Part shown: piece by piece, positions 1 to 64,000 of the stretch | Layout: every line of letters starts with the position of its first letter | Numbering within the stretch: the first letter of the stretch is position 1 | Origin: Thermoplasmatales archaeon I-plasma | Lineage (GTDB): Archaea; Thermoplasmatota; Thermoplasmata; Thermoplasmatales; GCA-001856825 | Length of the DNA stretch: 64,000 nucleotides | Reading direction: 5' to 3' | Assembly: GCA_001856825.1 (NCBI GenBank) | Contig: ATMD01000004.1 | Coordinates: 170,568-234,567, forward strand | Program-made: the position numbers and the translations under genes | The notes under the pieces: model-generated | Seen by the model: only the letters and a program-made list of their open reading frames with translations | The model's database searches: none | What the model was told of the DNA's origin: nothing

Positions 1-398
1 AAGACGCAATAGTGAAAGCGTTTGAAGGCAGAGCTCCTGAGGGGATGGTACTGAGGGTAGACAACGGTCCACAGTACATAGCTCGGAAGTTCAGAAGCTC
101 AATAAAACTGCTGGGAATATCCCTGGAGTACATCCAGAAGCACACTCCGGAGGACAATGGGAACATTGAGTCGTTCCACTCATCCCTAAAAACGGACTAC
201 ATCTGGCCCTACGAATTCCGGGATTACAGGGAAGCATCGGTCGCCATAGAGAATGCTTTCACTGATTACAATGAGAAGAGGCCACATTCCTCCATTGATT
301 ATCTACCTCCCAGGGAGTTCAGGAGGAAGTTCCTGAATGATTGGTCATTCAGGGAAGCTTATACCAGGAAACTCGAGGTGAAAAAGAATGAAAAGTGA
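1..398 (+). mobile_element. 3' part of a DDE transposase gene (rve/integrase-core type, IS3/IS481-like), cut by the window edge
   Basis: The frame is open from nt 3. It contains VDNGPQY and NGNIESFHSSLK (second Asp and the Glu of a DDE triad) and the tail RPHSSIDYLPPREF typical of rve transposases. The IS end downstream was not identified. Confidence 0.75.
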
Positions 399-594
399 TG
401 AAAAGTGTTACAAATTTAGGGGGAGCAGATCAAAAAAGATATACTTAAACAGGCATAAGTTAAACGTCTTATCTATTCCATCCCACCTCATTTTTAATTC
501 TTGATTCTTGTAACTTAAGTGGACCATAACGTTTTCAAATTTCCACTAAAGAAAAATTTAAGAAGAGTATTTTAATAGAAATGAAAGTGAAACA

Positions 595-807
595 TTGAAA
601 ATGGACGCAAGAGAGGCAGAGTCTATTGTTAGGGAGAAGATGAAGACAGTTTTCGGGGTTGACAATCTTGAGATTTATGAGAGGACGCTGGAGGATGGGA
701 AATGGTATCTGACCGTTGCATTCTTTCCGACTAGAGGTTCAGATTACGAGGAAATAAAACAATGTTGTGTTGACGAGAGCGGGGAAATATCCTGGAAACA
801 CGAATAG
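595..807 (+). CDS. small hypothetical protein (possibly a PepSY-like fold)
   Basis: 70-aa ORF with alternating charged and hydrophobic pattern. No diagnostic motif. Confidence 0.3.
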   Translation: MKMDAREAESIVREKMKTVFGVDNLEIYERTLEDGKWYLTVAFFPTRGSDYEEIKQCCVDESGEISWKHE

Positions 808-973
808 TCCTTTGGTCTTTAGCAACTGATGAAAACAAGAGATTGGATATTTTCAAGATTGGCCAGAAATCTTGCCACTTTATCTTCCCGGTCAACGAGA
901 AGAGACTGTATATTGAGGATATTAGACTGTATTTACTGAGGTTCCATAATGCCAGCAAAATAATGTTACTTGT

Positions 974-1405
974 TTGGTAGAATGTAGAGAATTGTACCAA
1001 ACTGGTTTTATACGGGATATCTTAAAGAATGCTATGGGAAGACCACTTGGTGTTGCATTTCTCGCTGTCATTGCTTTCCTGATAGGCTTAGCAGAGGTCC
1101 TGCGCTCCTTCCTGACATTTGCATTATTTATATTGGCCTTTCCCTTTGGGCTACACCTTCCCAGCGCGATATCATTGCCTCTTTACCTTATACTGGGGTT
1201 GATTTGGATATTCATATCCTATACATTCTGGAAGGGAATTGCCATAGGATGGGTACTGGGAATATTGATGGCAATAGTTGTGGCATTTCTTAATTTCCCT
1301 GTGGGAACCGTTCTAGGATTGTTCGTTTTCATTTACCTGGTAGTCCCGAAGGGCGTAAGGAACTGGTTCAGTAGAACAGGAAGAACGGGATTGAGTAGGG
1401 TCTGA
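974..1405 (+). CDS. hypothetical integral membrane protein
   Basis: About four hydrophobic helices (LGVAFLAVIAFLIGL, LYLILGLIWIFISYTFW, and others). Confidence 0.4.
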   Translation: MVECRELYQTGFIRDILKNAMGRPLGVAFLAVIAFLIGLAEVLRSFLTFALFILAFPFGLHLPSAISLPLYLILGLIWIFISYTFWKGIAIGWVLGILMAIVVAFLNFPVGTVLGLFVFIYLVVPKGVRNWFSRTGRTGLSRV

Positions 1406-1465
1406 TCTCCTCATTCCTGTTCCAAGACTGGTATTGAAGGTGAAGAGTCATTCACAGATCACCCC

Positions 1466-2110
1466 CTACTTTCTATGGGCAAAGAAATAGACAGCTAACC
1501 CGAAAATGATGAATAGTGGTACCAGCCATAGGTCTGAGACTGTGATCACGGCCTCTGCAAACCAGAAGACTGAAAATGAGAGAAGAAGGGCTGCAACAAC
1601 AACTTTCATCTTCGCCTGCTTTATTTTCCTGACCTGGGACTTCAGGATTACCGTTCCCAAGACCACCACCAAAAGCCCCAGCGTCATACCGTATAGAGTG
1701 GAATAGAAATTGTTAGGGATTAGGGCAATCAGGACAATGGCTGCCTCGAAGGCCTCTACAAGTCCAACAGAGAAGGCAGTGTAGAACACCCCTTTCTCGA
1801 TACCCTCATCCTTATATGGAACAGAACTCCTCGATCTTAAAACTGCTCTCCTAGCGCTTCTCGTTAGCCTCAGGCCAAAGTACAGGAGCAGGACTCCTGC
1901 AACTATCCTTATATACACAATGGGAAGACGTGCCATCTGTTGACCAACTGCAAATGCGATAACGAATACAATTAGAACACCAAGGGCAACGTAAAGAAAG
2001 ACCTTGTTACCACCCTCTGAGGATATTGCCAAGCCCACGGCAGACGCCTCTGAAATTTCCAGAAGGGTGATTCCCATTGCAGCCAGGAATATAGCCGGAT
2101 CAACAAACAT
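1466..2110 (-). CDS. integral membrane protein with an internal two-fold repeat; function unknown
   Basis: Six predicted TM helices. Acidic intramembrane motifs are repeated (LLEISEASAV and LVEAFEAAIV). Confidence 0.5.
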   Translation of the reverse strand: MFVDPAIFLAAMGITLLEISEASAVGLAISSEGGNKVFLYVALGVLIVFVIAFAVGQQMARLPIVYIRIVAGVLLLYFGLRLTRSARRAVLRSRSSVPYKDEGIEKGVFYTAFSVGLVEAFEAAIVLIALIPNNFYSTLYGMTLGLLVVVLGTVILKSQVRKIKQAKMKVVVAALLLSFSVFWFAEAVITVSDLWLVPLFIIFGLAVYFFAHRK

Positions 2111-2166
2111 CTCAGTTAATTTTCACTTGATATTTATCCTTTTATTGCAGTATTAATTCCCGATGA

Positions 2167-3024
2167 GTGAACAGAGCCAGCAGCGGTTTCGGCTACGTTG
2201 AACTTGTTTCCACGTCCATAATCTGGGGTGTTACTTACGTACTGCTGAAATACGCCCTTTCATATCTGGACCCCCAGCAGATAGCATTCTCACGATTTCT
2301 GGTGTCATCTGTCTTCTTCATTCCTTTGATCTTTGTCATAAGGGAAAGATATTCCAGAACGGAGATAGTGACGCTCTTAATTCTAGCCCTGACTGGTGTT
2401 CTGCTTTACCAGCTTCTCTTCATATGGGGAGAAAGCGGCCTTACTGCTGGGAATGCGAGTTTTATAGTCAGCCTGGAACCAATTTTCATTGCTATCCTTG
2501 GAGTCATGATCAAGGAAGACAAGCTCACTCCGAGACGTTTGACAGGACTAATCGTCGCAACCATCGGGCTTATAGTTCTCCTAAGGCCCACAAGCATCAC
2601 TGGGGATGAGCTGTTGTCTGCTGTTCTTGTCCTTCTAAGTGCACTTTCATGGGGAATTTTTACTGTAGCAGGGAAGGGTCTCCTGTCTAAACACAATCCC
2701 ATGAACGTGACGGGCTTCGTGTCCGTATTTGGTGCCATAATGCTCTTTCCTTTTGCTTTTTCCGGACTCCAAGGCCTGTTTTCTATCAGGAATCCTTACC
2801 TAATCTTGTCCTTGCTATTCATGGGATTTTTTGCGACCTTCCTTGGGTATTATCTCTGGTTCGATGGACTGAAGAAGGTCAGTCCAATTAGGGCAGGAAC
2901 GACACTATACATAACCCCGTTTGTCACAGTGATCACGGCATCCTACATAATATCAGAACCGATAGAATTCATTACGCTACTAGGTGGTGCCCTCATAATC
3001 ATTGGTCTGATAATTGGTGGGTAG
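2167..3024 (+). CDS. EamA/DMT-superfamily transporter
   Basis: About 10 TM helices in two 5-TM halves, with the length and pattern typical of EamA proteins. Confidence 0.8.
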   Translation: MNRASSGFGYVELVSTSIIWGVTYVLLKYALSYLDPQQIAFSRFLVSSVFFIPLIFVIRERYSRTEIVTLLILALTGVLLYQLLFIWGESGLTAGNASFIVSLEPIFIAILGVMIKEDKLTPRRLTGLIVATIGLIVLLRPTSITGDELLSAVLVLLSALSWGIFTVAGKGLLSKHNPMNVTGFVSVFGAIMLFPFAFSGLQGLFSIRNPYLILSLLFMGFFATFLGYYLWFDGLKKVSPIRAGTTLYITPFVTVITASYIISEPIEFITLLGGALIIIGLIIGG

Positions 3025-3043
3025 TAAAGTGTAGCGTTGATGA

Positions 3044-4069
3044 TCACGGGGTCTTGAGCCCGTTCCCTGTGAGAACGAGAATGTTTTCTCCGCCGTAATG
3101 CTTCTTCTTATACGCCGCCCAGACGGTAGCAGAGCTGTATTCCACGTACATTCCCTTTAGGGCCAGTTCAGATCTTGCTAGAATTATATCATCTTCATTT
3201 ACGGTAACGCACTTCCCGTATTTTTTCAGTTTACCTACCATAATTTCCATAAGAATAGGTTCTTTGGAGGCGAGTGCATCTGCTGATGAGTACTTTGAGT
3301 TATTCTTGTCATATGTAACGCCGTTAACTGCAGAGCACACTGGATTTACTGCATCCGTCTGTACACCTACAATCTCTGGGACAAAGTCAATTTCCCCAGA
3401 CTCGAGGAGATGCTCAAACCCTGCGACCATTCCAAGTAGAAGGGTCCCTGCCGATACCGGCACAAATACTCGATCCGGACTCCTGTGATCGAGTTGCCTG
3501 AATATTTCATAACTTAGTTGTCTCATTCCATCCCTGAACTCTGGATTCAGTACGTGACTCGCATAGTAACCTGGATGCGTTGCTGCTGCGTCAGCCACGT
3601 CTTTTCTCGAGCCTTTTACAAGATGAATATCTGCTCCGTATGCCTTTATCTGGTTTATCTTCCCCGGCTTCGTGTTTTCGGGTACGAATATGTTCACCTT
3701 GAAACCGGAGGAAGTTCCATAGGCGCTTATTGAGGCCCCGGCATTGCCAGACGAGTCTTCATTTATCTCTAAACCTTTTGGGAGCATTGATGCAAGGCTT
3801 GAGATCAATGCCTTACTTCCCCTATCTTTGTAAGAGAAAGTGGGCATGAAATAATCCAGCTTGAATTTGGCTGAGCCAGCATCCAAAAGCGGAGTATTCT
3901 GCTCTCCCAGGCTCACTACTCTCTCAAGGTATGGATAGTTAACTGGGTATGGACCTTCCCGATACCTGAAGTCTATCTTTGGCACTAAAACTCCACCACA
4001 CTCACAGTTTGGCTCGCTACTAAACCTTGTTCTTTCTTTCCCGCAGACTGAACAGACTGCTCTTAGCAT
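3044..4069 (-). CDS. thrC: threonine synthase-like PLP-dependent enzyme
   Basis: N-terminal Cys4 ribbon (CSVCGK..CECGG), PLP-lysine motif FSYKDRGS, and SSGNAGASISAYG. Confidence 0.7.
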   Translation of the reverse strand: MLRAVCSVCGKERTRFSSEPNCECGGVLVPKIDFRYREGPYPVNYPYLERVVSLGEQNTPLLDAGSAKFKLDYFMPTFSYKDRGSKALISSLASMLPKGLEINEDSSGNAGASISAYGTSSGFKVNIFVPENTKPGKINQIKAYGADIHLVKGSRKDVADAAATHPGYYASHVLNPEFRDGMRQLSYEIFRQLDHRSPDRVFVPVSAGTLLLGMVAGFEHLLESGEIDFVPEIVGVQTDAVNPVCSAVNGVTYDKNNSKYSSADALASKEPILMEIMVGKLKKYGKCVTVNEDDIILARSELALKGMYVEYSSATVWAAYKKKHYGGENILVLTGNGLKTP

Positions 4070-4221
4070 ATTCTCCTAGTTATCATGTCTTGAATTAAAA
4101 CACTACTTATTTCCTGACGGTTAGCTTATTTAGCATTTTTAGAAGTGCATAGATCTTGAGGAAAAGAATAACTCTTTGCCAAACACAAAATGCCTTTATT
4201 TCTGATATCACTCCGTGAATA

Positions 4222-4734
4222 ATGATAGTCACACAGACTGAGGATTTTCCAACCACATTTTACGCTCTTGTAGAGATTTCGATGGGAAGCAACTGCAAGT
4301 ATGAATACAATGAAAAGCTGGAAAGCATAATACTCGACAGGGTCCTATTTACTCCCATGAAGTATCCTGCAAACTACGGCATGATCTTAAAGACTCAAGG
4401 CAAGGATGGAGATCCACTTGATGTACTCCTGATCTCTTCGGCAGCTATCCAGCCGGGAATTCTGGTGAAGTGCCGTGCTGTAGGGCTTGCAGAAATGAGG
4501 GATGAGGAAGGAATTGATGATAAAGTTATAGCAGTACCCGTGGATGAGGTTGATCCAAATTCTGAAACTATAAGGGATATTGACGATATTCCGCAGTTCC
4601 AAAAGAATATTTTCAAGCATTTCTTTGAGCATTATAAGGAACTCGAGAGCGAGAAATTCATGAAGTTTATTGGTTTCAAAGGAAAGAAGGTTGCAACGGA
4701 TCTAATTTTGAGTTCCTACAAGGAATCCGATTAA
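4222..4734 (+). CDS. ppa: family I inorganic pyrophosphatase
   Basis: NCKYEYN, YPANYGMI and GDPLDVLLIS motifs. 170 aa. Confidence 0.9.
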   Translation: MIVTQTEDFPTTFYALVEISMGSNCKYEYNEKLESIILDRVLFTPMKYPANYGMILKTQGKDGDPLDVLLISSAAIQPGILVKCRAVGLAEMRDEEGIDDKVIAVPVDEVDPNSETIRDIDDIPQFQKNIFKHFFEHYKELESEKFMKFIGFKGKKVATDLILSSYKESD

Positions 4735-4751
4735 TATAATATTTCAAATCA

Positions 4752-5726
4752 GTGAAAATCAAGAACGCTTACAGGAATCCAACTATCAAGAATAAGAGAG
4801 TTCCTAGCAAAAAGGAGCTGCCTAAGATAATAATAGCGTCCACGTTAAGAGGGAGGCCCTCAGTCTCGTTGATAGCCTTCCTAGGTTTGAGGATAGAGAT
4901 GGTAGGGAATTTCAAAGGTAATGACGGACTGGTGATTTCTGACTTGCCTGAAATGAGGATATCTAACGAAAGATAGAATTTGAGAAAGTTCCGACAATCA
5001 TTAAAGTCAGGTCCACACTGAGCAAGGCACGAATACATCACGTTCTTGTCAAAAGGGGGCACAACATACCTCAAAGAGTATCTTGAATCCAGGATGGCTA
5101 ACGGTGAGAAGTTAACGGACAGTTCCCCACTGATCGCACTCGAGGGACCTGAGAACCTAGTCCACGAAAGAATGAGAACTCAGCTAGTATCCAGGGAGAT
5201 AAGAAAGGCAATCAGGAAATCGAATTTCCAATGGAGACCATACGTATTGAGGGCATACTTCTCAAGTGCCCTGGATGTATGCGAAAATAAGGGCCTGGTA
5301 TCTCACAACTGGAGGGAATACTGGACATGACACAAGGGAGACATTTCTGCCAGGTATTCAACAAACAAGAAACTAAAGCCTGACAAGATTGAGGAAATGA
5401 GGTCCACTTATCTGAAGTGCGTTCCGTATATAGAGACTGAAAAGAGGGAGATAAGCGAAGAAGAAAAGGAGAAGTGGAAAGTAGAGTTCAAGAGGGAATA
5501 TCTGAAGCTATTCTTTGACGATAAGGAGATAGATGATAACAAGCTGCTTGAACTACCCACTGAGGAAATGCAAAGAAAGATCAAGGAGAAGATGGGCATG
5601 TCACTGAATAACGGCCATTCCCGGAAGGTGATCCCACTGAAAGAGGTAAGGGAATATATAGAAAAAGGATGGGAATTTGTCCAGGGTATAAGCTCTAAAG
5701 AAGCTATCGTGAGGATCCCAAAGTGA
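4752..5726 (+). pseudogene. decayed tyrosine recombinase/integrase (catalytic domain only; two frameshifts and one in-frame TGA)
   Basis: Pieces in different frames read as ..LGLRIE.. / FEKVPTIIKVRSTLSKAR / SKGGTTYLKEYLESR..RPYVLRAYFSS..W*HKGDISARYS. The TGA is at 5328-5330. The N-terminal domain is absent and the remnant starts 17 nt after ppa. Confidence 0.75.
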
Positions 5727-5987
5727 GGTATTACTAATGAATGAAAAGTGTCTTCACAATCATGCTTTCAGAAATGGACAGCTCAAGAGGTATAATCTAT
5801 CCTGATACTGCTCAATCTCCTAATTCCAGAATAGAATGTTTGTGCCCCATTCCTGCTACAATTGAGCTTCAAGACGACATTTGACTTACTTGACCAAATT
5901 CAAACTTTTCTACCTTAAGGTCTGGACACAAACAATAATCCTGCGAAATTTGACTTTAGCAAATTTAATTATCCCATAATCAATTGA

Positions 5988-6809
5988 ATGGACATGGATA
6001 TTACCCTGATAGCAGTTGGACTTTCTGCACTTGTCTCAGGGATAATATCAGTGATGGTATTTTTGTATTCTCAAACCTATGTGACGGACAAATACCGTCG
6101 AAAGATTATAAAGGTTATATTTAGAAAAATAGCAATAAAATTGAGAACAGAAAACTCCAATAATCTATACGATACATTAGAGTGGGTATTCCTGGTAAAG
6201 TATTTCCACAAATTTGCCTACTTCTTCGGAGCTTTAGGGATCATTTCTCTTCTATCACTAAGAGACAAAGCTTTTGTTAGTGTGAATACCTTTTCAGTTA
6301 TAGAACTCATTTATGTTGTCGCTTTTATCTTTATTTTTCTATTTATGGGCGTATTTTCTTTGGTTAGAGTGAAGAAACAATCTGAAATGACTTATAAAAG
6401 GTATATTCTAAGAAATTCGCTGTCTTTCTACCCATCTGACTGGACAAGTGGATGGCTCCTATTTGTTCTTTTTACAGCCTCAATCTACTTTATAAATTTT
6501 AAAACATTGGAGTCATATTCAGAAATTATTCTTGCAAGTTCGGTTTCTTTTTCAACTTTATTCTTGTTCGTAGGTTGGGGGTATACTTTGCTCCCAATGG
6601 GAAAATACGTAGAAAAAAATTGGGATTTAGAGGCTAGATTATTTAGAGATGCAGCGTCTCTGGTGAATATCAAAATTCACACAGCGAATGACGTTGCTGC
6701 CGGAAGGATAACTGGAATCATGGATGAACTTGTGTTAACGACCAACGAACCCCAAAATAGTACTATATATGTGCCATGGGAAAACGTACTTTTCTTTGAA
6801 ATCGTCTAA
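5988..6809 (+). CDS. hypothetical membrane protein with a small soluble C-terminal domain
   Basis: Several TM helices and AT-rich codon usage. No recognisable motif. Confidence 0.45.
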   Translation: MDMDITLIAVGLSALVSGIISVMVFLYSQTYVTDKYRRKIIKVIFRKIAIKLRTENSNNLYDTLEWVFLVKYFHKFAYFFGALGIISLLSLRDKAFVSVNTFSVIELIYVVAFIFIFLFMGVFSLVRVKKQSEMTYKRYILRNSLSFYPSDWTSGWLLFVLFTASIYFINFKTLESYSEIILASSVSFSTLFLFVGWGYTLLPMGKYVEKNWDLEARLFRDAASLVNIKIHTANDVAAGRITGIMDELVLTTNEPQNSTIYVPWENVLFFEIV

Positions 6810-6972
6810 TTTACTATGGAAAGACGCAGGCTTTAGGCAATATCGAGACTTTCGTTGCAATTAGGATAAATACAATAAATTCTTGCTTCATTTTAAATGT
6901 TGACATAATTATGTTCCTATTGCAAGGACTGTACTACAAAGTCATACATATGCAGAAGTATTACTGCATTTC

Positions 6973-7380
6973 GTGGATATCCCTATCATCGGAATCATAC
7001 CATTCTGGATAAGCTTCGTCTACTATTACATTGCAGCAGCCGTCATCACCACATTCGGTGGAAGCGTTTTCACCTATTCCAGGAATAAGGCAGGGAGGAT
7101 TGCTTGGAGCAGGAGGAGGCAACCGTTGTGGAGAATTGTCATCGGTTATTTCCTTAGCACAGTGATACTTACCGTCATTTCATACCTCCTCTATCCAACA
7201 GTCATCCCCTTCCTCTACATGAATTTGAAATACACACCCTCCATGGCAGTACTCACCTCCACTGCCTACTTCTACTGGATACTCTGGGGATTCGGTAGAA
7301 GGATATCGAGGAATGTAGAGTGGATAGCAGGTCCAGTCATACTCTCTGCGATTGCTTGGTATATTGCAAATACATACTGA
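6973..7380 (+). CDS. hypothetical membrane protein
   Basis: Four hydrophobic helices. GTG start. Confidence 0.4.
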   Translation: MDIPIIGIIPFWISFVYYYIAAAVITTFGGSVFTYSRNKAGRIAWSRRRQPLWRIVIGYFLSTVILTVISYLLYPTVIPFLYMNLKYTPSMAVLTSTAYFYWILWGFGRRISRNVEWIAGPVILSAIAWYIANTY

Positions 7381-7584
7381 CTCCCTTCATATCCCGTGGG
7401 ATGGACATGTTTGCTTATATGTTCCCCCTCGAAGATTTCAGTGTCCGGAAAGGAAATCTTTTCTAGACAGGAGAGAGCTGTTTCGAAGGGTTATGTACTG
7501 ATATATATCACAAATGATAGGGGATCAAAAGATAAGGAATTCACATCCAAAATTTTTAAAGAATAAAAAATAAAGAAAATTAGT

Positions 7585-8056
7585 TTATGGTAGTGTTGTT
7601 GTTGCTGAGCCAGTGTAGCCGGTGCACGTAATCGTTATTATGTACTCTGACCAACCTGTAACCCCATTAATATAGAGAGGGTAATCGTGGCCCCGGATTG
7701 AATAACAGATGTACTTCCATCAGGGTTAACTATATAGCCAGTACCGCTTGTAGGAGATGCCGGAACTGCGGTTACGACGCTGACAGTGGCTAGCATCACG
7801 GTACCTCCCGGAGCAGTGTATGTCAAAGAAAACCCGCTGGGTTGCTCATTGATGCCGGGGTTGTGTAAGTAAGGCTTAATACAGCCTCATTTGAAGTCTC
7901 AGATTGTTCTGTAATTGTGGCAGCTAGTGGTGTTGATGCTCCTGTCGTTTAGTGGCTCTCCAGTATGTATACCGTTGCTGCAAGCACCACCGTTATCGCA
8001 ACCATTATAATGGTAGCTATATAAATTTGTAGTCCATAATTGAAAGGATGGCACAA
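7585..8056 (-). pseudogene. decayed archaeal type IV pilin-like gene (class III signal peptide type)
   Basis: Read from TTG at 8056: ..FNYGLQIYIATIIMVAITVVLAATVYILESH, then TAA, then the frame continues (TTGASTPLAATITEQ..SLTYTTPAS). It shifts into track ORF 7638..7826 (SLTYTAPGG..) and shifts again to ..VTGWSEYIITITCTGYTGSATTTLP*. Confidence 0.4.
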
Positions 8057-8066
8057 GTAAAAACTC

Positions 8067-8771
8067 TCATTTTAATGGAAACTTAGAGTTATTAATGAAT
8101 AAGTCAATAAAAAACACGAAAGAGAAGATTTCGTCGTTTTCCTCTGATATCCTTTTAAAAGAGGGTCTTATTTTTCTATTTATGTCATGTACGTAACTAT
8201 GCCGTTGTAGTATTATTTTTTTAATTTTAGGATAGAAGTCTTGCGGTAAATAAAAGTCTTCCGTTCCTCTTTTGGCATAAGGAATCACTTTCACTACGCC
8301 GGACTCGCTTATTCGTACGGCATTATTCTTGATTACTTCAAAGAAACTTATCTTTAATGCCCGAGAAAATGCCTTTTCGATATCATCTAAATCCAGAAAA
8401 TTGTACTTTTGCAGAATTGAATAGTTCATTAACTGCTTTATTGTAAATGTTTTCGATCTCCTGTCCAAAAGGTCCTTAAAACTGATAACATCGTCTTGAT
8501 CGACTATATTACTTAATTTCCTCCTCCGAGTAACCAAGTCTAAAAGCATATCCTTAAAATAAACTTCAAATCCGGTCACCATACGTATGGTAGCCGCCTT
8601 TCTAATCCAGATTCTCAGACCGTCCTCTTTGAAGCTCTTTTCTGAACGACTCAGAACATCATCAATACGGATCGATTCCTCGATGAATGTTTGAAGAGGG
8701 ATTCCGAACCTGGAATTCTTGCTTCTTACCTGCTCTATTGCCTTATCTAAATCAAAATGTGATTTGGGCAT
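8067..8771 (-). CDS. hypothetical protein with a C-terminal Rx4H motif (possible HEPN-type protein)
   Basis: Helical 234-aa protein containing KIILQRHSYVHDINRK. AT-rich. The motif is the only evidence. Confidence 0.4.
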   Translation of the reverse strand: MPKSHFDLDKAIEQVRSKNSRFGIPLQTFIEESIRIDDVLSRSEKSFKEDGLRIWIRKAATIRMVTGFEVYFKDMLLDLVTRRRKLSNIVDQDDVISFKDLLDRRSKTFTIKQLMNYSILQKYNFLDLDDIEKAFSRALKISFFEVIKNNAVRISESGVVKVIPYAKRGTEDFYLPQDFYPKIKKIILQRHSYVHDINRKIRPSFKRISEENDEIFSFVFFIDLFINNSKFPLK

Positions 8772-9025
8772 AAACTAACCTTCGTATCTGAATTTGTGAC
8801 CGGTAACTAGAGAAATTGCCCAACCATTGATCACTTTGTGAACTACTCTTTTCTTTATTATGGGATCATATGCTGTTATATATTTCTCTTTAGACCGTCT
8901 TTTTACCACATGTAAGTATTTCAAACAACTATTCAAATTCTTATAATTCGGATGCCTTCGCGAAATGTTTCTTTAATCTGTAGCTATTTTGTTACGGCAG
9001 CTATTCTTAGATTCTCCTTGAGGGG

Positions 9026-9292
9026 TTACGGTTTCTTTATGCTCCCGAAGTAAGTGCCGGCGATTTCTACGAAACGTGTGTCAACACCTTTAATGAACGA
9101 GCTATATGGCCTTATGTAATCACACTGCAACTGGTTATAGTTAGATATACCAAACGACCCGTGGCATATCGGGCATTCATAAAGGAACTCTGGACGTCTA
9201 ACGTGTAATCCCCAATAAGCACCTTTCCACTCTTCTGGAAAGTTTCTGGGCCATTCGTCGCAATTGGGTATAGATTTCGGAATATCAGTCAT
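9026..9292 (-). CDS. small Cys-containing protein, possibly a degenerate or truncated HNH-like finger
   Basis: ECPICHGSF..(12 aa)..LQCDYIRPYS resembles CxxC...DH(I/V)xP of HNH nucleases, but with Tyr in place of His and no second half. Confidence 0.3.
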   Translation of the reverse strand: MTDIPKSIPNCDEWPRNFPEEWKGAYWGLHVRRPEFLYECPICHGSFGISNYNQLQCDYIRPYSSFIKGVDTRFVEIAGTYFGSIKKP

Positions 9293-9646
9293 TGCATTAT
9301 TTTGTTTATAATTGAGAAGTATGCTTTAATTTGTTCTATTTGCCCTTTGGTGCCTGTCCATTTTCCCTTTGATAGTGGTAAAGCAATACCCATAGTATTA
9401 GAAGTTTCCGTGGGTCGATACAACAAACCTTGATAGAAGTAGGAGTAAGGTTCAAAGAGGGTATGGTAAGCAGCTTCATAGAAGAATAGCCTAGTTTACC
9501 TTAATCAGCAAGGCTAGTCTGGGGGTAGAATTCCCGGTTACTTGGGTCAAGCTACCGCAAAGCTTAAGAACAGCAAAGAGTAAATCCTGGAATCGTATAA
9601 GGCTTGATGGAAGACAGTAGTCTAGCTTCATTATCATTTCACCCTC

Positions 9647-10069
9647 GTGAATTTGCTAGGAGGGCGTTCCTTCTTGCCTGACAACCTGACCTTGGAGAAG
9701 CGCAGCAAGGTCATGGCAAGCATAAGGGGGAAGGATACCAAGCCGGAACTCTTGTTATGGGACCTGCTTGATCATAGGAGATTCAGGAGATACCCGAGGA
9801 TCCACGGGAACCCTGACATAGGGAACAAGTCAATGAAGATCGCGATATTTGTTGACGGGTGCTTCTGGCATGGGTGCCCCAACTGCTACAAGCCTCCTAC
9901 CACTAGGCCCGAGTACTGGTCTATGAAACTTGAAAGGAACATCGCTCACGACAATAAGGTGAGCATGGAACTCAAGGACGATGGTTATACTGTCCTCAGG
10001 TTCTGGGAGCATGAAGTCATTACAGACCCCTCGGGCTGTCTCCGCAAGATAGTGGAGGTGCTTCAATGA
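9647..10069 (+). CDS. vsr: very-short-patch repair endonuclease
   Basis: RSKVMASIRGKDTKPE, IFVDGCFWHGCP and LRFWEHEV. 4-nt ATGA overlap with dcm. Confidence 0.9.
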   Translation: MNLLGGRSFLPDNLTLEKRSKVMASIRGKDTKPELLLWDLLDHRRFRRYPRIHGNPDIGNKSMKIAIFVDGCFWHGCPNCYKPPTTRPEYWSMKLERNIAHDNKVSMELKDDGYTVLRFWEHEVITDPSGCLRKIVEVLQ

Positions 10070-11238
10070 AGGAGCCCTTGACGTTCATAGACCTCTTTGC
10101 TGGAGCAGGAGGATTCTCGCTAGGCTTCCACCAGGCAGGTATGAAGGGGATATTTGCGATAGAACGCGACCCAATGGCATTCGAGACTCTCAGGTACAAC
10201 CTCATAGACAGGAAAAATGCTTTTGCGTGGCCTTCATGGCTGCCAGTTGCGCAAATGGATATAAGGTACGTCATTGACAAATACAAGGAAGAGCTAAAGG
10301 GGCTCAGGGGAGAGGTGGATCTTGTTGCAGGAGGGCCGCCTTGCCAGGGGTTCTCCACCGCGGGCAGGAGGATTGAGCATGACGAGAGGAACCAGATGTT
10401 TAGGGAATACATCAAGTTCGTAGAAATTGTCCAGCCAAGAATGATTCTCTTTGAGAATGTTCTAGGATTTGATATGCGATTCGGTGGTAAACAAGGAAAC
10501 GGGCCTTCGTATTCTAACTTGTTAGGAAATAGATTAAAACAAATTGGATTTGAAAAGCCTGCACTCAGAAAAGTAGACTTTTCGGAATACGGGGTGCCTC
10601 AGTTTCGTAAGAGGATAATACTATATTCTACGAAGAAAGGGATAGATCCAGAAACTTTTTTCGATCAACTTCTTAAGAAGAAGTCACATTCTAAAATATC
10701 AGTAAAACAAGCTACTTCCGACCTTCTACGTTCAAATGGCGAGGTGATAAGTCCGGATTCTCCAAATTTTATGAATGGTGTGTATGGTACTCCTTCAACA
10801 CAGTTCCAAAAGGCAATGCAAGAAAGCAACCAGAAAGGATTACCAGATAGTCATCGGTTCGCCAGACACAGCCAAAAAGTGGAGGAGAGGTTCAAGTTTA
10901 TTCTTCAGTCCCACTCAAAAGGAAAGAATCTTGACAATGTTTCGAAAGTAAATCTTGGATTAAAGAAGAGAACTGTGATACCGCTTGATCCTGATACTCC
11001 ATCTCCAACTCTAACAACTCTACCAGATGATTATATCCATTACGAAGAACCAAGGATTCTGACAGTTAGGGAATACGCCAGATTACAAACATTCCCAGAA
11101 TGGTACGAGTTCAAGGGGAAGTATACCACTGGTGGTAAATTGAGGACATTAGAAACTCCAAGATATACACAAGTTGCGAACGCTGTTCCACCAAAATTCT
11201 CTGAGCTGGTAGCTTTCATCCTTTCAGTACTACATTAA
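10066..11238 (+). CDS. dcm: DNA (cytosine-5)-methyltransferase
   Basis: Motif I FIDLFAGAGGFSLGF, motif IV GGPPCQGFS, motif VI FENV, motif VIII QFRKR, motif X ANAVPP. Confidence 0.95.
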   Translation: MKEPLTFIDLFAGAGGFSLGFHQAGMKGIFAIERDPMAFETLRYNLIDRKNAFAWPSWLPVAQMDIRYVIDKYKEELKGLRGEVDLVAGGPPCQGFSTAGRRIEHDERNQMFREYIKFVEIVQPRMILFENVLGFDMRFGGKQGNGPSYSNLLGNRLKQIGFEKPALRKVDFSEYGVPQFRKRIILYSTKKGIDPETFFDQLLKKKSHSKISVKQATSDLLRSNGEVISPDSPNFMNGVYGTPSTQFQKAMQESNQKGLPDSHRFARHSQKVEERFKFILQSHSKGKNLDNVSKVNLGLKKRTVIPLDPDTPSPTLTTLPDDYIHYEEPRILTVREYARLQTFPEWYEFKGKYTTGGKLRTLETPRYTQVANAVPPKFSELVAFILSVLH

Positions 11239-11242
11239 TACA

Positions 11243-12295
11243 TTACTTAGTTTCTTCCGCCCTAATTGACGTGATTTGTTCAGTTACACGTTCTATATCG
11301 ATTATGAGCCTCGTCAACTTGATAAAGAAGGACTTCATTGTTTTCCTGTCGTACCCTCCATCCTGAGGATTCTTTGCGTGAATGCCTATTTTCTCGCCGT
11401 CAAGGCTGGTTATGGGATTATGAGCAAAATCATCCCTAAATCCTGAATAAGCTATAGTCTCCCGTGAAAAGCGCTCTATTTTTCCCCTAATATCAGGCCC
11501 TATAATTTTGGATTCTTCTAAGATTTTGAAGACATTGGTCATATTCTTCGCTTTTCTGGTCAGGTCAAGTCCATTTCTCGTGAGCGTAAATTCCCTCAAA
11601 ATTTGTTTTCCTAGTTCCCTCATATCATCTTTTGTTCTGCCATTCAAGCCTTCTTTCGGTTCGTCTTCTAAATGAATTACAGTTACAACTAGTTCATTCC
11701 ATGCATTATCCAAATCTGCAAATCTTGAAAGGGCTAATCCCCTAATATATTCAGGGTTGGTCCAGAAGAGGTAAAATTTAGTAGTTGCAGCTAGCAATGT
11801 TGGCTTCAAGTCATCACGACTTGTTGTCCAAATTCTCCCATATGGGTTTGAATGCTCAAAATCTGGAAGATCCGGGAGGTTTGTGTACAAGACCGAATCT
11901 AAGGGATAACGCCTCCTTGATATTTCCTCCAGTACTTCCTTTCCTGATTCTGGATTTCCAGGTAAATTGTTGTCTAAAACAACGATATCAGGAATATTGT
12001 CCGACTGTGCAAGATCTATTAACTTTTTCTTGAATTCCCCCTCTACCTTGCTATCGAACAATTTGTACGGAAGGATCCCTGTAACCTTTATCCGTCCTTT
12101 ATTGTCCAATTGCTTGAACTGGCGATGAACGCTTTCAGCTACCTTCATGATATCTGTGTTAATATCTTCTAAAATGTCTGGAGAATCTTCCATTACGGCG
12201 TACTCAATGGTTAGATCGGACGATGTCCCTTCAGATTTCTGGTCGCTGTTCACAACGTCACCTCGAAGCAAGCCCCACTCATTCCCTTTTCGCAT
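11243..12295 (-). CDS. receiver (REC)-like domain fused to a HEPN-like domain; candidate effector of the upstream kinase
   Basis: REC landmarks AVMEDSPD, DIVVLDNNLPG, SVLYTNLP and DLKPT. C-terminal FRDDFAHN (Rx4H). The likely start is GTG at 12253, overlapping the kinase TGA (GTGA) with GGTGA 4 nt upstream. The track start at 12295 is an alternative. Confidence 0.55.
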   Translation of the reverse strand: MRKGNEWGLLRGDVVNSDQKSEGTSSDLTIEYAVMEDSPDILEDINTDIMKVAESVHRQFKQLDNKGRIKVTGILPYKLFDSKVEGEFKKKLIDLAQSDNIPDIVVLDNNLPGNPESGKEVLEEISRRRYPLDSVLYTNLPDLPDFEHSNPYGRIWTTSRDDLKPTLLAATTKFYLFWTNPEYIRGLALSRFADLDNAWNELVVTVIHLEDEPKEGLNGRTKDDMRELGKQILREFTLTRNGLDLTRKAKNMTNVFKILEESKIIGPDIRGKIERFSRETIAYSGFRDDFAHNPITSLDGEKIGIHAKNPQDGGYDRKTMKSFFIKLTRLIIDIERVTEQITSIRAEETK

Positions 12296-12509
12296 GCGTT
12301 TCCTACAAACTTGATGGACCCCCCGATCTCATTTAATATTTTCTTTACTATATACAGACCTATTCCAGAACCTGCAGTTGATGAAGACCAAGGCCTAAAA
12401 AGATTTGAAGCCTCTCTATCAGATATTCCCTTTCCATCGTCTGTGAACCTTATTGCTAACTTTCCATCCTGATTGATTCGCGCAGTTATTTTTATCAATA
12501 AGGGATTCA

Positions 12510-12520
12510 CTTTTGTACAG
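12510..12520. repeat. target-site duplication, left copy (CTTTTGTACAG)
   Basis: Identical 11-mer at 13731-13741, abutting the other IS end. Confidence 0.85.
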
Positions 12521-12708
12521 GACATTGGGACAGAAGTGACTAATCTTCATCCTTCTTTATGATCAGGAAGGCCTTCTTCCCCAGAAACTCCTTAGGACAG
12601 TCAACTTTGGCACCAGATCCAAATTTTGTGACTGTCCTTTCCATGTAAGCCTGAATGTTCTTCACGGTGATCTGGTTCCCTTCCTTTATCTGTACCTTGC
12701 GCACAAAT

Positions 12709-12717
12709 GTATATATA
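12709..12717 (+). promoter_or_regulatory. putative TATA box for a leaderless transposase mRNA
   Basis: The A/T run GTATATATA lies about 25-30 nt upstream of the ATG at 12742. Confidence 0.3.
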
Positions 12718-12741
12718 CCCCATATATATTACATTTTCGTA

Positions 12742-13710
12742 ATGAGGATCACCCAGCTGGACTATGAGTATTTCCGTGACTCCATTGAAGAACTCATGTC
12801 CCGCTACAGGGAGGAATTCTCCATACCAGTGACAACAAACTGGAGGGATTACGAGTATCTCTACAGGCAGAGGATGAAGGGCATGGCTCTGGAGCTCAGA
12901 GCAATGATAGACGAGTCCTCTTCCTTCGTTGTAGAGGAGTTTGGAAGACCCTCGTTGCTGGAAGCAAGGGAGAAGGTCTTCGTTATCCTTGTGAAGGAGA
13001 TATTCCGACTGAGCAACAGGAAGGCCGCTTACCTCCTTCCTCTTCTCGGAATTAGCAAGGACATCAGTTACAAGACCGTCGAGAGGCTATATTCAGATCC
13101 TCTTGTCCTGATGATATTGAATAACCTCTTCATCAGCTCCGTCATGAGAAAGGGCATCTCTTCCGCTGACACATCGGGTGACGGTACCGGGTATTCCCTC
13201 ACCGTCACGAAGCACTACCGTTCCATGAGGGAGAAAGATGGTGAATTTGTGAAGGAGGGGAAGTTTGTCTATTCATTCGCACTGATGGATCTGGCAACAA
13301 GGATGTATGTTGGATATGCAGTTTCCGTCAGATCGGAGAAGGATGCGTATCATAAGGCATTAGAGATGATAGGTAAGATGCGCATTGACCTTAAGAGCAT
13401 CCGTTTGGACAAATATTACTCGGGACAGAGCATACTTGATGATTTCAATGAAAACACAATGATATTCCTCATCCCTAAGAGCAACTCCAGGATAAGGGGA
13501 AGAAGGAACTGGAGGGAAATAATCAGGCGCTTCATGGATGATCCGATGAACTATCTCAGGGAATACTTCAAGAGGAATGCATCAGAATCTGGATTCTCCT
13601 CAGACAAGAGAGCTACGGGAGGCCTGATATATCAGAGGAGGAAGGACAGAAAAGAAACGTCAGGGTTCTGCAAGGGGCTCATTCACAATTTGATGTTATT
13701 GCACAGTTAG
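12742..13710 (+). CDS. IS transposase (DDE, with a Y-x2-R-x3-E-x6-K signature)
   Basis: SGDGTGYS, IRLDKYYSG and YFKRNASESGFSSDK (the YREK motif of IS4/IS5-like transposases). The ATG at 12742 is preferred to the track start at 12655, whose N-terminus is low-complexity. Confidence 0.8.
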   Translation: MRITQLDYEYFRDSIEELMSRYREEFSIPVTTNWRDYEYLYRQRMKGMALELRAMIDESSSFVVEEFGRPSLLEAREKVFVILVKEIFRLSNRKAAYLLPLLGISKDISYKTVERLYSDPLVLMILNNLFISSVMRKGISSADTSGDGTGYSLTVTKHYRSMREKDGEFVKEGKFVYSFALMDLATRMYVGYAVSVRSEKDAYHKALEMIGKMRIDLKSIRLDKYYSGQSILDDFNENTMIFLIPKSNSRIRGRRNWREIIRRFMDDPMNYLREYFKRNASESGFSSDKRATGGLIYQRRKDRKETSGFCKGLIHNLMLLHS

Positions 13711-13730
13711 AGGGACTTCTGTCCCAATAT

Positions 13731-13741
13731 CTTTTGTACAG
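13731..13741. repeat. target-site duplication, right copy (CTTTTGTACAG)
   Basis: Identical 11-mer at 12510-12520. Confidence 0.85.
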
Positions 13742-15720
13742 TTATCTATAATATTGTCGACCACTAGAGATATTGTCTCAGGAAATATCTCTCTCCTGTA
13801 GTTTATGTTCCCCACTTCGATCTGTAGGCTAATTCCCCTCCTGTCCAGAGATTTCGGCCAGAATTCTCTTACATATTGTTCAATATATGATGGAATGTTA
13901 GTTTCTTCCTTCCTGGACACATCCCACCTTGCCTTTAGAACCAGTTTGTTTCTTTCTTTCAGGAGCTGCAGTTCCTTCACAGCATCTTCTATTTTATCTA
14001 GCAAATTACGTGACAGGTTATTTTCTTTGGCATACTTACCAATATCCAATAGAGCTGGTTCCAGCCGTCTCGCAATAATGTTGAGGTTATGTTCTGCTAT
14101 CAACCTGAGAGTACCTGTCTTGACATATTGGGATGCGGTGCGCATAAATACTGCATCGTCCTCAGCTGCTGCTGCTTCAGACTCTATTTCTTTAAGAGAT
14201 TCCCTGAAGGCTGAAAGATACCTTCCCAGAGCTTTTCTTTTCTCTGGGTCCAGGTCTTTCGAAAGGTCTTCAATAAACTCCAGGCTTTCATATGCCCCTT
14301 TTTCCCGGACAGCTTCTGTGAGGGAGTCAGCGTATTCAACTGATAAAACATTCTTGTCGGACGTTGCCATTCCAGCCAGAAATTCAATAACCTTTGCGTT
14401 TCTTTCTGCTTTTTCCTCCTTGCTGGACGGAAGCTGCCACTCTGATGATTTTACAACATAATTCTCTAGCCTAAGGACTACCTTATCTCGCACGAATTTC
14501 ACGAGTTCATCTCTTGCGTCTCCGTCTTTTATGCCAGAATCCCTGCTTGATGCCTCTTCCCAAACTCCTCGTATATCGGTCACCGCCACCCTCCCGAACA
14601 ATTCTCTAGAAGAAAGGAACCTCCGGTAACCCTGCTGTTTCCTCATGTTCAGCCCCAACCAGTCATCATTAGGTTCACCATAAGGGAAAACCCTTACGCC
14701 ATTTCTATACAAGAAGACATTGCCGTAGTTTACTGGTGCGATTCCAACTGTTCTGGTAAATTTCCCTTTAGCAGCTTGGTCAAGATAGAAAACATCGGCT
14801 TCGATAGAGGTGATAAATTTCAACCCCTCTACTCGCTCATTCAGCTTGTAAAGTTGCACCCCGCGGTCTAACAGTATTGTCGTTAATATCCCATCTTTGA
14901 GCGAAACCGATATCTTTGTTGCTACGCCCTCCAGGTCTTGGAAAAGGGTACTTCGAACTAGACCATTAACTACATCTGCTGGACGCTTCTTCGCGATGCT
15001 TTCTTCTTCAGTTCTTAAAAACGGAGCATCGATTGTAACCTTGAAGCGACCAAGTCCTGCCGGGCTTACTGGATCTAACAGTTTCTGGAAATGTCGCTTC
15101 AATCTTAGTACTCCTTGATAATCCCATTGTTCTCTCAAACCGCCTATTACTAAGAGAGTACCGCTTTCTATTCCTGCAGCAAGCGATGGAGTCTTCTTCT
15201 CTTCGCGGATAACTACGGGTATTTCTTGAAAATCCTTGTCCGGAGCATCCTGAAATTTCTTCCAGTCGGCTATCAGGTGGTTCCAAGAGGATGTCCCACT
15301 AGTTCTCGTATAAAGATCAAGCGTCTCACCAAGTTTATCACAAGAGAACCTTCCTATTCCTTTCCTTCCAACAGGTATCTTTGATAGTTTTAGATCACCT
15401 CTTTCTATTTCATCTAGGGTGTCACGCTTAGATGATTTAGCAACATTCATCCATTTATCTTCTATGTCTTTCCTACTCATTCCAGACCCATTATCTAGTA
15501 TTGCGATCTTGGTCGGGGGGGAATGGTCATCGTTGGAGATGAACTTCACCCAAGCATCCGTTGCTCCGGCGTCATAAGAATTCTTGACGAGCTCGAATAC
15601 AGCCACATATTTGTTTGTTAGCAGTTCCCTCCCAATTAGATCCTTCAAGTAAGTGTTAATGCGAAAATGCAGTGGTTTGAAGTTTGTATAATCCTCATTC
15701 ATGCTCTCTCACCTTAGATC

Positions 15721-15759
15721 CTACCCCTCCAGTATCTCTTCAATCCCCTTCTCTATCAT
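15721..15759 (-). other. 12-codon mini-ORF MIEKGIEEILEG, a relic of a wHTH gene tail
   Basis: Its ATG overlaps the SHOCT gene stop (ATGA, 15756-15759). The sequence is homologous to the 3' end of the wHTH gene at 18979..19275. It ends 18 nt before the GHKL-kinase ATG. Confidence 0.35.
15726..15751. repeat. junction repeat, copy 3 (23/26 identical to copy 2)
   Basis: CCTCCAGTATCTCTTCAATCCCCTTC compared with CCTCCAATATCTCTTCTATCTCCTTC. Confidence 0.7.
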
Positions 15760-16130
15760 TTCCCCAAATCCTCCTTCATCTTATCGTACTGGTCTTTCGA
15801 TATTTCACCCTTTGCATATCTTTCCCTGAGTATCTCCAATGCATCGTCATGGTCCCACCATCTCCATTTGTGGTCAGAATACCTTGAAGCTCTTGATATC
15901 CATCCTATAGACCTTGCGAACCATACTATTGCCCATATGAAGAGGAAGAGGAAGAACAGGCCTATGAGAACTCCCATTACGCTTCCCGCCACTCCTATCC
16001 ATCCTGAGAATGTGTTGGGGAAGGCATGGGAATTGAATATCACGCTGAGTATTGCTGCGATCCCTATGAGTATGAACATGACGGTGAAGCCGTACCAGAA
16101 TACTCTCCTAGGATCACGGCTGTAGGTCAT
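15756..16130 (-). CDS. membrane protein with a C-terminal SHOCT domain
   Basis: Two to three TM helices followed by DDALEILRERYAKGEISKDQYDKMKEDL, the SHOCT signature. Confidence 0.7.
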   Translation of the reverse strand: MTYSRDPRRVFWYGFTVMFILIGIAAILSVIFNSHAFPNTFSGWIGVAGSVMGVLIGLFFLFLFIWAIVWFARSIGWISRASRYSDHKWRWWDHDDALEILRERYAKGEISKDQYDKMKEDLGK

Positions 16131-16175
16131 TGTCTTATTACCCTCCTATTGTCATACTTGTGGAATTTACCCGTT

Positions 16176-17141
16176 TCAATGTGAATCACTACGCTCTGTT
16201 ATCCGTTTCAACAATTCTGAGTAGTATGACATCAAAGATACAGTGAAGCGATAAGCAAGCAGCGCATCCTCTCTCTTTATCGAGTAAACGTCTTTATGGG
16301 GGCCCATCTGTGTCAATTTGTCCACACGTCTCTTGAGTTCTAAGATATCGTTTATGAATGAGTCCAGTGACTCCTGTATGCTATTTACCCTTTCATCCTT
16401 CGTTGGCTGATTGACCTCCGATTCCGAATCCTCGTTTATTTTCTCCTTTATCATTTTCAGGTATTTGCTTAGATAAGGGTCCATTCGGTCCCAAGCAGAC
16501 CTGAGGTCTGACACTACCTGATCCGCAGGCGCATTCTCCATTATGCCCTTCCCAGCCTTTTCTATGAATTCCACAACTTCGTGGTACCCTTCAAGCTTAG
16601 GCCTCTCCATTTCAACTATCCATCTTTCAGAGTAACCCAGGTCACGCAAGAATTTGGCCCACTCTCTTTCTGAGAACTTCCAAGGGATATGAAGCATGAA
16701 TCTTTTGCTGGTGGAGATCGGCTGAATACTATCTGGACGATGTGGAATAATTTTTCCTTCCAAGACAAGATTTAACGTTATATCGTCAACTCTCTTTGAC
16801 TCAATTTCCTTGAGGTCTTCGATGGAAATTCTTAAAATGTAACTAGCGTTGGCTACCATGTGTGGATCGACGGAACCCTGACTGATGTAGCTGTGCGAGA
16901 CAGGTATATTCTGAAACACTAAAGCAAGATTAGTTTCATCAATCGAATAGCCAACATTATAATAAGGTTGGCCGGGTTGGTCTAACTTCTTGCCGTACTC
17001 GGCTCCAACATTTAGCTTGATTTCAAAAACTGCAATTGGTACTTTGTTCAAAACTTTCCATTCAATAGGATCATTTATGAAGATTTTACCATCGAAGTCA
17101 GCTTGGAATTCAGACAATTTAACCATATATCTTGTCACCAT
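16176..17141 (-). CDS. hypothetical protein: beta-rich N-terminal half and helical C-terminal half
   Basis: 321-aa ORF in an operon-like array. No motif I can assign. Confidence 0.5.
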   Translation of the reverse strand: MVTRYMVKLSEFQADFDGKIFINDPIEWKVLNKVPIAVFEIKLNVGAEYGKKLDQPGQPYYNVGYSIDETNLALVFQNIPVSHSYISQGSVDPHMVANASYILRISIEDLKEIESKRVDDITLNLVLEGKIIPHRPDSIQPISTSKRFMLHIPWKFSEREWAKFLRDLGYSERWIVEMERPKLEGYHEVVEFIEKAGKGIMENAPADQVVSDLRSAWDRMDPYLSKYLKMIKEKINEDSESEVNQPTKDERVNSIQESLDSFINDILELKRRVDKLTQMGPHKDVYSIKREDALLAYRFTVSLMSYYSELLKRITERSDSH

Positions 17142-17174
17142 CCATTTTCATACAATCTTCCAATTTTTCTACGG

Positions 17175-17981
17175 TCATTTTATTTTTGCCTCCAATAAAT
17201 CCAAATTCTCTAGGGCCTTCTTTTGTTCTTGTCCTTTCAATAAAGTGTTTGCTTGCGGGGGCCATATAATATCGCAGGCACTCTTTACAGGGTCATATAT
17301 TATTATGCCTGAACCTTGCATCTTTAACTTCTTCAAAACAGATTTACCAGCTTCATTCATATTATTTCTTTTCATTGATTCTTCGATAAGTAATCCAGGG
17401 GTAACAACAGCATATACATTGCGGGAGAAGGTTGAGGCATCAGCTAGCTGGCTCAGAAGATGGTCAAAAGCACCAGATTTAGCCTTGACTTCAACAGAAA
17501 GGACATACCTGCTAAATTTTCCCAGTAAGGACTCCTTCTTAAATAGCGTGATATCAGCAAACCTGATGCCTTGTTTCCCTCGCTTATTATGAGTGTCAAT
17601 TACGATCAAGTTTTTGAAACTATTTTGTTTTCTCAGAAATTTAACAATGTCTTTATAAATATCCTTCTCGTCATCTACATGACCAAATACCTTCTTTACT
17701 TTGGAGTCAGGAAGCCCCGCGTCTTTCCATATGCTTTGGATTAAAATAGCATAGGGATCCCATCCTCTGAATTTATCTTGATATGAGCATCTTTTGCAGA
17801 CATTTTTGAGTGCTTTGATTCTATCTTCTTTTTTCAGCTGATTATATTTTTTCAATTCCATTTTCGGTTTATCTCCTTGCTGAATTACGTTCAGCAAATT
17901 GAGATAACAGACAGTATCTCCACTGCTATCAATCAGTCTCTTAATGATTTCATCAATATCCAGTCCAAAATATTTGGTCAT
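17175..17981 (-). CDS. PD-(D/E)xK nuclease-fold protein (putative)
   Basis: GIRFADITLF, then 17 residues (KKESLLGKFSRYVLSVE up to the motif), then LSVEVKAKSG, giving D...E-x-K spacing, followed by a Q-containing helix (LLSQLADAS). Confidence 0.5.
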   Translation of the reverse strand: MTKYFGLDIDEIIKRLIDSSGDTVCYLNLLNVIQQGDKPKMELKKYNQLKKEDRIKALKNVCKRCSYQDKFRGWDPYAILIQSIWKDAGLPDSKVKKVFGHVDDEKDIYKDIVKFLRKQNSFKNLIVIDTHNKRGKQGIRFADITLFKKESLLGKFSRYVLSVEVKAKSGAFDHLLSQLADASTFSRNVYAVVTPGLLIEESMKRNNMNEAGKSVLKKLKMQGSGIIIYDPVKSACDIIWPPQANTLLKGQEQKKALENLDLLEAKIK

Positions 17982-18044
17982 TCATCTCTCCTCCAATATC
18001 TCTTCTATCTCCTTCAGATGTTTTGCAACTTTCCCTAATTTCAT
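17982..18044 (-). other. 20-codon mini-ORF MKLGKVAKHLKEIEEILEER, a relic of a wHTH gene tail
   Basis: Its ATG overlaps the stop of the 312-aa gene (ATGA, 18041-18044). Its TGA directly abuts the ATG of the 268-aa gene (TGAATG). Confidence 0.35.
17990..18033. repeat. junction repeat, copy 2
   Basis: The 41-nt core at 17993-18033 matches 18990-19030 at 39/41 positions. Confidence 0.85.
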
Positions 18045-18979
18045 TCCCTCCACCTCACAGAAATAGAATCGTCTGAATATCCAAAATGTTTCATCAATGA
18101 CTTTACCAATTGTTCTATTCTTCTGGAGCCATAATTGGTCTCTAAATAGAGGCCGTTCGATAGCTTATAGGGATTGGCGAACTTATTATTTTTGTTTTGG
18201 TGGATTGGCTCAGTGTTGATTAACCACCTATCTGGGCCCGACGGGAGCCTAAAGGGATTTGTTATCTTCCCCTTGGAAATTAACCATTCGGCGGTCTTTA
18301 TGAGAATTTGATTGGATTTGTTGACATTAAATACTTCCCCATTTATAGATAGACTGATTGGGCGAAGAGGCCTATTCCGTTTTCTTCCACCTTTAATATT
18401 ATAAGATTTAGTCGATTCCAGTGGCGTATCTTTCACGGGCAGTACTTCATCCTTTGAGCTTCTTTCAGATTGAGTAAGGATAGGCTCTGCCGTGACTTCT
18501 CCGAATGATTCTAAATTCGCAATAGAGATTGACTTAATTGCCACTTTGGATTCCTCGTCGTTAATGATGTCCCATTCTATGATCTTCTTCTCAGGCAATC
18601 TGGTTACTTTATATGTGTCATACAGCTCCCAATGATTTCCATCCGTGGCAATAAAAAATTTCACACCTTCAGAAACGCAGTATGAAATGTGCTGCTGAAG
18701 GTCTTCGTTCTTGCCAAGTTTCTTGGCCCCGATAAAGGCCCTAGGACTGTTCTTATTGTGTAAAAACAGGGCATAATCTGGTCTTCCTGCATCGGTTGAG
18801 TATTCTGGTTTGACTTGTTCTGGGTCTTCGGTGTCCCAACCTAGTCCCCTTAAAAACGGGTCGACGAGGGAGTACCTGACAAGCGCTTCGTTTTTAGAAA
18901 ATTCGTCCCTGTATTTTCTAATTTTCTCTCTTAGCTCTCTTATTAATTCAATGTTATCTCCAATAGATATTTTGGCCAT
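18041..18979 (-). CDS. HsdR-N-terminal-like (type I restriction enzyme R N-domain) PD-(D/E)xK protein with an unknown C-terminal domain
   Basis: NEALVRYSLVDPFLRGLGW, GRPDYALF, AFIGAKKLG, QQHISY and KFFIATDGNHWELYD. The expected catalytic Glu of ExK is Gly (GAK). Confidence 0.6.
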   Translation of the reverse strand: MAKISIGDNIELIRELREKIRKYRDEFSKNEALVRYSLVDPFLRGLGWDTEDPEQVKPEYSTDAGRPDYALFLHNKNSPRAFIGAKKLGKNEDLQQHISYCVSEGVKFFIATDGNHWELYDTYKVTRLPEKKIIEWDIINDEESKVAIKSISIANLESFGEVTAEPILTQSERSSKDEVLPVKDTPLESTKSYNIKGGRKRNRPLRPISLSINGEVFNVNKSNQILIKTAEWLISKGKITNPFRLPSGPDRWLINTEPIHQNKNNKFANPYKLSNGLYLETNYGSRRIEQLVKSLMKHFGYSDDSISVRWRE

Positions 18980-19275
18980 TATTCGCCTCCCAATATCTCT
19001 TCTATCTCCTTCAAATGCTTTGCAACTTTCTTGCCTTTCTCGGTGAGAGAGATAACATTTTGAGGATGATTCCTACTTTTATCTACGGTCATTGTAATCA
19101 GGTCTAATTCTTTCAGCGCTGCGAGTGTTCTGTATAAGGTAGTAGAGGAAATTCCCTTGTCATCAATAAATGACTGAAAATTCAACTTATTTTCAATTTC
19201 TAGAATAAGGAGGATACGTATCATTTGCGCATGTCTCTCAAATGACTGAATTTTAAATTGCTGTGTACTTTTCAC
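18979..19275 (-). CDS. small winged-helix transcription regulator
   Basis: 98 aa with GTG start. ISSTTLYRTLAALKELDLI (recognition-helix-like), then a wing, then a C-terminal helix. Its stop overlaps the next ATG (TAATG). Confidence 0.6.
   Translation of the reverse strand: MKSTQQFKIQSFERHAQMIRILLILEIENKLNFQSFIDDKGISSTTLYRTLAALKELDLITMTVDKSRNHPQNVISLTEKGKKVAKHLKEIEEILGGE
18986..19030. repeat. junction repeat, copy 1 (the authentic 3' end of the wHTH gene)
   Basis: See copy 2. Encodes ..KVAKHLKEIEEILGGE*. Confidence 0.85.
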
Positions 19276-19319
19276 TATTAGAAATAAATTCTTACAATTA
19301 ACTTATTTACTGCCGACTT

Positions 19320-19877
19320 TTAGAAGTGAAATGTATTAATATTGATTATACGTTTCACCTTTTCTTGTATGATGCCATGTATGATTGGCCGCAAAATCAC
19401 CCTAAGATAAATTATTCCGGTTTGTTTCAGAAAGGCGCACAATACATGATTAATGAAGGAAAGACAAGTCTTATCCTGAGTTACATAGAGCGCTGTAGGT
19501 GATTCACCATGACTTTTCCGCCAGACAATGAACGGAGAGAATATGCCTCCTATTACATAAAGGCAGTCAAGATATTCAAAGTGGTGTTCAAATAGCTCAA
19601 CGGAAGGGACCAACGGAATTAGAAATCGGTGACTTCTAGAAGATAGGCGTCATAACATTTGGGTACATTCCGAGGGGAAACGACCAGCAAAGGTTTTCAC
19701 AGGAATGGCCACAAAGTATCTAAAATACGGCCAAGAATTATAATAAAACAAGCTCCTCAGAACAACAGAAGAATCAACCCACACTGCAGCAGAAAGCTGT
19801 TGAGCCAAATACCGGATGGAAATCAGAAATCCTGAGACTTTTGAACCAATTTCATCAGAATCTAGAAAAGAAATCAC
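19320..19877 (-). pseudogene. 186-codon reading frame interrupted by a single in-frame TGA; unknown function
   Basis: Track ORFs 19650..19877 and 19320..19613 are in the same frame, separated only by a TGA at 19650-19652 and 12 sense codons. Confidence 0.35.
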
Positions 19878-20055
19878 AGTCCAAGATTGTCATCGTGAAG
19901 AAGCTCCCCGGTGGTAATTGGAAACCTAACGAACGGGTTATCGTGCCATAACTTGACACTCCTGCCTTCCGGGAGGTTTCAATTTTTGGAGACTTTTGTC
20001 GTCGTGCACCACAGTTTGGAATTAAAAAGCTCTCGTCATGATATAAATGTCTCTA

Positions 20056-20130
20056 CGGGCCCGCCGGGATTTGAACCCGGGTCGTCGGCTCCGAAGGCCA
20101 AAAGGATGATCCAAACTACCCCACGGGCCC
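20056..20130 (-). tRNA. tRNA-Arg (anticodon UCG)
   Basis: Hand-folded cloverleaf: acceptor GGGCCCG/CGGGCCC, T-arm CCGGG-TTCAAAT-CCCGG, anticodon arm TTGGC-CTTCGGA-GCCGA. No encoded CCA. Confidence 0.85.
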
Positions 20131-20257
20131 GCAACTATATTCCGTAAATGTTATAAAAGATGCCTTTTCCATTGTTATTCCTGAGAAGTGAAGTGTGAAC
20201 ATGCATATGGTTACAGTAATCAGTTAGTTTTTTATCATCATAGGCATAAGGTGCTTA

Positions 20258-20330
20258 GCGAGCGTGGTGTAGCCTGGTAACACGTGAGCTTGCCAAGCTC
20301 ATGCCTCGGGTTCAAATCCCGGCGCTCGCA
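20258..20330 (+). tRNA. tRNA-Gly (anticodon GCC)
   Basis: Acceptor GCGAGCG/CGCTCGC, D-arm GTGT/ACAC, anticodon arm TGAGC-TTGCCAA-GCTCA, T-loop TTCAAAT. Confidence 0.9.
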
Positions 20331-20428
20331 CTGAAATTGGAAATTGGTGATATTATTCAGCTTATGAATCAATAATGATCATCACCGCTCCATATTGGAG
20401 GTGTTTATACCGTCCTTTAATGATTTAG

Positions 20429-21469
20429 TTATGGGTGGTTTGTCTTCCTCTGCATTTCTATCAGGTATCCCACCCTGTCAGATGTGCTTGGATGTGATAG
20501 GTTCCAGTATCTGGGAACGCTGACAGGAGTATGGTTCAACTTAGAAAGCTTAAGCAGTGAATCTGCGAGGAGTCCGGGACTGGTGTATCTTGCAGCCACG
20601 ATATCTGCTTCCTTCTCATACCTTCTGCGCAATATTGGCAGGAGCAAATAAGAAGTAATGAATATTGAAAAGACAAGCCCAAATAGCATTCCTATCCTCA
20701 GTCCATAATTCAGGATGTATACTATAAGGGAAAAAAGGGCATTTCCAATTGTAAAAGTGCATAATCCGACAAAAACCAAAGTCTTCTTGAGATGCTTCAT
20801 CTTTGCATGTGCAATCTCATGTGCCATTATCGCAACTTCCTCTTCCTCCGATAAGTTCTCCATCAGGAAGTTGGTGACGAATATGTAGTAGTGGGTTATG
20901 CCCGCCTGAAACGCATTTGCTATCCTTGACTTGCTCCAGTCCACTACCCTGTATCCCGAAATCTTGACACCCATTTTTCCTGCGATCTCATTCGCACCGT
21001 TGACTATATTTGTAGAACCAATATCCTTAGAATTTCTTTTCCACACTTTGACACGGATGTTTATTGCTATGCCAACCAATGCAGTGGATAAAATTACGTT
21101 CATGTATATCAGGGCAAGATAGGAACGACCGAAGGACAGGATATCCGCACCAGAAATTATCCAGAACGGAACGACTATGTAGAGGTAGGAAATGGAATTC
21201 CTGACATACATTCCGTACCTAGCTTTTACCTTCCTGTACCTGACATCCAGATTGAAAATAAGGTAGGATGATATCAGGAGGATTGGAATCAAGGCAACTG
21301 TTTCAATGAGAACTTCCTGAAAATAATTTGATGATTTGCTGGTAAAATAGAATATTAGGGATAGAAGTAGTACGATTATACCGGTCGTTATGCCTATCCT
21401 AGTCCTCTTCCTCCAGAATGTGATATTACTTTTCTCCTCACTTTCGTCCATGATTTCTTTCCAACACAA
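20429..21469 (-). CDS. membrane M48-family zinc metalloprotease (HtpX/Ste24-like)
   Basis: HEIAHAKMKH (HExxH) flanked by multiple TM helices. Confidence 0.8.
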   Translation of the reverse strand: MCWKEIMDESEEKSNITFWRKRTRIGITTGIIVLLLSLIFYFTSKSSNYFQEVLIETVALIPILLISSYLIFNLDVRYRKVKARYGMYVRNSISYLYIVVPFWIISGADILSFGRSYLALIYMNVILSTALVGIAINIRVKVWKRNSKDIGSTNIVNGANEIAGKMGVKISGYRVVDWSKSRIANAFQAGITHYYIFVTNFLMENLSEEEEVAIMAHEIAHAKMKHLKKTLVFVGLCTFTIGNALFSLIVYILNYGLRIGMLFGLVFSIFITSYLLLPILRRRYEKEADIVAARYTSPGLLADSLLKLSKLNHTPVSVPRYWNLSHPSTSDRVGYLIEMQRKTNHP

Positions 21470-21529
21470 TTGAACTCTGATTTAAACGTTTCACATATCA
21501 TGGTCTACAAGACAGATTTTCGGGGAAGG

Positions 21530-21973
21530 TTACTGCACGTACGGTGCATAAATCGATGGGAATGATTCCATCAGGTATAGGTTGACGTTCAGCACGTTAA
21601 CGTATTTAGTTCCGAAGAAGAACATAGTGTACTGGGTGTATTTTTCAAGCGTTGCATTCAGGAAGGATTCGGGGATGCCAGTAGCATTGTGAATCCTTGG
21701 GACCTGGCTTAGGGCGTAGGTAAGCGTTATGTCAGGGTCCACTCCAGATGCAGAATCGTTGCGCGGATGGAAGAATACTGGCGCACTGAAGTCCTGTGAT
21801 ATAAGGTCGGAACCTATTGACTTCCCGTCGTAATACACCTGTGAACCATTCGACTGCCATGGCGCTGCCACCTGCCCGATTCCCGTCATTATGATAGGGA
21901 ACAGCAGTCCGCATATGACGACTGAAATCAACGTCAGTCTTGCGGCTGTTGAGAGATTCCTGAAACCCTTCAT
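21530..21973 (-). CDS. kdpC: potassium-transporting ATPase subunit C (short form)
   Basis: N-terminal TM helix then GLLFPIIMTGIGQV..GS(D)LI(S)Q.F, and its position after kdpB. 147 aa, shorter than the usual length of about 190 aa. Confidence 0.8.
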   Translation of the reverse strand: MKGFRNLSTAARLTLISVVICGLLFPIIMTGIGQVAAPWQSNGSQVYYDGKSIGSDLISQDFSAPVFFHPRNDSASGVDPDITLTYALSQVPRIHNATGIPESFLNATLEKYTQYTMFFFGTKYVNVLNVNLYLMESFPSIYAPYVQ

Positions 21974-24105
21974 ACCTTCACCCCCATGATCAGAATCAGT
22001 ATTGCAATCAGCTTAATTGCTATGAAGGGCAGCACTATTCCTCCCAGTCCGTAGATGGTCACGTTCTTCAGAAACAGCGTCATGGTGCTTGCGGGCTTGA
22101 ATGCAGTCCCCCTCAGTGCAAGCGGAATCAGGACAGGGATTATCAGCGCATTATAAATCAGGGCGGAAATAACTGCTACGTGTGGGGTCAGGTGGAGTAC
22201 ATTCAATGCACCCAGTTCTGGCAGCGCGGCAAACATGACAGGGACTATCACGAAGTATTTTGCGATATCGTTGGCTATGCTGAATGTGGTCACAGTCCCC
22301 CTTGTCATCAGTATCTGTTTACCGAGCATCACAACGTCCATTATCTTCGATGGGTTTGACTCGAGATCAACCATGTTCGCTGCCTCCTTTGCCGGCTCCG
22401 TACCTGAAGCCATCGCCAGGCCGACATCAGCAGCCGAGAGTGCAGGGGCATCATTTGTACCGTCCCCTATCATGGAAACGATCTTTCCGTGTTTCTGCTC
22501 TTCCTTCACGAACTCGTATTTTGTCTCCGGTCTTGCCTTGGCTATGTAATCATCTATGCCAACGTCCTTTGAAATTACTCCGGCCGTGAGGGGTTGGTCT
22601 CCGGTAACCATCACCACCTCTATGTCCATGTCCCTGAGTGCCTTTATCTTCTCTTTTACGCCAGGTTTCACCTCATCGGTCAGCTTGATGAATCCAATTA
22701 CGTCTCCAGCCTCTGCGACGGCCATTATTGTTGCTCCGTCCTCTGATATCTTTTCCAGGACGGAATCAAAATTGGCAGGCTTGATCTTCACGTAATCTAT
22801 TATTGCATCTGGAGCTCCCTTCACGATTTCAAGGTCAGGCTGTTGTTCGCCAGGCTGGTATTTTCTCCTTAGCCTCTTCCTCTGGAGTATCCCTCTCCCG
22901 CTCTTCGGAAGGAGGAATTCGCGGGTGTCGCTCATCTTTATGCTGCTCCTTCTCGTGGCAGCGCTGAATTCCTCGAATTCTGACCTGTCCAGGGAACTGA
23001 AGGCCTGGGGAACGAAGCCCTGGTTGTATGCGAGCTCCACTATGCTCTTTCCCTCTGGAGTGTCGTCGTCCCACGACGATAGAAGTGCTGCTTCACCCAC
23101 TTCACGCTCAGTGTGATTGCCCAAAGGCACGAACTTGACTGCCTTCCTCATCCCCCTTGTTATCGTCCCCGTCTTGTCCAGCAGAAGGGCATCAGTGTCA
23201 CCTGAAGCCTCTATTGCTTTCCCGGATTTTGCAATTATCCTCTTAACAGACATCCTGTTGATGCCCGATATGCCGATCGCAGGAAGGAGGGCGCCAATGG
23301 TTGTTGGGAGGAGGCACACGTAAAGTGCAATGAGGACTGCAAGGTCAATTCCAAGCCTGAGGGTTACACCCAGGAACAACAGTGCTACAATTATGATCGT
23401 GAATATTGCAGTGAAGCCTGTTATGAGTATAGTCAGTGCTATCTCGTTTGGTGTCTTTGGCCTCGACGATGACTCCACCAGATTGATGAGCTTGCTGACG
23501 TATGTTTCCTCCGGATTCACGGAAACCCTTGCGACTAGACTGTCAGTCGTGACGACGGAGCCGCCAAGAAGTGTTGAACCAACTGACTTCCTTACGTTAG
23601 CAGATTCCCCAGTAAGGAGGGACTCATCTACCATCGCAATACCTTCCAGCACCTCCGAGTCTATCGGTACTTTGTCTCCGTGTTCTATCAGGATTATGTC
23701 ACCCTTTCGAAGCTGTTCTGAAGGCACAACATCGAAATTATTCCTGTTGGATGATTTAAGCCTCTTGGCGGTCATCTGCTCCTTCATCTTCCTGAGACTC
23801 GACGCTGTGTTGTGTACCTGCGCCTCGGCGATGGAATCTGAGAGAGTACTGAACCAGACGGTGATGATCAGAATCAGGGCGACCTCGGAATAGAATAATC
23901 TTTCCCCCGCCCTGGAGACTATGGGTATGAGCGTGGGGTCCAACGCCATTACGAGCACTATTGCGAACGTGATCTCGGTTACGAACATCACCATGTTGCT
24001 CTTCAATGAATAGGGATTCAACCTCTTCAGCGAATCAATTAAAATCGATGGCCAGTTGAGCCTGCTTTCCTTTCCGACCGTGGAATTAGAGGCCAAATAT
24101 AACAC
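21970..24105 (-). CDS. kdpB: potassium-transporting P-type ATPase subunit B
   Basis: DKTGTIT phosphorylation motif, MVTGD and GDGTNDAPAL. Overlaps kdpC by 4 nt. Confidence 0.95.
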   Translation of the reverse strand: MLYLASNSTVGKESRLNWPSILIDSLKRLNPYSLKSNMVMFVTEITFAIVLVMALDPTLIPIVSRAGERLFYSEVALILIITVWFSTLSDSIAEAQVHNTASSLRKMKEQMTAKRLKSSNRNNFDVVPSEQLRKGDIILIEHGDKVPIDSEVLEGIAMVDESLLTGESANVRKSVGSTLLGGSVVTTDSLVARVSVNPEETYVSKLINLVESSSRPKTPNEIALTILITGFTAIFTIIIVALLFLGVTLRLGIDLAVLIALYVCLLPTTIGALLPAIGISGINRMSVKRIIAKSGKAIEASGDTDALLLDKTGTITRGMRKAVKFVPLGNHTEREVGEAALLSSWDDDTPEGKSIVELAYNQGFVPQAFSSLDRSEFEEFSAATRRSSIKMSDTREFLLPKSGRGILQRKRLRRKYQPGEQQPDLEIVKGAPDAIIDYVKIKPANFDSVLEKISEDGATIMAVAEAGDVIGFIKLTDEVKPGVKEKIKALRDMDIEVVMVTGDQPLTAGVISKDVGIDDYIAKARPETKYEFVKEEQKHGKIVSMIGDGTNDAPALSAADVGLAMASGTEPAKEAANMVDLESNPSKIMDVVMLGKQILMTRGTVTTFSIANDIAKYFVIVPVMFAALPELGALNVLHLTPHVAVISALIYNALIIPVLIPLALRGTAFKPASTMTLFLKNVTIYGLGGIVLPFIAIKLIAILILIMGVKV

Positions 24106-25762
24106 CCCCTATGCTTAGTTTCATTCCTTGGAGGAACTGAAGCACCGGGCCAAGAACAAGGAATGGGAAGAACGTCAGCACGGTCAGAATGAAGATGCTG
24201 AATACCAGTATCACGACAAAACTTATGGAGCCAGTCTTCAACCCCTGTTTCTGGCTCCTCTTCCTCGTTGAAACGCCATCCGCTATTGCAAGCATGAATA
24301 GAATAGGCAGGAACCTGCCGACCCACATCACAATGCCCGTTGCCACATTGAAGAATACAGTATTTCCCGCAGCACCAAGGTAGTCCGACCCGTTGTTCGC
24401 AGCTGCTGAAGTGAATTCGTAGAATATCCTGGTGAAACCGGTGGCGTTGGCAGCGAGTCCAACGGTTGATTCTGCCCCGATGGCGAACGCTACAACCGTT
24501 GGAACGAGAATGATGATTGGGTGCGTGAGGAATGCTGCAACCGCTAGCTTAACGTCACTACCCTCTATCTTCACGCCCAGATATTCTGGCGTTCTCCCTG
24601 CCATGAGCCCCACAAGGAATATGGTTACTATGACATACATTATCAGGTACATTGCACCTACGCCTACCCCACCCGGTGCCGCCTGTATCAGCATGCCGAA
24701 GAAAGCAGTAAGGATGACTACCGGATTGAACCCTGAGAGGGATGCGTTCAGTGACCCAGTGGTGAATGCCGTCGTGGTTACAGTCCATAGCGTCGATGCC
24801 ACGCCTCCTATCCTCACCTCCAGGCCTCTCCCTATGACTGTTGTTGACAAGAAAGCTATGAGAAGATCGATACCGTATATTGCATAGGCCGCAAGGAACA
24901 ATGTCCTACCTTCCCTGTTGTCGCCAACCATCCTGCCGAACAGGAAAAGGAGGGATGTGGGAATGAACATCATCATTCCTATTTCGAAGAGGTCGCTCAG
25001 CTGGCTTGGATTCTGCAGTGGATAGGCTGAGTTTGCTCCGAAGTAGCCCCCACCGTTCGTCCCAAGTTGCATTATGGAGACGAGGGAGGCTACCGGCCCC
25101 TTGTAAAGAATCTCAGTTGCCCCCTTTTGAAGGGTTGAAACTGTCGGGTAGCCGCTCAGGGCTTGCGGAACACCCATGAAGATCAAAATGATCGTTGCAA
25201 TGAAGGCCAGGGGGAGTAACACCCTGGTGAGAGACCTGACGTAGTCGTAATAGAAATTCCCTATCGTCCTCGCCTTTCCGGCGAAACCCCTGATCACTGC
25301 AACGCCTACGGCTAGCCCAGTTGCAGCGGAAGTGAACTGTAGGAACTGAATCGCCGACATCTGGCTCAGGTAGGAGAGCGTCAATTCGCCGTTGTAATGC
25401 TGCAGATTGGTGTTGGATGAAAAGGAGAGGACGGTATTTAGGGCAAGGGACCATGACATCCCGGAATAGTGCATAGGATTCAACGGCAGGCTCTGCTGGA
25501 ACATAAGGATGAAGAATGCGAGGATTGCCTCCCCAGCATTCAGGTACAGGAGGGTCTTGAAATATTCTTTCCATCCCATGTTCTTGGAGCTGTCTATTCC
25601 AGCAAGGAGGTATATGAAATTCTCTACCGGAACTAAAATTCTGTCCAGCCTGCTCTTTCTTCCAGTGAAGACGCCTAATAGATAAGATGAAAGGAACCAG
25701 GAAAGGACTATGACTGTTCCCCATACGACGGCAACAACGAACAGGTCTTCAAGTGTGAGCAT
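24086..25762 (-). CDS. kdpA: potassium-transporting ATPase subunit A
   Basis: 558-aa polytopic protein with the repeated NTNLQHY/TNGGGYF-type selectivity segments of KdpA. Lies upstream of kdpB. Confidence 0.9.
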   Translation of the reverse strand: MLTLEDLFVVAVVWGTVIVLSWFLSSYLLGVFTGRKSRLDRILVPVENFIYLLAGIDSSKNMGWKEYFKTLLYLNAGEAILAFFILMFQQSLPLNPMHYSGMSWSLALNTVLSFSSNTNLQHYNGELTLSYLSQMSAIQFLQFTSAATGLAVGVAVIRGFAGKARTIGNFYYDYVRSLTRVLLPLAFIATIILIFMGVPQALSGYPTVSTLQKGATEILYKGPVASLVSIMQLGTNGGGYFGANSAYPLQNPSQLSDLFEIGMMMFIPTSLLFLFGRMVGDNREGRTLFLAAYAIYGIDLLIAFLSTTVIGRGLEVRIGGVASTLWTVTTTAFTTGSLNASLSGFNPVVILTAFFGMLIQAAPGGVGVGAMYLIMYVIVTIFLVGLMAGRTPEYLGVKIEGSDVKLAVAAFLTHPIIILVPTVVAFAIGAESTVGLAANATGFTRIFYEFTSAAANNGSDYLGAAGNTVFFNVATGIVMWVGRFLPILFMLAIADGVSTRKRSQKQGLKTGSISFVVILVFSIFILTVLTFFPFLVLGPVLQFLQGMKLSIGGVIFGL

Positions 25763-25860
25763 GTGTTCACCTACCGGCTAGACCTCCTTTGCATACCCCG
25801 TATGTGAGACTGACATAACAATCTTTATCCAGTCCTCCGGCAGGAAATACCAACCCCTTA

Positions 25861-26133
25861 TCACTCTGGGATGTCTAGGACGTGGTTCCTGTGTGATTTC
25901 AAAACTATCGATGTAACAGTGCTTTTTATCCCACTTATCTTCATTATCCTGTTTTTGAGCAAATCCCTGAATTCCTCAATGCTTGCAACGTTCACGAGAA
26001 CGATTACGTCAAACTCGCCGGTTACTTCATAGATCTGGATAGCGTTCTTTATCTCCTTTAGGGAGGATATCACCTGATCCATCTGCTGCGAGTCCACGAA
26101 CAAGTCCACGAATGCAAGTACTCTTTCTGCCAA
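25861..26133 (-). CDS. stand-alone Lrp/AsnC ligand-binding (RAM) domain protein
   Basis: 90 aa with the beta-alpha-beta-beta-alpha-beta pattern. Contains VTGEFDVIVLVNVASIEEFRDLL. Confidence 0.6.
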   Translation of the reverse strand: MAERVLAFVDLFVDSQQMDQVISSLKEIKNAIQIYEVTGEFDVIVLVNVASIEEFRDLLKNRIMKISGIKSTVTSIVLKSHRNHVLDIPE

Positions 26134-26218
26134 TTTTTCACTACCCGTTGGCTTCTTCCCACATAGGGTATCGATATAAAAATATTGGTCAGACCTTATA
26201 TACCCCTCTTTCCGCAGA

Positions 26219-27310
26219 TCAGCCCTTCCTCAGGAAGACAGTAAGATTGTCCCCGTCCTGGACTATGTGGTCCAGTCCTACCCTCTGGTTGGGGAATCTG
26301 ACAGACTTCCCTGTTATGGTTGCAAACTTGAACTTCTCCACGAAGTCCGTATGGACTGCCTTGCAGACATCCTCGACCGTGCTCCCCTCCCTTATGACCA
26401 TTGGTTCCTCGTCCGTTGGGGCGTTTGAAGGGATCAGGTGGACCCTTATCATCCTGACCTTGCCGGCAATCTTCTCCTTTAGAAGCTCTATATTCCTTTT
26501 CTTGACAATTGAAGTTGGTACGGCATCTATACCCATAGATTGGAGGAAATCGAACGCCTTCCTGAATTCCCGCGTATCTGATTTGTTCAATATGAACAGT
26601 GCGGGAACATAGACTCTGTTGCCCAGGAGGCCATCTATGAACACGTCCGACGTCATTGACTGCCTTATGATTATGTCAGCATTTATTATACCGAACTCCC
26701 TGCATATGGATTTCAGCAGGTCCGGATCGAAATCCGGCTTTCCAACCTTAGTTATGTTCAACCCTCCGCGGTCCTTCAATATTACTGACATCTTCGGTGG
26801 CTTCTGGTTAATCCTGATGCCCTCCCTCTGCAATTCCCTGAGGATGTAGGACGGATCGTACTTGAAGGGGTCAAGGACTATTACTATGAGGTCCACGTTC
26901 CTCAGAACCGAGATTACCTCCCTGCCCCTCCCCTTTCCCTCATGTGCACCCTCTATGACGCCTGGAAGGTCCAGGATCCTGAACTTCATGTCCTTGTATT
27001 CCATCACTCCTGGAACAATTGAAAGTGTTGTGAAATCGAATGCACCCACCCTGCTGTCAGCGTTTGTGATAGCATTCAGTATGCTGCTCTTCCCAACAGA
27101 TGGAGGACCGAGCAGCCCGATGCTGGGGTATATGCCCTTCTTTATGAAAAAACCCGTACCCCCGCCCTTCTTTGACCTTTCCTCCTTCGTCTTCTCTAGC
27201 CTGGCAATTTTTGCCTTTATCCTTCCAATATGGTGCTCCGTAGCCTTGTTGTATTGTGTCTTCTTTATCTCTTCCTCTAGTTCCCTTATTTCTTCATCTA
27301 TCGAGGGCAT
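26219..27310 (-). CDS. drg: Drg/Rbg-type GTPase with a C-terminal TGS domain
   Basis: GPPSVGKSS (G1), DLPGVIEGA (G3), NKSD (G4), and a C-terminal TGS-like segment. Confidence 0.9.
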   Translation of the reverse strand: MPSIDEEIRELEEEIKKTQYNKATEHHIGRIKAKIARLEKTKEERSKKGGGTGFFIKKGIYPSIGLLGPPSVGKSSILNAITNADSRVGAFDFTTLSIVPGVMEYKDMKFRILDLPGVIEGAHEGKGRGREVISVLRNVDLIVIVLDPFKYDPSYILRELQREGIRINQKPPKMSVILKDRGGLNITKVGKPDFDPDLLKSICREFGIINADIIIRQSMTSDVFIDGLLGNRVYVPALFILNKSDTREFRKAFDFLQSMGIDAVPTSIVKKRNIELLKEKIAGKVRMIRVHLIPSNAPTDEEPMVIREGSTVEDVCKAVHTDFVEKFKFATITGKSVRFPNQRVGLDHIVQDGDNLTVFLRKG

Positions 27311-27831
27311 TCACGCTTACCTTCACCAGACTTAGTTCTTCGAAATCGTAGCTCAGCTTCCGCAGCGTCTCGAAGCTAAGTCCTTCAAACATATCCTTCC
27401 GGATGGGGGATAATGAAGACTCTATATAAAAAGCGTGTTTGGAAAAATCTACGAATTCCCTGATGAATCTTAGTCGTGACCTCATTTCCCACTGGTCCCC
27501 CAGTCCAGGATGTGTCATCGGGGGAATCTTCAGGAAGATAAGGAGGATTGAAGATGCAGTAGTCGAACTTCCCCTTGACCCCCTTGAACATGTCTGCCAG
27601 GACCACATTCACGTGGAACCCGTTCAAAAAGGCATTCTTCCTGGCGCATTCAGCTGCTTTCCTGGATATGTCCACCAGAGTGACATCTATTCCCCTTGCA
27701 GCATAATGCAACCCAACGATACCTGTTCCGCACCCTATCTCGATCAATTTTCCCTTGATTTCATCAATGCCTGTAAGGAGATAGGAATCATCTTCTGGAT
27801 CGTAGACCCCTTCACAGCGCTCTATTCTCAT
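27294..27831 (-). pseudogene. N5-glutamine (HemK/Mtq2-like) methyltransferase, apparently frameshifted
   Basis: Frame A reads EIGCGTGIVG..FNPPYLPEDS..WTGGPVGNEVTT. The homologous continuation RFIREFVDFSKHAFYIESSL..EELSLVKV is in another frame (track ORF 27294..27608). The switch lies near 27465-27480. Confidence 0.65.
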
Positions 27832-28484
27832 AGATTAAGTGCTTCTTCTATGTTAGAAATTTCCACAGTTGTACTGTCTTCACCAATCAATGCACCCTTG
27901 CTGTTCGAGACAACTGATGCCCCAACGTAGAGGCTCCCGAAGTTCGCAGTGCCAACCCTCCCTTTTACTCCAAACATCCTTCCAAGCTCCTCTATCTCCT
28001 CATCCGTCATGTTTGGTGGTATCACCATTCCGGAGGCTGTTACAAGTCCGCTGGAACCAACCGTCTTAATCTCCTTGAAAGCGCCTTTGAACACCTCAAC
28101 GCCTAGAACGTCCTTTATGATCCTCACAGACTCGTCGCTGAAATCCTCGTGAATCAGGGCTGCCTTGTCGTTCACCAGTATGTTGTTGCCTACTGCATTC
28201 AGATTGTCCTTGAGAACTGCGACGTTGCTGTCCTTTGGTATGGCGTTCAGTTCCTCTTCAGATGCAATGTTGCTGAATATCATACCGTTTGAATTCATAA
28301 CTGAAAGCGACCCCAGGAGGTTCGAACTCCCAATTGTCATCTCGATTGGTTCTGTCTTAAGGTAGTAGGATACTAGGCTCTTGATGTCGCGGTCGGAGTT
28401 CCTAGGGACGAGGGTGTATGCCTCCCAAGTTTTGAGGTAAACCCCCAGAAAAGGAGAATTGAAAATCCTTGATACCTGTATCAT
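27828..28484 (-). CDS. eif6: translation initiation factor 6
   Basis: 218 aa with the five-fold pseudo-repeat GSSNLLGS / NSNG / VGNNILVND pattern of aIF6. Located in the L39e-L31e-aIF6 operon. Confidence 0.9.
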   Translation of the reverse strand: MIQVSRIFNSPFLGVYLKTWEAYTLVPRNSDRDIKSLVSYYLKTEPIEMTIGSSNLLGSLSVMNSNGMIFSNIASEEELNAIPKDSNVAVLKDNLNAVGNNILVNDKAALIHEDFSDESVRIIKDVLGVEVFKGAFKEIKTVGSSGLVTASGMVIPPNMTDEEIEELGRMFGVKGRVGTANFGSLYVGASVVSNSKGALIGEDSTTVEISNIEEALNL

Positions 28485-28759
28485 GCCTGGTCTGGAAGAA
28501 GCACCTCTGCCGAATTATCCTCTTCCAGTTTTAGAATTTTCACCCTAAGTTTCCTAGGTGGCTTTTCAATGCCCCTCTTCCATATGAACCTGTTCACTGA
28601 ATCGTCTATCCAGACGTTCTCTGAAGGGACCTTCATGAAACGTGCAACCTTGCCCCTGAGCAGGGACACAGCAGCAGAACTCCTTCTCTTCCTTGAAACG
28701 TAAACTATTTCCCTCAACGATATCGTCATTTCTACTTCTTTCTCTGCCAATCTTCTCAC
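28481..28759 (-). CDS. rpl31e: 50S ribosomal protein L31e
   Basis: [39 protein letters not shown] start. Confidence 0.9.
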
Positions 28760-28911
28760 TCCTTCAGTTTATTCCTTCTCCACGTCCTCCTCTTGGGATT
28801 GGTGGTAACTCTCCTGTTCGTCTTCATCATAACCCACGCGGGTACCCTGGAATTCTCGTTCACTTTTGCCATCAGTCTCTTCTTCGTCGCAACATGCTTA
28901 TTTCGTGCCAA
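28756..28911 (-). CDS. rpl39e: 50S ribosomal protein L39e (missing from the ORF track because it is under 60 aa)
   Basis: My translation from TTG at 28911 gives [51 protein letters not shown]. The stop overlaps the L31e GTG by 4 nt. Confidence 0.85.
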
Positions 28912-28917
28912 ATACGT

Positions 28918-29259
28918 TCATCTCCTCTCTATTTTAGTCTCTCTCTTTTCCGATAACCTTGCCAGGAGGGATTTTACCTCTGCATCAGTGATCAGCCTGT
29001 TCAAGCGACCTGACTGGGCAAGCATTATTATCTGGTTCTCCACATTCTCCACTAACTCTGGCCTGACGAGCTTCACGTTTGTGAGCCTCTCGTAGGCTTC
29101 CGGCGTCACAAACCTCTTGACGATATCCTGCCTCTCCTTCTCCGCAGCCTTTCTCTGTATCTCTTCCCTGTCCTGCATTGCCTGGTTTGCTGCTGCCTGA
29201 TTCTGGAGATCAGCGAGGCGTTTCCGTTTGATTTCTTCAAGTTCCCTGTCGTCAGTCAA
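28918..29259 (-). CDS. PDCD5/TFAR19-like DNA-binding protein
   Basis: LEEIKRKRLADLQ...TPEAYERLTNVKLVRPE..IIMLAQSGRL pattern of the archaeal PDCD5 family. Confidence 0.8.
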   Translation of the reverse strand: MTDDRELEEIKRKRLADLQNQAAANQAMQDREEIQRKAAEKERQDIVKRFVTPEAYERLTNVKLVRPELVENVENQIIMLAQSGRLNRLITDAEVKSLLARLSEKRETKIERR

Positions 29260-29271
29260 TTCCCTTCACCC

Positions 29272-29718
29272 CTAGAGATACTTCTCAATTGATGGTACAC
29301 TCTCCTTCAGCTGCCCTGCCGCATTTACAGCTGCAGAGTTCAACAGCTTTGCTCCCGCCGATGATAAAGTCCTCCCTTTCTTGTTCTTCAGTACATAACC
29401 GAGCTTTTCCAGATCCTGCAGTGCATTCCTGAGGATCTTCCTTGATCCCTTGCCTGCATGATGTGCCTTGGACCCCCTGTCCACCTTTCCCCCGTATTCA
29501 GATGCGAGTTTCTCTATGCCAATAGGGGAATTAACAGCAACCTTCCTCAGTACCGAGGCTACCCTCATGTAGTACCAGTTGACGTCGTTCGGTCCCCTCT
29601 CCTTGTGCTGGCCCGTCTTTACTTCCTTGGCCCATTTTGGCTCTTCGATCTCCTTTGAAAGCCTGCTTGATAGTTCCTTTATCAACATTTCAGGCGGTAT
29701 ATCCTTGAAATTGACCAT
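29272..29718 (-). CDS. rps19e: 30S ribosomal protein S19e
   Basis: P(E)WAKEVKTGQHKER.P...NWYYMRVASVLRKV and GSRKILRNALQDLEKLGYV. Confidence 0.9.
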   Translation of the reverse strand: MVNFKDIPPEMLIKELSSRLSKEIEEPKWAKEVKTGQHKERGPNDVNWYYMRVASVLRKVAVNSPIGIEKLASEYGGKVDRGSKAHHAGKGSRKILRNALQDLEKLGYVLKNKKGRTLSSAGAKLLNSAAVNAAGQLKESVPSIEKYL

Positions 29719-29774
29719 TGCAACATCCTTCCTTAACCGTATAGGGAATTATTATTTAAAACTCGTTTTCCTGA

Positions 29775-31721
29775 TTACCTTAGTCTCACTGTTTCAAGAT
29801 TGTAGGGCGCATAACTATCCACGCCGAACTTCATGGAGAGAGCCCTTGAGAATTCCACCGCATTCTTTGCATCTCCATGGTTTACAAGAATTCTCTTTGG
29901 CTTGAATTCAAGTGCCTCTATATACTTCATCAGCTGCCTTCTATCTGAATGGCCCGAGAAACCGTCTACGCTCTCAACCGTCAGTGCAATCTTCACTTCC
30001 TTGAGACCGTCGTTCCTCCTGATGTTCAGCTGCTTCGCGCCTGAAAGGATCCTCCTTCCCGTTGTACCCTCCGCCTGGTAACCTACAAATACGAGGAAGT
30101 TCCTCTCGTCGTTGGCCCAGTTAGAGAAATATTCCATGACGGGGCCGCCGTTCATCATGCCGGAAGTGGCTAGGACAACGAGTGGACCAACGTCGCTGAC
30201 TATCTCTTCCCTCGTATCTGGTGCATCTACACGAACGAATATTTCTGACAGGAACGGGTTCTCCTTCTTCCTTGTTATCAGGTCCCTCAGGTTTGAATTG
30301 AGGAATTCCGGGTATGCTGTATGAATACTCGTCGCCTCATATATCATTCCGTCCAGGTATACGGGTACCTTTGGAATCTCCCCCAATCGATACTTTTCCT
30401 CGAGTACGAGCATTACCTCCTGGGACCTTCCAACAGCAAAGACGGGGACCAGCACCTTCCCCTTCCTCTCTGCAGCGAGCCTGACTATCTGTGCAAGCCT
30501 TTCTCCTGCTTCCTGTCTCGTAGGCTGGAAATCGTTCCTGCCTCCGTAAGTGCTCTCAGTGACGAACGTTTCCACCCTTGGCAGCCTGCTGTCTGCAGCG
30601 TTGAAGAGCCAGGAATTCATGTATTTTATATCCCCTGACATTAGGAGGTTGTGGAAACCTTCTCCTATGTGGAAGTGCACAACTGATGAACCCAGTATGT
30701 GCCCTGCGTTCCGGAGAGTGACGCGGACGTCGGATGAAATGTCAGTTGTCTCATTGTAGTTCAAAGTGACTGTGTGCCTTATGAGCTTCCTTATATCGTC
30801 CATCTTGTAAGGCACCTTCCTGTTCTCTGACATGCCCAGCTTCACGTAGTCCATTAGTAGCAGCAGTAGGAGGTCCCTGGTTGGCGCCGTAAGGTAAACG
30901 GGACCATCGTACCCTATGTTGAAAAGGTAAGGTAGAAAACCGCCGTGATCCATATGTGCGTGTGTGAGAACAACGCCATCTATAGAATTCAACGGCCATA
31001 TTTCAGGTGCGTTGAGATAAGGAGCACCGCTTGCGGGATCATCGGTATCTATAGCTGCTGGATCGAGACCGCAGTCTATCATTATCTTTGAATTCTTCGT
31101 CATGAGAAGGGACGATGCCCTCCCCACTTCCCTCCATGCGCCAAGGCACGTGAGGCGGACGTAGTTCTCCCCGGGCAGGGGGTCCCTGGATATCCTCTTT
31201 CCGAGGTCCCTGAGGAATTTCCTCCTCTCCTCTGATTCTGCCTTCATGAATTCGCGTACCATCTTTATGGTGGCACTCTTGATAGGAGGCGTCCTTATTA
31301 TTCTCGGAGCCCACTTAACCTCCTTCCTTATGTTTGCCATTATCTGTGAATCATACCCCTGAATCCTTTCTGGGTCGTCCACCTCTATGAGCACCTCGCC
31401 AGAATCATGCTCGAAGAATATGTCCGATATGGAAACGCCCTCTGGCATTATCTTCCTTATCTTTTCCTCTGCCTCCTCCTCATCGACAAGGGATGATGAA
31501 TCCGGCCTGACTACGATCCTCTTCCTTATGGACTGGGCTAGCTTCTTTATCTTTTCTTGGTCCTCAAGGAATTTATGGCTCTCCTTCGAATAGAGGACGA
31601 CGTTTGCGCCTTCCATGTCCAGGCTGGTGTATTCCAGTCCAGGAAATATCAGTTCCAGGTTTTCCTTTGTTATAGCTATTACTTCTTCATATTTCATTAA
31701 AAATTCCTTCTTTAAAAACAA
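29775..31721 (-). CDS. aCPSF1/FttA beta-CASP ribonuclease with N-terminal KH domains
   Basis: LTHAHMDHGG metallo-beta-lactamase motif, a beta-CASP region and a C-terminal VNHGD. 648 aa. Confidence 0.9.
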   Translation of the reverse strand: MFLKKEFLMKYEEVIAITKENLELIFPGLEYTSLDMEGANVVLYSKESHKFLEDQEKIKKLAQSIRKRIVVRPDSSSLVDEEEAEEKIRKIMPEGVSISDIFFEHDSGEVLIEVDDPERIQGYDSQIMANIRKEVKWAPRIIRTPPIKSATIKMVREFMKAESEERRKFLRDLGKRISRDPLPGENYVRLTCLGAWREVGRASSLLMTKNSKIMIDCGLDPAAIDTDDPASGAPYLNAPEIWPLNSIDGVVLTHAHMDHGGFLPYLFNIGYDGPVYLTAPTRDLLLLLLMDYVKLGMSENRKVPYKMDDIRKLIRHTVTLNYNETTDISSDVRVTLRNAGHILGSSVVHFHIGEGFHNLLMSGDIKYMNSWLFNAADSRLPRVETFVTESTYGGRNDFQPTRQEAGERLAQIVRLAAERKGKVLVPVFAVGRSQEVMLVLEEKYRLGEIPKVPVYLDGMIYEATSIHTAYPEFLNSNLRDLITRKKENPFLSEIFVRVDAPDTREEIVSDVGPLVVLATSGMMNGGPVMEYFSNWANDERNFLVFVGYQAEGTTGRRILSGAKQLNIRRNDGLKEVKIALTVESVDGFSGHSDRRQLMKYIEALEFKPKRILVNHGDAKNAVEFSRALSMKFGVDSYAPYNLETVRLR

Positions 31722-31739
31722 AAATAATAAAATTAACGA

Positions 31740-32399
31740 CTATTTAAGTTTCTTCACTCTCTTCTGTATTTCCTCCTCAGTGAGTTCCTTGTACCCTTCT
31801 TCCGGAGTTATTGTCACTATATCAAAACCGTTCCCTGTCGCAGCATCTCTCTGCAGGGACGTTGATATTGCCCTGATCGCAAGATCAATGCCTTCATCCT
31901 TCGACATATTTTCCTCATAACCGTCCTCGAGGACGCCATATACGAAAGGAGAACCTGATCCCGTGCTTACGTACTTATCCTCAACAGAACCGCCCGCTTC
32001 GTCTATGGAGAAGACGTGGGGTGATGAATCATATCCTGCAATTATTATCTGAACGTAGAATGGAGCAAATTTTGTCTGATTCAGCATGTTTGCAAGCAGC
32101 GTAGATAGGCCGGCTACGGTAATCCTCGTACCTTTCTTGTACTTGAAGAGTTCTGCCTCTGCCTTCAGGTACCTCACCAGAGTCTGTAGGTCCCCTACCA
32201 ATCCAGCAGTCGTCATCCCAATGAAATCGTCTACCTTGTACACCTTCTTCCCCACTTTATGAGCCACCATGTAACCTGCGGTAACCCTGTGATCTGCAGC
32301 GATAACTATTCCTCCCTTTACAACCATCGCAAGTGTTGTAGTTCCAGTTTTAAGCTCTTCCATAATTAGCACCTTTACAAAACTTACCGGACTATGCAT
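31740..32399 (-). CDS. psmB: proteasome beta subunit
   Basis: The propeptide ends in ..KTG/TTTLAMVVKGGIVIAAD, placing the active-site Thr at the cleavage site. The true start is probably the internal Met (MEELKTG, about 32363). Confidence 0.9.
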   Translation of the reverse strand: MHSPVSFVKVLIMEELKTGTTTLAMVVKGGIVIAADHRVTAGYMVAHKVGKKVYKVDDFIGMTTAGLVGDLQTLVRYLKAEAELFKYKKGTRITVAGLSTLLANMLNQTKFAPFYVQIIIAGYDSSPHVFSIDEAGGSVEDKYVSTGSGSPFVYGVLEDGYEENMSKDEGIDLAIRAISTSLQRDAATGNGFDIVTITPEEGYKELTEEEIQKRVKKLK

Positions 32400-32542
32400 A
32401 TGCTTTATTTAATAACTTCGTTCCAAAAATACTGATTTTCAGTCGAAAATTTGTATACGATAACATTATATTTCACTCTTTATTAATCCGAACGTGAGGG
32501 TTTCAAAATATTACTTTCACAGTAAACTAGAGGTGATAAAAA

Positions 32543-33808
32543 ATGAATATAGATCCAAATATCACCAAGTATCTCATGAAGGTAAAGATAGTCACCGACG
32601 GGATCGTGGAAAAACCCGATGTGGTGGGTGCTATTTTTGGCCAGACGGAGGGCTTGCTGGGTGACGAATTAGATTTAAGAGACTTGCAAAAATCTGGAAA
32701 AATAGGAAGAATTGAAGTAGACATAGAATCGAAGGGAGGGAAGTCCGAGGGGACTGTATACATCCCGTCTGGTGTTGACCAGGTGGAGACAAGCATTGTT
32801 GCTGCCAGCCTGGAAACAATAGACAGGATAGGGCCATGCAAGGCTAAGGTAGAAGTACTGAGCGTAGAGGATGTCAGGGTCGCAAAGAGGGAAAAGGTCA
32901 TTGAGAGGGCAAAGGAAATACTTGAAAAGATGCTCCTGAACAACAAGAACCTTGGCGAAGACCTAGTTCAAACAGTAAGGAGCAAGGTAGAGAATTCGGA
33001 AATAGCTGCCTATGGACCTGACAAGCTTCCGGGAGGACCAAACCTGAATTCAAGCGAATCCATCATAGTGGTTGAAGGAAGAAACGATGTCCTGAACCTG
33101 CTGAAATTTGGAATCAAGAACACTATCGCAGTAGAAGGGACGAACATATCAAAGACAATTTCCGACCTTACAAGGCAGAAGACGTCCACTGCGTTCCTTG
33201 ACGGGGACAGGGGTGGAGACCTTATCCTCAAGGAACTGCTCCAGGTAGCAGACATCGACTTTGTTGCAAGGGCACCGAGCGGTTTTGAGGTGGAGGAACT
33301 CACTTACAAGCAGGTTGTGAAGGCCCTTAGGGACAAAATGCCTCTTGACCAGTATCTGGCATCGCACGGAATGCAGGAAGAACTGAAGACACTGAATACG
33401 AAGAATGAGACGCCATCTAGGAAGAAGGAGGAAGCTCCTGCACAGGTTGCTTCCAGCGCTGAGACCAAGTCAAACGGCTCTTCCGCAGCAACGGAAGGCG
33501 CACAGAAGGCGCAGACAGTAAAGCCCTACATGAAGATCCTAGACGAGGCATCCCAGGACAAGGAAGTCAGGTTTTACGATGATTCCTGGAATCTCATAGG
33601 CAGGCTTCCCCTGAACGAGGTCATTGAGAAGTTTGACTCAATAGAGAAGAAATACACAAAGATCGTGACGGGTGGAATAGTCTCGCAAAGGTTGCTAGAT
33701 ACGGCATACACAAACGGCATAAGGGAGATCTACGGAATAAAGCTGGGGCACATAGCAAAGAGGCCAGCTGACATAAAGGTCATAACAAAAGAATTCGGAC
33801 GGAACTGA
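32543..33808 (+). CDS. dnaG: archaeal DnaG (TOPRIM) primase/exosome subunit
   Basis: VVGAIFGQTEGLLG, TOPRIM VVEGRNDV and DGDRGGDLI. Confidence 0.9.
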   Translation: MNIDPNITKYLMKVKIVTDGIVEKPDVVGAIFGQTEGLLGDELDLRDLQKSGKIGRIEVDIESKGGKSEGTVYIPSGVDQVETSIVAASLETIDRIGPCKAKVEVLSVEDVRVAKREKVIERAKEILEKMLLNNKNLGEDLVQTVRSKVENSEIAAYGPDKLPGGPNLNSSESIIVVEGRNDVLNLLKFGIKNTIAVEGTNISKTISDLTRQKTSTAFLDGDRGGDLILKELLQVADIDFVARAPSGFEVEELTYKQVVKALRDKMPLDQYLASHGMQEELKTLNTKNETPSRKKEEAPAQVASSAETKSNGSSAATEGAQKAQTVKPYMKILDEASQDKEVRFYDDSWNLIGRLPLNEVIEKFDSIEKKYTKIVTGGIVSQRLLDTAYTNGIREIYGIKLGHIAKRPADIKVITKEFGRN

Positions 33809-33919
33809 GCTGTTCTAAACAGTCAAGTGGGGATGGCGGTATTTGCCATTCCCCTTATTCTTTCTTTTAAATAGTACTTTTAAAATTTCTTTAAAAACTG
33901 ATATTTGTGATGCCAATCA

Positions 33920-34219
33920 TCACATATTAAGCATCTTTCTCGCCTCATCGGATATCATGTCAAGATTCCACTGAGGCTCCCAGACAAGTTCTATGTCGCA
34001 CTCCTTGACTCCCGGAAGTTCCTCCACCCTTTTTTGGGCCTCTACAAGGATCCAGTCAGTAACTGGACAGCTTGGCGCAGTCATAGTCATTCTTATGCTC
34101 ACTTTGTCATTGTCAATGTCCAGGTTGTAAATAAGCCCAAGATTAACTATATCAACGCCTATTTCCGGGTCGCTGACTGTTTTGAGCACTTCCAGTACCT
34201 CTTCCTTTGTTACCATCAC
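33920..34219 (-). CDS. DUF59/MIP18 (SufT-like) Fe-S assembly protein
   Basis: V.DPEIGVDIVNLGLIY and MTMTAPSCP. Confidence 0.8.
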   Translation of the reverse strand: MMVTKEEVLEVLKTVSDPEIGVDIVNLGLIYNLDIDNDKVSIRMTMTAPSCPVTDWILVEAQKRVEELPGVKECDIELVWEPQWNLDMISDEARKMLNM

Positions 34220-34322
34220 GTAAAAATCTAAACTACGTATTCATATTTTTTGTCTTTCCAATTTGTCCAAAGGCCGGGCACATTAGTTATATATCCGAAT
34301 ACTTCTTCTCGCACTGAATAGC

Positions 34323-34799
34323 ATGAAGAAGGTATCTGTGATTATGGGAAGCACAAGCGACCTGGAAGTGATGAAGGACGCAATCACGACCCTCAAGGAT
34401 TTCGGTATTTCGGTGGACTATGGTGTTTATTCTGCTCACAGGTCTCCGGAGAGACTTGTTGAATACTGCTCAAACATCAAGAAGTCAGGGATCGAAATAG
34501 TCATTGCAGGTGCTGGTGGCGCTGCCGCCCTTCCCGGGATGATAGCCGCCCTTACGGACGTACCTGTGATAGGGGTGCCTATAATGGGAAAATCGCTGAA
34601 CGGCCTGGATTCCCTGTTGAGCATAGTCCAAATGCCGCCAGGAGTGCCCGTTGCTACAGTCGGTATAAACGGTTCAAAGAATGCTGCCTTACTGGCAGCA
34701 AGGATTCTTGCAAGGTATGACGACCAAATCTCAGCGAAACTGGAAGAATTCATAAAGAAACAAAAGAAGGAGGCTGCAGAGAAGCAGCTCGTTCTCTGA
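34323..34799 (+). CDS. purE: phosphoribosylaminoimidazole carboxylase catalytic subunit / N5-CAIR mutase
   Basis: [16 protein letters not shown] and [10 protein letters not shown]. Confidence 0.9.
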
Positions 34800-37700
34800 T
34801 CACTTGTATTTCTTGGGTATCATCTGCTCATACCATTTCTCGGTGACTTCGTCGCTTTCCTGCCTCTCGAGTTTTATGTTTATGGATTGAAGATACTTAG
34901 ATATCCTTTTCTTGGTTTCATCCCTTAGTTCCGTGGTTATGGAAAGCTTGTTCCCTGATCTCTTTCCCTTGAAGAATATGGGATCGTACCCGTCCCTCAG
35001 CAGGACCATTTTCCCCTGTGGTTTCCATCCGAGTATCAGAGAGACGTGTTCCATCGAGAGCGTCCTAGGAAGGAGGACAACGTCTTCGTTGCTTGCATTA
35101 GGCGTAAAATTCTCATCTTTCCAGCAGTACATCAGCTCATCCCTGGACTTTAGCGGAAGTATCCTCCGGAACTTTCCTGCCTCCATTCCCCTGGAAAGAT
35201 AGGATGATACAAAATTCCCATCTATTGAGTTGCCAAATATTGAAGAGAGTATCCTGCCGTTGAATATGCCCAGTTCCCTAGTGATACGGTCCATTGCTTC
35301 TTCCCCTATACCCGAAACCTGTGTGAGCTGATACCTGCCCTTGTTGTCCTTGTAGATTAAGCACTTCTTAAGCATCTCATTAAGGTAATTCAACGTCTGA
35401 TTTATGGTGAAGCATGACCGTTCTACCACTATTTCCCTGGATAGTACTGGCATCTTCTTCACTATCTCGTAAAGCTTCTTTGCGTTGTCACTAAGCGAAT
35501 CGTATTTTACGGATGCTAAAAGAGAAACATTTTCCTTGCTAAGGTAACCCTGCGTCCCGTCGATGATGTACCCCTGTACTGCCAGATTGCTCATCACTAG
35601 CTTGTCAAGATCGATGCTCCGCTGGCTCTTCATCATCAATTCAAAGTTGCCCTTGTAGCCGAGTATTGAATCCAGGGCAACCACTGGATCTGAGTGTTTA
35701 TAACCGTTTGAGAGGTGGTGCTTCGCAACGAGGTACCTGATCATGTCCTCCTCATCCATCGACAGGTCATCTACCGTCGTTCCGTTTACCATGAAGTTCC
35801 TTATCATGGAGTACCCAAGCTGCTGCAACCTTGCCTTGTCAGGAACAGGGAAAGTGATCCTCCTGATAACCAAAGAATCAAAATGCTCCATCCTTGATAT
35901 CTCCCTGACGACTTCCATCACCTGGTCGAAGTTGCCGGAATAATCACCATTTATCTCGAATATCTCAAGGATGCCGTTTTCTGTTGCCGTTTCTACCCCT
36001 AGCCGCACCGCACCGTCTTCCAGAAGGAAATAGGTCATCCCTTCGCCTGTCTCCCCCTCAATCCTCTCCCTGTTCACCAGGAAGAGAGGGTCCCTTGTAC
36101 TGATAACTGCCTTCTGTTTCGTGAATGTGACGTCCGAATAGAGGTACGTAGAATGCCCGCTTACCATCTTCTTCACATTGAGCTTCCCTATGTACTTCCT
36201 GACCAGTCCTCCAAAGGTCTGCACCACTTCATCTATGCTGATCGGACCGTACGTGGAGACGAATCGCTCCAGCAGTTCAACAGGTTCCACGGGTTCCTCG
36301 CTCACCTTTACAGGCCTGCCTTGTTTCGACACTACATAGTTATTCCTAATCAGTTTCTCAAGCGTCTTCTCCTCGACGTCCTGCATGCCGTACTTTCCCT
36401 TCCTGATAAGGTCCAATATCTCCTTCTCTTCCTTCCCCAGGTCTTCTACCCTGTTAAGTGAGATAAGCTGCGGAAGGTACTTCTCGTCAAAATACCCCCT
36501 TATCTGGCCTGCAAAATGACCGTATACTATCCCCTTCGAATTCATCTGTGTTTCGGGATAGCCTCTAATTGAGAGGGAGCTTGAATCGTTTGCAATAAGG
36601 TAATCGTCAAAATAATTCTCCCCAAACTTCTGGAGTGCCCTGTTCAGCCTGATCCTGCCTATCTCGATCTCGTCTGTAGCCTTTAACTTCTTCAGGTCAT
36701 CTGACAGTATGTACTGTTTCTCCCTCTTGGGGAAGAACCTGCCTGAAACTATGACCTTTCGAGTTGTGAGGTCCTCTATCACCTCTTCCAGCTCATTAAT
36801 CTGTCCTATCCTGTCGACTATTTCGTTGAATGTCAGGGGACCGTTCTGCCAAAGGAGCCACTGGACGACTCTTGTGATTGAATCGATCCTATCCGCCCTC
36901 TCCACATTTCTGTGATACCATTTCACCCTGTTTCCATGGCGCAGGAAATAGGCAGTATAGGCCCTCTCCATCTTTCTCAGCACAATCAGTGTTGACTCCG
37001 GATCGAGGGAGTTCTTTTTGGCAATGGAATTTGTGCTTTCCCCATCTTCGAAATTGACCTCCTTATCATTCTCCTGCATGAAGACGGCAGCTAGATAGGG
37101 TACGTTCTCCCTCAGGGCGTAAGTTGTCTTTCCTGTGAACACCGGGACTATCTCACCGCTTCGTAAATGCTCTGCAAGCCTGTCCAGGTATTCCTCAGGG
37201 TTGTCCGCTTTCTTGAACGGAGAGAATGAGACAGTGGAATACAGGTCTGCAAAACCTGCCTTTCTCAGGAAGTCTGTAATTCCGCTATCGCTGCCTATTA
37301 GTTGCTTTGATTCCTGGTAATTCATGAGGGATTCTATGTCCACCTCTGAGCTTCCTTCAAGTCCCATCTTAGTCAGCAAAGCCTCCTGAAGCTCCCTGAT
37401 AATGGCGCTCTTGTCCTCCATCAGTACTACGTCAGTGATTCCGGTTGATATGATGCCGAACCCGAATGGACTGGGGTATCTTGTGTAGTCCCTTGTTATT
37501 ATCTCTATCTCCCCATCCCTTATTGATTTCAGAATCTTCTCTGAATTTTCTATATCCATCACGATACTCTCTATTTCCCTGAAAGTCTCCTCTATAATGG
37601 GGAAATTTTCCATAGAAAAAAGTATGTTCAGGACCCTCTCGCTCCTGAGCTGCTGCCTGGCGACTGATACCTCCCTTCCCCTGTACCTCCTGAGTACCAT

Positions 37701-39896
37701 GAAGGAACGCGTAGCACAGTGCCGGAACCGCTGCTTGAAAAGTTCTGTAGACTTCACTGCATTCCTGAGTGAGCCGCCTATCGTGATTGTCTTCAGGAGC
37801 TCGCTTACACGGGCAACGTCTACCTTCCTGTTGAATGTAAGCATGAAACCGTCATCCGTCAAGGAAATCCTAGAGTTGACGGAAAAATCCCTTGAAATAT
37901 GGAATGCTATGATCCTGCTCAGAGCGTCGTTCACCCTTCTTCCAAGGGCAAAATGAAATATCACTGAGAACTGGTTTGCCTTGTCAATATACCCTTCAAC
38001 TAGGAATTTTTCATTTGTAGGAACCCCGTAGTCTATCTGGTTTGTGATATATGACATTACGCTCCTTATGCTGTTCTCGTCCGCTGCATATTCTGTCTTC
38101 AGGAATTCTTCAGCCGTTCCATCCTTCACCCTAGCTTCCAACTCCTTCCTGAACTTGCCTACCTCAATTGAAAGGTCAAATGTCCTTGGGAGCATCTCGC
38201 CAACCCATGATGGAACCGTTGGTTTCCTGCCTAAAGCATCCTTTATGAACACCTTGTTCCCCCTCATCCTCAGGAACTCATACGTTCTCGCGCCTAGGAC
38301 AAATATGTCCCCCCTGTGCAGCTTCTCTACGAACTTCTCCGACAGAGACCCGAGGTGCCTGTTGTCGACCGAGAATGCATCGTAATCAGCTTCCTCAGGT
38401 ATCGTACCTGCATTGGTGAAATAGATCAGCCTTGTGCTCTTCTTCCTTCCGAATGTGTGCTCTTTCCTGTCCCACCATATCTTTGAGTATACGTTCCCCT
38501 CCTCGAAACCGCCTGAAAGATAGTTTAGGACGTTTATGAAATCGCCCTCTGGAATGTTACCGTAGCAGTACGTCCTCCTGATTATATCCAGGGCCTCTGC
38601 CTCATTCCATTTCTTTTCAAGGGATATTCCCGCTATGAACTGGCTGAGAACGTCGAGTGAATTCTTGGGTATGTTTATCCTGTCCAGCTTCTTGGCCTTA
38701 GCCTCCTTTACAAGAACAAGCGATTCCACCAGGTCATCTATGTCCATTGGGATTATTCTCCCCTTTGCAGTAGCAAAGACAGAATGACCGGACCTGCCCA
38801 CCCGCTGGAGCCCCTTTGCAATTCCCTTTGGCGATCCTACCTGCACTACGAGATCTATGCTGCCTATATCGATACCCAGCTCTAGAGATGTAGAGGATAC
38901 TGCGCACTTCAGTTCTCCCTTCTTCAGCCTTTCCTCAACGTTGAACCTCGACTCCTTGGAGAGGCTGGAATGATGTGCTTCCAGGTCCAGTATGCCCCTT
39001 TCTATCAATTTTGAGGACACCCTTTCCGCACCGCTTCTTGTGTTTGTGAATACGAGAGTGGTCGTGTGCTCCTTAACCATTGATTCTATTATGTCGTAAG
39101 TCCTTTCATTTATCTGTTCCTGTGGTGCTGAGAACAGGTCAGATACCGGGCATACCACCCTCATATCAAGATTCTTGTTCGATTCCGTCTCGACTATATG
39201 CACGTCGATTTTCTCGACGTTCCCCACCAGGAATTTTGCAAGTTCATCTATTGGCTCTGTTGTTGCAGAAAGCCCGATCCTGGTTACGCTGCCCGTGTTA
39301 TACTGAAGGAATTCTATGATCAGGCTCAGAAGCTCCCCTCTCTTGTTGGAAGCGAGATCGTGTATCTCGTCAACAATTAGGAATTCAACGCCCCGGAATT
39401 TTTCCTTGAACTTGGGTGAGAAGAGCGCTAGCGCAAGAGACTCAGGCGTCGTGATAAAAATGTGTGGTGGTGTCTTGTTCATCTTCTGCCTCACGTATTG
39501 ACTTGTGTCACCTGACCTGACTCCAACCCTTATTTTCGGAATGTGGATGCCCTTCTTCTCTGCAAGTTCCCTAATCTCCTCCAGGGGCACTTCCAGGTTC
39601 CTGTGGATATCGTTTGCTAGCGCCTTGAGCGGTGAAACATAAACGCAATATATCTTGTCCTCGAGCTTGTTCTGCTTGGCAAGGAGGAAAAGTTCATTGA
39701 TAGTTACGAGGAATCCAGAGAGAGTTTTTCCTGTTCCCGTTGGAGATGAAATCAGTACATTCTTCCTTTGGTGGATGAGAGGTATTCCCACTTTCTGGGC
39801 GGCAGTTGCGTTGGTGTACTTGGATGTGAACCATTCCAGGACCAGGGGGTCGAGGTATTGCTCCAGATTGTACTCATTATTACCTCTTATTATCAT
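34800..39896 (-). CDS. lhr: very large Lhr-type DExH helicase (1698 aa)
   Basis: SSPTGTGKTL (I), VDEIHD (II), LSATT (III), QRVGRSGH (VI), followed by about 1,100 aa of uncharacterised C-terminal sequence. Confidence 0.8.
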   Translation of the reverse strand: MIIRGNNEYNLEQYLDPLVLEWFTSKYTNATAAQKVGIPLIHQRKNVLISSPTGTGKTLSGFLVTINELFLLAKQNKLEDKIYCVYVSPLKALANDIHRNLEVPLEEIRELAEKKGIHIPKIRVGVRSGDTSQYVRQKMNKTPPHIFITTPESLALALFSPKFKEKFRGVEFLIVDEIHDLASNKRGELLSLIIEFLQYNTGSVTRIGLSATTEPIDELAKFLVGNVEKIDVHIVETESNKNLDMRVVCPVSDLFSAPQEQINERTYDIIESMVKEHTTTLVFTNTRSGAERVSSKLIERGILDLEAHHSSLSKESRFNVEERLKKGELKCAVSSTSLELGIDIGSIDLVVQVGSPKGIAKGLQRVGRSGHSVFATAKGRIIPMDIDDLVESLVLVKEAKAKKLDRINIPKNSLDVLSQFIAGISLEKKWNEAEALDIIRRTYCYGNIPEGDFINVLNYLSGGFEEGNVYSKIWWDRKEHTFGRKKSTRLIYFTNAGTIPEEADYDAFSVDNRHLGSLSEKFVEKLHRGDIFVLGARTYEFLRMRGNKVFIKDALGRKPTVPSWVGEMLPRTFDLSIEVGKFRKELEARVKDGTAEEFLKTEYAADENSIRSVMSYITNQIDYGVPTNEKFLVEGYIDKANQFSVIFHFALGRRVNDALSRIIAFHISRDFSVNSRISLTDDGFMLTFNRKVDVARVSELLKTITIGGSLRNAVKSTELFKQRFRHCATRSFMVLRRYRGREVSVARQQLRSERVLNILFSMENFPIIEETFREIESIVMDIENSEKILKSIRDGEIEIITRDYTRYPSPFGFGIISTGITDVVLMEDKSAIIRELQEALLTKMGLEGSSEVDIESLMNYQESKQLIGSDSGITDFLRKAGFADLYSTVSFSPFKKADNPEEYLDRLAEHLRSGEIVPVFTGKTTYALRENVPYLAAVFMQENDKEVNFEDGESTNSIAKKNSLDPESTLIVLRKMERAYTAYFLRHGNRVKWYHRNVERADRIDSITRVVQWLLWQNGPLTFNEIVDRIGQINELEEVIEDLTTRKVIVSGRFFPKREKQYILSDDLKKLKATDEIEIGRIRLNRALQKFGENYFDDYLIANDSSSLSIRGYPETQMNSKGIVYGHFAGQIRGYFDEKYLPQLISLNRVEDLGKEEKEILDLIRKGKYGMQDVEEKTLEKLIRNNYVVSKQGRPVKVSEEPVEPVELLERFVSTYGPISIDEVVQTFGGLVRKYIGKLNVKKMVSGHSTYLYSDVTFTKQKAVISTRDPLFLVNRERIEGETGEGMTYFLLEDGAVRLGVETATENGILEIFEINGDYSGNFDQVMEVVREISRMEHFDSLVIRRITFPVPDKARLQQLGYSMIRNFMVNGTTVDDLSMDEEDMIRYLVAKHHLSNGYKHSDPVVALDSILGYKGNFELMMKSQRSIDLDKLVMSNLAVQGYIIDGTQGYLSKENVSLLASVKYDSLSDNAKKLYEIVKKMPVLSREIVVERSCFTINQTLNYLNEMLKKCLIYKDNKGRYQLTQVSGIGEEAMDRITRELGIFNGRILSSIFGNSIDGNFVSSYLSRGMEAGKFRRILPLKSRDELMYCWKDENFTPNASNEDVVLLPRTLSMEHVSLILGWKPQGKMVLLRDGYDPIFFKGKRSGNKLSITTELRDETKKRISKYLQSINIKLERQESDEVTEKWYEQMIPKKYK

Positions 39897-40043
39897 TTAG
39901 ATTCCTGCGTAGTGGGAAAGGTATGTTGAAAAGCTATAAAAACATGTAGACTGACCCATAGAAAATTATTCCTTAAAGAGGCCCGACATCCTGTACTGTT
40001 TCCAATTACGGAACTTATTTATTTCCATCATGCAGGTGGTACC

Positions 40044-40712
40044 ATGGACCGGCAGATATGGAATGACGTGGAGGACTATTTCACATACAACATTGTCAAG
40101 CAGGAAACATCTCTCTCCAATGCACTCAGACACCAGAATGAGGAAGGTCTTCCTCCAATAAACGTTCCACCTACTCAAGGGAAGCTTTTGTACCTGCTCG
40201 CCAAGATGATAAATGCAGCAAAGATCCTAGAAATAGGAACACTTGGAGGATACAGCACACTCTGGCTTGCAAAAGCTCTACCTGAAGGGGGGAAGATTAC
40301 CACTCTTGAAATCAACGCCAAACATGCAGTCATTTCCAGGGACAACGTATTGTCAGCAGGATTTGCAAGCAAGGTGGAAATAATCGTTGGACCGGCAAAG
40401 AAGACGTTGCTGGAAATGGCTGAAAGAGGGACATCGATTTTCGACATGATATTCATTGATGCTGACAAGGAGAACAATCCTGAATACTTCGATTTGGCGT
40501 TAAGGCTCACCGGACCCGGGACGGTGATTGTGATAGATAATGTGGTAAGGAATGGAAGAATTATTGAAGATGGTGATGAAGACCCTTCAGTAATTGGAAT
40601 TAGAAAGTTAATAGAAATGGCAAAAAAGGACGATAGGATCGAATCGACTGCTATTCAGACTGTGAGCGGCAAGGGTTATGACGGCTTCATGGTAGTGAGG
40701 GTAAAGAACTAA
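40044..40712 (+). CDS. class I SAM-dependent O-methyltransferase (family 3, caffeoyl-CoA OMT-like)
   Basis: ILEIGTLGGYSTLWLA and FIDADKENN. Confidence 0.8.
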   Translation: MDRQIWNDVEDYFTYNIVKQETSLSNALRHQNEEGLPPINVPPTQGKLLYLLAKMINAAKILEIGTLGGYSTLWLAKALPEGGKITTLEINAKHAVISRDNVLSAGFASKVEIIVGPAKKTLLEMAERGTSIFDMIFIDADKENNPEYFDLALRLTGPGTVIVIDNVVRNGRIIEDGDEDPSVIGIRKLIEMAKKDDRIESTAIQTVSGKGYDGFMVVRVKN

Positions 40713-40739
40713 CGACTGCAGTTAAGGAATAACGGACGC

Positions 40740-41039
40740 TTAGTAATTCTCTATGTGGAATATCGCCATTCTTTCAAGGAGCTGTTCAACTGATTTCACT
40801 TTCCAGTAGTTCTTCTTTGAATCTGTTATCTCAATTACAGGGGTATCCCTTTTACTGTTGGAATTTTCTACCTTCACAACCCGTCCTGAGTATCCTTTTA
40901 CTCCTACCATCCCGAATGCCTTATGGACCTGTCTTTGAAGTGAAAGGTAGAGGAGAATCTCGTTCCAGATGGATTTGCTTATTGACTTCCCTGTTTCAAA
41001 GTTCTCTGTTACGTACTTTATGGCAACGTCAAGATGCAC
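40740..41039 (-). CDS. cgi121: KEOPS subunit Cgi121-like protein (N-terminus uncertain)
   Basis: KSIWNEILLYLSLQRQVHKAFGMVGVK matches the Cgi121 core (..EIL...SG.RQI..AI...G.k). The homology appears to continue upstream of the annotated GTG. Confidence 0.65.
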   Translation of the reverse strand: MHLDVAIKYVTENFETGKSISKSIWNEILLYLSLQRQVHKAFGMVGVKGYSGRVVKVENSNSKRDTPVIEITDSKKNYWKVKSVEQLLERMAIFHIENY

Positions 41040-41133
41040 ATTACCCAGTATCCTGTCCTCCCTGATGAGTGCACAATTCTTGAAACTGTCAATGTCTTTT
41101 TCATCAAAATTATCTAAAAAATAATAGGTTAGG

Positions 41134-43125
41134 TCAACTGGAATTGACCATCACCTTTCCCGTGGAAACTGCAAGATCAAACTTCGAAAGAAGTGATGTC
41201 TTTGACTTTGTCGAGGCAAGAACGAGATTAAGGACTTCAGTTATAGTCTTAACAACGTGTATCTGGATCTTCGCCCTCTGCGTCTCTTCCAGGACAATGT
41301 CCCCTTTATTGCTTTCCGGAACTATGACATTCTTGAATCCTGCCTCAATTGCTGCCTCCACCTTTGCCGTGACCCCGCCGACTGGGAGCACCTGCCCCCT
41401 GATCGACAGTGACCCTGTCATTGCATATGACTGGTCAACAGGTATTCCTTCCATTGCAGAAACAACAGCTGTAGCGATTGTAATACTAGCAGAATCCCCT
41501 TCAACCCCTTCGTAGCTTCCTATGAACTGGATATGTACGTCGTGGTTTGCGATATCCTGACCCGTGTATTTCTTTATGACTGCAGATACATTCTGTACTG
41601 CTTCCTTTGCAATTTCACCCAGCTTCCCTGTTGCTATGACCTTCCCGCTCTCCTTCTCCTGAGCCGGAGTTACCTCTGCAGCAACTGGCATCACTATTCC
41701 AGAGTACTCAGCCATTCCTGATCCTGCGCTGAAAACGGCAAGCCCGTTCACTATTCCAATGGAATACCCCTCGTTCATGAATGTGCTGTAATTCTTGTAC
41801 GCTTCTATGTGTTTATCTGCAATCTGCTGTTCCAGCGGCCTTGCCTTGATTTTTGCCTTGATAACGTGATCACTTGTGACTACGGTTGATCCTGCCTGTA
41901 CGGCCAGATCGCCAGCTATTCTGATCAATCCGCCCATCTCCCTGAGTCTCAGGGTAATCTTTCCCTTTCTCCCTGCCCTCTTCTGCGCTTCCCTAATTAC
42001 CTCTGCTATGGCTGTGTAGTCGAAAGGAGGGATCTTTTTGTCCTTGGCAACTTCCTGACTGACGAACCTCATGACTTTTTCTCTGTTGTCCTCGGTATCG
42101 TCCATCATGGTATTCATGTACACCTCGTATCCGTACCCTCTGATCCTGGACCTCAGGGCTGGATGCATGCCCTGGAGTGCATCGAGGTTTCCGGATGCAA
42201 CAAGAATGAAATCACAAGGTACCATTTCAGTCTGCACAAGCGCACCTGCAGATCTTTCGCTCTGTCCTGAGATTGTGTACTTCTTCTCCTGCATTGCGGT
42301 CAGCAGGCTCTGTTGACTTTCCATCCTGAGCGTATTTATTTCATCGATGAATAGAACGCCCTTGTCTGCCTTGTGTATGTTACCTGCCTCAACCCTTAGG
42401 TGAGCAGGCGTTTCAAGTCCTCCTGACTGGAAGGGATCATGTCTCACGTCTCCCAAGAGTGCTCCTGCCTGTGCACCAGTAGAATCTATGAAAGGTGGCT
42501 TGTCATCCTTATCGTGACCCACAAGCAGTTTCGGCACTAGCGTCTTGTCCTCCCTTGACACCGGCCCCATATTGAGAGCGATGTAGAGGAATGCCGCGGC
42601 CATTATTGCAAGAAATATGGGTGTAGAGTCAATTGAGTGTGTCGTAGGATAGTTTATGAAAGCGAATATAAGCCCTATAATCACTATGAAAATAACAAGA
42701 ATCCTTACGCTCCTTGTCCTTTCCGTCTTCTCCTGGTCTGCCCTCTTCTGATAGTCCTTCGTTATTTCCTTCCCCTTCCCTGCAGGGACTGTGACTATCT
42801 TTGGACGATTCGGATCCTCTGGATTATGGAAGACAAGTATATCCTCCAACTCCTCCTTTGGAATGAAATCAGTCATTGATTGGGCAAGCATTGATTTGCC
42901 TGTTCCGGGTTCACCGATGAGGATGACGTGTCTCTTCTGCTTTGCCGCCCTCTTTATAACCTCAACCCCCTGGTCCTGGCCAATAACCTGGTCAACGAGC
43001 TTCTCCGGTATCTTGATGTCGTTGGTCGTATTGACCCCTTTAGACTTTATCCATTCGGCTAATTCGTCCATTCGGTACGCAAGTGAAAATCGGTAATTAA
43101 GTGTTTTGTTGAAATCCTGGATCAC
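41134..43125 (-). CDS. lon: archaeal membrane-anchored Lon protease (LonB)
   Basis: GEPGTGKS Walker A, two TM helices inserted in the AAA+ module, and the protease motif [11 protein letters not shown]. Confidence 0.95.
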
Positions 43126-43166
43126 CTTTTCGGATTATATTTAATTCTCAGAGAGAATTAACCCCC

Positions 43167-43973
43167 ATGATTCTGGACGGAAGACCTATTGCAAAACACC
43201 TGCTGGAGGAAGTGAAGAAAGGGGTTGCAGATATTGGGAAAGTCAAGATGGTCTCTGTTGCTTACGAAGAAGACCAAGAATCGATAGTATATTTCAACAA
43301 CATTAGAAGGAATGCAGAGAAAGTAGGCATAGAATTCAACCCATTAGTAATCAAGGGACAGGAGCTTCTCGGTACAATTGATAAGCTAAACAATGACAAT
43401 TCTGTGGATGCTGTCATAATAGGAAGACCTTTTCCCAAGGGGATAACGAACGAGATGGTCTCTGAGGCCCTTGACCCTGACAAAGACGCGGACTGCGTGA
43501 CATACCAGAACATGGGTCAGCTGTACTTTGGAGCCGAGGGGATAGCCCCAGCCACGCCTAAGGCATCAATAGACATTCTCCTGTACAACAATATAGACCT
43601 CAGGGGGAAGGATGCGCTTATCATCAACCGGTCTGTCACTGTTGGCAGGCCCCTATCACAGATGCTATTGAACATGGATGCGACAGTTACAGTAGCTCAC
43701 AGCAAGACTAAGAATATGGAGAAACTGATCGAGGAAAACGATATAGTATTCCTTGCTGTTGCAAGACCTGGATATCTTAAGGCGTCCTCTATAAGGAGCA
43801 AGAAGCTGGTTGTGGATATCGGAATAAACGTCGTGGATGGCAAGATAAGGGGTGATTTTGAGCCCGATATGGAGAACGCACTTGTAGACTACACTGCAGT
43901 CCCTGGCGGGGTGGGAGCTGTTACCAGCGTTGAGATTCTAAAAAATGCGATGGTACTTGCAAGAAGCCGATAA
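43167..43973 (+). CDS. folD: bifunctional methylenetetrahydrofolate dehydrogenase/cyclohydrolase
   Basis: The size and the D.DKDADC.., NRS..VGRPL and PGGVGAVT motifs. Confidence 0.85.
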   Translation: MILDGRPIAKHLLEEVKKGVADIGKVKMVSVAYEEDQESIVYFNNIRRNAEKVGIEFNPLVIKGQELLGTIDKLNNDNSVDAVIIGRPFPKGITNEMVSEALDPDKDADCVTYQNMGQLYFGAEGIAPATPKASIDILLYNNIDLRGKDALIINRSVTVGRPLSQMLLNMDATVTVAHSKTKNMEKLIEENDIVFLAVARPGYLKASSIRSKKLVVDIGINVVDGKIRGDFEPDMENALVDYTAVPGGVGAVTSVEILKNAMVLARSR

Positions 43974-44020
43974 GGTTTATTAATAGTTAATTCATACCTT
44001 CCGACCCAGGTGCTTGATAA

Positions 44021-44377
44021 ATGGGCGTAAACGAAAAAGATAAAAGGGAGAAACTTGCTTTGGAGATGAAGAAGGCAGCAGTAGAGAACGATTCAAGGTT
44101 CTGGGGCGATATCGCTAAAAGAATCAGGAAGTCCAAGGACAATCTCGCGGAAGTGAATATAGGGAAGATATCCCGATTCGCTGCAACTGATGATACTGTT
44201 GTAGTTCCCGGAGTTGTACTTGGGTCTGGAAGGATAGAAGAACCCGTAAAAGTTGCTGCCCTTTACTTTTCTAAATCTGCGCGTTCAAAGATAGAAGAGG
44301 CGGGAGGGAAGGCAATGACGCTAGAGGAATTGATGAAGGAAAATTCAAAGGGAACAAAAGTTAAGATAATAGGGTGA
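44021..44377 (+). CDS. rpl18e: 50S ribosomal protein L18e
   Basis: Sequence pattern and its position ahead of L13-S9-RpoN. Confidence 0.85.
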   Translation: MGVNEKDKREKLALEMKKAAVENDSRFWGDIAKRIRKSKDNLAEVNIGKISRFAATDDTVVVPGVVLGSGRIEEPVKVAALYFSKSARSKIEEAGGKAMTLEELMKENSKGTKVKIIG

Positions 44378-44407
44378 TGTGAAATTAGAATAATAGATGG
44401 AAGCAAT

Positions 44408-44815
44408 TTGGTTCTTGGAAGGGCATCGTCCTACCTTGCTAAGGAGCTCCTGACCAAGGAAGATGAAATTGTGGTAGTAAATGCAGAAAAGGCAGTTGTA
44501 TCAGGAAGGAAGAGGTACACGATAGAAAGATACAAGATGGAGAGAGACGTAGGATCAGTAAGGAAGGGACCAAGGTTCCCTAAAGAGGCTGACAGGATAT
44601 TCAGAAGGACAGTAAGGGGAATGCTGCCGATGAAGGACTCAAAAGGGAAGAACGCATTCAAGAAACTGAGAGTTTACATAGGAGTTCCAAAGGACTTCAA
44701 GGGGAAAGAACTGGAAAAACTTGAAGAATACCAGAATAAGCATGTTGCAAACGTTATAACCCTCTATGATATCTGCAAAGAACTGGGGTCAAAAGTGATA
44801 GTAGATGGTAATTGA
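44408..44815 (+). CDS. rpl13: 50S ribosomal protein L13
   Basis: [26 protein letters not shown]. The in-frame upstream codons (IIDGSN) look homologous to L13 N-termini but contain no ATG/GTG/TTG. Confidence 0.9.
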
Positions 44816-45200
44816 GACAAGTGGAGCCAGGAAAACGGCTGTTGCAAGAGCAACAATAAGGGAAGGGAAAGGAAGAATCAGGATTAACGGAGTCCCTATA
44901 GAGATTTACCAGCCTGAACTGGCAAAACTCAAAATGATGGAGCCGGTAATGCTTGCAGGAGATAAAATTTCGAAGATAGATATATCTGTTAACATGCGGG
45001 GCGGAGGTGTAATAGGCCAGGCAGAGGCAGCCAGGACCGCCATCTCTAGGGCACTTGTAGACTTCTTCAAGGACCAGGACCTAGAAAAGACGTTCAAGGA
45101 GTACGACAGAGCATTGCTAGTAAACGATGTAAGAAAGAAACTGCCAAAGAAGCCCGGAGGAACAGGGGCAAGAAAGAAGAAACAGAAGTCTTACAGGTGA
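44805..45200 (+). CDS. rps9: 30S ribosomal protein S9
   Basis: [19 protein letters not shown] and the C-terminal ..KKKQKSYR. Confidence 0.9.
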
Positions 45201-45204
45201 AAAA

Positions 45205-45426
45205 ATGATTATACCAGTTAGATGTTTCAGCTGCGGAAGGGTCATAGGATCTGACTATGTTCGCTTTACGAACAAGGTTGAAGAGATCAGAAAATCCAAG
45301 AACAGGGAAGCAACTTCTGAAGAAATATCAGAAATTCTTGACAATCTCAACGTCACGCGGTACTGCTGCAGAAGAATGATCCTCTCAAACGCTGAGCTGC
45401 TTGAGGAAATATTGCCCTTTGATTAG
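45205..45426 (+). CDS. rpoN: RNA polymerase subunit N (Rpb10)
   Basis: MIIPVRCFSCG...YCCRRM zinc-binding pattern. Confidence 0.9.
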   Translation: MIIPVRCFSCGRVIGSDYVRFTNKVEEIRKSKNREATSEEISEILDNLNVTRYCCRRMILSNAELLEEILPFD

Positions 45427-45427
45427 G

Positions 45428-45502
45428 GGGACCGTAGGGTAGATTGGACCATCCTACCAGCTTGGGGTGTTGGTGACCCGAGTTCAAATCTCGGCGGTCC
45501 CA
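45428..45502 (+). tRNA. tRNA-Pro (anticodon GGG)
   Basis: Acceptor GGGACCG/CGGTCCC, anticodon arm CCAGC-TTGGGGT-GTTGG, T-arm CCGAG-TTCAAAT-CTCGG. Starts 1 nt after the rpoN stop. Confidence 0.9.
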
Positions 45503-45633
45503 CTCGTACTTCTAGTTGTACTCACTTATTGACCTCTCTTTAATCTACCTAAGATTTTGAGCTAATAGCATTTCATTTTTCTTCACTTCATCTGCGGTGA
45601 TATTTGAAAGATAACCAAAGCAGAACTGTTCCT

Positions 45634-47019
45634 CTACACTTCTTCCCCTTCTTCGAGTACAACCTTTATTCCCTTTTTAATTGAGTAGTAAACAGCACCG
45701 AATACGAGGTATATTACCATCACCACGACCGCGATTATGACATATATGTTCACTGACAGGAAAGACCCGTAGAGCGCGAAAAGGTAAATGACAAGAGCTA
45801 TTCCAGGTACGACCACATAGGTCCACCTAAGGTCCTTCAGTTTCCTGAAATAGAATGGAAGGGACGTATTCAACATTATGTGCTCTATTATCGTTCCTGC
45901 CCCCGTCCATATTCCAGTCACTAGGAATCCATTGAATGGCCCGAACGCCCAGCCGGTTATTGTGAAAATCACTATGCCAATGAGGGTGTTGTATATGAGT
46001 GCTATGTGCGGGCTCTTGTGCTTCCTGTGAGTATTTGACAACGATGTCGGAAGCATTCCATCTTTTGACATTGTATACATATCCCTCGAGCCTGCATTTA
46101 TTATGGCGAGAGTATCAACGAATCCACTGTTTACAAGGAATATGAACATGATCACTGCCAGTACTATGCCACCATCCCTGAGCGTCAAGATTAGCCCGGG
46201 AAGGAAATTGCTGAAATAAGTCGACATGTTTGCTGGTCCCCATCCAACTGTCATCACATAACTCATAAAAAGGAAAAAAGCACCTAGTACTATGATAGTG
46301 ACTATGACGCCTCTCCTTATGTTAAAGTGCGCGGCCCTAGCCTCAGAGCCAAGGAAGGTCATTGATCCCCATCCCGCGAGGGATGTAAATGAGAAAACAA
46401 GGCCCAGCGCAACTCCGGTCCATCCCGTCGGTGAATATTTCGTCGTAAATACTGCGCCATTAAGGGGATGAGACGTATGCGAAAGTATAAAGAATGCAGC
46501 AACCAGGAGGATTATCATTTCGATAGTCCCAGTATAGACACTGTACCTCAATGAATTTTTAATTCCAGAGTACGCAAGACCAAATGCTGCCAGGGCGACT
46601 AAAAGGCCTATTGGGTACCAAGACCAACTTGGAAGTGGTATACCCAATACACCGAACCCAACTTGAGTAGCAAGTGCGGTCTCGAAGTAGATAAATGGAG
46701 TGGCCCCTATTACGGTATAGAGCATGTATACCCATCCTCCAAATGCACCAACCTTTGGCCCGAACCCCCTCTCTACGTACCTGTAATAGCCACCACTTGA
46801 GGCTACCTTCCTTGAGAAAACATATATCACAAATCCTGCGGAAAGCACTGCGAAGAGTGCTAGTATGTAAGTTAAAGGTAGAGCCCCGTAAGCAAATGCT
46901 GCCGCACCCGTCATCGTTGCCGTGACTGCAATCGCAGGCGCGGTAAACGAAATTGATTGAAAAATTAGTTCCAAAAAGCCAACTGCATTTTTCTTGAGCT
47001 GCTTGTTTTCAGAAACCAT
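45634..47019 (-). CDS. APC-superfamily amino acid/polyamine permease
   Basis: 461 aa with about 12 TM helices and a typical APC N-terminal pattern. Confidence 0.75.
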   Translation of the reverse strand: MVSENKQLKKNAVGFLELIFQSISFTAPAIAVTATMTGAAAFAYGALPLTYILALFAVLSAGFVIYVFSRKVASSGGYYRYVERGFGPKVGAFGGWVYMLYTVIGATPFIYFETALATQVGFGVLGIPLPSWSWYPIGLLVALAAFGLAYSGIKNSLRYSVYTGTIEMIILLVAAFFILSHTSHPLNGAVFTTKYSPTGWTGVALGLVFSFTSLAGWGSMTFLGSEARAAHFNIRRGVIVTIIVLGAFFLFMSYVMTVGWGPANMSTYFSNFLPGLILTLRDGGIVLAVIMFIFLVNSGFVDTLAIINAGSRDMYTMSKDGMLPTSLSNTHRKHKSPHIALIYNTLIGIVIFTITGWAFGPFNGFLVTGIWTGAGTIIEHIMLNTSLPFYFRKLKDLRWTYVVVPGIALVIYLFALYGSFLSVNIYVIIAVVVMVIYLVFGAVYYSIKKGIKVVLEEGEEV

Positions 47020-47208
47020 TTTCGATGATATGATCGAAAGTATATATTAATCTTTCTTAGTTTTATATATCATGTGAATTGTCTAGTTGACTAATTTTTA
47101 TTACAGACTTAGTAAAAGGAGAAGTGGATAGATGATCCCTTGTGGAGAAGGTGGCCAATTAAAGACAAGAAAAAATGGGACAGGAACTGAAGAAACTTTT
47201 TTATTAAT

Positions 47209-47871
47209 TCATATTCCAATCAAATAGAATAATGAAATTGTAGCAGTAACTATCAACAGAAGAGAAGTTTCGGTAATGCCAATTGTTCTTAACCCCCTTG
47301 CCCTAAATGCTATCGGTATCCTAAGGAGTGAAACGGAAAAGACCAGAAACAGTGGATTCAAGACAGCGAGTGCAACTGGTACTATGTCATATAGCAAGAG
47401 AATTCTTTTCCTTGATAGCACTGCGTTCACTGTGAATTCAGACCCGACCATGAACACGAACATCGAGACAAGCAAATAGATTTCCTTTAACCCAGATATT
47501 TGCGCTGTTTCAGTGAAAAGAATGATAAAGGCAAGCATTCCAAGGACCGTCCCTATGTAGTTCAGTCTTCTGGAGGCCAGATAAAGTCTTAATGCATAAT
47601 CTAGCAGGAAAATTATGTAGGGGATTATCAGGAGTATATTGATGTAAATGGAGTATATCGAAATTAAAAAGATGATAACCAACCAGACCAAATCATTTCT
47701 CGATTTCCATACTTTTTTAAATGGAACATCATATAAGAATAGCCCCATCCATATCGGTACCCAGAAGAGAATGGAATAGATGTCCCTCCTAGTAGCAATT
47801 GCAATGGATATTGAGAAGATACCTAGTATTATGGATGTTATGACGTTACCATGCTCGACTGGCTTCTTCAC
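47209..47871 (-). CDS. hypothetical polytopic membrane protein
   Basis: Seven to eight hydrophobic helices. No motif. Confidence 0.45.
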   Translation of the reverse strand: MKKPVEHGNVITSIILGIFSISIAIATRRDIYSILFWVPIWMGLFLYDVPFKKVWKSRNDLVWLVIIFLISIYSIYINILLIIPYIIFLLDYALRLYLASRRLNYIGTVLGMLAFIILFTETAQISGLKEIYLLVSMFVFMVGSEFTVNAVLSRKRILLLYDIVPVALAVLNPLFLVFSVSLLRIPIAFRARGLRTIGITETSLLLIVTATISLFYLIGI

Positions 47872-48048
47872 ATTCGGGAATGCAGTTGTCTTAGTTAAGA
47901 TTTGGTCATTTCCAGTGAGGTGAGCATTGAGTTTAGAAGGAACTTAAACTACATTGAGTTGCTCTTGAACCTTCTGTTCTGGATGTTGCTTTTACCTTTA
48001 CAGTTTTTCATCTCTCTACAGGTAACCATAAATGAAGACCTGTCAAAG

Positions 48049-49374
48049 CTACGAGAAATTAACTGCTTCGAACAACTCCCGAGTTGAGGCACTTTCGAAT
48101 CTCTTTCCCATTTCCACTATCATTTTTACCTTTTCCTCATCACCTATCAGTCTCATTCCTTTGTTTTCCAGATCTTTCCAGTCGTACGGATTCCTGAAGT
48201 GACCTTTTGGGACAGTCACCTCTTTCTCATACTCCGACGAATCTGTCTTTACACTGATCTTAACTGGGAGATATTCTGGATACATTGAGTCGAACTCCTT
48301 CGTGACCTCAAATTTAGTCGAATCTATTACATCAAGTATCTTTTTATCGTTCAGGTATCTTGGCTCAAATGATGATGGGCCCGGTGCCCCATAAATGAGG
48401 GTATAGGCTATCATATATGGAAGGCTGTGATCTGCTGTTTCCTTTGTCTTAGGCCTGAGCTTCTCCGGGTCCTTCACTATTATCTTGTGCGCAACTGAAA
48501 AAGTGTCAACCTTCACGCTTTTGATCTTTTCACCATTCATTTGGTCTTTAATCGACAAAGCCGCCTCTATTGCACTCATAGCATGATATTCAACAGGAAA
48601 ATTCTTTATCATCGTTCTTACGACCCTGTTCTTTTCTAAATCAATATCAATTTTCCCTGTAATCTGCTTGAAAAAACCCATTTCTCCCTCAAAAATAGGA
48701 GATGGACCTGTGAAACCTTCACTAGCGAGTAATGCGGCAAAGACTGAATTCCTGGCTGCATTTGCGGCAGTACATCCTTTCCACATGCTGAGCTCTCCAG
48801 CCCTTGTCTGCCTGAGGGATATGTTGTTGTTGATTGCGAGATTCAGGTTGTTGATGAATTTTGACTTTTCAAAATTATTCAATACCCCAAGACCTGCTGC
48901 GGATGAGATAGAGATGTATGTCACATGATCCCACCCCTTGTCCCTTATAGAGAAGGCATCCGCGAATGCACCTACCACCTGGTATGATGCTGCCAGGGCC
49001 CTGATGACTTCTAGCCCATCAGCGTCAAGGGTATACGCATAACTGAGGATTGGTGGAACATTGTCAGATGGATGAAGTGCTTCTTTTGAAAGATAAGTGT
49101 CATTGTAATCTAGGTATCGCGTCATGCATCCATTCAGATATGTTGCTACATCTACCGCAGCCGTACGATTATCGTAGTAAATTGGTGCATTTTTCCTACC
49201 TGAAGACGGAAGGAGCCCGTCTTTTGATTTTTTAACCGCATCTGAGTTCCTCGCACCATAAGAAACGAAAAGAGAATCGACAATTCTCTTCTTTAATTCT
49301 TCTTTAGTTGCCCTTTCCTTTAAAAGATCGTCTATTCCAGAGCAGTATTGAAATATCTGTTCGTCAAGGTTCAA
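48049..49374 (-). CDS. MmgE/PrpD-family (2-methylcitrate dehydratase-like) protein
   Basis: The length and the family-typical segments LDYNDTY, HPSD and GWDH. Confidence 0.75.
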   Translation of the reverse strand: MNLDEQIFQYCSGIDDLLKERATKEELKKRIVDSLFVSYGARNSDAVKKSKDGLLPSSGRKNAPIYYDNRTAAVDVATYLNGCMTRYLDYNDTYLSKEALHPSDNVPPILSYAYTLDADGLEVIRALAASYQVVGAFADAFSIRDKGWDHVTYISISSAAGLGVLNNFEKSKFINNLNLAINNNISLRQTRAGELSMWKGCTAANAARNSVFAALLASEGFTGPSPIFEGEMGFFKQITGKIDIDLEKNRVVRTMIKNFPVEYHAMSAIEAALSIKDQMNGEKIKSVKVDTFSVAHKIIVKDPEKLRPKTKETADHSLPYMIAYTLIYGAPGPSSFEPRYLNDKKILDVIDSTKFEVTKEFDSMYPEYLPVKISVKTDSSEYEKEVTVPKGHFRNPYDWKDLENKGMRLIGDEEKVKMIVEMGKRFESASTRELFEAVNFS

Positions 49375-49544
49375 TAAATCACCCTAATCCATAATATTTA
49401 CTTCTACAAAACTACTATCTCTTCATTCGGGCAGCTTTTGGGTCCAGATTCCACTCGGTTGGAATGGAGACTGTGTTGCTATTGAAGCTTAGCAATCTTT
49501 CTTGCTGAAGTTCCCTTCGACAATTTGACGGAAAAGCAATTTAA

Positions 49545-50666
49545 GTGCAAAGTCCATTCCGTAATGTGGGGCTAACCTCAAGGGTCATAAAAATTTCAAC
49601 TCTATTCTATCTCATCTTTGTCATTTTACTTCTTATTACGGTGCTTTATCTGGCTAACTTGAGTTACCGTCACATTCTCCCAGTGTCCCTCTCAGGGCTG
49701 GCCGACCCTCTTCTCGTAACATTTATATTTTCAGTAGTAGCACTGAGGGGCCTTACATTACGCGTTCGATACGCATTCTACCTCTCTATCTTGACCACTT
49801 TGGCAACTATTTCACCTTTTTTGAGAATGAGCGGTTACCTTTCAGTCTTCACAGCTCCTCTATTTGTAGTGGCAATTGTATCCACTATCCTTATTTTGAA
49901 GGACTACAGATATTACAACTTCCCAACAAAAATGTTTGCTAGACCTGAAATATCTATTTCCATAGTGATAATTGCAATGGTACTTGTTATTGGAGTTGTT
50001 GGCACACTTATCCTCGGTAATCAGTTTAGCCCTAAAATTACCAACATTCCTAGAGCCCTCTATTACACCGGAGAAGTGGTTACTACACTTGGTTTTGGCG
50101 ATATTCTGCCCACAACTAGGACGTCACAGATTTTCAGCATAGTCATGTCAATGCTTGGTATCGGTTCGTTCTTTGGCGCAGTAACTGTTATAGTGGGACC
50201 TTTGATATACGAAAGGGGAAGAAGGGTGGTAAGAGTGATACAGAGAATGGAAGGGAAGCTAATGAATGGTTACGTTCTTTTCGTCGATTTCTCGCCACTT
50301 TTTGAACCTTTGTTAACAAATCTAATTCAACAGGACGAGTTAATCATAGTAGCACTAGACGACAAGTCCAAGGAATCGCGCATAAGTGAAAAGAAGGTAT
50401 TCGTGGAATCAGAAGGAAGCATGGAAAGAATCCTTTCTAATCTGGACCTTACAAAGTCAAAGAAGATTGTGCTGGGTAGCGAAGACGATGGAAAGAACAT
50501 AATGAATGCTCTCTACATTTCAACAAAATATCCGGGTGAAGAAATGAGAGCTAAGATAATTGCAATAGCAAATCTACCATCTAACTATGAACGGATTGTT
50601 CCTCTTGTAGGGAATGTTATAAACCCGGCGAAACTAATTGCGGAGTACTCAAAGTCTTTGTTCTAG
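49545..50666 (+). CDS. potassium channel (pore-loop TTLGFGD) with a degenerate cytoplasmic RCK-like tail
   Basis: Selectivity filter GEVVTTLGFGDILP between TM helices. The C-terminal Rossmann-like region lacks the GxGxxG motif. Confidence 0.75.
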   Translation: MQSPFRNVGLTSRVIKISTLFYLIFVILLLITVLYLANLSYRHILPVSLSGLADPLLVTFIFSVVALRGLTLRVRYAFYLSILTTLATISPFLRMSGYLSVFTAPLFVVAIVSTILILKDYRYYNFPTKMFARPEISISIVIIAMVLVIGVVGTLILGNQFSPKITNIPRALYYTGEVVTTLGFGDILPTTRTSQIFSIVMSMLGIGSFFGAVTVIVGPLIYERGRRVVRVIQRMEGKLMNGYVLFVDFSPLFEPLLTNLIQQDELIIVALDDKSKESRISEKKVFVESEGSMERILSNLDLTKSKKIVLGSEDDGKNIMNALYISTKYPGEEMRAKIIAIANLPSNYERIVPLVGNVINPAKLIAEYSKSLF

Positions 50667-50985
50667 CGATTTTCTTACCTCAACATACGGTTAGATAGTC
50701 TACTTCGTCAACACGATTATTTCATTCACGAGGTAAAATAACCATACTCTAAGAAGCATGAACATCTATTGACCTACTGGCACTGCATTTTGGTTAGTAT
50801 AAGAAACTATCCGAAAACGGATTGGCAGACACATACTTGAAGAATAATGAATGGAATCTGCAAGATTCAGGACTATGCAATACAGCATCATTCCCACAAA
50901 TGCAGTCATACTAAATTGCTTTGCCTGCACTCAACAATAATGAGACTTTTAACTAGGACCCAATCTTTCCAATATACCGATTTGT

Positions 50986-52545
50986 TTAGTCAGCGGGTAT
51001 TGAGATGCCGTCACCTCTTGAATCGGAACCGCCAATTGCCACTCCATCCGGAAGACGGAGAGATATCTGCGCCTGACCTAAATGCGGAGAAATTCCGACG
51101 TTCTTTACTTCTCTTGCAGGGTAGATCTTTTTTATCTCTTCCATAAGGTCTTCCGATTCCACCATAAGGGTGTTTGGTATTTCATAGATAGTATAGGGGA
51201 ATGCCCACCTCGGAGTATCAATAACAAGCTGAGGATCTTTTCTGTTATTCATCAAGCCCATAATCAGTTGTATGTGAAGTTGCGGTTGTATGTCCCCTCC
51301 CATGGAACCAATGGATGCAATGTACCCAGAATCGTCTTCAATAATGGCAGCGCACAAGGTGTGAAATGTTCTCTTACCGGGCTTAAGGGCATTGTGATGA
51401 TGTGGATCGAGACTGAAATAACTACCCCTATTCTGAAGAACAAACCCAGTGCCACGCGGCACTATCCCTGAACCAAATCCTAGATAATTGCTCTGAACTA
51501 CAGAAATGCTATTACCTTCTGTATCCGTTATTGAAAAGAATGTCGTATCTCCTCTGTCACCAAAACCCCGTCCTGCAGAACTAGGAAATTTATTGTTTTT
51601 TAAGAGTTCACTTGCAAATTGCTTTGTCAGGAAATTTTCCGGAAGAGGGTAGAAGTCCGGATCAGCTATAAATTTGTCCCGTTGAAGGTATGCTATATGT
51701 CCAGTTTCGAGGGTGTCACGTAGGTTTGGATTTGACTCTTTTAATTCCAGCATGTTTAGCCACAGGATCACTGTAGCAGCTTGACTATTTGGAGCTGTTT
51801 CATAAACAGTATATCCCTGATATTCTGTCTTCAGAGGAGGCTGAAATGTAGATTTATGTTTCCTAAGGTCGTCAGAGGATATCTCTACGTTTAGGTCATT
51901 CAGCCCATTTACTATCTTATCCGCTAGGTGCCCGTCGTAGAATGAGGAAAGACCATCTGACTTCAGACCAGCAAATGTTTCTGCAAGGTCTTTTTGTTTG
52001 AATACGGTGCCTGGCTCTGGAACGGCATTCCCTCTCAGAAATATTGATTTCCAATTCTCATAGCCGCTTAGATATTTAGCACTGCTTTCAATTGAACTCG
52101 AATAGTTTTGGGTAATTGGAAAGCCCTCTTTTGCGTATTTATATGCATAATTCATAAGATCGCTTACTTCCATAGTCCCATATTTTTTATGTATGTCCTC
52201 CCATGCCTTTACTAGCCCGGGAACCGTTATCACAGAATCCTTACCTCTTGAAGGCAGTTTCTTTATGCCTAGTTCGAGGAAATGTTCGATTGTCATGCTC
52301 TCAAATGCTCTACCACTGCCATTCAAATTCACTACTGGTTTGCCGTCAATCTTTAACAGCATGAAAGTGTCTCCTCCTAAACTGCATAAATTATTCTGGG
52401 TAACGCAGAGAGTTGCACTAGTCGCTATGGCCGCATCAACAATGTTTCCTCCAGATTCCAAAACTCTCGCTCCCACTGTTGATGATTGTAAGCTTGATGA
52501 TGAAACTACCCCTTTCTTGGAGAAGGCATTCGGCCTGGTTCTCAT
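50986..52545 (-). CDS. ggt: gamma-glutamyltranspeptidase
   Basis: The autoprocessing site GDTTFFSITD and GSGIVP..GF.LQNRG. Confidence 0.85.
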   Translation of the reverse strand: MRTRPNAFSKKGVVSSSSLQSSTVGARVLESGGNIVDAAIATSATLCVTQNNLCSLGGDTFMLLKIDGKPVVNLNGSGRAFESMTIEHFLELGIKKLPSRGKDSVITVPGLVKAWEDIHKKYGTMEVSDLMNYAYKYAKEGFPITQNYSSSIESSAKYLSGYENWKSIFLRGNAVPEPGTVFKQKDLAETFAGLKSDGLSSFYDGHLADKIVNGLNDLNVEISSDDLRKHKSTFQPPLKTEYQGYTVYETAPNSQAATVILWLNMLELKESNPNLRDTLETGHIAYLQRDKFIADPDFYPLPENFLTKQFASELLKNNKFPSSAGRGFGDRGDTTFFSITDTEGNSISVVQSNYLGFGSGIVPRGTGFVLQNRGSYFSLDPHHHNALKPGKRTFHTLCAAIIEDDSGYIASIGSMGGDIQPQLHIQLIMGLMNNRKDPQLVIDTPRWAFPYTIYEIPNTLMVESEDLMEEIKKIYPAREVKNVGISPHLGQAQISLRLPDGVAIGGSDSRGDGISIPAD

Positions 52546-52610
52546 AATGCTTTACTTTATCTTGATTTATATGCTTTGTCTATCAAAGAAACTCTATTAA
52601 AATAGGTATA

Positions 52611-53879
52611 ATGATAACTTCAGCAATCTTGCAATTTTTAGCTTCCAACTCGGCGTTAAAATTTTCTATGAAAAGTCATTACACTCCCAATAAAGGTTTG
52701 GAAATGAGATTCTACCTAGAGAATTATGGGTGCACTTTGAACCAAGCCCAGGGGGAGATGATAGCAAATTCCCTAATCTCTCAAGGAAACCAGCTGGTTG
52801 ACGACTTGAAGTCAGCAGACTCTGTCCTTCTTTCCACCTGTGTTGTCATAAAACATACGGAAGACAGGATGCTGAGAAGGATAGAGGAGATAAAGAAGGA
52901 AGGGAAGGAAGTGGTAGTCTCAGGATGTTTGACAAACATCCCTTCCACTGACGTTAGACGGATTGACTTTACTTATTCTCGTGGAAGGTTGCCCATTCTC
53001 AAGGATGGGAACCTGAGCGTAGGTATACCGATTGCTGAAGGATGCGACGGAGGATGCACATTTTGTATATCCAGAATTGCACGTGGCAGGCTCAAGAGCT
53101 TCAGCCAGAATGAGATTCTTGATAATGTCAGGGAGATGGTCAGCAAGGGGGCAAAGGAGATACGACTGACAGCACTAGATACTGGGTCCTACGGAAATGA
53201 TATATCAACCACGTTGCCCCAGCTTGTCGAGAAGATAGCGCAGTTAGAAGGCGATTTCAGTATCAGGATAGGAATGATGGAACCAGAGAACGCAAGTTCG
53301 ATCATCGATGACCTTCTAAAAGTAATGGAATCTGACAAGGTCTACAAGTTTCTTCACATCCCTTTTCAGAGCGGGGACCCAATGGTCCTCAGGAAGATGG
53401 GAAGACAGTACAAAATAGAAAAGTTCCTAGAGGTCGCTGCAAAATTCCGTGACGCGTACCCTGAAGGAATCATGAGCACGGATGTAATCGTTGGCTTTCC
53501 GTATGAATCTGTTGCTGGTCTCAGAGCAACTGCAGATGTGATAAGAAAGGTAAAGCCGGAGATACTTAACATAACAAGGTATTCTCCACGCCCTGGAACA
53601 GCTGCATACAGGTGGAAGGTACCTCCAACAAATCAGACTGCACAGTGGAGTAGGATACTCACGGATATCCATAGGGATATTTCTGAAAGGTCACTCGAAA
53701 GATTTGTGGGAAAGGAATTGGAAGTGAGGGCGATGGAGATCGGGAAGAATGGAACATTCATCGGCAGGGACAAAAACTACCACCCAGTGATATTAAAGAC
53801 AGGAAAGCTTGGAGAAGTCAGGAAGGTCAAGATAGTGGATAGTTCTGATTTTTACCTTATCGGAAAATATCGGAATTAA
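52611..53879 (+). CDS. MiaB-like radical-SAM methylthiotransferase (archaeal CDKAL1 type)
   Basis: UPF0004 N-terminus MRFYLENYGCTLNQ, so the probable true start is 52704. Radical-SAM motif EGCDGGCTFC. C-terminal TRAM domain. Confidence 0.85.
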   Translation: MITSAILQFLASNSALKFSMKSHYTPNKGLEMRFYLENYGCTLNQAQGEMIANSLISQGNQLVDDLKSADSVLLSTCVVIKHTEDRMLRRIEEIKKEGKEVVVSGCLTNIPSTDVRRIDFTYSRGRLPILKDGNLSVGIPIAEGCDGGCTFCISRIARGRLKSFSQNEILDNVREMVSKGAKEIRLTALDTGSYGNDISTTLPQLVEKIAQLEGDFSIRIGMMEPENASSIIDDLLKVMESDKVYKFLHIPFQSGDPMVLRKMGRQYKIEKFLEVAAKFRDAYPEGIMSTDVIVGFPYESVAGLRATADVIRKVKPEILNITRYSPRPGTAAYRWKVPPTNQTAQWSRILTDIHRDISERSLERFVGKELEVRAMEIGKNGTFIGRDKNYHPVILKTGKLGEVRKVKIVDSSDFYLIGKYRN

Positions 53880-54115
53880 GATCGTTGACTAATGGTAAAT
53901 TTAAGATTCAGATTTTTATGTTCTTTCATACAGCATTTAATTCATTGTCGCTGCAGTTACTCTGAAGGACTATTAGATGGTTCAAATGGAAGAGGTTTCA
54001 TTTGTTTCAACTATATTGCCTTAAGTTTCTAAATATAAAAAAGGAGTATTCATGAATTGTGATGAAATGAGTAATCCTTAACAGACCCAAATATATGAGG
54101 AGGTGAATTTCAAGC

Positions 54116-54328
54116 ATGAAGATCGATGTCATTGTACGTCATGGAGACAGGCCAGTCGAGGAGATAGAAGGAAAAGTGGTCGTCTTCACAAACGAGAAAA
54201 GGAAGAATAACAGGGCGAATGTAGACGTCATTAGGCAGCTTGCAAAGTATTATTCAGTTTCCATATCAAACATAAGGATAGTGGCTGGTGCAACGAGACC
54301 GAAGAAAACCATAGAAATAGTTATGTAA
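54116..54328 (+). CDS. DUF167 (YggU-like) protein
   Basis: ..NRANVDVIRQLAKYYSVSISNIRIVAGATRPKKTIEI matches the family pattern. Confidence 0.65.
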   Translation: MKIDVIVRHGDRPVEEIEGKVVVFTNEKRKNNRANVDVIRQLAKYYSVSISNIRIVAGATRPKKTIEIVM

Positions 54329-54803
54329 TTGGCTTAATCTCATCTACATTTCCAAAACGAACTTCCCTCGTTCCTTTGGGGATAACGCAGTTTTCATTAA
54401 ACCTCAAGAGAAATGAAGGGGTTTCTTGTTGCTACTCTGTGTATGCTGGAAGTCCCTAAGGAGAATTGATAGTTGGAAGGCGATCCCCTTTATAGCTTTT
54501 GGAATCGAAAGATTACCTGTTTCTTATAAATATGCTACAGATGCAGAGTTCCACTGGAGCGACAAAAGACCAAATAATGCAGTCCTGAACAATCCGTATC
54601 TCTTCCTTTACTTGCAATTCAGTCAAGGTCATTTGTAAATTCTGTGACCAGTTTATCCGAATTTATGTTAACCCTCAAGAAAATGCAATAGAATTGTGTG
54701 GTCGGAGTCCACCAAAATTTCCTTGAAATGTTACGTCATAGAAATAAGTCCCTATTGGTAATAAGGGGCAGGTTATCCTGAAAATTTGAGCAGTATATTT
54801 ATG

Positions 54804-55241
54804 TCACTCGATGTAAAGTCTTGCAATCGTGAAATGCCTCTTCGCGAGGAGCATTGCAGTCTTGAGGTTCTTTGCCTCCTTGCCTATTGCAGATGCCTTG
54901 TAATTCGGGTCAACTTTTACGTTTACGACATAACCGCTTTCTCCAGCTGTTATGTTAAGGGAAACAACCTTGTACCTGTAAAAAAGGTTCCTGAAGAACT
55001 GTTCAGGTTCTGGAGAGTAATCTAGAACGTTTATCCTCTTTTTCATGCTTTCCTTTATCCTGTCCAGTGCCCTCTTCTTGTCGTCGCTTGTGAAGAGTTT
55101 ATAAGTCCCACCCTTTTCAAGCACGTAGAAAATTACATCCTCAGTTTCCATGACGTCCTTTACAGGGAGTCCAACCGATTTTTCGAAAAGTTGAATGAGG
55201 TCAAGGCTCCTGGTATCGAGCGTTATTTCTCCCAATTTCAC
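54804..55241 (-). CDS. nusA: archaeal NusA-like KH-domain protein
   Basis: Two KH-like repeats, and its position after L30e in the rpo operon. Confidence 0.85.
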   Translation of the reverse strand: MKLGEITLDTRSLDLIQLFEKSVGLPVKDVMETEDVIFYVLEKGGTYKLFTSDDKKRALDRIKESMKKRINVLDYSPEPEQFFRNLFYRYKVVSLNITAGESGYVVNVKVDPNYKASAIGKEAKNLKTAMLLAKRHFTIARLYIE

Positions 55242-55513
55242 TCATTCTCCCTGAATTGAGAAACGCCGGAATCTATCACGCCGATCATGGAAACCGGGTA
55301 TGGCTTCCCGAATAGATTGCCCAGTTGTAACGAATTCAGTGGTACTGTGAACTTAGGGGATTTTGTCTGATCAAATTCTGATTTAAGATGAGGCTCGTTT
55401 GCGAATAATACAGCCTTCACCTCCCCCTTCTTCACCAGCTTCTTCGTTGTCTTCTCTCCAAGTACAAACTTCCCTGTTTCCTTCAATCTTCCAAGTTCCC
55501 AGTTGTAGTCCAT
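55238..55513 (-). CDS. rpl30e: 50S ribosomal protein L30e
   Basis: GKFVLGEKTTKKLVKKGEVKAVLFA pattern and operon position. Confidence 0.85.
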   Translation of the reverse strand: MDYNWELGRLKETGKFVLGEKTTKKLVKKGEVKAVLFANEPHLKSEFDQTKSPKFTVPLNSLQLGNLFGKPYPVSMIGVIDSGVSQFRENE

Positions 55514-57055
55514 TTAATCCTCTCTCCTGTAAGCAAGCTTTACTGCGCCTGTTCCGAGGGTTATTGGTTGTCCTACTATAATATTTTCTGCCACTCCGTT
55601 CAGTCTGTCTACTTCGCCGATGAGTCCTGCGTTGAGTAGGTGCTTGCTTGTGATTTCAAAAGCAGCCCTGGCAAGGACAGATGCTTTCTTTCCGGAAATG
55701 CCGTGCCTGCCAATGGCTTCTACAACTCCCGAAAACGTCATCATGTCAGCTACAAGCATCAGGTGCCTAATATCGGTATTGAGACCCGCATTGTGAAGTG
55801 TTGAAGTGCTTTCCTCAATTATTGCCTCACGTGCGGCTTCCACCCCCAGTACCTGGGAGATCTCGATGATGTCATTTGTTCTTGTCCTGGAGAAATCTAC
55901 ATCCTTAAGTTCCAGTACTCCTGCAAGATTGGAGCCTTGAGTATAGATGACCCATTCCTTTGCCTTCTGGTCGAACTTCACTATAGCCCTCTTGATTCCT
56001 CCTAGACCCTTGACCTGGAATGTCTTGAGATTCTCATACAGCTGGTATATTCTCTTGAACGAAGGCTCGTCAAGCGTGAGCCTTATTTCGTTTTCCTCCT
56101 CAGTTATCGTTGTTTTCTGCATCCTGATCTTCTTGAGTCTCGGGAGAATCTCCTCTTTCTTGAGTCCTCTTTCCTGCATTTTCTGCTTGTCGAGGAGGAT
56201 CTTGACGTAACTCTCAGTAGTGTTAACCTCAATGTCCGCTATGTCGAGTAGGGTCGTGGACTCTATTGACCTAGCGAGCCCTACCGCCTTGTCCTCATCC
56301 CCTCTTGCTTTCTCTGAAAGATATATTGTCATGGATGGAGTGCTTGGTGTTTTCCTCGCGTCAACTATTTCTATCAGCCTTGGCAGACCAAGGGTAACGT
56401 CCATTTCGGCGACACCTGCAAAGTGGAAAGTCCTCATCGTCATCTGTGTGCCCGGTTCACCTATGCTTTGGGCACCCACTATCCCTACCGCCTCAAATGG
56501 ATCAACCTCCGTCTCCTTGTACTTCTCTACTGCCGCTTTTACAAGCTTGTCGAAGTCCTTCCCCTCTATCTTGTATTGCTTCTTAGCCTCAGCAAGTTGT
56601 TCTGCAATCTTTACAGGCAGGTCTACCCCATCCTTCTCCACCTGTTGGAGTATTGCCTTCACATCATTGCCGAGCTTCTCTTCCATCGGTTCTCTCTGTA
56701 CAATCTTGGCCTCTTCCTTTCTGGATAGAATTACGTAGGAGAGTATCTTGTCGATGGAACCACCGTTCACTTCCTCGTAATTTACTATGTCGTCCTGTAT
56801 CTCCTCTATCTTTTCTATCATCACAAGAGTCTTCAACTTATCCTTCTTTTTCTTGATCACGTTCTTCTCGTTCTGGTATGGCGCTATTTTCGATATCTTT
56901 GCTTTCGCAACGAACGTCTTGCCTGTGATAGTTATGAGAGCTTCCTTAACTGTTTTGTCAGGAGGTATATCGTAATCCAGGCAGTATCCAACGGGAGCCT
57001 TGTCAATGAGCTCCTTGACCTTCTTCAGGGTATCTTTCCAGGCCAGGACTGTCAT
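55514..57055 (-). CDS. rpoA2: RNA polymerase subunit A'' with an N-terminal extension of about 120 aa
   Basis: [21 protein letters not shown] lies about 200 aa from the start, compared with about 70 aa in typical A'' subunits. ATGA overlap with rpoA1. Confidence 0.9.
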
Positions 57056-59700
57056 TGTTTCCCCCCGTACTTCTTTCCAAACATCTCCTTGATGAGATAG
57101 TCGATGTCTACTGATTCCCCCTCGAAGGATCTCGATGGGTCTGTCCCATCCTCCCCGTATTCCAGTTGGATAATGGAGTCTTCCGTATCCAGGACCTTGC
57201 CCTCATCGGATACCTTCAAATCCTCAAGAGCGTTGATCAGTCTCCTCTGCATGTAACCGGATCTTGATGTCCTGACAGCTATATCCACTAACCCCTCCCT
57301 TCCTCCTGTCGCGTGGAAGAAGTATTCCGTTGGATTCAGTCCCTCCTTGTAAGATGAGCTGACGAATCCTCGCGCGTAAGCGCCTATGTCACCCTTCTGG
57401 AAATGGGGTAGCGTTCTGTTGGTATACCCCCTGTGCTGCCTCTGACCCCTGATACTCTGCTGACCTATGATTCCGGCCATCTGTGCCAGGTTCATCATGT
57501 TCGCCCTAGCGCCGGACCTTGCCATTATGACTGTAGAATTATCCATACCAAGGTAATGAGAAGCGATTTCAGAGCTCTTTTCCCTTGCCTGGGAAAGCGC
57601 CTTCATAACCATCGATTCGAGTGTATCCTCAAGAGTCTTTCCAGGCTCCATTCCTATAAGACCGTTCTTGTAGTTCTCGATGAGTTTTTCTACCTTCTGG
57701 ACGGCCTCATTTCCAACTTCCCTCAGCTGTGCCTTAGCTTCACCTGGTACATCCTCATCATCTATTCCAGTGGAGAATCCAGTGAAGCTTATCACGCCTG
57801 CAGCAAGCCTAGTGAGGTTATCCAGGAACTTTGCTCCTTCTGCATTCCCGTACTTCCTAAGTACGTAGTCCAGAAGTACACCCTTGGATTGCCCTATTGC
57901 ATTTTCATCAATTGCACCGTTAATTAGCTTGCCGTTCTCTATCTTTATAGTGCCCTCTGTCCCATTTGGGTCGAGACTCTTGTCCCCCAGCTTTCCCTTG
58001 AATTCCAGGTTGACGCCCTCTGGAAGTATCATGGAGAATATGTCCCTGCCCCTAAAGTACTTCTTCCCATCCACCTCCACGGTCTCCGGAGTTTTGCCTA
58101 CGTCAATGTAACTCATTATGTGCAGTCCCGCATCAAGCGGAATCAGTGGGTTCTTGTATGTTAACATGAAGAGTGCAGTTATGTGGTCGTGAATCGCACC
58201 CATTATCGGCCCCCCAAATCTCGGAGAAAGGAAGTTCTCCTGGACCTTCATGAGTATCTCTGCTTCTGCCCTTGCCTCCTGGCTCTGAAGCACGTGGAGG
58301 TTCATTTCATCTCCATCAAAATCTGCATTGTACGGTGCACAGACGGCCAGGTTGAACCTGAAAGTCCTGTAAGGGAGGACCCTAACTTCGTGGGCCATCA
58401 TCGACATCCTGTGCAGGCTCGGCTGCCTATTGAACAGTACTATGTCGCCATTCTCCATCTGTCTTTCAACCTGCCAGCCTATTTCCATCTTTTCCGCCAC
58501 TTCAGCCGCATTCTTGTCTGATATCTTTATCCTGCTTCCGTCAGTCCTGTAAACATAGTTAACTCCCGGCTTGTAGACGTCCTCTTCCTTCCCGGGACCG
58601 TTCTTGATCAGTTCCTTGAGTTTCTCGAAATTGTGCTCCGTAACTGTTTCCGTTACAGTGAGTTCCCTTGCGGCCTTTTCCGGTACCCCTACCTGATTTA
58701 TTGAAAGGAACGGTTCCGGACTGATTACAGTCCTAGCAGAAAAGTTGACCCTCTTGCCAGAAAGGTTGCTCCTGAACCTTCCCTCCTTTCCCTTGAGCCT
58801 CTGAACAAGCGTCTTAAGTGATCGCCCGGACCTGTGCCTTGCAGGCGGAGTTCCGGGAGTCTGGTTATCGAAGTATGTTGTAATGTGATACTGAAGGAGG
58901 TCCCACAAATCTTCTATGATCAGCTGCGGGCTACCCTGGTCCCTGTTCTCCCTCAATCTTTGGTTTATCCTTATAACATCCACAAGTTTGTGCGTAAGGT
59001 CATCTTCGCTTCTCTCCCCCGTCTCAAGCGTTATCGTGGGTCTCACGTTAACGGGTGGTACAGGGAAAACTGTAAGGACCATCCACTCCGGCCTGGCCAC
59101 CTTTGGGTCCAGGCCTATCAGAGGTAGGTCCTCATTAGGAATCTTCTCGAATCTTTCCCTTATTTCCTTTGGAGTGAGCTTCTTCCCCTCTTCCCTGAAC
59201 GTTGTCGGCTTGTCCAGCGCTACCTTCTGGTTCTCGAAATGGCAATGTGGACAGATAACCACATCGGAAGCTTCAGATTCCACTTCTGAAACGATGTCGT
59301 CATATTCGATGTCGCTCAGTCTGTCTGCTGTATCCTTTATTCTCTGAAAATACTCCTTTAGCTTGTCGTCAGCTAGCTTTATTCTTCCACAGTTGGAGCA
59401 CGTACTTGACAGGATTGAATAGATTTCCTTTATGAATCCGATGTGAACGACGGGCATCGCAAGTTCGATATGCCCGAAATGACCCGGACACTGGTCGACT
59501 TTCCCTCCACATGTTTTGCACTTCAGTCCCGGTTCTATCACTCCCATGGATGGGTCCATGAGCCCTTTCTCTATCGGATATCCATCATCGTCGTATGTGT
59601 CTGGAGTGATCACCTTAACGGCTGACATTCTCCTTATCTCGTCTGGAGACAGTAGCGCAAACTTGAGTTCCTCTATTCCCTTTGAAATCTCAACCTTCAC
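57052..59700 (-). CDS. rpoA1: RNA polymerase subunit A'
   Basis: Zinc motifs CKTCGG..CPGHFGH and the catalytic [10 protein letters not shown]. Confidence 0.95.
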
Positions 59701-62700
59701 TTCAAATCACCCAGCCTAAGCCTCATGACTACACCAAGAGACATTAGTTCATCCCTCATCAGCTTGAATGCGTAACTTGTCTCGACTGGCCTGATATTGC
59801 TGGTGTTACCGCATACAGGGCATCTTAGCTGATGTGTCTTGTAATCGTAGATTGCAACGTGACCGCAGTCAGGATCGCCGCAAACGTATACTGTGAATCC
59901 ATCGCTCTGGTCTAGCAGCCTGTCCTTAATTGCCATAGCTGCACCGTGCCCTATGAGTGTATCCCTTTCCATCTCACCGAACCTTAGACCTCCCTGCCTG
60001 GACCTACCTTCCGTCGGTTGCCTCGTGAGTATCTGCACCGGTCCTCTTGATCTAGCGTGGAACTTTCCTGCAACCATATGGTGCAGTTTCTGGTAGTATA
60101 CTACCCCGATGAATATGTCTGCCTTGAACTTCCTTCCTGTTATTCCATCGTACATCGTTTCCCTTCCTGAATACTTGAATCCGTTCCTCTCAAGTGATTC
60201 TCTCAGGGACTCTTCAGGTTCTCCCTCGAAAACAGTCCCGTTGATGAACCTCCCTTCGAGAGCGCCTACCTTTCCTCCTATTGTTTCAAGTAGATGCCCG
60301 ACGGTCATCCTGCTAGGGATGGAATGCGGATTTATTATAAGATCTGGTATCACACCTTCCTCAGTGAAAGGCATGTCTTCCTGCGGAATGATCGCTCCGA
60401 TTACACCTTTCTGGCCGTGCCTGCTCGCGAACTTGTCTCCAAGTTCTGGAATCCTGTCATCCCTTACTTTTACCTTGAGCAGTCTGCTGTTGTTTTCCGA
60501 GACGGTAAGGATTACTGAATCTATATGCCCTGTTTCTCCAGGCCTGTTCGTGATGGAGCTCTCCCTCCTTTTCTGGATAGAAATCTTCTGTTCCTCTTCC
60601 ATGAATCTTGGAGGTGAAGTCTTGCCAACTATAACGTCCCCGCCAGAAACATAAATCTCAGGAGAAACCATGCCGTTCTCGTCCAGGTTCCTGTAAGATT
60701 CTTCGCTCCTAACTCCCCTTACCTCTGGCGGTGGTATCTCGAACTTGTCTTCCTGCCCTCCGGGGTACCTCTTCTCCTCTGCCTTGTAGGTCCTGAAAAA
60801 TGCAGATCTTCCGAACCCCCTTTCCACAGATGCCTTGTTGACTATGACAGCATCCTGGATGTTGTAGTTGTGATAAGAGATAAGGGCTACGACAGCATTC
60901 TGCCCAGAGGGTCTCCTGTTGTACTTAATGTACTTTGCAGCTCCAGTGGTTACCATTGGCTTTTGCGGATAATGGAGCACGTGTCCCCTGGTATCAGGCC
61001 TAAGCCTGTAGTTTGAAGACGAGAGTCCAAGGGACTGCTTCGTCATGGCAGCGCCCATCGTTACCCTTGGTGACTGGTTGTGTTCCGCATATGGAATCAC
61101 TCCGACAACAACTCCCTGGATCATCATGGGGTCAATTTCCAGGTGGGTATGCTCAGGTCCGTAGCTCTTCTTCCCGTCGAATGTTTCATTGCACTTGAGG
61201 CACTTCAGCTTCACGTTCTCCTCGCCGGGATTAGTCCATTCTGTAAGATCGCTGTAAAGGTATGTGCCGCAGTGCGGACATTTAAGCGGCTTCTCGTAAG
61301 GATATATTGCAACGTATGCATTCTCTTCCTCTTCCGCATCGAGCCATTCTATTATGCCATTAGATATTAGGTCCTTGACTCCAATCTTGCCCGATATGAG
61401 ATTCTCCCTTATCGTGCTGTTAAACTTTATCTTCCCATTGTAAACTATTATCAGAGGCCTTCTGATCCTTCCCTTGTCCGTGTTTATTATCACTTCGTTA
61501 GTGGTGTCATCGAACCTGATGTTCACCTGGTTGGATATATTGCCAGACCTCCTCTTCTTCCTGATCTCTGAAACGACGCTCTGCCCGTCCTTGTGATAGC
61601 CGATCAGGTTTCCATTGACATATATCCTAGACAATCCTGGCTTCTCGCCAAGTATTTCCTCGAGACCCATCTTCTTCAGGAGCTCGATGATGTTTTCTTC
61701 TGGGTAACCTTCAGTTATATCAATAACAAGGCTTGCATTCTTAACCAGTCCGCAGTTCTGACCTTCAGGTGTTTCATTGGGGCACATTCTTCCCCATTGG
61801 GTTGGGTGGAGATCCCTTGCCTCGAAGTGTGGCTGTGATCTCGTGAGCGGGGAGGAAATCCTCCTCAGGTGTGATAGCGTAGCTATGTACGAAGTCCTTT
61901 CAAGCAGCTGCGAAACGCCTGTCCTTCCGCCGATCCAGTTTCCTGTCGATATCGCATGTTTGAGCTTCTCATTCAGGACGTCCTGCCTGACTGCAGCATT
62001 CAGCCTTATCCCTCTCTTTCTGTTGTATGTCTTCTCAAGTTGACCCTTAAGGTCCTTAAGCAGGGCCTGTGCAGAGCTCCTGAAGAGCTCCTCAAGCAGG
62101 TCTCCTGATAATTTAATTCTCTTGTTTGCGAGGTGATCCTTGTCGTCTTCTTTCCTTACGCCAAGGTAAAGTTCCAGAAGCGCCCTCGCCATCCTTCCGA
62201 GGTAGATGCCCTTCTTTGTCCTGTCCTGGAACGAATCTCCAAGATGAGGAAGGAGATTCTTGTCTAGGATCTGTGACATCTTCTTTTCCCTGAACTCCTT
62301 CGCCTGCCCTGCTGCGAATCTCTTCTCGAGATAGTTGATCGCGTCCTTCTCGCTCATGATGCCGCTCGGTGGATAGAGCTCTGTGTTCTCGGAGTCTTCA
62401 ATGTTCGCCAGTACGATCGGTATCATCCTCTCGTCTGTTACAATGGAATCATAGATGTCCTTGTCCTTGTCAACACCGAGTGCCTTCATAAGAACTACAA
62501 GCGGTATGGTCCCCGCGATAGAAGGTACTGAAACTGTAAGTATTCCGTCTGCCTTCCTTTCTACCACTATCAAGGCCCTGTACCCTTCTTTCTGGGAGAA
62601 AATCTTGGCAACCTCAACTCTAGAATCATACTTTTCTTCATATTCAACTATGATCTTGTTAGGCGCAAGGTCCTCCATTGAAATCAAGGTTCTCTCCGTA

Positions 62701-63314
62701 CCTCCAATAATGAAGTATCCGCCTGGATCCTGGGGATCCTCTCCAAGAAGCTGCAGCTTCTTCTCGTATGGGAGGGAGAGCAGCTCTTCCTCAGTCATTC
62801 CCCTGATCTTCTCGTCCTTCCTGAGATTGATCCTCCTGATGAATTCATCTGTGTTATTCTTATGTAGTATGCATATTTTGGACCTGACCATAACTGGGAA
62901 TTCGCCAATTTTTATCTTCTCGTTCCTTACCTCCGTATCCTCTTCAAGAACAGTGAAATCAAGGAAAAGAGGAGCCATGTAGTTTAGGTCCCTTAGCCTT
63001 GCTTCCAGAGGGGTAATGTAATTCTCAGATCCTGTAGGTTCCCTTATTTTCGGAAGTTCTATTGAAACCGTAGGTTCCGGTTTTTCAACATTCTTGGGGC
63101 GGCCAAACCTTATCCTGATGTCTACCCCGCCCGTCTTTGATCTATCAAGCTTCATTTCCCCAGGTAAGTCATCCTCCGTCACTCTTAGAGTGTCGAAGAC
63201 CTGCTGCATTCCAGAATCCGGGTTATCATCTGTTGGGATAAAATCGTTGTAAGAAACTAGCTGATGGTTGACTACTTCCATCTCCTTAAAAAACGTATTC
63301 AAGATACTATACAT
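59697..63314 (-). CDS. rpoB: RNA polymerase subunit B (unsplit, 1205 aa)
   Basis: [22 protein letters not shown] and the C-terminal Zn ribbon [13 protein letters not shown]. Confidence 0.95.
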
Positions 63315-63317
63315 CTA

Positions 63318-63572
63318 TTATTCACCTATCACGGTTCTATAAATCTTGGCAATTCCTCTTGTTCTGCTCTTCCTGACAATTTCAATCATTCTGCCTGGAA
63401 CAATTTCCCCCTCAACTTTTTCCAGAGCTTTTATAACCGGGTCAGATTTTCTTATCTTTGGAAGCTGTCCCTTGGTCACTCCAAGTGTCTTCAAAATTTT
63501 TTCCTCCTCCTTTACTGGAACCAACCAATGCTCTGGAACCATCTCGTGCATTAATATATTATATTTAGCCAT
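63318..63572 (-). CDS. rpoH: RNA polymerase subunit H (Rpb5 C-domain)
   Basis: HEMVPEH..L....LPKI...DPV pattern. First gene of the rpo operon. Confidence 0.9.
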   Translation of the reverse strand: MAKYNILMHEMVPEHWLVPVKEEEKILKTLGVTKGQLPKIRKSDPVIKALEKVEGEIVPGRMIEIVRKSRTRGIAKIYRTVIGE

Positions 63573-63815
63573 AGAAATCTAGCCCTCCAGCAATCCCATA
63601 TTTTCAGCCCCCGCTGCAATTGAAATTTTATACAAACTCATTTTAAACCTCTGGAATTGCTCGACCTTATCTTTTTGTTATACATATTCTTTGTGTTTTC
63701 GTTTTTTGTTTGGCATTAAAATCTAGCCATGTTTATTTTTATTCCAAAGTTCCTCAGGGCCAGATGGTATTTTTACGGTAAAGTTTATAATATTAATGGT
63801 GTGAATGTTCTCACC

Positions 63816-64000
63816 TCAACCAATCTTCTCCAGCCAAGGCAGAACCTCTGTGATAAGTGATGGACCATGGTGCGCGAAGAAATCGTATGTGCCAGGAGTC
63901 AGGAAGATCCTCTTGTTTTTGTACGCTGACAATCCTTCCCACCCTCTGCTTTCTACTATTTTCTCAACAAGTTTTGGATCCCTTGCCGAAAACATCTTTG
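63816..64000 (-). CDS. 3' end of a periplasmic-binding-protein-like (ABC substrate-binding, siderophore/cobalamin type) gene, cut by the window edge
   Basis: My translation gives ..RDPKLVEKIVESRGWEGLSAYKNKRIFLTPGTYDFFAHHGPSLITEVLPWLEKIG*. The W..L.A.KN.R(V/I)(Y/F) tail resembles that family. Confidence 0.45.
   Translation of the reverse strand, partial: KMFSARDPKLVEKIVESRGWEGLSAYKNKRIFLTPGTYDFFAHHGPSLITEVLPWLEKIG

Follow-up and report, generated by a model that had tools for sequence, protein, structure and literature searches.

The closest described relatives of the locus analyzed here are the kinases reported by Bellieny-Rabelo, Pretorius & Moleleki (2021; PMC8011034), which combine HATPase_c_3, DHp and HATPase_c domains and were found in 628 bacteria together with response regulator-like (RR-like) partners and C5-methylases. 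That study was computational, without experiments, effector assignment or archaea, and no known domain was found in the RR-like protein. Precedents for parts of such a system have also been described. Detocs (DtcA/DtcB/DtcC) is an example of a defence effector under the control of a His-Asp relay; this effector is toxic and swappable and replaces the DNA-binding domain of the regulator (Rousset et al., 2023; bioRxiv 10.1101/2023.01.24.525353). ParaMORC-HEPN fusions (Ymh family) occur in R-M contexts; these fusions and the PrrC/RloC anticodon nucleases guarded by R-M bring together an ATPase sensor and a HEPN RNase in R-M neighbourhoods (Anantharaman et al., 2013; PMC3710099). The GHKL-Shedu nuclease (paraMORC3; VcSduA) has been validated: its N-terminal GHKL ATPase is proposed to control the defence effector, and ATPase mutants and effector mutants each abolish defence (PMC12137116).

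In the window, which is the whole 64,000-nucleotide stretch from Thermoplasmatales archaeon I-plasma, we identified what is, with a probability of roughly 0.6, a four-gene cassette that spreads horizontally (Vsr, Dcm, hybrid kinase and REC-HEPN), in a copy inactivated by an IS; its products are predicted to form an R-M-like phosphorelay leading to RNase activation (Table 1). The locus is best explained as a divergent representative, from an archaeon, of the R-M-associated two-component-like system computationally described in 2021 (PMC8011034). Both this locus family and the published HEF_HK/Response_reg_2 system have a soluble kinase-like protein with an N-terminal HATPase_c_3, a DHp-like H-box and a C-terminal HATPase_c, an adjacent RR-like gene and a tightly linked C5 cytosine methylase, with Vsr frequent and HNH_2 occasional. 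However, the published set is bacterial only, whereas the copy in the window is archaeal; dcm-vsr lies upstream in the published system, but downstream of and convergent with the kinase operon in the window; and the RR-like C-terminus, without a known domain there, is assigned here to HEPN, both computationally. The Pfam HEF_HK model matched 0 of 35 members of the window-kinase family, and Response_reg_2 gave weak matches to 9/115 and 14/61 partner members. The earlier note had regarded the arrangement as undescribed, but a soluble HATPase_c_3 kinase with an adjacent RR-like gene, C5-methylase and Vsr had already been published; the architecture is not new but widespread, and was computationally noted in bacteria in 2021.

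Table 1. Features of the cassette, with positions in the window.
Feature	Position	Strand	Remarks
Vsr very-short-patch-repair endonuclease, 140 aa	9647..10069	+	Pfam Vsr E 3.6e-18; accessory component
Dcm-type C5 cytosine DNA methyltransferase, 390 aa	10066..11238	+	Pfam DNA_methylase E 3e-48; core component
REC-HEPN response regulator (predicted)	11243..12253	-	336 aa from GTG 12253; alternatively 350 aa from ATG 12295
HEPN-like helical effector domain (predicted)	11246..11767 (residues ~163-336)	-	R171-G172, D182, Rx4H
Rx4H motif RDDFAH (within FRDDFAHN)	11420-11437	-	family consensus RNxLAH
Receiver (REC) domain	11816..12214 (residues ~14-146)	-	E22-D23 acidic pair, D94, T124, R146
Kinase gene, 3' fragment	12250..12520	-	residues ~654-743 and stop: rest of CA domain, G1, F, G2 boxes
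Insertion sequence, 1,210 bp	12521-13730	+	17-nt terminal inverted repeats, 11-bp target duplications, DDE transposase ORF
Kinase gene, 5' part	13742..15702	-	residues 1-653: GHKL, middle region, DHp, CA start (N-box N650/N654)
DHp H538	14089-14091	-	invariant; candidate phospho-His
GHKL/paraMORC ATPase domain	15220-15606 (residues 33-161)	-	HATPase_c_3 E 1.2e-24

The open reading frames listed in the earlier note were all found at their positions, and its proposal that an IS splits a single kinase gene of about 743 codons was borne out. The IS, present as a single copy in the window, ends in inverted repeats at 12521-12537 and 13715-13731 and is flanked on both sides by identical 11-bp direct repeats (CTTTTGTACAG; 12510-12520 and 13731-13741). 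Its ORF (12655-13710, forward strand, 351 aa) is a weak IS5/DDE_Tnp_1 match. Removal of the IS and one repeat copy brought both kinase fragments into frame and yielded a continuous 743-aa ORF. Uninterrupted alleles were found on 15 metagenomic contigs, where the proteins (cluster P0008) were 100% identical to the restored kinase over 743 aa. The intact allele at locus L089 represents the empty site: the segments ending at 12520 and beginning at 13731 join there at a single 11-bp target copy. The window's kinase copy, broken inside the ATP-binding domain, is probably inactive.

All kinase motifs named in the earlier note were present, and most key residues fell on columns invariant in 30 homologues. 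The N-terminal GHKL ATPase and the C-terminal histidine kinase catalytic domain that it had recognized both exceeded the Pfam thresholds (HATPase_c_3, E 1.2e-24; HATPase_c, E 2e-18, residues 644-743). The invariant columns included E37/N41/D44, D70/G72/G74, G112/K114-G117, H538, N650/N654/K657, D681/G685, F695 and G706/G708, and all ATP-binding motifs were invariant across the homologues. Profile positions 525-750 aligned end to end with the full DHp+CA of ZraS, VicK and HK853, with H538, in the suggested phospho-His box, on the phospho-His of VicK and HK853. The middle region (residues ~162-524, ~360 residues) was conserved, and strongly so in a block where D347, R361, R366, E383 and R387 are invariant; no relative of this region was detected among solved structures. 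By these sequence features, the restored protein is a paraMORC-type GHKL ATPase followed by a conserved middle region, a DHp and a histidine kinase catalytic domain.

The double-GHKL protein might itself be an ATP-dependent restriction endonuclease paired with Dcm in a classical type II-like R-M system, and REC-HEPN an accessory or back-up effector, as PrrC is with EcoprrI. BbrUII/HgiDII enzymes, which are GHKL type II restriction enzymes, have C5 methylases as partners (M.HgiDII), and their model (NF050001) was the best NCBIfam match of the kinase N-terminus (residues 22-233, E 1e-18). The PADLOC "REase_II" model was matched by 27/30 kinase family members; no dedicated PADLOC model matched the cassette. 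The invariant middle-region block and the HNH_2 genes found downstream of the partner in 8 loci would also fit such an enzyme. However, the NF050001 match, with 67 bits where the cut-off is 550, was limited to the related GHKL domain and its immediate extension; the rest of the enzyme, presumed to contain the nuclease, is replaced by DHp+CA in the window's kinase, and no nuclease fold was detected anywhere in the kinase protein. Full conservation of the DHp/CA and of the receiver Asp points to phosphotransfer as a central and not an accessory function, and we consider a restriction endonuclease unlikely.

The kinase stop and the partner start overlap by 4 nt (GTGA), and this overlap was kept in homologues; the upstream GGTGA reported with it was also confirmed, in a GAGGTGA-N4-GTG arrangement. 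Both the 336-aa and the 350-aa versions of the partner exist in NCBI annotations, and the family comprises at least 356 clusters at 50% identity. The receiver fold that had been proposed was supported by the AF2 model (pLDDT 81.8, pTM 0.81), by Foldseek, in which the best matches of this part were all receiver domains (probability ~1), and by the family profile, which matched RR468, PhoP, PhoB and CheY (E down to 1e-7). Response_reg matched 99/115 partner relatives; the window's partner alone was sub-threshold against Pfam REC (17.9 bits vs. 30.2). The phospho-acceptor D94 (11972-11974) was invariant in the 115 relatives. The proposed Lys-Pro of the receiver (K150-P151) was not conserved, and the basic residue that the family conserves beyond strand 5 was instead R146, which replaces the canonical Lys. 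On this family-level and model evidence, the partner is a receiver-domain protein.

Only four features of the whole partner were invariant across 115 diverse relatives: D94 and, in the C-terminal domain, R171, R273 and H278. N274, D182 and R310 were conserved in at least 90%. Second only to the receiver families, the most frequent Pfam matches were to six HEPN-clan families (~29 matches, all sub-threshold: RiboL-PSP 9, MAE_28990 7, Swt1 6, Abi_2 3, Apea 3 and HEPN_RES_NTD1 1); unrelated families had 1-2 each. In the AF2 model of the C-terminal domain (pLDDT 85), the motif ended a long helix, followed by a loop/hairpin and a final helix; this position and the D/N after R agree with the published HEPN definition. 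The domain was found almost solely behind a receiver. It might alternatively be an unrelated helical binding or scaffolding module in which the likeness of RNxLAH to HEPN arose by convergence. The window's protein had no Pfam HEPN match, no HEPN structure was matched significantly in Foldseek searches of PDB and BFVD (best HepT, probability 0.15-0.35), and hhalign against the island's own bona fide RiboL-PSP HEPN protein gave no signal. Against convergence, exactly R and H are invariant, they are separated by the 4 residues expected, R is followed by a polar residue, the motif lies at a helix end, and the six HEPN-clan models were matched by different members, with no other clan enriched; we regard it as very unlikely. 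The Rx4H HEPN effector of the earlier note is supported by the invariant motif and the convergence of weak profiles on HEPN families; the structure searches gave no clear support. We assigned the domain to the HEPN type from weak profile hits at the family level, and the partner would probably cut RNA when phosphorylated.

Bellieny-Rabelo et al. (PMC8011034) speculated that such a pair is a regulatory two-component system controlling the expression or activity of methylase/R-M genes. On that view it would serve in housekeeping signalling and not as an effector system. The genuine histidine kinase and receiver features accord with this. However, a DNA-binding output domain is missing from the partner, whose invariant R...Rx4H is typical of a catalytic site and whose C-terminal domain has HEPN-clan affinities. 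Partner C-terminal domains were swapped between lineages, and the system is patchily distributed, carried on islands and often decayed. A purely regulatory role therefore seems quite improbable.

The earlier note had treated vsr-dcm as mere setting. Instead, a dcm orthologue adjoined the kinase in 86/86 related loci examined (37-89% identity), and the Dcm TRD aligned nearly gap-free in 75 cassettes; on this evidence from gene content and alignment, the Dcm methylase is an obligatory, co-inherited component of the unit. In the gene-family census, kinase was counted 83 times, Dcm 82, REC-HEPN 67, Vsr 22 and HNH_2 only 8. REC-HEPN accompanied the kinase in 67 of 83 loci, and a translationally coupled partner was present in nearly all loci, 66/81 being homologous to that of the window. 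Vsr was adjacent in 22/86 loci, with an HhH-GPD/EndoIII glycosylase in its place in ~10, and as an accessory component it may limit the mutational cost of m5C. No consistent DNA nuclease gene was found across the related loci.

Because the methylase was present in all 86 loci, the unit resembles an R-M system rather than Detocs. It shares the predicted His-Asp relay and swappable effectors with Detocs, but membership in that family fails: the Detocs sensor is TPR-based and that of the window a GHKL ATPase, and the stand-alone buffer receiver DtcB that Detocs needs is absent from the cassette. Moreover, most Detocs effectors are PNP ATP nucleosidases, no methylase is obligatory there, and no sequence relationship between the two was detected. 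ParaMORC-HEPN and PrrC/RloC hold ATPase and HEPN in one polypeptide, whereas the window has two proteins and a kinase-receiver relay. GHKL-Shedu has a fused PD-(D/E)xK DNase effector, without kinase, receiver or methylase.

The cassette had a patchy distribution in many phyla of both bacteria and archaea. It was all but missing from phages, and plasmids seldom carried it (2 full-length matches in 72,556 records). Effector swaps included a class-2 REC with an extra gene and the Acaryochloris and Burkholderia variants. Decayed copies were found at loci L068 and L073 besides the IS insertion in the window, and in all three the kinase was inactivated and the methylase intact. The window's cassette lies on a low-GC island flanked by tRNA genes, where a further HEPN gene and genes of R-M type also occur. 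Partner swaps, patchy spread, decay and island location are hallmarks of conflict systems. The same mechanism could chiefly serve as a selfish addiction module, in which methylation would be diluted once the cassette is lost, triggering the sensor and the killing of segregants by the RNase; protection against viruses would be a by-product. The dedicated methylase lineage is strictly inherited together with the kinase, and the kinase is frequently inactivated beside an intact methylase; both observations suit this possibility, which also matches the known addiction behaviour of type II R-M systems (summarised in PMC8011034). However, the evidence does not separate addiction from defence, which could also operate together, and plasmids, where addiction modules are usually enriched, rarely carry the cassette; chief service as an addiction module appears doubtful.

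The cassette is most likely a self/non-self conflict system. The methylase would mark host DNA, and the GHKL and middle module would act as sensor, using ATP to read the DNA state (e.g., unmodified incoming DNA) or another invasion cue, by analogy with MutL, MORC and the GHKL-type restriction or Shedu enzymes, in which GHKL domains act as clamps. H538, which has the sequence features of a phospho-acceptor, would be autophosphorylated by the C-terminal kinase, and the phosphoryl group may then pass to D94 of the partner, in keeping with the residues and the gene coupling. Phosphorylation of the receiver would lead to dimerisation and assembly of the Rx4H RNase site, since HEPN RNases are known as dimers. 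RNA cleavage would then cause growth arrest, as abortive infection or, if methylation is lost, as post-segregational killing. In the genome of Thermoplasmatales archaeon I-plasma, the IS lies between the parts of the kinase gene that encode the N-box and the G1-box, and the relay would therefore be off.

The kinase gene is split by an insertion sequence (IS) that occurs once in the window, carries 17-nt terminal inverted repeats and is flanked by an exact 11-bp target duplication (CTTTTGTACAG). An ORF check of the window agreed with the ORF positions in the earlier note, which had also proposed that excision of the IS and one duplication copy would restore the gene; this excision gave an unbroken ORF of 743 aa. 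The reconstruction was confirmed by natural uninterrupted alleles. A protein cluster encoded by 15 metagenomic contigs (P0008) was 100% identical to the restored kinase across all 743 residues, and in the intact-allele contig L089 the window segments flanking the IS join at one copy of the 11-bp target. The IS lies between the N-box and the G1-box, and thus the kinase domain of the window copy cannot bind ATP. The cassette (vsr, dcm, kinase and partner genes) is decayed or dead in the window, so its local biological importance in the genome of this Thermoplasmatales archaeon of the I-plasma lineage, in which the cassette genes are annotated 'hypothetical', is small. Kinase inactivation recurs: two bacterial genomes (L068 and L073) carry kinase genes frameshifted into two or three ORFs.

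In the restored protein, Pfam matched HATPase_c_3 at residues 33–161 (E 1.2e-24) and HATPase_c at residues 644–743 (E 2e-18), and both domains were present in all 30 homologues (31–66% identity) aligned for conservation. Both ATP sites are intact, most key residues of their Bergerat-fold motifs being invariant in this alignment: E37, N41, D44, D70, G72, G74 and G112–G117 in the N-terminal GHKL domain, and N650, N654, D681, G685, F695, G706 and G708 in the boxes of the kinase catalytic (CA) domain. H538, within 'LIAEHNL', was also invariant and stands 112 residues before the N-box. The family profile from about residue 525 to the C-terminus (525–750) aligned with the complete DHp+CA of solved histidine kinases (ZraS, VicK, HK853 and CpxA; E 1e-18 to 1e-11), and H538 fell on the phospho-accepting His of their 'SHELRTPL' motif, the canonical DHp position. 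With this His and the N, G1, F and G2 boxes, the protein has the sequence features of a HisKA-type transmitter. The N-terminal domain gave weaker profile matches to MutL, PMS1 and Hsp90-type GHKL proteins (HtpG, TRAP1); its intact Bergerat motifs in Dcm/Vsr surroundings are those by which MORC/paraMORC ATPases are recognized (PMC2292703), and it is predicted to be one of them. The middle region of 360 residues contained a strongly conserved block (F315–G390), and its profile found no relative among the solved structures when compared with PDB sequences. This region stands where MORC/paraMORC ATPases have their S5-fold transducer, behind the GHKL domain.

These kinase proteins could instead be true restriction endonucleases, with the REC-HEPN partner as a back-up. 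The NCBIfam BbrUII/HgiDII restriction-enzyme model matched residues 22–233, far under its cut-off, and PADLOC 'REase_II' models matched 27 of 30 family members; PADLOC reported no dedicated system for the cassette and only generic GHKL matches (REase_II, MzaB and PDC-M43B). No nuclease domain was detected in the cassette proteins with Pfam, NCBIfam or the middle-region profile against the PDB, and we consider this explanation unlikely.

The partner is translationally coupled to the kinase. Its GTG overlaps the kinase stop codon in the sequence GTGA, as the earlier note described, and is preceded by GAGGTGA-N4; the 4-nt overlap was kept in homologues. The window partner alone scored 17.9 bits with the Pfam Response_reg model, against a cut-off of 30.2. 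Its AlphaFold2 model (pLDDT 81.8, pTM 0.81) contained a beta/alpha domain with five strands and, C-terminal to it, a helical domain, and Foldseek with this model returned receiver domains with a probability of ~1. The family profile matched RR468, PhoP, PhoB, CheY and others (E down to 1e-7), and Response_reg matched 99 of 115 diverse partner relatives. Only four columns were invariant among these 115 (D94, R171, R273 and H278), while N274, D182, R310 and the acidic pair E22/D23 were at least 90% conserved. The N-terminal part is a receiver fold, with the acidic pair after strand 1 and the acceptor Asp ending strand 3 at D94, the phospho-acceptor position. The receiver call of the earlier note was thus borne out by the model, Foldseek, the family profile and the invariant D94. 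Among its finer landmarks, T124 was present (S124 in the family), but K150 was not conserved; after strand 5, R146 occupies the place where Lys is canonical.

HEPN domains are defined by an Rx4-6H motif in which the R is followed by a polar residue (N/D/H), and by a four-helix up-down bundle in which the motif ends helix 3 and runs into the loop to helix 4 (PMC3710099). The segment R273–H278, noted earlier as FRDDFAHN (family consensus RNxLAH), has both the Rx4H spacing and the polar residue, and in a domain-only model (pLDDT 85) it closes a long helix, after which the chain forms a hairpin and ends in a further long helix. After the receiver families, HEPN-clan families were the commonest Pfam matches of the 115 relatives (RiboL-PSP 9, MAE_28990 7, Swt1 6, Abi_2 3, Apea 3 and HEPN_RES_NTD1 1), and unrelated families appeared once or twice; these HEPN-clan matches were sub-threshold (best E 1.7e-5). 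Membership of the C-terminal domain in HEPN is thus probable from the invariant R and Rx4H columns and the clan matches, and we hold it to be quite likely; the Rx4H is probably the catalytic motif. The HEPN call of the earlier note stood as to the motif, and the weak Pfam matches of the family converge on HEPN; the window protein itself had no HEPN match in Pfam, and Foldseek with the isolated domain found nothing significant in PDB and BFVD. A comparison by hhalign of the C-terminal profile with the RiboL-PSP HEPN protein of the same island was negative, and is uninformative because the template was a single sequence. Among 1.84 billion representatives, this profile recovered REC-fused relatives only, with no bridge to other HEPN architectures; in 356 cluster representatives, nearly all of ~300 aa, the domain was nearly always behind a receiver. 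That the domain is something other than HEPN, as these null searches would allow, appears improbable next to the motif and the clan matches.

In six contigs with close partner homologues, an intact kinase gene immediately preceded the partner, with the same methylase (Dcm-type) convergent downstream, and this arrangement held down to 45% partner identity. In 80 further loci, which were picked from species genomes on kinase similarity alone, an orthologous C5-methylase was beside the kinase in every case, mostly ending at the start of the kinase gene. The earlier note had treated vsr-dcm as mere setting; since Dcm adjoined the kinase in 86 of 86 loci, it is part of the unit, the boundaries of which are corrected to 9647–15702. 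The linkage of the kinase to a methylase is obligatory. Vsr was found in 22 of the 86 loci, and the window has both. A translationally coupled gene followed the kinase in nearly all loci and was homologous to the window partner in 66 of 81. By gene family, the census counted the kinase in 83 loci, Dcm in 82, REC-HEPN in 67 and Vsr in 22. The methylase target-recognition region aligned nearly without gaps over 75 cassettes, and the cassette methylase forms a dedicated lineage. No DNA nuclease consistently accompanied the cassette, HNH_2 being the sole recurrent nuclease gene (8 of 83 loci). A classical type II R-M system pairs the methylase with a cognate DNA endonuclease, whereas no nuclease domain was detected in the cassette proteins. 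An HhH-GPD/EndoIII-type Fe-S DNA glycosylase gene was observed in ~10 loci, and four of these (L008, L009, L014 and L027) had no Vsr match; this enzyme plausibly acts as a glycosylase on T:G mismatches and takes the part of Vsr against m5C deamination damage.

The effectors are swapped between cassettes. In 13 loci the receiver carried a different helical C-terminus lacking Rx4H (222–245 aa in these partners), and downstream of it lay an additional gene of ~220 aa. This gene has 'GHG' and 'CLSC(N/D)S' as conserved motifs; it had no Pfam match, and its motifs alone are reminiscent of the His-Cys dyad of caspase/CHAT proteases. In three loci the partner was a stand-alone receiver (127–138 aa), and the effector may be encoded separately, by an extra gene of ~360–390 aa located between methylase and kinase; a stand-alone REC was the sole partner in four related loci. 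Distant cassettes on plasmids of Acaryochloris and Burkholderia encoded double-GHKL kinases matched by the family HMM at both ends and partners of ~390 aa with unrelated C-termini. The receiver HMM recognized no receiver in the Burkholderia partner, and the genes there run in the order kinase-partner-vsr-dcm.

The window cassette is located on a lower-GC stretch of ~4.8–20 kb bounded by housekeeping genes (a pyrophosphatase on one side and, beginning at 20.4 kb on the other, M48 peptidase and kdp genes) and two tRNA genes, which is consistent with an integrated island. A second HEPN gene of the island lies just past vsr, and the intact-allele contig L088 has a 224-aa gene in the same relative position. 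The SHOCT protein keeps its place upstream of the kinase in the intact-allele contigs L088–L090. Two ORFs fill the space between the cassette and an HSDR_N-like gene, which is possibly another orphan restriction-type gene.

Features of the window and of related loci (window positions unless a locus is named)
Feature	Position	Strand	Remarks
Pyrophosphatase	4222-4734		flanking housekeeping gene
Stand-alone HEPN_RiboL-PSP protein, 234 aa	8070-8771	-	Pfam E 1.5e-11, 45 bits vs 28.4
Vsr	9647-10069	+	cassette
Dcm	10066-11238	+	cassette
Partner (REC-HEPN), 336 aa	11243-12253	-	cassette
RDDFAH	11420-11437		in partner
Kinase, restored 743 aa	13742-15702 and 12250-12520	-	cassette; split by IS
Target duplication, 11 bp	12510-12520 and 13731-13741		flanks IS
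IS	12521-13730		
54-aa ORF	12540-12704	-	within IS, strand opposite transposase
DDE-type transposase ORF	12655-13710		in IS; weak matches to IS5/DDE_Tnp_1
Membrane protein, 124 aa	15756-16130	-	C-terminal SHOCT; directly upstream of kinase
321-aa ORF	16176-17141	-	no significant family; weak PADLOC PDC-M62B match, E 4e-4
268-aa ORF	17175-17981	-	no significant family match
312-aa ORF	18041-18979	-	N-terminal HSDR_N match (nuclease fold; N-terminus of type I restriction R subunits) without helicase part, E 7e-7
tRNA-Arg(TCG)	20055-20131	-	edge of lower-GC stretch
tRNA-Gly(GCC)	20258-20331	+	edge of lower-GC stretch
SHOCT protein	L088 2756-3130		intact-allele contig
224-aa gene	L088 9414-10088		intact-allele contig
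HhH-GPD/EndoIII glycosylase	L008 10280-10972; L027 10118-10855		
13-locus variant cassettes	L035 9289-10649; L042 2838-4239; L074 9501-10881		
Stand-alone-receiver variants	L013 5814-9660; L037 5819-9657; L061 5910-9612		
Distant cassettes	L091 3141-7804; L092 4459-9905		Acaryochloris pREB1; Burkholderia glumae plasmid
Frameshifted kinase genes	L068 6995-9264; L073 6983-9648		two or three ORFs

The earlier note knew of no described version with a GHKL sensing module, but such kinases have been published. Starting from a Pectobacterium locus, Bellieny-Rabelo et al. (2021; PMC8011034) described in 628 bacterial strains HK-like proteins with HATPase_c_3, a DHp-like 'HEF_HK' and HATPase_c, related to paraMORCs. 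Adjacent were RR-like genes ('Response_reg_2') without a known domain past the receiver, a dominant upstream C5-methylase, often Vsr and sometimes HNH_2; the study covered no archaea, was computational without experiments, and proposed a regulatory connection with R-M systems. The window shares with this system the HATPase_c_3/HATPase_c kinase and the linked C5-methylase/Vsr. Pfam HEF_HK (PF19191) did not match the window kinase at E<=1, and matched none of 35 relatives (30 homologues at E<=0.01 and five proteobacterial members at E<=0.1). Response_reg_2 (PF19192) did not match the window partner and matched weakly in 14 of 61 and 9 of 115 relatives (best E 3.5e-4). The HEF_HK model never matches, so the case for identity with the published family is one of architecture and context, and the window family is a divergent branch, or a sister family, of this architecture. 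The window locus belongs with these R-M-associated paraMORC two-component-like systems as an archaeal, divergent and IS-broken member. The unit boundaries, the HEPN assignment of the orphan effector domain and the spread of the kinase family across many bacterial and archaeal lineages are new here. A literature search found no publication on a fusion of receiver and HEPN or on a relay from kinase to HEPN, and neither Kaur et al. (2020) nor the BREX survey described the cassette. The HATPase + REC figure of DefensePredictor was considered as the cassette and rejected, as the text gives a TPR/PNP (Detocs-like) example.

As in Detocs, the response regulator carries an effector (REC plus HEPN-like domain) instead of a DNA-binding domain, a likeness of logic and not of homology. 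Membership in Detocs was rejected: the kinase N-terminus is HATPase_c_3 with no TPR detected, and unlike Detocs, which has the stand-alone buffer receiver DtcB, the window has no such ORF between 9.6 and 16.2 kb, as the earlier note had stated. The observation in that note held and its domain calls were largely right; of its interpretation, the Detocs-like relay-to-effector logic stood, but without membership. The cassette could also be a purely regulatory two-component system, in line with the regulatory link suggested for the published loci; with a probable effector domain in place of a DNA-binding one, we think this improbable.

We favor, at a probability of roughly 0.6, a general conflict model in which a phosphorelay leads to an RNase. 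The methylase would mark self DNA, and the GHKL domain with the middle module would sense DNA state or an invasion cue. Phosphate would then pass from H538 to D94, the phosphorylated receiver would bring the HEPN domains together as an active dimeric RNase, and growth would be arrested by the cleavage of RNA. A His-Asp relay has been proven able to drive a defence effector in Detocs (bioRxiv 10.1101/2023.01.24.525353), paraMORC-HEPN fusions in R-M contexts have been proposed as PrrC/RloC analogues (PMC3710099), and a GHKL-Shedu nuclease has been validated (PMC12137116). That unmethylated DNA is the trigger of the relay is a tentative proposal. Equally speculative is the full reading as an R-M-like immune or addiction system, in which a paraMORC GHKL reads methylation or invasion and signals through the fused HK and the receiver to a HEPN RNase, not a DNase. 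The same mechanism might serve a mainly selfish addiction role. The obligatory methylase linkage would suit such a role, and almost no full-length cassette copies were found in phage and plasmid collections; we regard it as unlikely.

The architecture is already published, and the family is widespread, uncharacterized and readily testable. The HEPN assignment turns the 2021 description into a testable mechanism, accessible through point mutants of E37, H538, D94 and R273/H278 and through dcm deletion. If the model is true, Detocs would be joined by a second defensive two-component family with a distinct mechanism, and epigenetic self-marking would be linked for the first time to His-Asp phosphotransfer, with the phosphorelay coupling methylation self-marking to an abortive response directed at RNA. 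A function would also be gained for a widespread gene trio that occurs in hundreds of species genomes, several archaeal lineages among them, and is labeled in databases only as 'ATP-binding protein', 'response regulator' or 'hypothetical'.

Follow-up and report, generated by a model that had tools for sequence, protein, structure and literature searches.

The array of four genes at positions 16176-19275 of the window, the 64,000-nucleotide stretch of DNA that we analyzed from the acid-mine archaeon Thermoplasmatales archaeon I-plasma, is best understood as nuclease-type genes that move separately and have accumulated behind a small winged-helix (wHTH) regulator gene in a decayed integrative element, and not as one fixed defense machine of several parts. 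We assign this reading a probability of roughly 0.55. The array would form a region of variable accessory genes at the end of the element that lies next to the tRNA-Arg gene. There the wHTH gene would sit at a divergent control region and provide, within its 3' end, the ribosome-binding site of an interchangeable next gene, coding for a protein of the 312-aa, the 268-aa or the 321-aa type, with a SHOCT gene as the other conserved flank. Two such modules would have been joined in this genome, leaving a wHTH 3' relic ahead of the 268-aa gene. The wHTH protein would autoregulate and co-express the genes downstream, by analogy with controller proteins encoded upstream of restriction endonucleases and with lambda cI-rexAB.

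The four genes are co-directional on the minus strand and encode, in this order, the wHTH protein, an HSDR_N protein of 312 aa, a protein of 268 aa and a protein of 321 aa. The tight same-strand linkage claimed in an earlier sequence-only reading is borne out, all four open reading frames being present on that strand at the coordinates given below. The stop codon of the wHTH gene and the start codon of the 312 gene overlap by 1 nt (TAATG), and the intergenic gaps are 59 nt between the 312 and 268 genes and 33 nt between the 268 and 321 genes. The motifs quoted in that reading are all found as well: the 312-aa protein contains GRPDYALF, FIGAKK and FIATDGNHWELY, and the 268-aa protein FADI and SVEVKAK. 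All are real genes with homologues, the 312-aa protein having 83, the 321-aa protein 34 and the 268-aa protein two close and about 30 distant ones.

The island ends on its right edge at a tRNA-Arg(TCG) gene (20055-20131, minus strand; ARAGORN and Rfam), whose 3' end points toward the cassette. Related elements adjoin tRNA-Ala, tRNA-Ile or tRNA-Asp in the same arrangement. The interval from the tRNA-Arg gene to the wHTH gene contains a frameshifted pseudogene of the backbone protein fam4 (19499-19921, plus strand), which tblastn with the fam4 proteins of loci L001, L007, L013 and L021 detects at E values of 5e-31 to 2e-13, split across two frames; in the related elements (L001, L007, L013, L021 and L030) fam4 is always divergent from wHTH. 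The conserved right-hand flank of the variable region is the gene for a SHOCT-domain membrane protein of 124 aa (15756-16130, minus strand; Pfam SHOCT, 3.3e-9), with homologues of 56-90% identity in L007, L013 and L015 and relics in L001, L007 and L013. Beyond it lies a GHKL-type ATPase gene (12250-15702, minus strand; HATPase_c_3 2.4e-18, HATPase_c 8e-13), interrupted by an insertion sequence (transposase at 12655-13710, plus strand) into pieces of 668 and 91 aa; the intact protein has 743 aa, and its versions fall into one homologue cluster. This gene is downstream backbone or cargo that the element shares with L001, where an HATPase_c_3 gene comes after the SHOCT relics. The fam4 pseudogene, wHTH, SHOCT and HATPase_c_3 are syntenic with L001, L007 and L021, and the backbone is accompanied by an intact integrase beside a tRNA in L001, L003, L005 and L021. 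The adjacent tRNA 3' end and the backbone genes common to integrase-bearing elements mark the island as a tRNA-integrated element. At the tRNA-Arg-proximal end we found no integrase, the only candidate being a doubtful dead recombinase at 4737-5729, and no att repeat of the tRNA-Arg was found within the window; on both grounds we judge the element to be decayed. Low-GC patches are scattered over the island. A viral (provirus) origin was considered and gained no support: IMG/VR viral contigs yielded no member of the 321 family and a single remote match of the 312 family, and BFVD no convincing matches to viral structural folds.

The wHTH gene (18979-19275, minus strand, 98 aa) matches HTH_34 (3.6e-6) and PadR (3.4e-5) in Pfam, the former at 27.5 bits, barely above the cut-off of 27, and transcriptional regulators in PHROGs; PADLOC-DB v2 and NCBIfam returned weak AgaR/Csa3-like matches only. 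The position of its start codon is uncertain. The family (fam1) is present at nine loci. The GGAGG ribosome-binding site of the downstream gene sits within the 3' end of the wHTH gene, and a palindrome, GTGAAATGTAT-N11-ATACGTTTCAC (19326-19358), lies 51-83 nt upstream of its start. This inverted-repeat pair, 91% complementary, is a candidate operator, and L030 and L013 carry element-specific palindromes at the equivalent position. The ancestry of the array is mosaic. Directly upstream of the 268 gene, between it and the 312 gene, we found a 64-nt direct repeat (D1) with 80% identity to the 3' end of the resident wHTH gene; it preserves the last ~17 codons and the stop codon of a wHTH gene, KVAKHLKEIEEILEER (17982-18033, minus strand). 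The same relic comes after the 312 gene in L013 also, and in L015 the 268 gene is preceded by an intact wHTH gene. The remnant in the window, left by a second wHTH gene, thus shows that the array consists of two fused modules.

The sequence-only reading had envisaged one coordinated defense system under the wHTH regulator, with the 312-aa protein as inactive sensor, the 268-aa protein as active effector and the 321-aa protein as their partner. A single conserved operon does not emerge from the comparison of loci. The wHTH gene leads a 312 gene in the window, L007 and L013, a 268 gene in L015 and a 321 gene in L021, L030 and L005, so that each family stands alone behind its own wHTH somewhere, and partners and order vary. 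The close strain at L015 is without the 312 gene and has 268 followed by 321. The close strain at L013 keeps the 312 protein at 94% identity and SHOCT at 87%, and has a divergent 268-family gene after the 312 gene and no 321 gene. In L007 and L013 the 312 gene occupies the position held by the 321 gene elsewhere. The coordinated system would draw on the tight linkage, on two recurrent gene pairs, 312 with a 268-family gene behind it (strains of the window and L013) and 268 with 321 behind it (window and L015), and on the defense-rich surroundings. It would also draw on two distant genomes in which 312 and 321 relatives are immediately adjacent, separated by 0 nt in L011 and overlapping by 4 nt in L017; the order is reversed between the two, yet such tight coupling could mean a functional partnership, against independence. 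Against this stand the wHTH relic, by which the array arose through fusion, the many solitary 312 homologues, and the relatives of the 268-aa protein, only about 32 compared to the wider 312 and 321 families. No locus with all three families was found outside this strain lineage, and the active site of the 312-aa protein may be a functional variant, as described next. We consider one coordinated system unlikely, and prefer separately mobile modules.

The 312-aa protein (18041-18979, minus strand) is, as had been proposed, HsdR-N-like. It passes the HSDR_N model (PF04313) at 29.7 bits, compared to a gathering cut-off of 25.1, as do all 32 of the aligned relatives; the family profile (A3) matches the HsdR structure 3h1t (E 7e-4), and an endonuclease family, phrog_4225, is matched at 9e-11. 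Its residues run D68...G84-A-K86...E92-D93...Q95...Y100, followed by a variable linker and a conserved C-terminal domain, and D68, K86, Q95 and Y100 line up with the HsdR nuclease motifs. The glycine seen by eye at the ExK glutamate is real: the profile alignment to 3h1t pairs the family's vgAK with vEAK, and the D...(E/D)xK triad is incomplete in this protein. Among 82 relatives, 45 have glycine at that position and 37 glutamate, with D68 and K86 invariant. The Gly-type members gain a Glu-Asp pair 8-9 residues downstream (E92 in 100% and D93 in 91%), at the start of the next helix. A PD-xxK-E active-site variant is known from Cfr10I (PMC3424549), and by this likeness the loss of the glutamate is no proof of inactivity. 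Judged from the sequence, the E92-D93 pair may substitute for the lost glutamate; the covariation could instead be clade history. The reading as an inactive sensor is hence doubtful, as the loss of glutamate co-occurs with the gain of the acidic pair. The C-terminal domain (about residues 215-312) matches phrog_32890, of unknown function, at 1.7e-7 and has no match in Pfam. Paralogues bear RAMA or Mrr_N domains in its place, and a role as a DNA reader may be suggested by this positional analogy only, hhalign against RAMA sequences giving a probability of 0.6% and no detectable similarity. The source database annotates proteins of this type as "Predicted type IV restriction endonuclease". Distant homologues are solitary genes amid housekeeping genes, and no methyltransferase is found within the array or beside the solitary homologues. 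We infer a COG4748-like stand-alone nuclease with a relocated catalytic acid of the PD-xxK-E type and a putative DNA-reader-like C-terminal domain, which would restrict DNA in a type IV-like manner, without a methyltransferase.

The 268-aa protein (17175-17981, minus strand) combines an N-terminal helical domain with a predicted PD-(D/E)xK nuclease core, according to motif conservation and its AF2 model (pLDDT 92.7). The intact D...EVK motif claimed for it is present, as E105, D143, E164-V-K166 and Q178, the E...D...(E/D)xK...Q set of the superfamily. These residues are kept in 28-30 of 30 family members (E105 in 30, D143, E/D164 and K166 in 29 each, Q178 in 28). Foldseek with the model against the PDB gave matches with weak E values, to BsaWI, XisH, SfsA, SPARDA, MspJI and AspBHI, most of the leading ones being PD-(D/E)xK nucleases. 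No match was found in Pfam, NCBIfam, PADLOC or PHROGs, and only 32 relatives exist among 1.84 billion representatives. By its conserved motifs, the predicted nuclease founds a new, undescribed PD-(D/E)xK family, and it would be active independently of its neighbors.

The 321-aa protein (16176-17141, minus strand) consists of an N-terminal beta-sandwich (residues 8-156) and a C-terminal helical domain, as seen in the alignment and the AF2 model (pLDDT 76.5, around 90 for the N-terminal domain). Its homologues begin at Met6, and the true start is therefore probably at 17126. The N-terminal half is highly variable and mosaic across the family. The helical domain is conserved, with invariant R214, K248, G280, H282, Y286, D292 and R298, and yielded no structural match. 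The beta-sandwich may give specificity, and the helical domain may carry the activity. Foldseek matched the beta-sandwich to the TMEM106B luminal domain (8b7d, 5e-5) and AF_0446 (3but, 2e-4), with TM-scores of 0.56-0.61 (normalized by target length) and about 10% identity; this likeness to the LEA_2/TMEM106B-luminal/AF_0446 fold carries no functional implication. The earlier statement that the protein has no placeable motif agrees with our searches, there being no family match in Pfam, NCBIfam, PADLOC or PHROGs; against PADLOC-DB v2 we saw a weak PDC-M62B match only (3.9e-4, in two of 30 family members). In most contexts the gene adjoins restriction-modification, pAgo, CRISPR-associated, HEPN or PIN genes. 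In L026 a type I HsdR gene immediately precedes it, in L025 and L028 an HsdR-derived open reading frame lies upstream, and L005 and L017 have type IIG enzymes nearby. From these neighborhoods, the 321-aa protein appears to be associated with defense islands.

That the genes are instead backbone genes of the element, engaged in its control, maintenance, recombination or replication and not in host defense, strikes us as rather unlikely. The 321-aa protein above all would then serve a core function, an idea that derives from its gene usually being the first large one of the rightward operon. In L001, L003, L005 and L021, which carry integrases, that gene follows the divergent control region directly; Pfam marks no replication or packaging gene in them, and fam4, wHTH and SHOCT are syntenic. 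However, a 312 gene takes the place of the 321 gene in L007 and L013, and 321 homologues occur within type I restriction-modification operons or beside pAgo and type II genes (L025, L026, L029), with neither integrase nor fam4 in the stretches examined. The protein also lacks NTPase, primase and recombinase motifs, and a variable, mosaic N-terminal half fits a core function poorly. A bolder proposal, which we hold to be improbable, sees the 321 family as a new archaeal defense component that works with HSDR_N-type nucleases, the wHTH and SHOCT 3' ends also being defined junctions of cassette exchange; its basis is that the 321 gene neighbors 312-type genes in L011, L017 and the window, together with the HsdR and type IIG neighbors named above. 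If true, a widespread family of archaeal integrative elements would have at these junctions a hotspot that bears some likeness to an integron.

Each pair of wHTH and following gene might also be a toxin-antitoxin or addiction module, in which the wHTH protein is antitoxin and repressor and the nuclease a toxin that stabilizes the element. A small DNA-binding gene that overlaps a larger nuclease-fold gene, the mobile-element location and several wHTH copies per element (three and a relic in L011, two in L013) are consistent with it. We regard it as very unlikely, as the proteins are large for type II toxins and show no similarity to known toxin families, and solitary 312 homologues have no wHTH upstream. 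Moreover, the 268 and 321 genes persist in the window with a mere relic of their wHTH, which argues against a strictly required cognate antitoxin.

In keeping with the defense link proposed earlier, defense genes abound around members of the 312 and 321 families: type I, IIG and II restriction-modification systems, a Gabija-like OLD+UvrD pair, pAgo, Csa1, a BrxC/D-like ATPase, PLD-SNF2, HEPN, PIN and SLFN_AlbA_2. The window itself holds vsr-dcm, a RiboL-PSP-HEPN gene and the GHKL ATPase. Like the sequence-only reading, PADLOC, NCBIfam and Pfam connect the array with no named system, the four proteins having no significant match to any system-component model of PADLOC-DB v2 and NCBIfam. By guilt by association, a role in defense or exclusion is plausible. 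The immune gene content of archaea is far less charted than that of bacteria. Two families in the array are undescribed, that of the predicted 268-type nuclease and that of the beta-sandwich/helical 321-type protein, and their neighborhoods point to conflict with mobile DNA. The natural Gly/Glu split with its covarying acidic pair affords a clean test of catalytic-residue migration in a COG4748-type nuclease, and the loci illustrate how tRNA-integrating archaeal elements may swap accessory genes at junctions within conserved flanking genes. The value lies in well-defined candidates with putative functions; the array does not overturn current ideas.

Among known systems, the stand-alone HSDR_N nucleases belong to the PD-(D/E)xK clan, in the group of the EcoR124I/HsdR N-terminal nuclease (PMC3424549). 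The 312-aa protein resembles the COG4748/HSDR_N "predicted type IV restriction endonucleases" as a single gene with no adjacent methyltransferase, but it differs in the glycine at the ExK glutamate, the Glu-Asp pair and an undescribed C-terminal domain. With the PD-xxK-E variants Cfr10I and NgoMIV it shares the loss of the beta-3 glutamate and an acidic residue in the adjacent helix region (PMC3424549). These enzymes are of a different family, and the spacing in the 312-aa protein is shorter, at 6-7 residues after the lysine. In Cfr10I it is 14 residues. The operons of C protein and restriction endonuclease in type II systems, such as PvuII and AhdI (PMC2175313, PMC2275141, PMC2632904), likewise have a small DNA-binding gene immediately upstream of the nuclease gene, with which it shares a transcript, as the wHTH gene would, and a palindrome upstream, and in L001 and L011 a wHTH copy is divergent from a Dam-type methyltransferase gene. 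Yet the C protein is an Xre-type HTH, whereas the regulator here is an HTH_34/PadR-like winged helix; the palindrome is a candidate operator only. The winged-helix regulator and the lack of an adjacent cognate methyltransferase speak against a C-protein-controlled restriction-modification system. In P2/P4-type prophage hotspots, defense cargo varies between conserved flanking genes. Similarly, the wHTH/fam4 and SHOCT flanks enclose interchangeable nuclease-type genes beside a tRNA and integrase, with restriction-modification systems and other defense genes in the neighboring cargo; Tn7 cargo is a comparable defense hotspot (PMC8649781). The elements described here, with their candidate defense cargo, differ in their archaeal hosts (Thermoplasmatota and other archaea) and flanking genes, and have their junctions inside the 3' ends of the flanking genes, with relics left behind.

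The four genes of the array were found exactly where the sequence-only reading had placed them, co-directional and tightly linked on the minus strand (16176-19275). A 98-aa winged-helix protein (wHTH; 18979-19275) leads the proteins of 312 aa (18041-18979; EQB64622), 268 aa (17175-17981; EQB64621) and 321 aa (16176-17141), both accessions belonging to a 567,734-bp contig of this acid-mine-drainage archaeon. One base is common to the stop codon of the wHTH gene and the start codon of the 312 gene (TAATG), and the remaining intergenic gaps are 59 nt (312-268) and 33 nt (268-321). Homologues were found for all four, which makes them real genes, and the motifs previously quoted are present in the proteins. 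Searches of PADLOC, NCBIfam, Pfam and PHROGs returned no named defence system for any gene, in agreement with the earlier statement that none could be matched; 268 and 321 represent two undescribed protein families. In the reading that we favour (probability about 0.55), the array consists of wHTH-led accessory genes, each mobile on its own, that are stacked within the variable part of a decayed integrative element; their domains and neighbourhoods suggest nuclease-based roles in exclusion or defence.

The wHTH is PadR-like and passes Pfam HTH_34 narrowly. Its family is found directly upstream of the 312 gene (in the window and in L007 and L013, two of the loci in other genomes with relatives of the array families), of the 268 gene (L015) and of the 321 gene (L021, L030, L005). 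The 59-nt spacer before the 268 gene preserves the 3' end of a second wHTH gene as a relic (KVAKHLKEIEEILEER*), 80% identical to the resident wHTH end over 64 nt. L013 has this relic after its 312 gene too, but there a different, distant 268-family gene comes next; in L015 an intact wHTH gene precedes the 268 gene. A simple reason for the 3' end to travel with the cassettes is that the GGAGG ribosome-binding site of the next gene lies inside this conserved segment. Close strains differ between conserved flanks, the arrangement being wHTH-268-321-SHOCT in L015 and wHTH-312-relic-261aa-SHOCT relic-178aa-SHOCT in L013, where the 312 gene is 94% identical. SHOCT 3'-end relics, in the same style as that of the wHTH, stand beside or replace intact SHOCT genes (L001 5996-6305, L007 8251-8436, L013 3173-3313). 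The pattern suggests that, when cassettes are exchanged, the breakpoints fall within the conserved flanking genes on both sides. That the wHTH-led genes are addiction modules seems to us improbable. The array had earlier been proposed to be one defence operon, a unified sensor/effector system. Tight 312-321 and 312-268 adjacencies do recur, and the neighbourhoods are rich in defence genes; however, partners vary, the 312/321 order is not fixed, since it is reversed between L011 (312 then 321) and L017 (321 then 312), and the wHTH relic likewise speaks against a fixed operon. We regard a unified system as quite unlikely. An 18-nt direct repeat (19168-19185, AAATGACTGAAAATTCAA; 19240-19257, AAATGACTGAATTTTAAA; 72 nt apart) also falls within the annotated coding sequence of the wHTH gene, in its 5' part; were translation in fact to begin further downstream, the repeat could serve as a regulator site.

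A tRNA-Arg gene (20055-20131) has its 3' end towards the array, and between it and the wHTH gene lies a frameshifted pseudogene (19499-19921, plus strand) of fam4, a recurrent element backbone protein whose gene, at related loci, is invariably oriented divergently to the wHTH gene. In four loci (L001, L003, L005, L021) the order is a tRNA gene (not seen for L021, whose contig is short), a tyrosine integrase and small ORFs, with fam4 where detected; after this run come a divergent small ORF or wHTH gene, and then a 321 homologue and variable cargo. The array genes might instead have element-backbone functions, a reading we find unlikely. No att repeat of the tRNA-Arg gene to delimit the island was found in the window. 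Just after a pyrophosphatase gene, a plus-strand reading frame with three in-frame stops (4737-5729) aligned weakly with integrases of related elements (hhalign probability 15%, E 0.0018), its GPH*ARHEYITFL lying against the box II motif HMARHTYATEL; judged by this alignment, the frame may be an inactivated tyrosine recombinase gene and mark the island's far end. The GC content is 0.35-0.36 at 6001-9000 and 17001-18000 versus 0.45-0.51 in flanking core genes, among them the kdp operon (21.5-25.8 kb), and this patchiness is consistent with a foreign origin of the island. A viral origin found no support: the IMG/VR viral contigs yielded no relative of 321 and a single remote match for the 312 family, and the viral folds in BFVD gave no convincing match.

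Downstream of the 321 gene are a SHOCT membrane protein gene and a GHKL ATPase gene (12250-15702), the latter split into 668-aa and 91-aa pieces by an IS (transposase ORF 12655-13710, plus strand). Related strains have unbroken 743-aa versions, annotated 'sensor histidine kinase', and the ATPase N-terminus is similar to restriction enzymes of the BbrUII/HgiDII family (NCBIfam 1.7e-18, well under the cut-off for that family). Overlapping vsr and C5 cytosine methyltransferase (dcm) genes (9647-11238) and a 350-aa ORF face the disrupted ATPase gene (13696-15702) on the opposite strand; the set may be an m5C restriction-modification system that the IS inactivated. The 350-aa ORF (11243-12295, minus strand), directly downstream of the split gene, has a weakly receiver-domain-like N-terminus (E 0.004) and, by eye, an HEPN-like Rx4H motif (RDDFAH) near its C-terminus. 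A 234-aa RiboL-PSP-HEPN protein of defence type is encoded at 8067-8771 (minus strand; Pfam 1.5e-11).

The 312 protein had been called HsdR-N-like, and both it and each of its 32 aligned relatives pass Pfam HSDR_N. Against PDB sequences, the 312-family profile matched only the HsdR N-terminal domain, aligning with the nuclease domain of 3h1t, a type I R subunit, at E 7e-4. This alignment, with 'vgAK' of the family under 'vEAK' of HsdR, bears out the noted replacement of the ExK Glu by Gly; of 82 relatives, 45 have Gly and 37 have Glu at this site. Directly ahead of a conserved Q95...Y100 helix, the Glu-Asp pair at positions 92-93 of 312 is matched by acidic residues in 100% and 91% of the Gly group, versus 16% and 3% of the Glu group. 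An inactive sensor, as formerly suggested, is thus not the safest reading, because Cfr10I offers a documented precedent, the PD-xxK-E variant, in which the catalytic Glu has moved off the third strand and sits in the adjacent helix (PMC3424549). Clade history could alternatively explain the Gly/Glu split and the acidic pair. Conservation extends to the C-terminal domain (about residues 215-312), whose sole match is a PHROG of unknown function (1.7e-7); in some paralogues its place is taken by Mrr_N or by RAMA, which has been proposed to read methyl-adenine in type IV fusions (PMC11037411). For this domain of 312, a RAMA-like assignment was unsupported (hhalign probability 0.6%, direct similarity undetectable). 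In L007 the wHTH-312 pair adjoins tRNA-Ala and is followed by SHOCT and DUF87 ATPase genes; the cargo there (8895-13760) includes a 615-aa protein, the DUF87 (HerA-like) ATPase and DUF6884. In L009 the 312 homologue has a DpnII restriction-modification system on one side and, on the other, a Gabija-like OLD-TOPRIM/UvrD pair, itself cargo (9817-13461). More distant members, among them every Glu-type bacterial one examined, stand alone amid housekeeping genes.

The 268 protein matched nothing in Pfam, NCBIfam, PADLOC or PHROGs, nor did its family profile match any PDB sequence. About 30 distant relatives, similar in length, came out of an exhaustive search, and in them the nuclease motif described as intact is indeed kept: E105 in 30/30, D143, E/D164 and K166 in 29/30 each, and Q178 in 28/30. 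The alignment of the family contains no conserved stretch. The AF2 model is confident (pLDDT 92.7); its best PDB structure matches are weak (E >= 0.03), and most of the leading ones (BsaWI, XisH, SfsA, SPARDA, MspJI, AspBHI, Card1, Can2) are PD-(D/E)xK nucleases. Profile-profile alignment with the 312 family placed every motif in register at a score that was not significant.

For the 321 protein, described as lacking any placeable motif, family libraries and a profile search of PDB sequences likewise returned nothing. The N-terminal half is modelled by AF2 as a beta-sandwich (pLDDT around 90) resembling the TMEM106B luminal domain (5e-5) and AF_0446 (2e-4); Foldseek against PDB and BFVD gave generic beta-sandwich matches only and none for the helical C-terminal half, which is modelled less confidently. 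Invariant in that half are R214, K248, G280, H282, Y286, D292 and R298 (alignment A1). A canonical HEPN domain was rejected by eye, there being no Rx4-6H and the conserved His preceding the conserved Arg. The identities of the two halves are discordant in A1 (N-/C-terminal 61%/38% for member P0003, 21%/58% for P0010), which indicates a domain mosaic and hence recombination of domains inside the family. In L026 a homologue immediately follows type I hsdR, and in L025 and L028 an HsdR-derived ORF lies upstream; homologues also stand beside a Piwi protein (L025), an MvaI/BcnI restriction-modification system (L029), type IIG enzymes (L005, L017), Csa1 and a BrxC/D-like ATPase (L016), PLD-SNF2 (L036), HEPN (L018) or PIN (L026). 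By our own tally, made without a formal control, recognisable defence genes occur in about 11 of 15 informative contexts. Comparison by hhalign of the other neighbours with the 268 and 312 profiles, as a check for a constant PD-(D/E)xK partner, gave nothing significant. The Piwi-domain protein of L025 forms cargo with two unknown partners (3495-6979). An uncharacterised 314-319-aa protein also recurs (L005 11025-12634, L013 4931-6871, L032 545-2466, L030 2192-3151), in the same elements; its partner in L005, L013 and L032 is a radical SAM enzyme, and in L030 and L032 it directly follows the 321 homologue.

Among known systems, 312 is closest to the stand-alone predicted type IV endonucleases of COG4748/HSDR_N, and PD-xxK-E active-site variants are also among the closest kinds. 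Controller-protein-led restriction genes are alike in geometry only, as the array regulator is of a different class and no methyltransferase lies next to it. Also among the closest are defence hotspots in integrated elements, and we read the locus as a mobile-element defence-type hotspot of this known kind.
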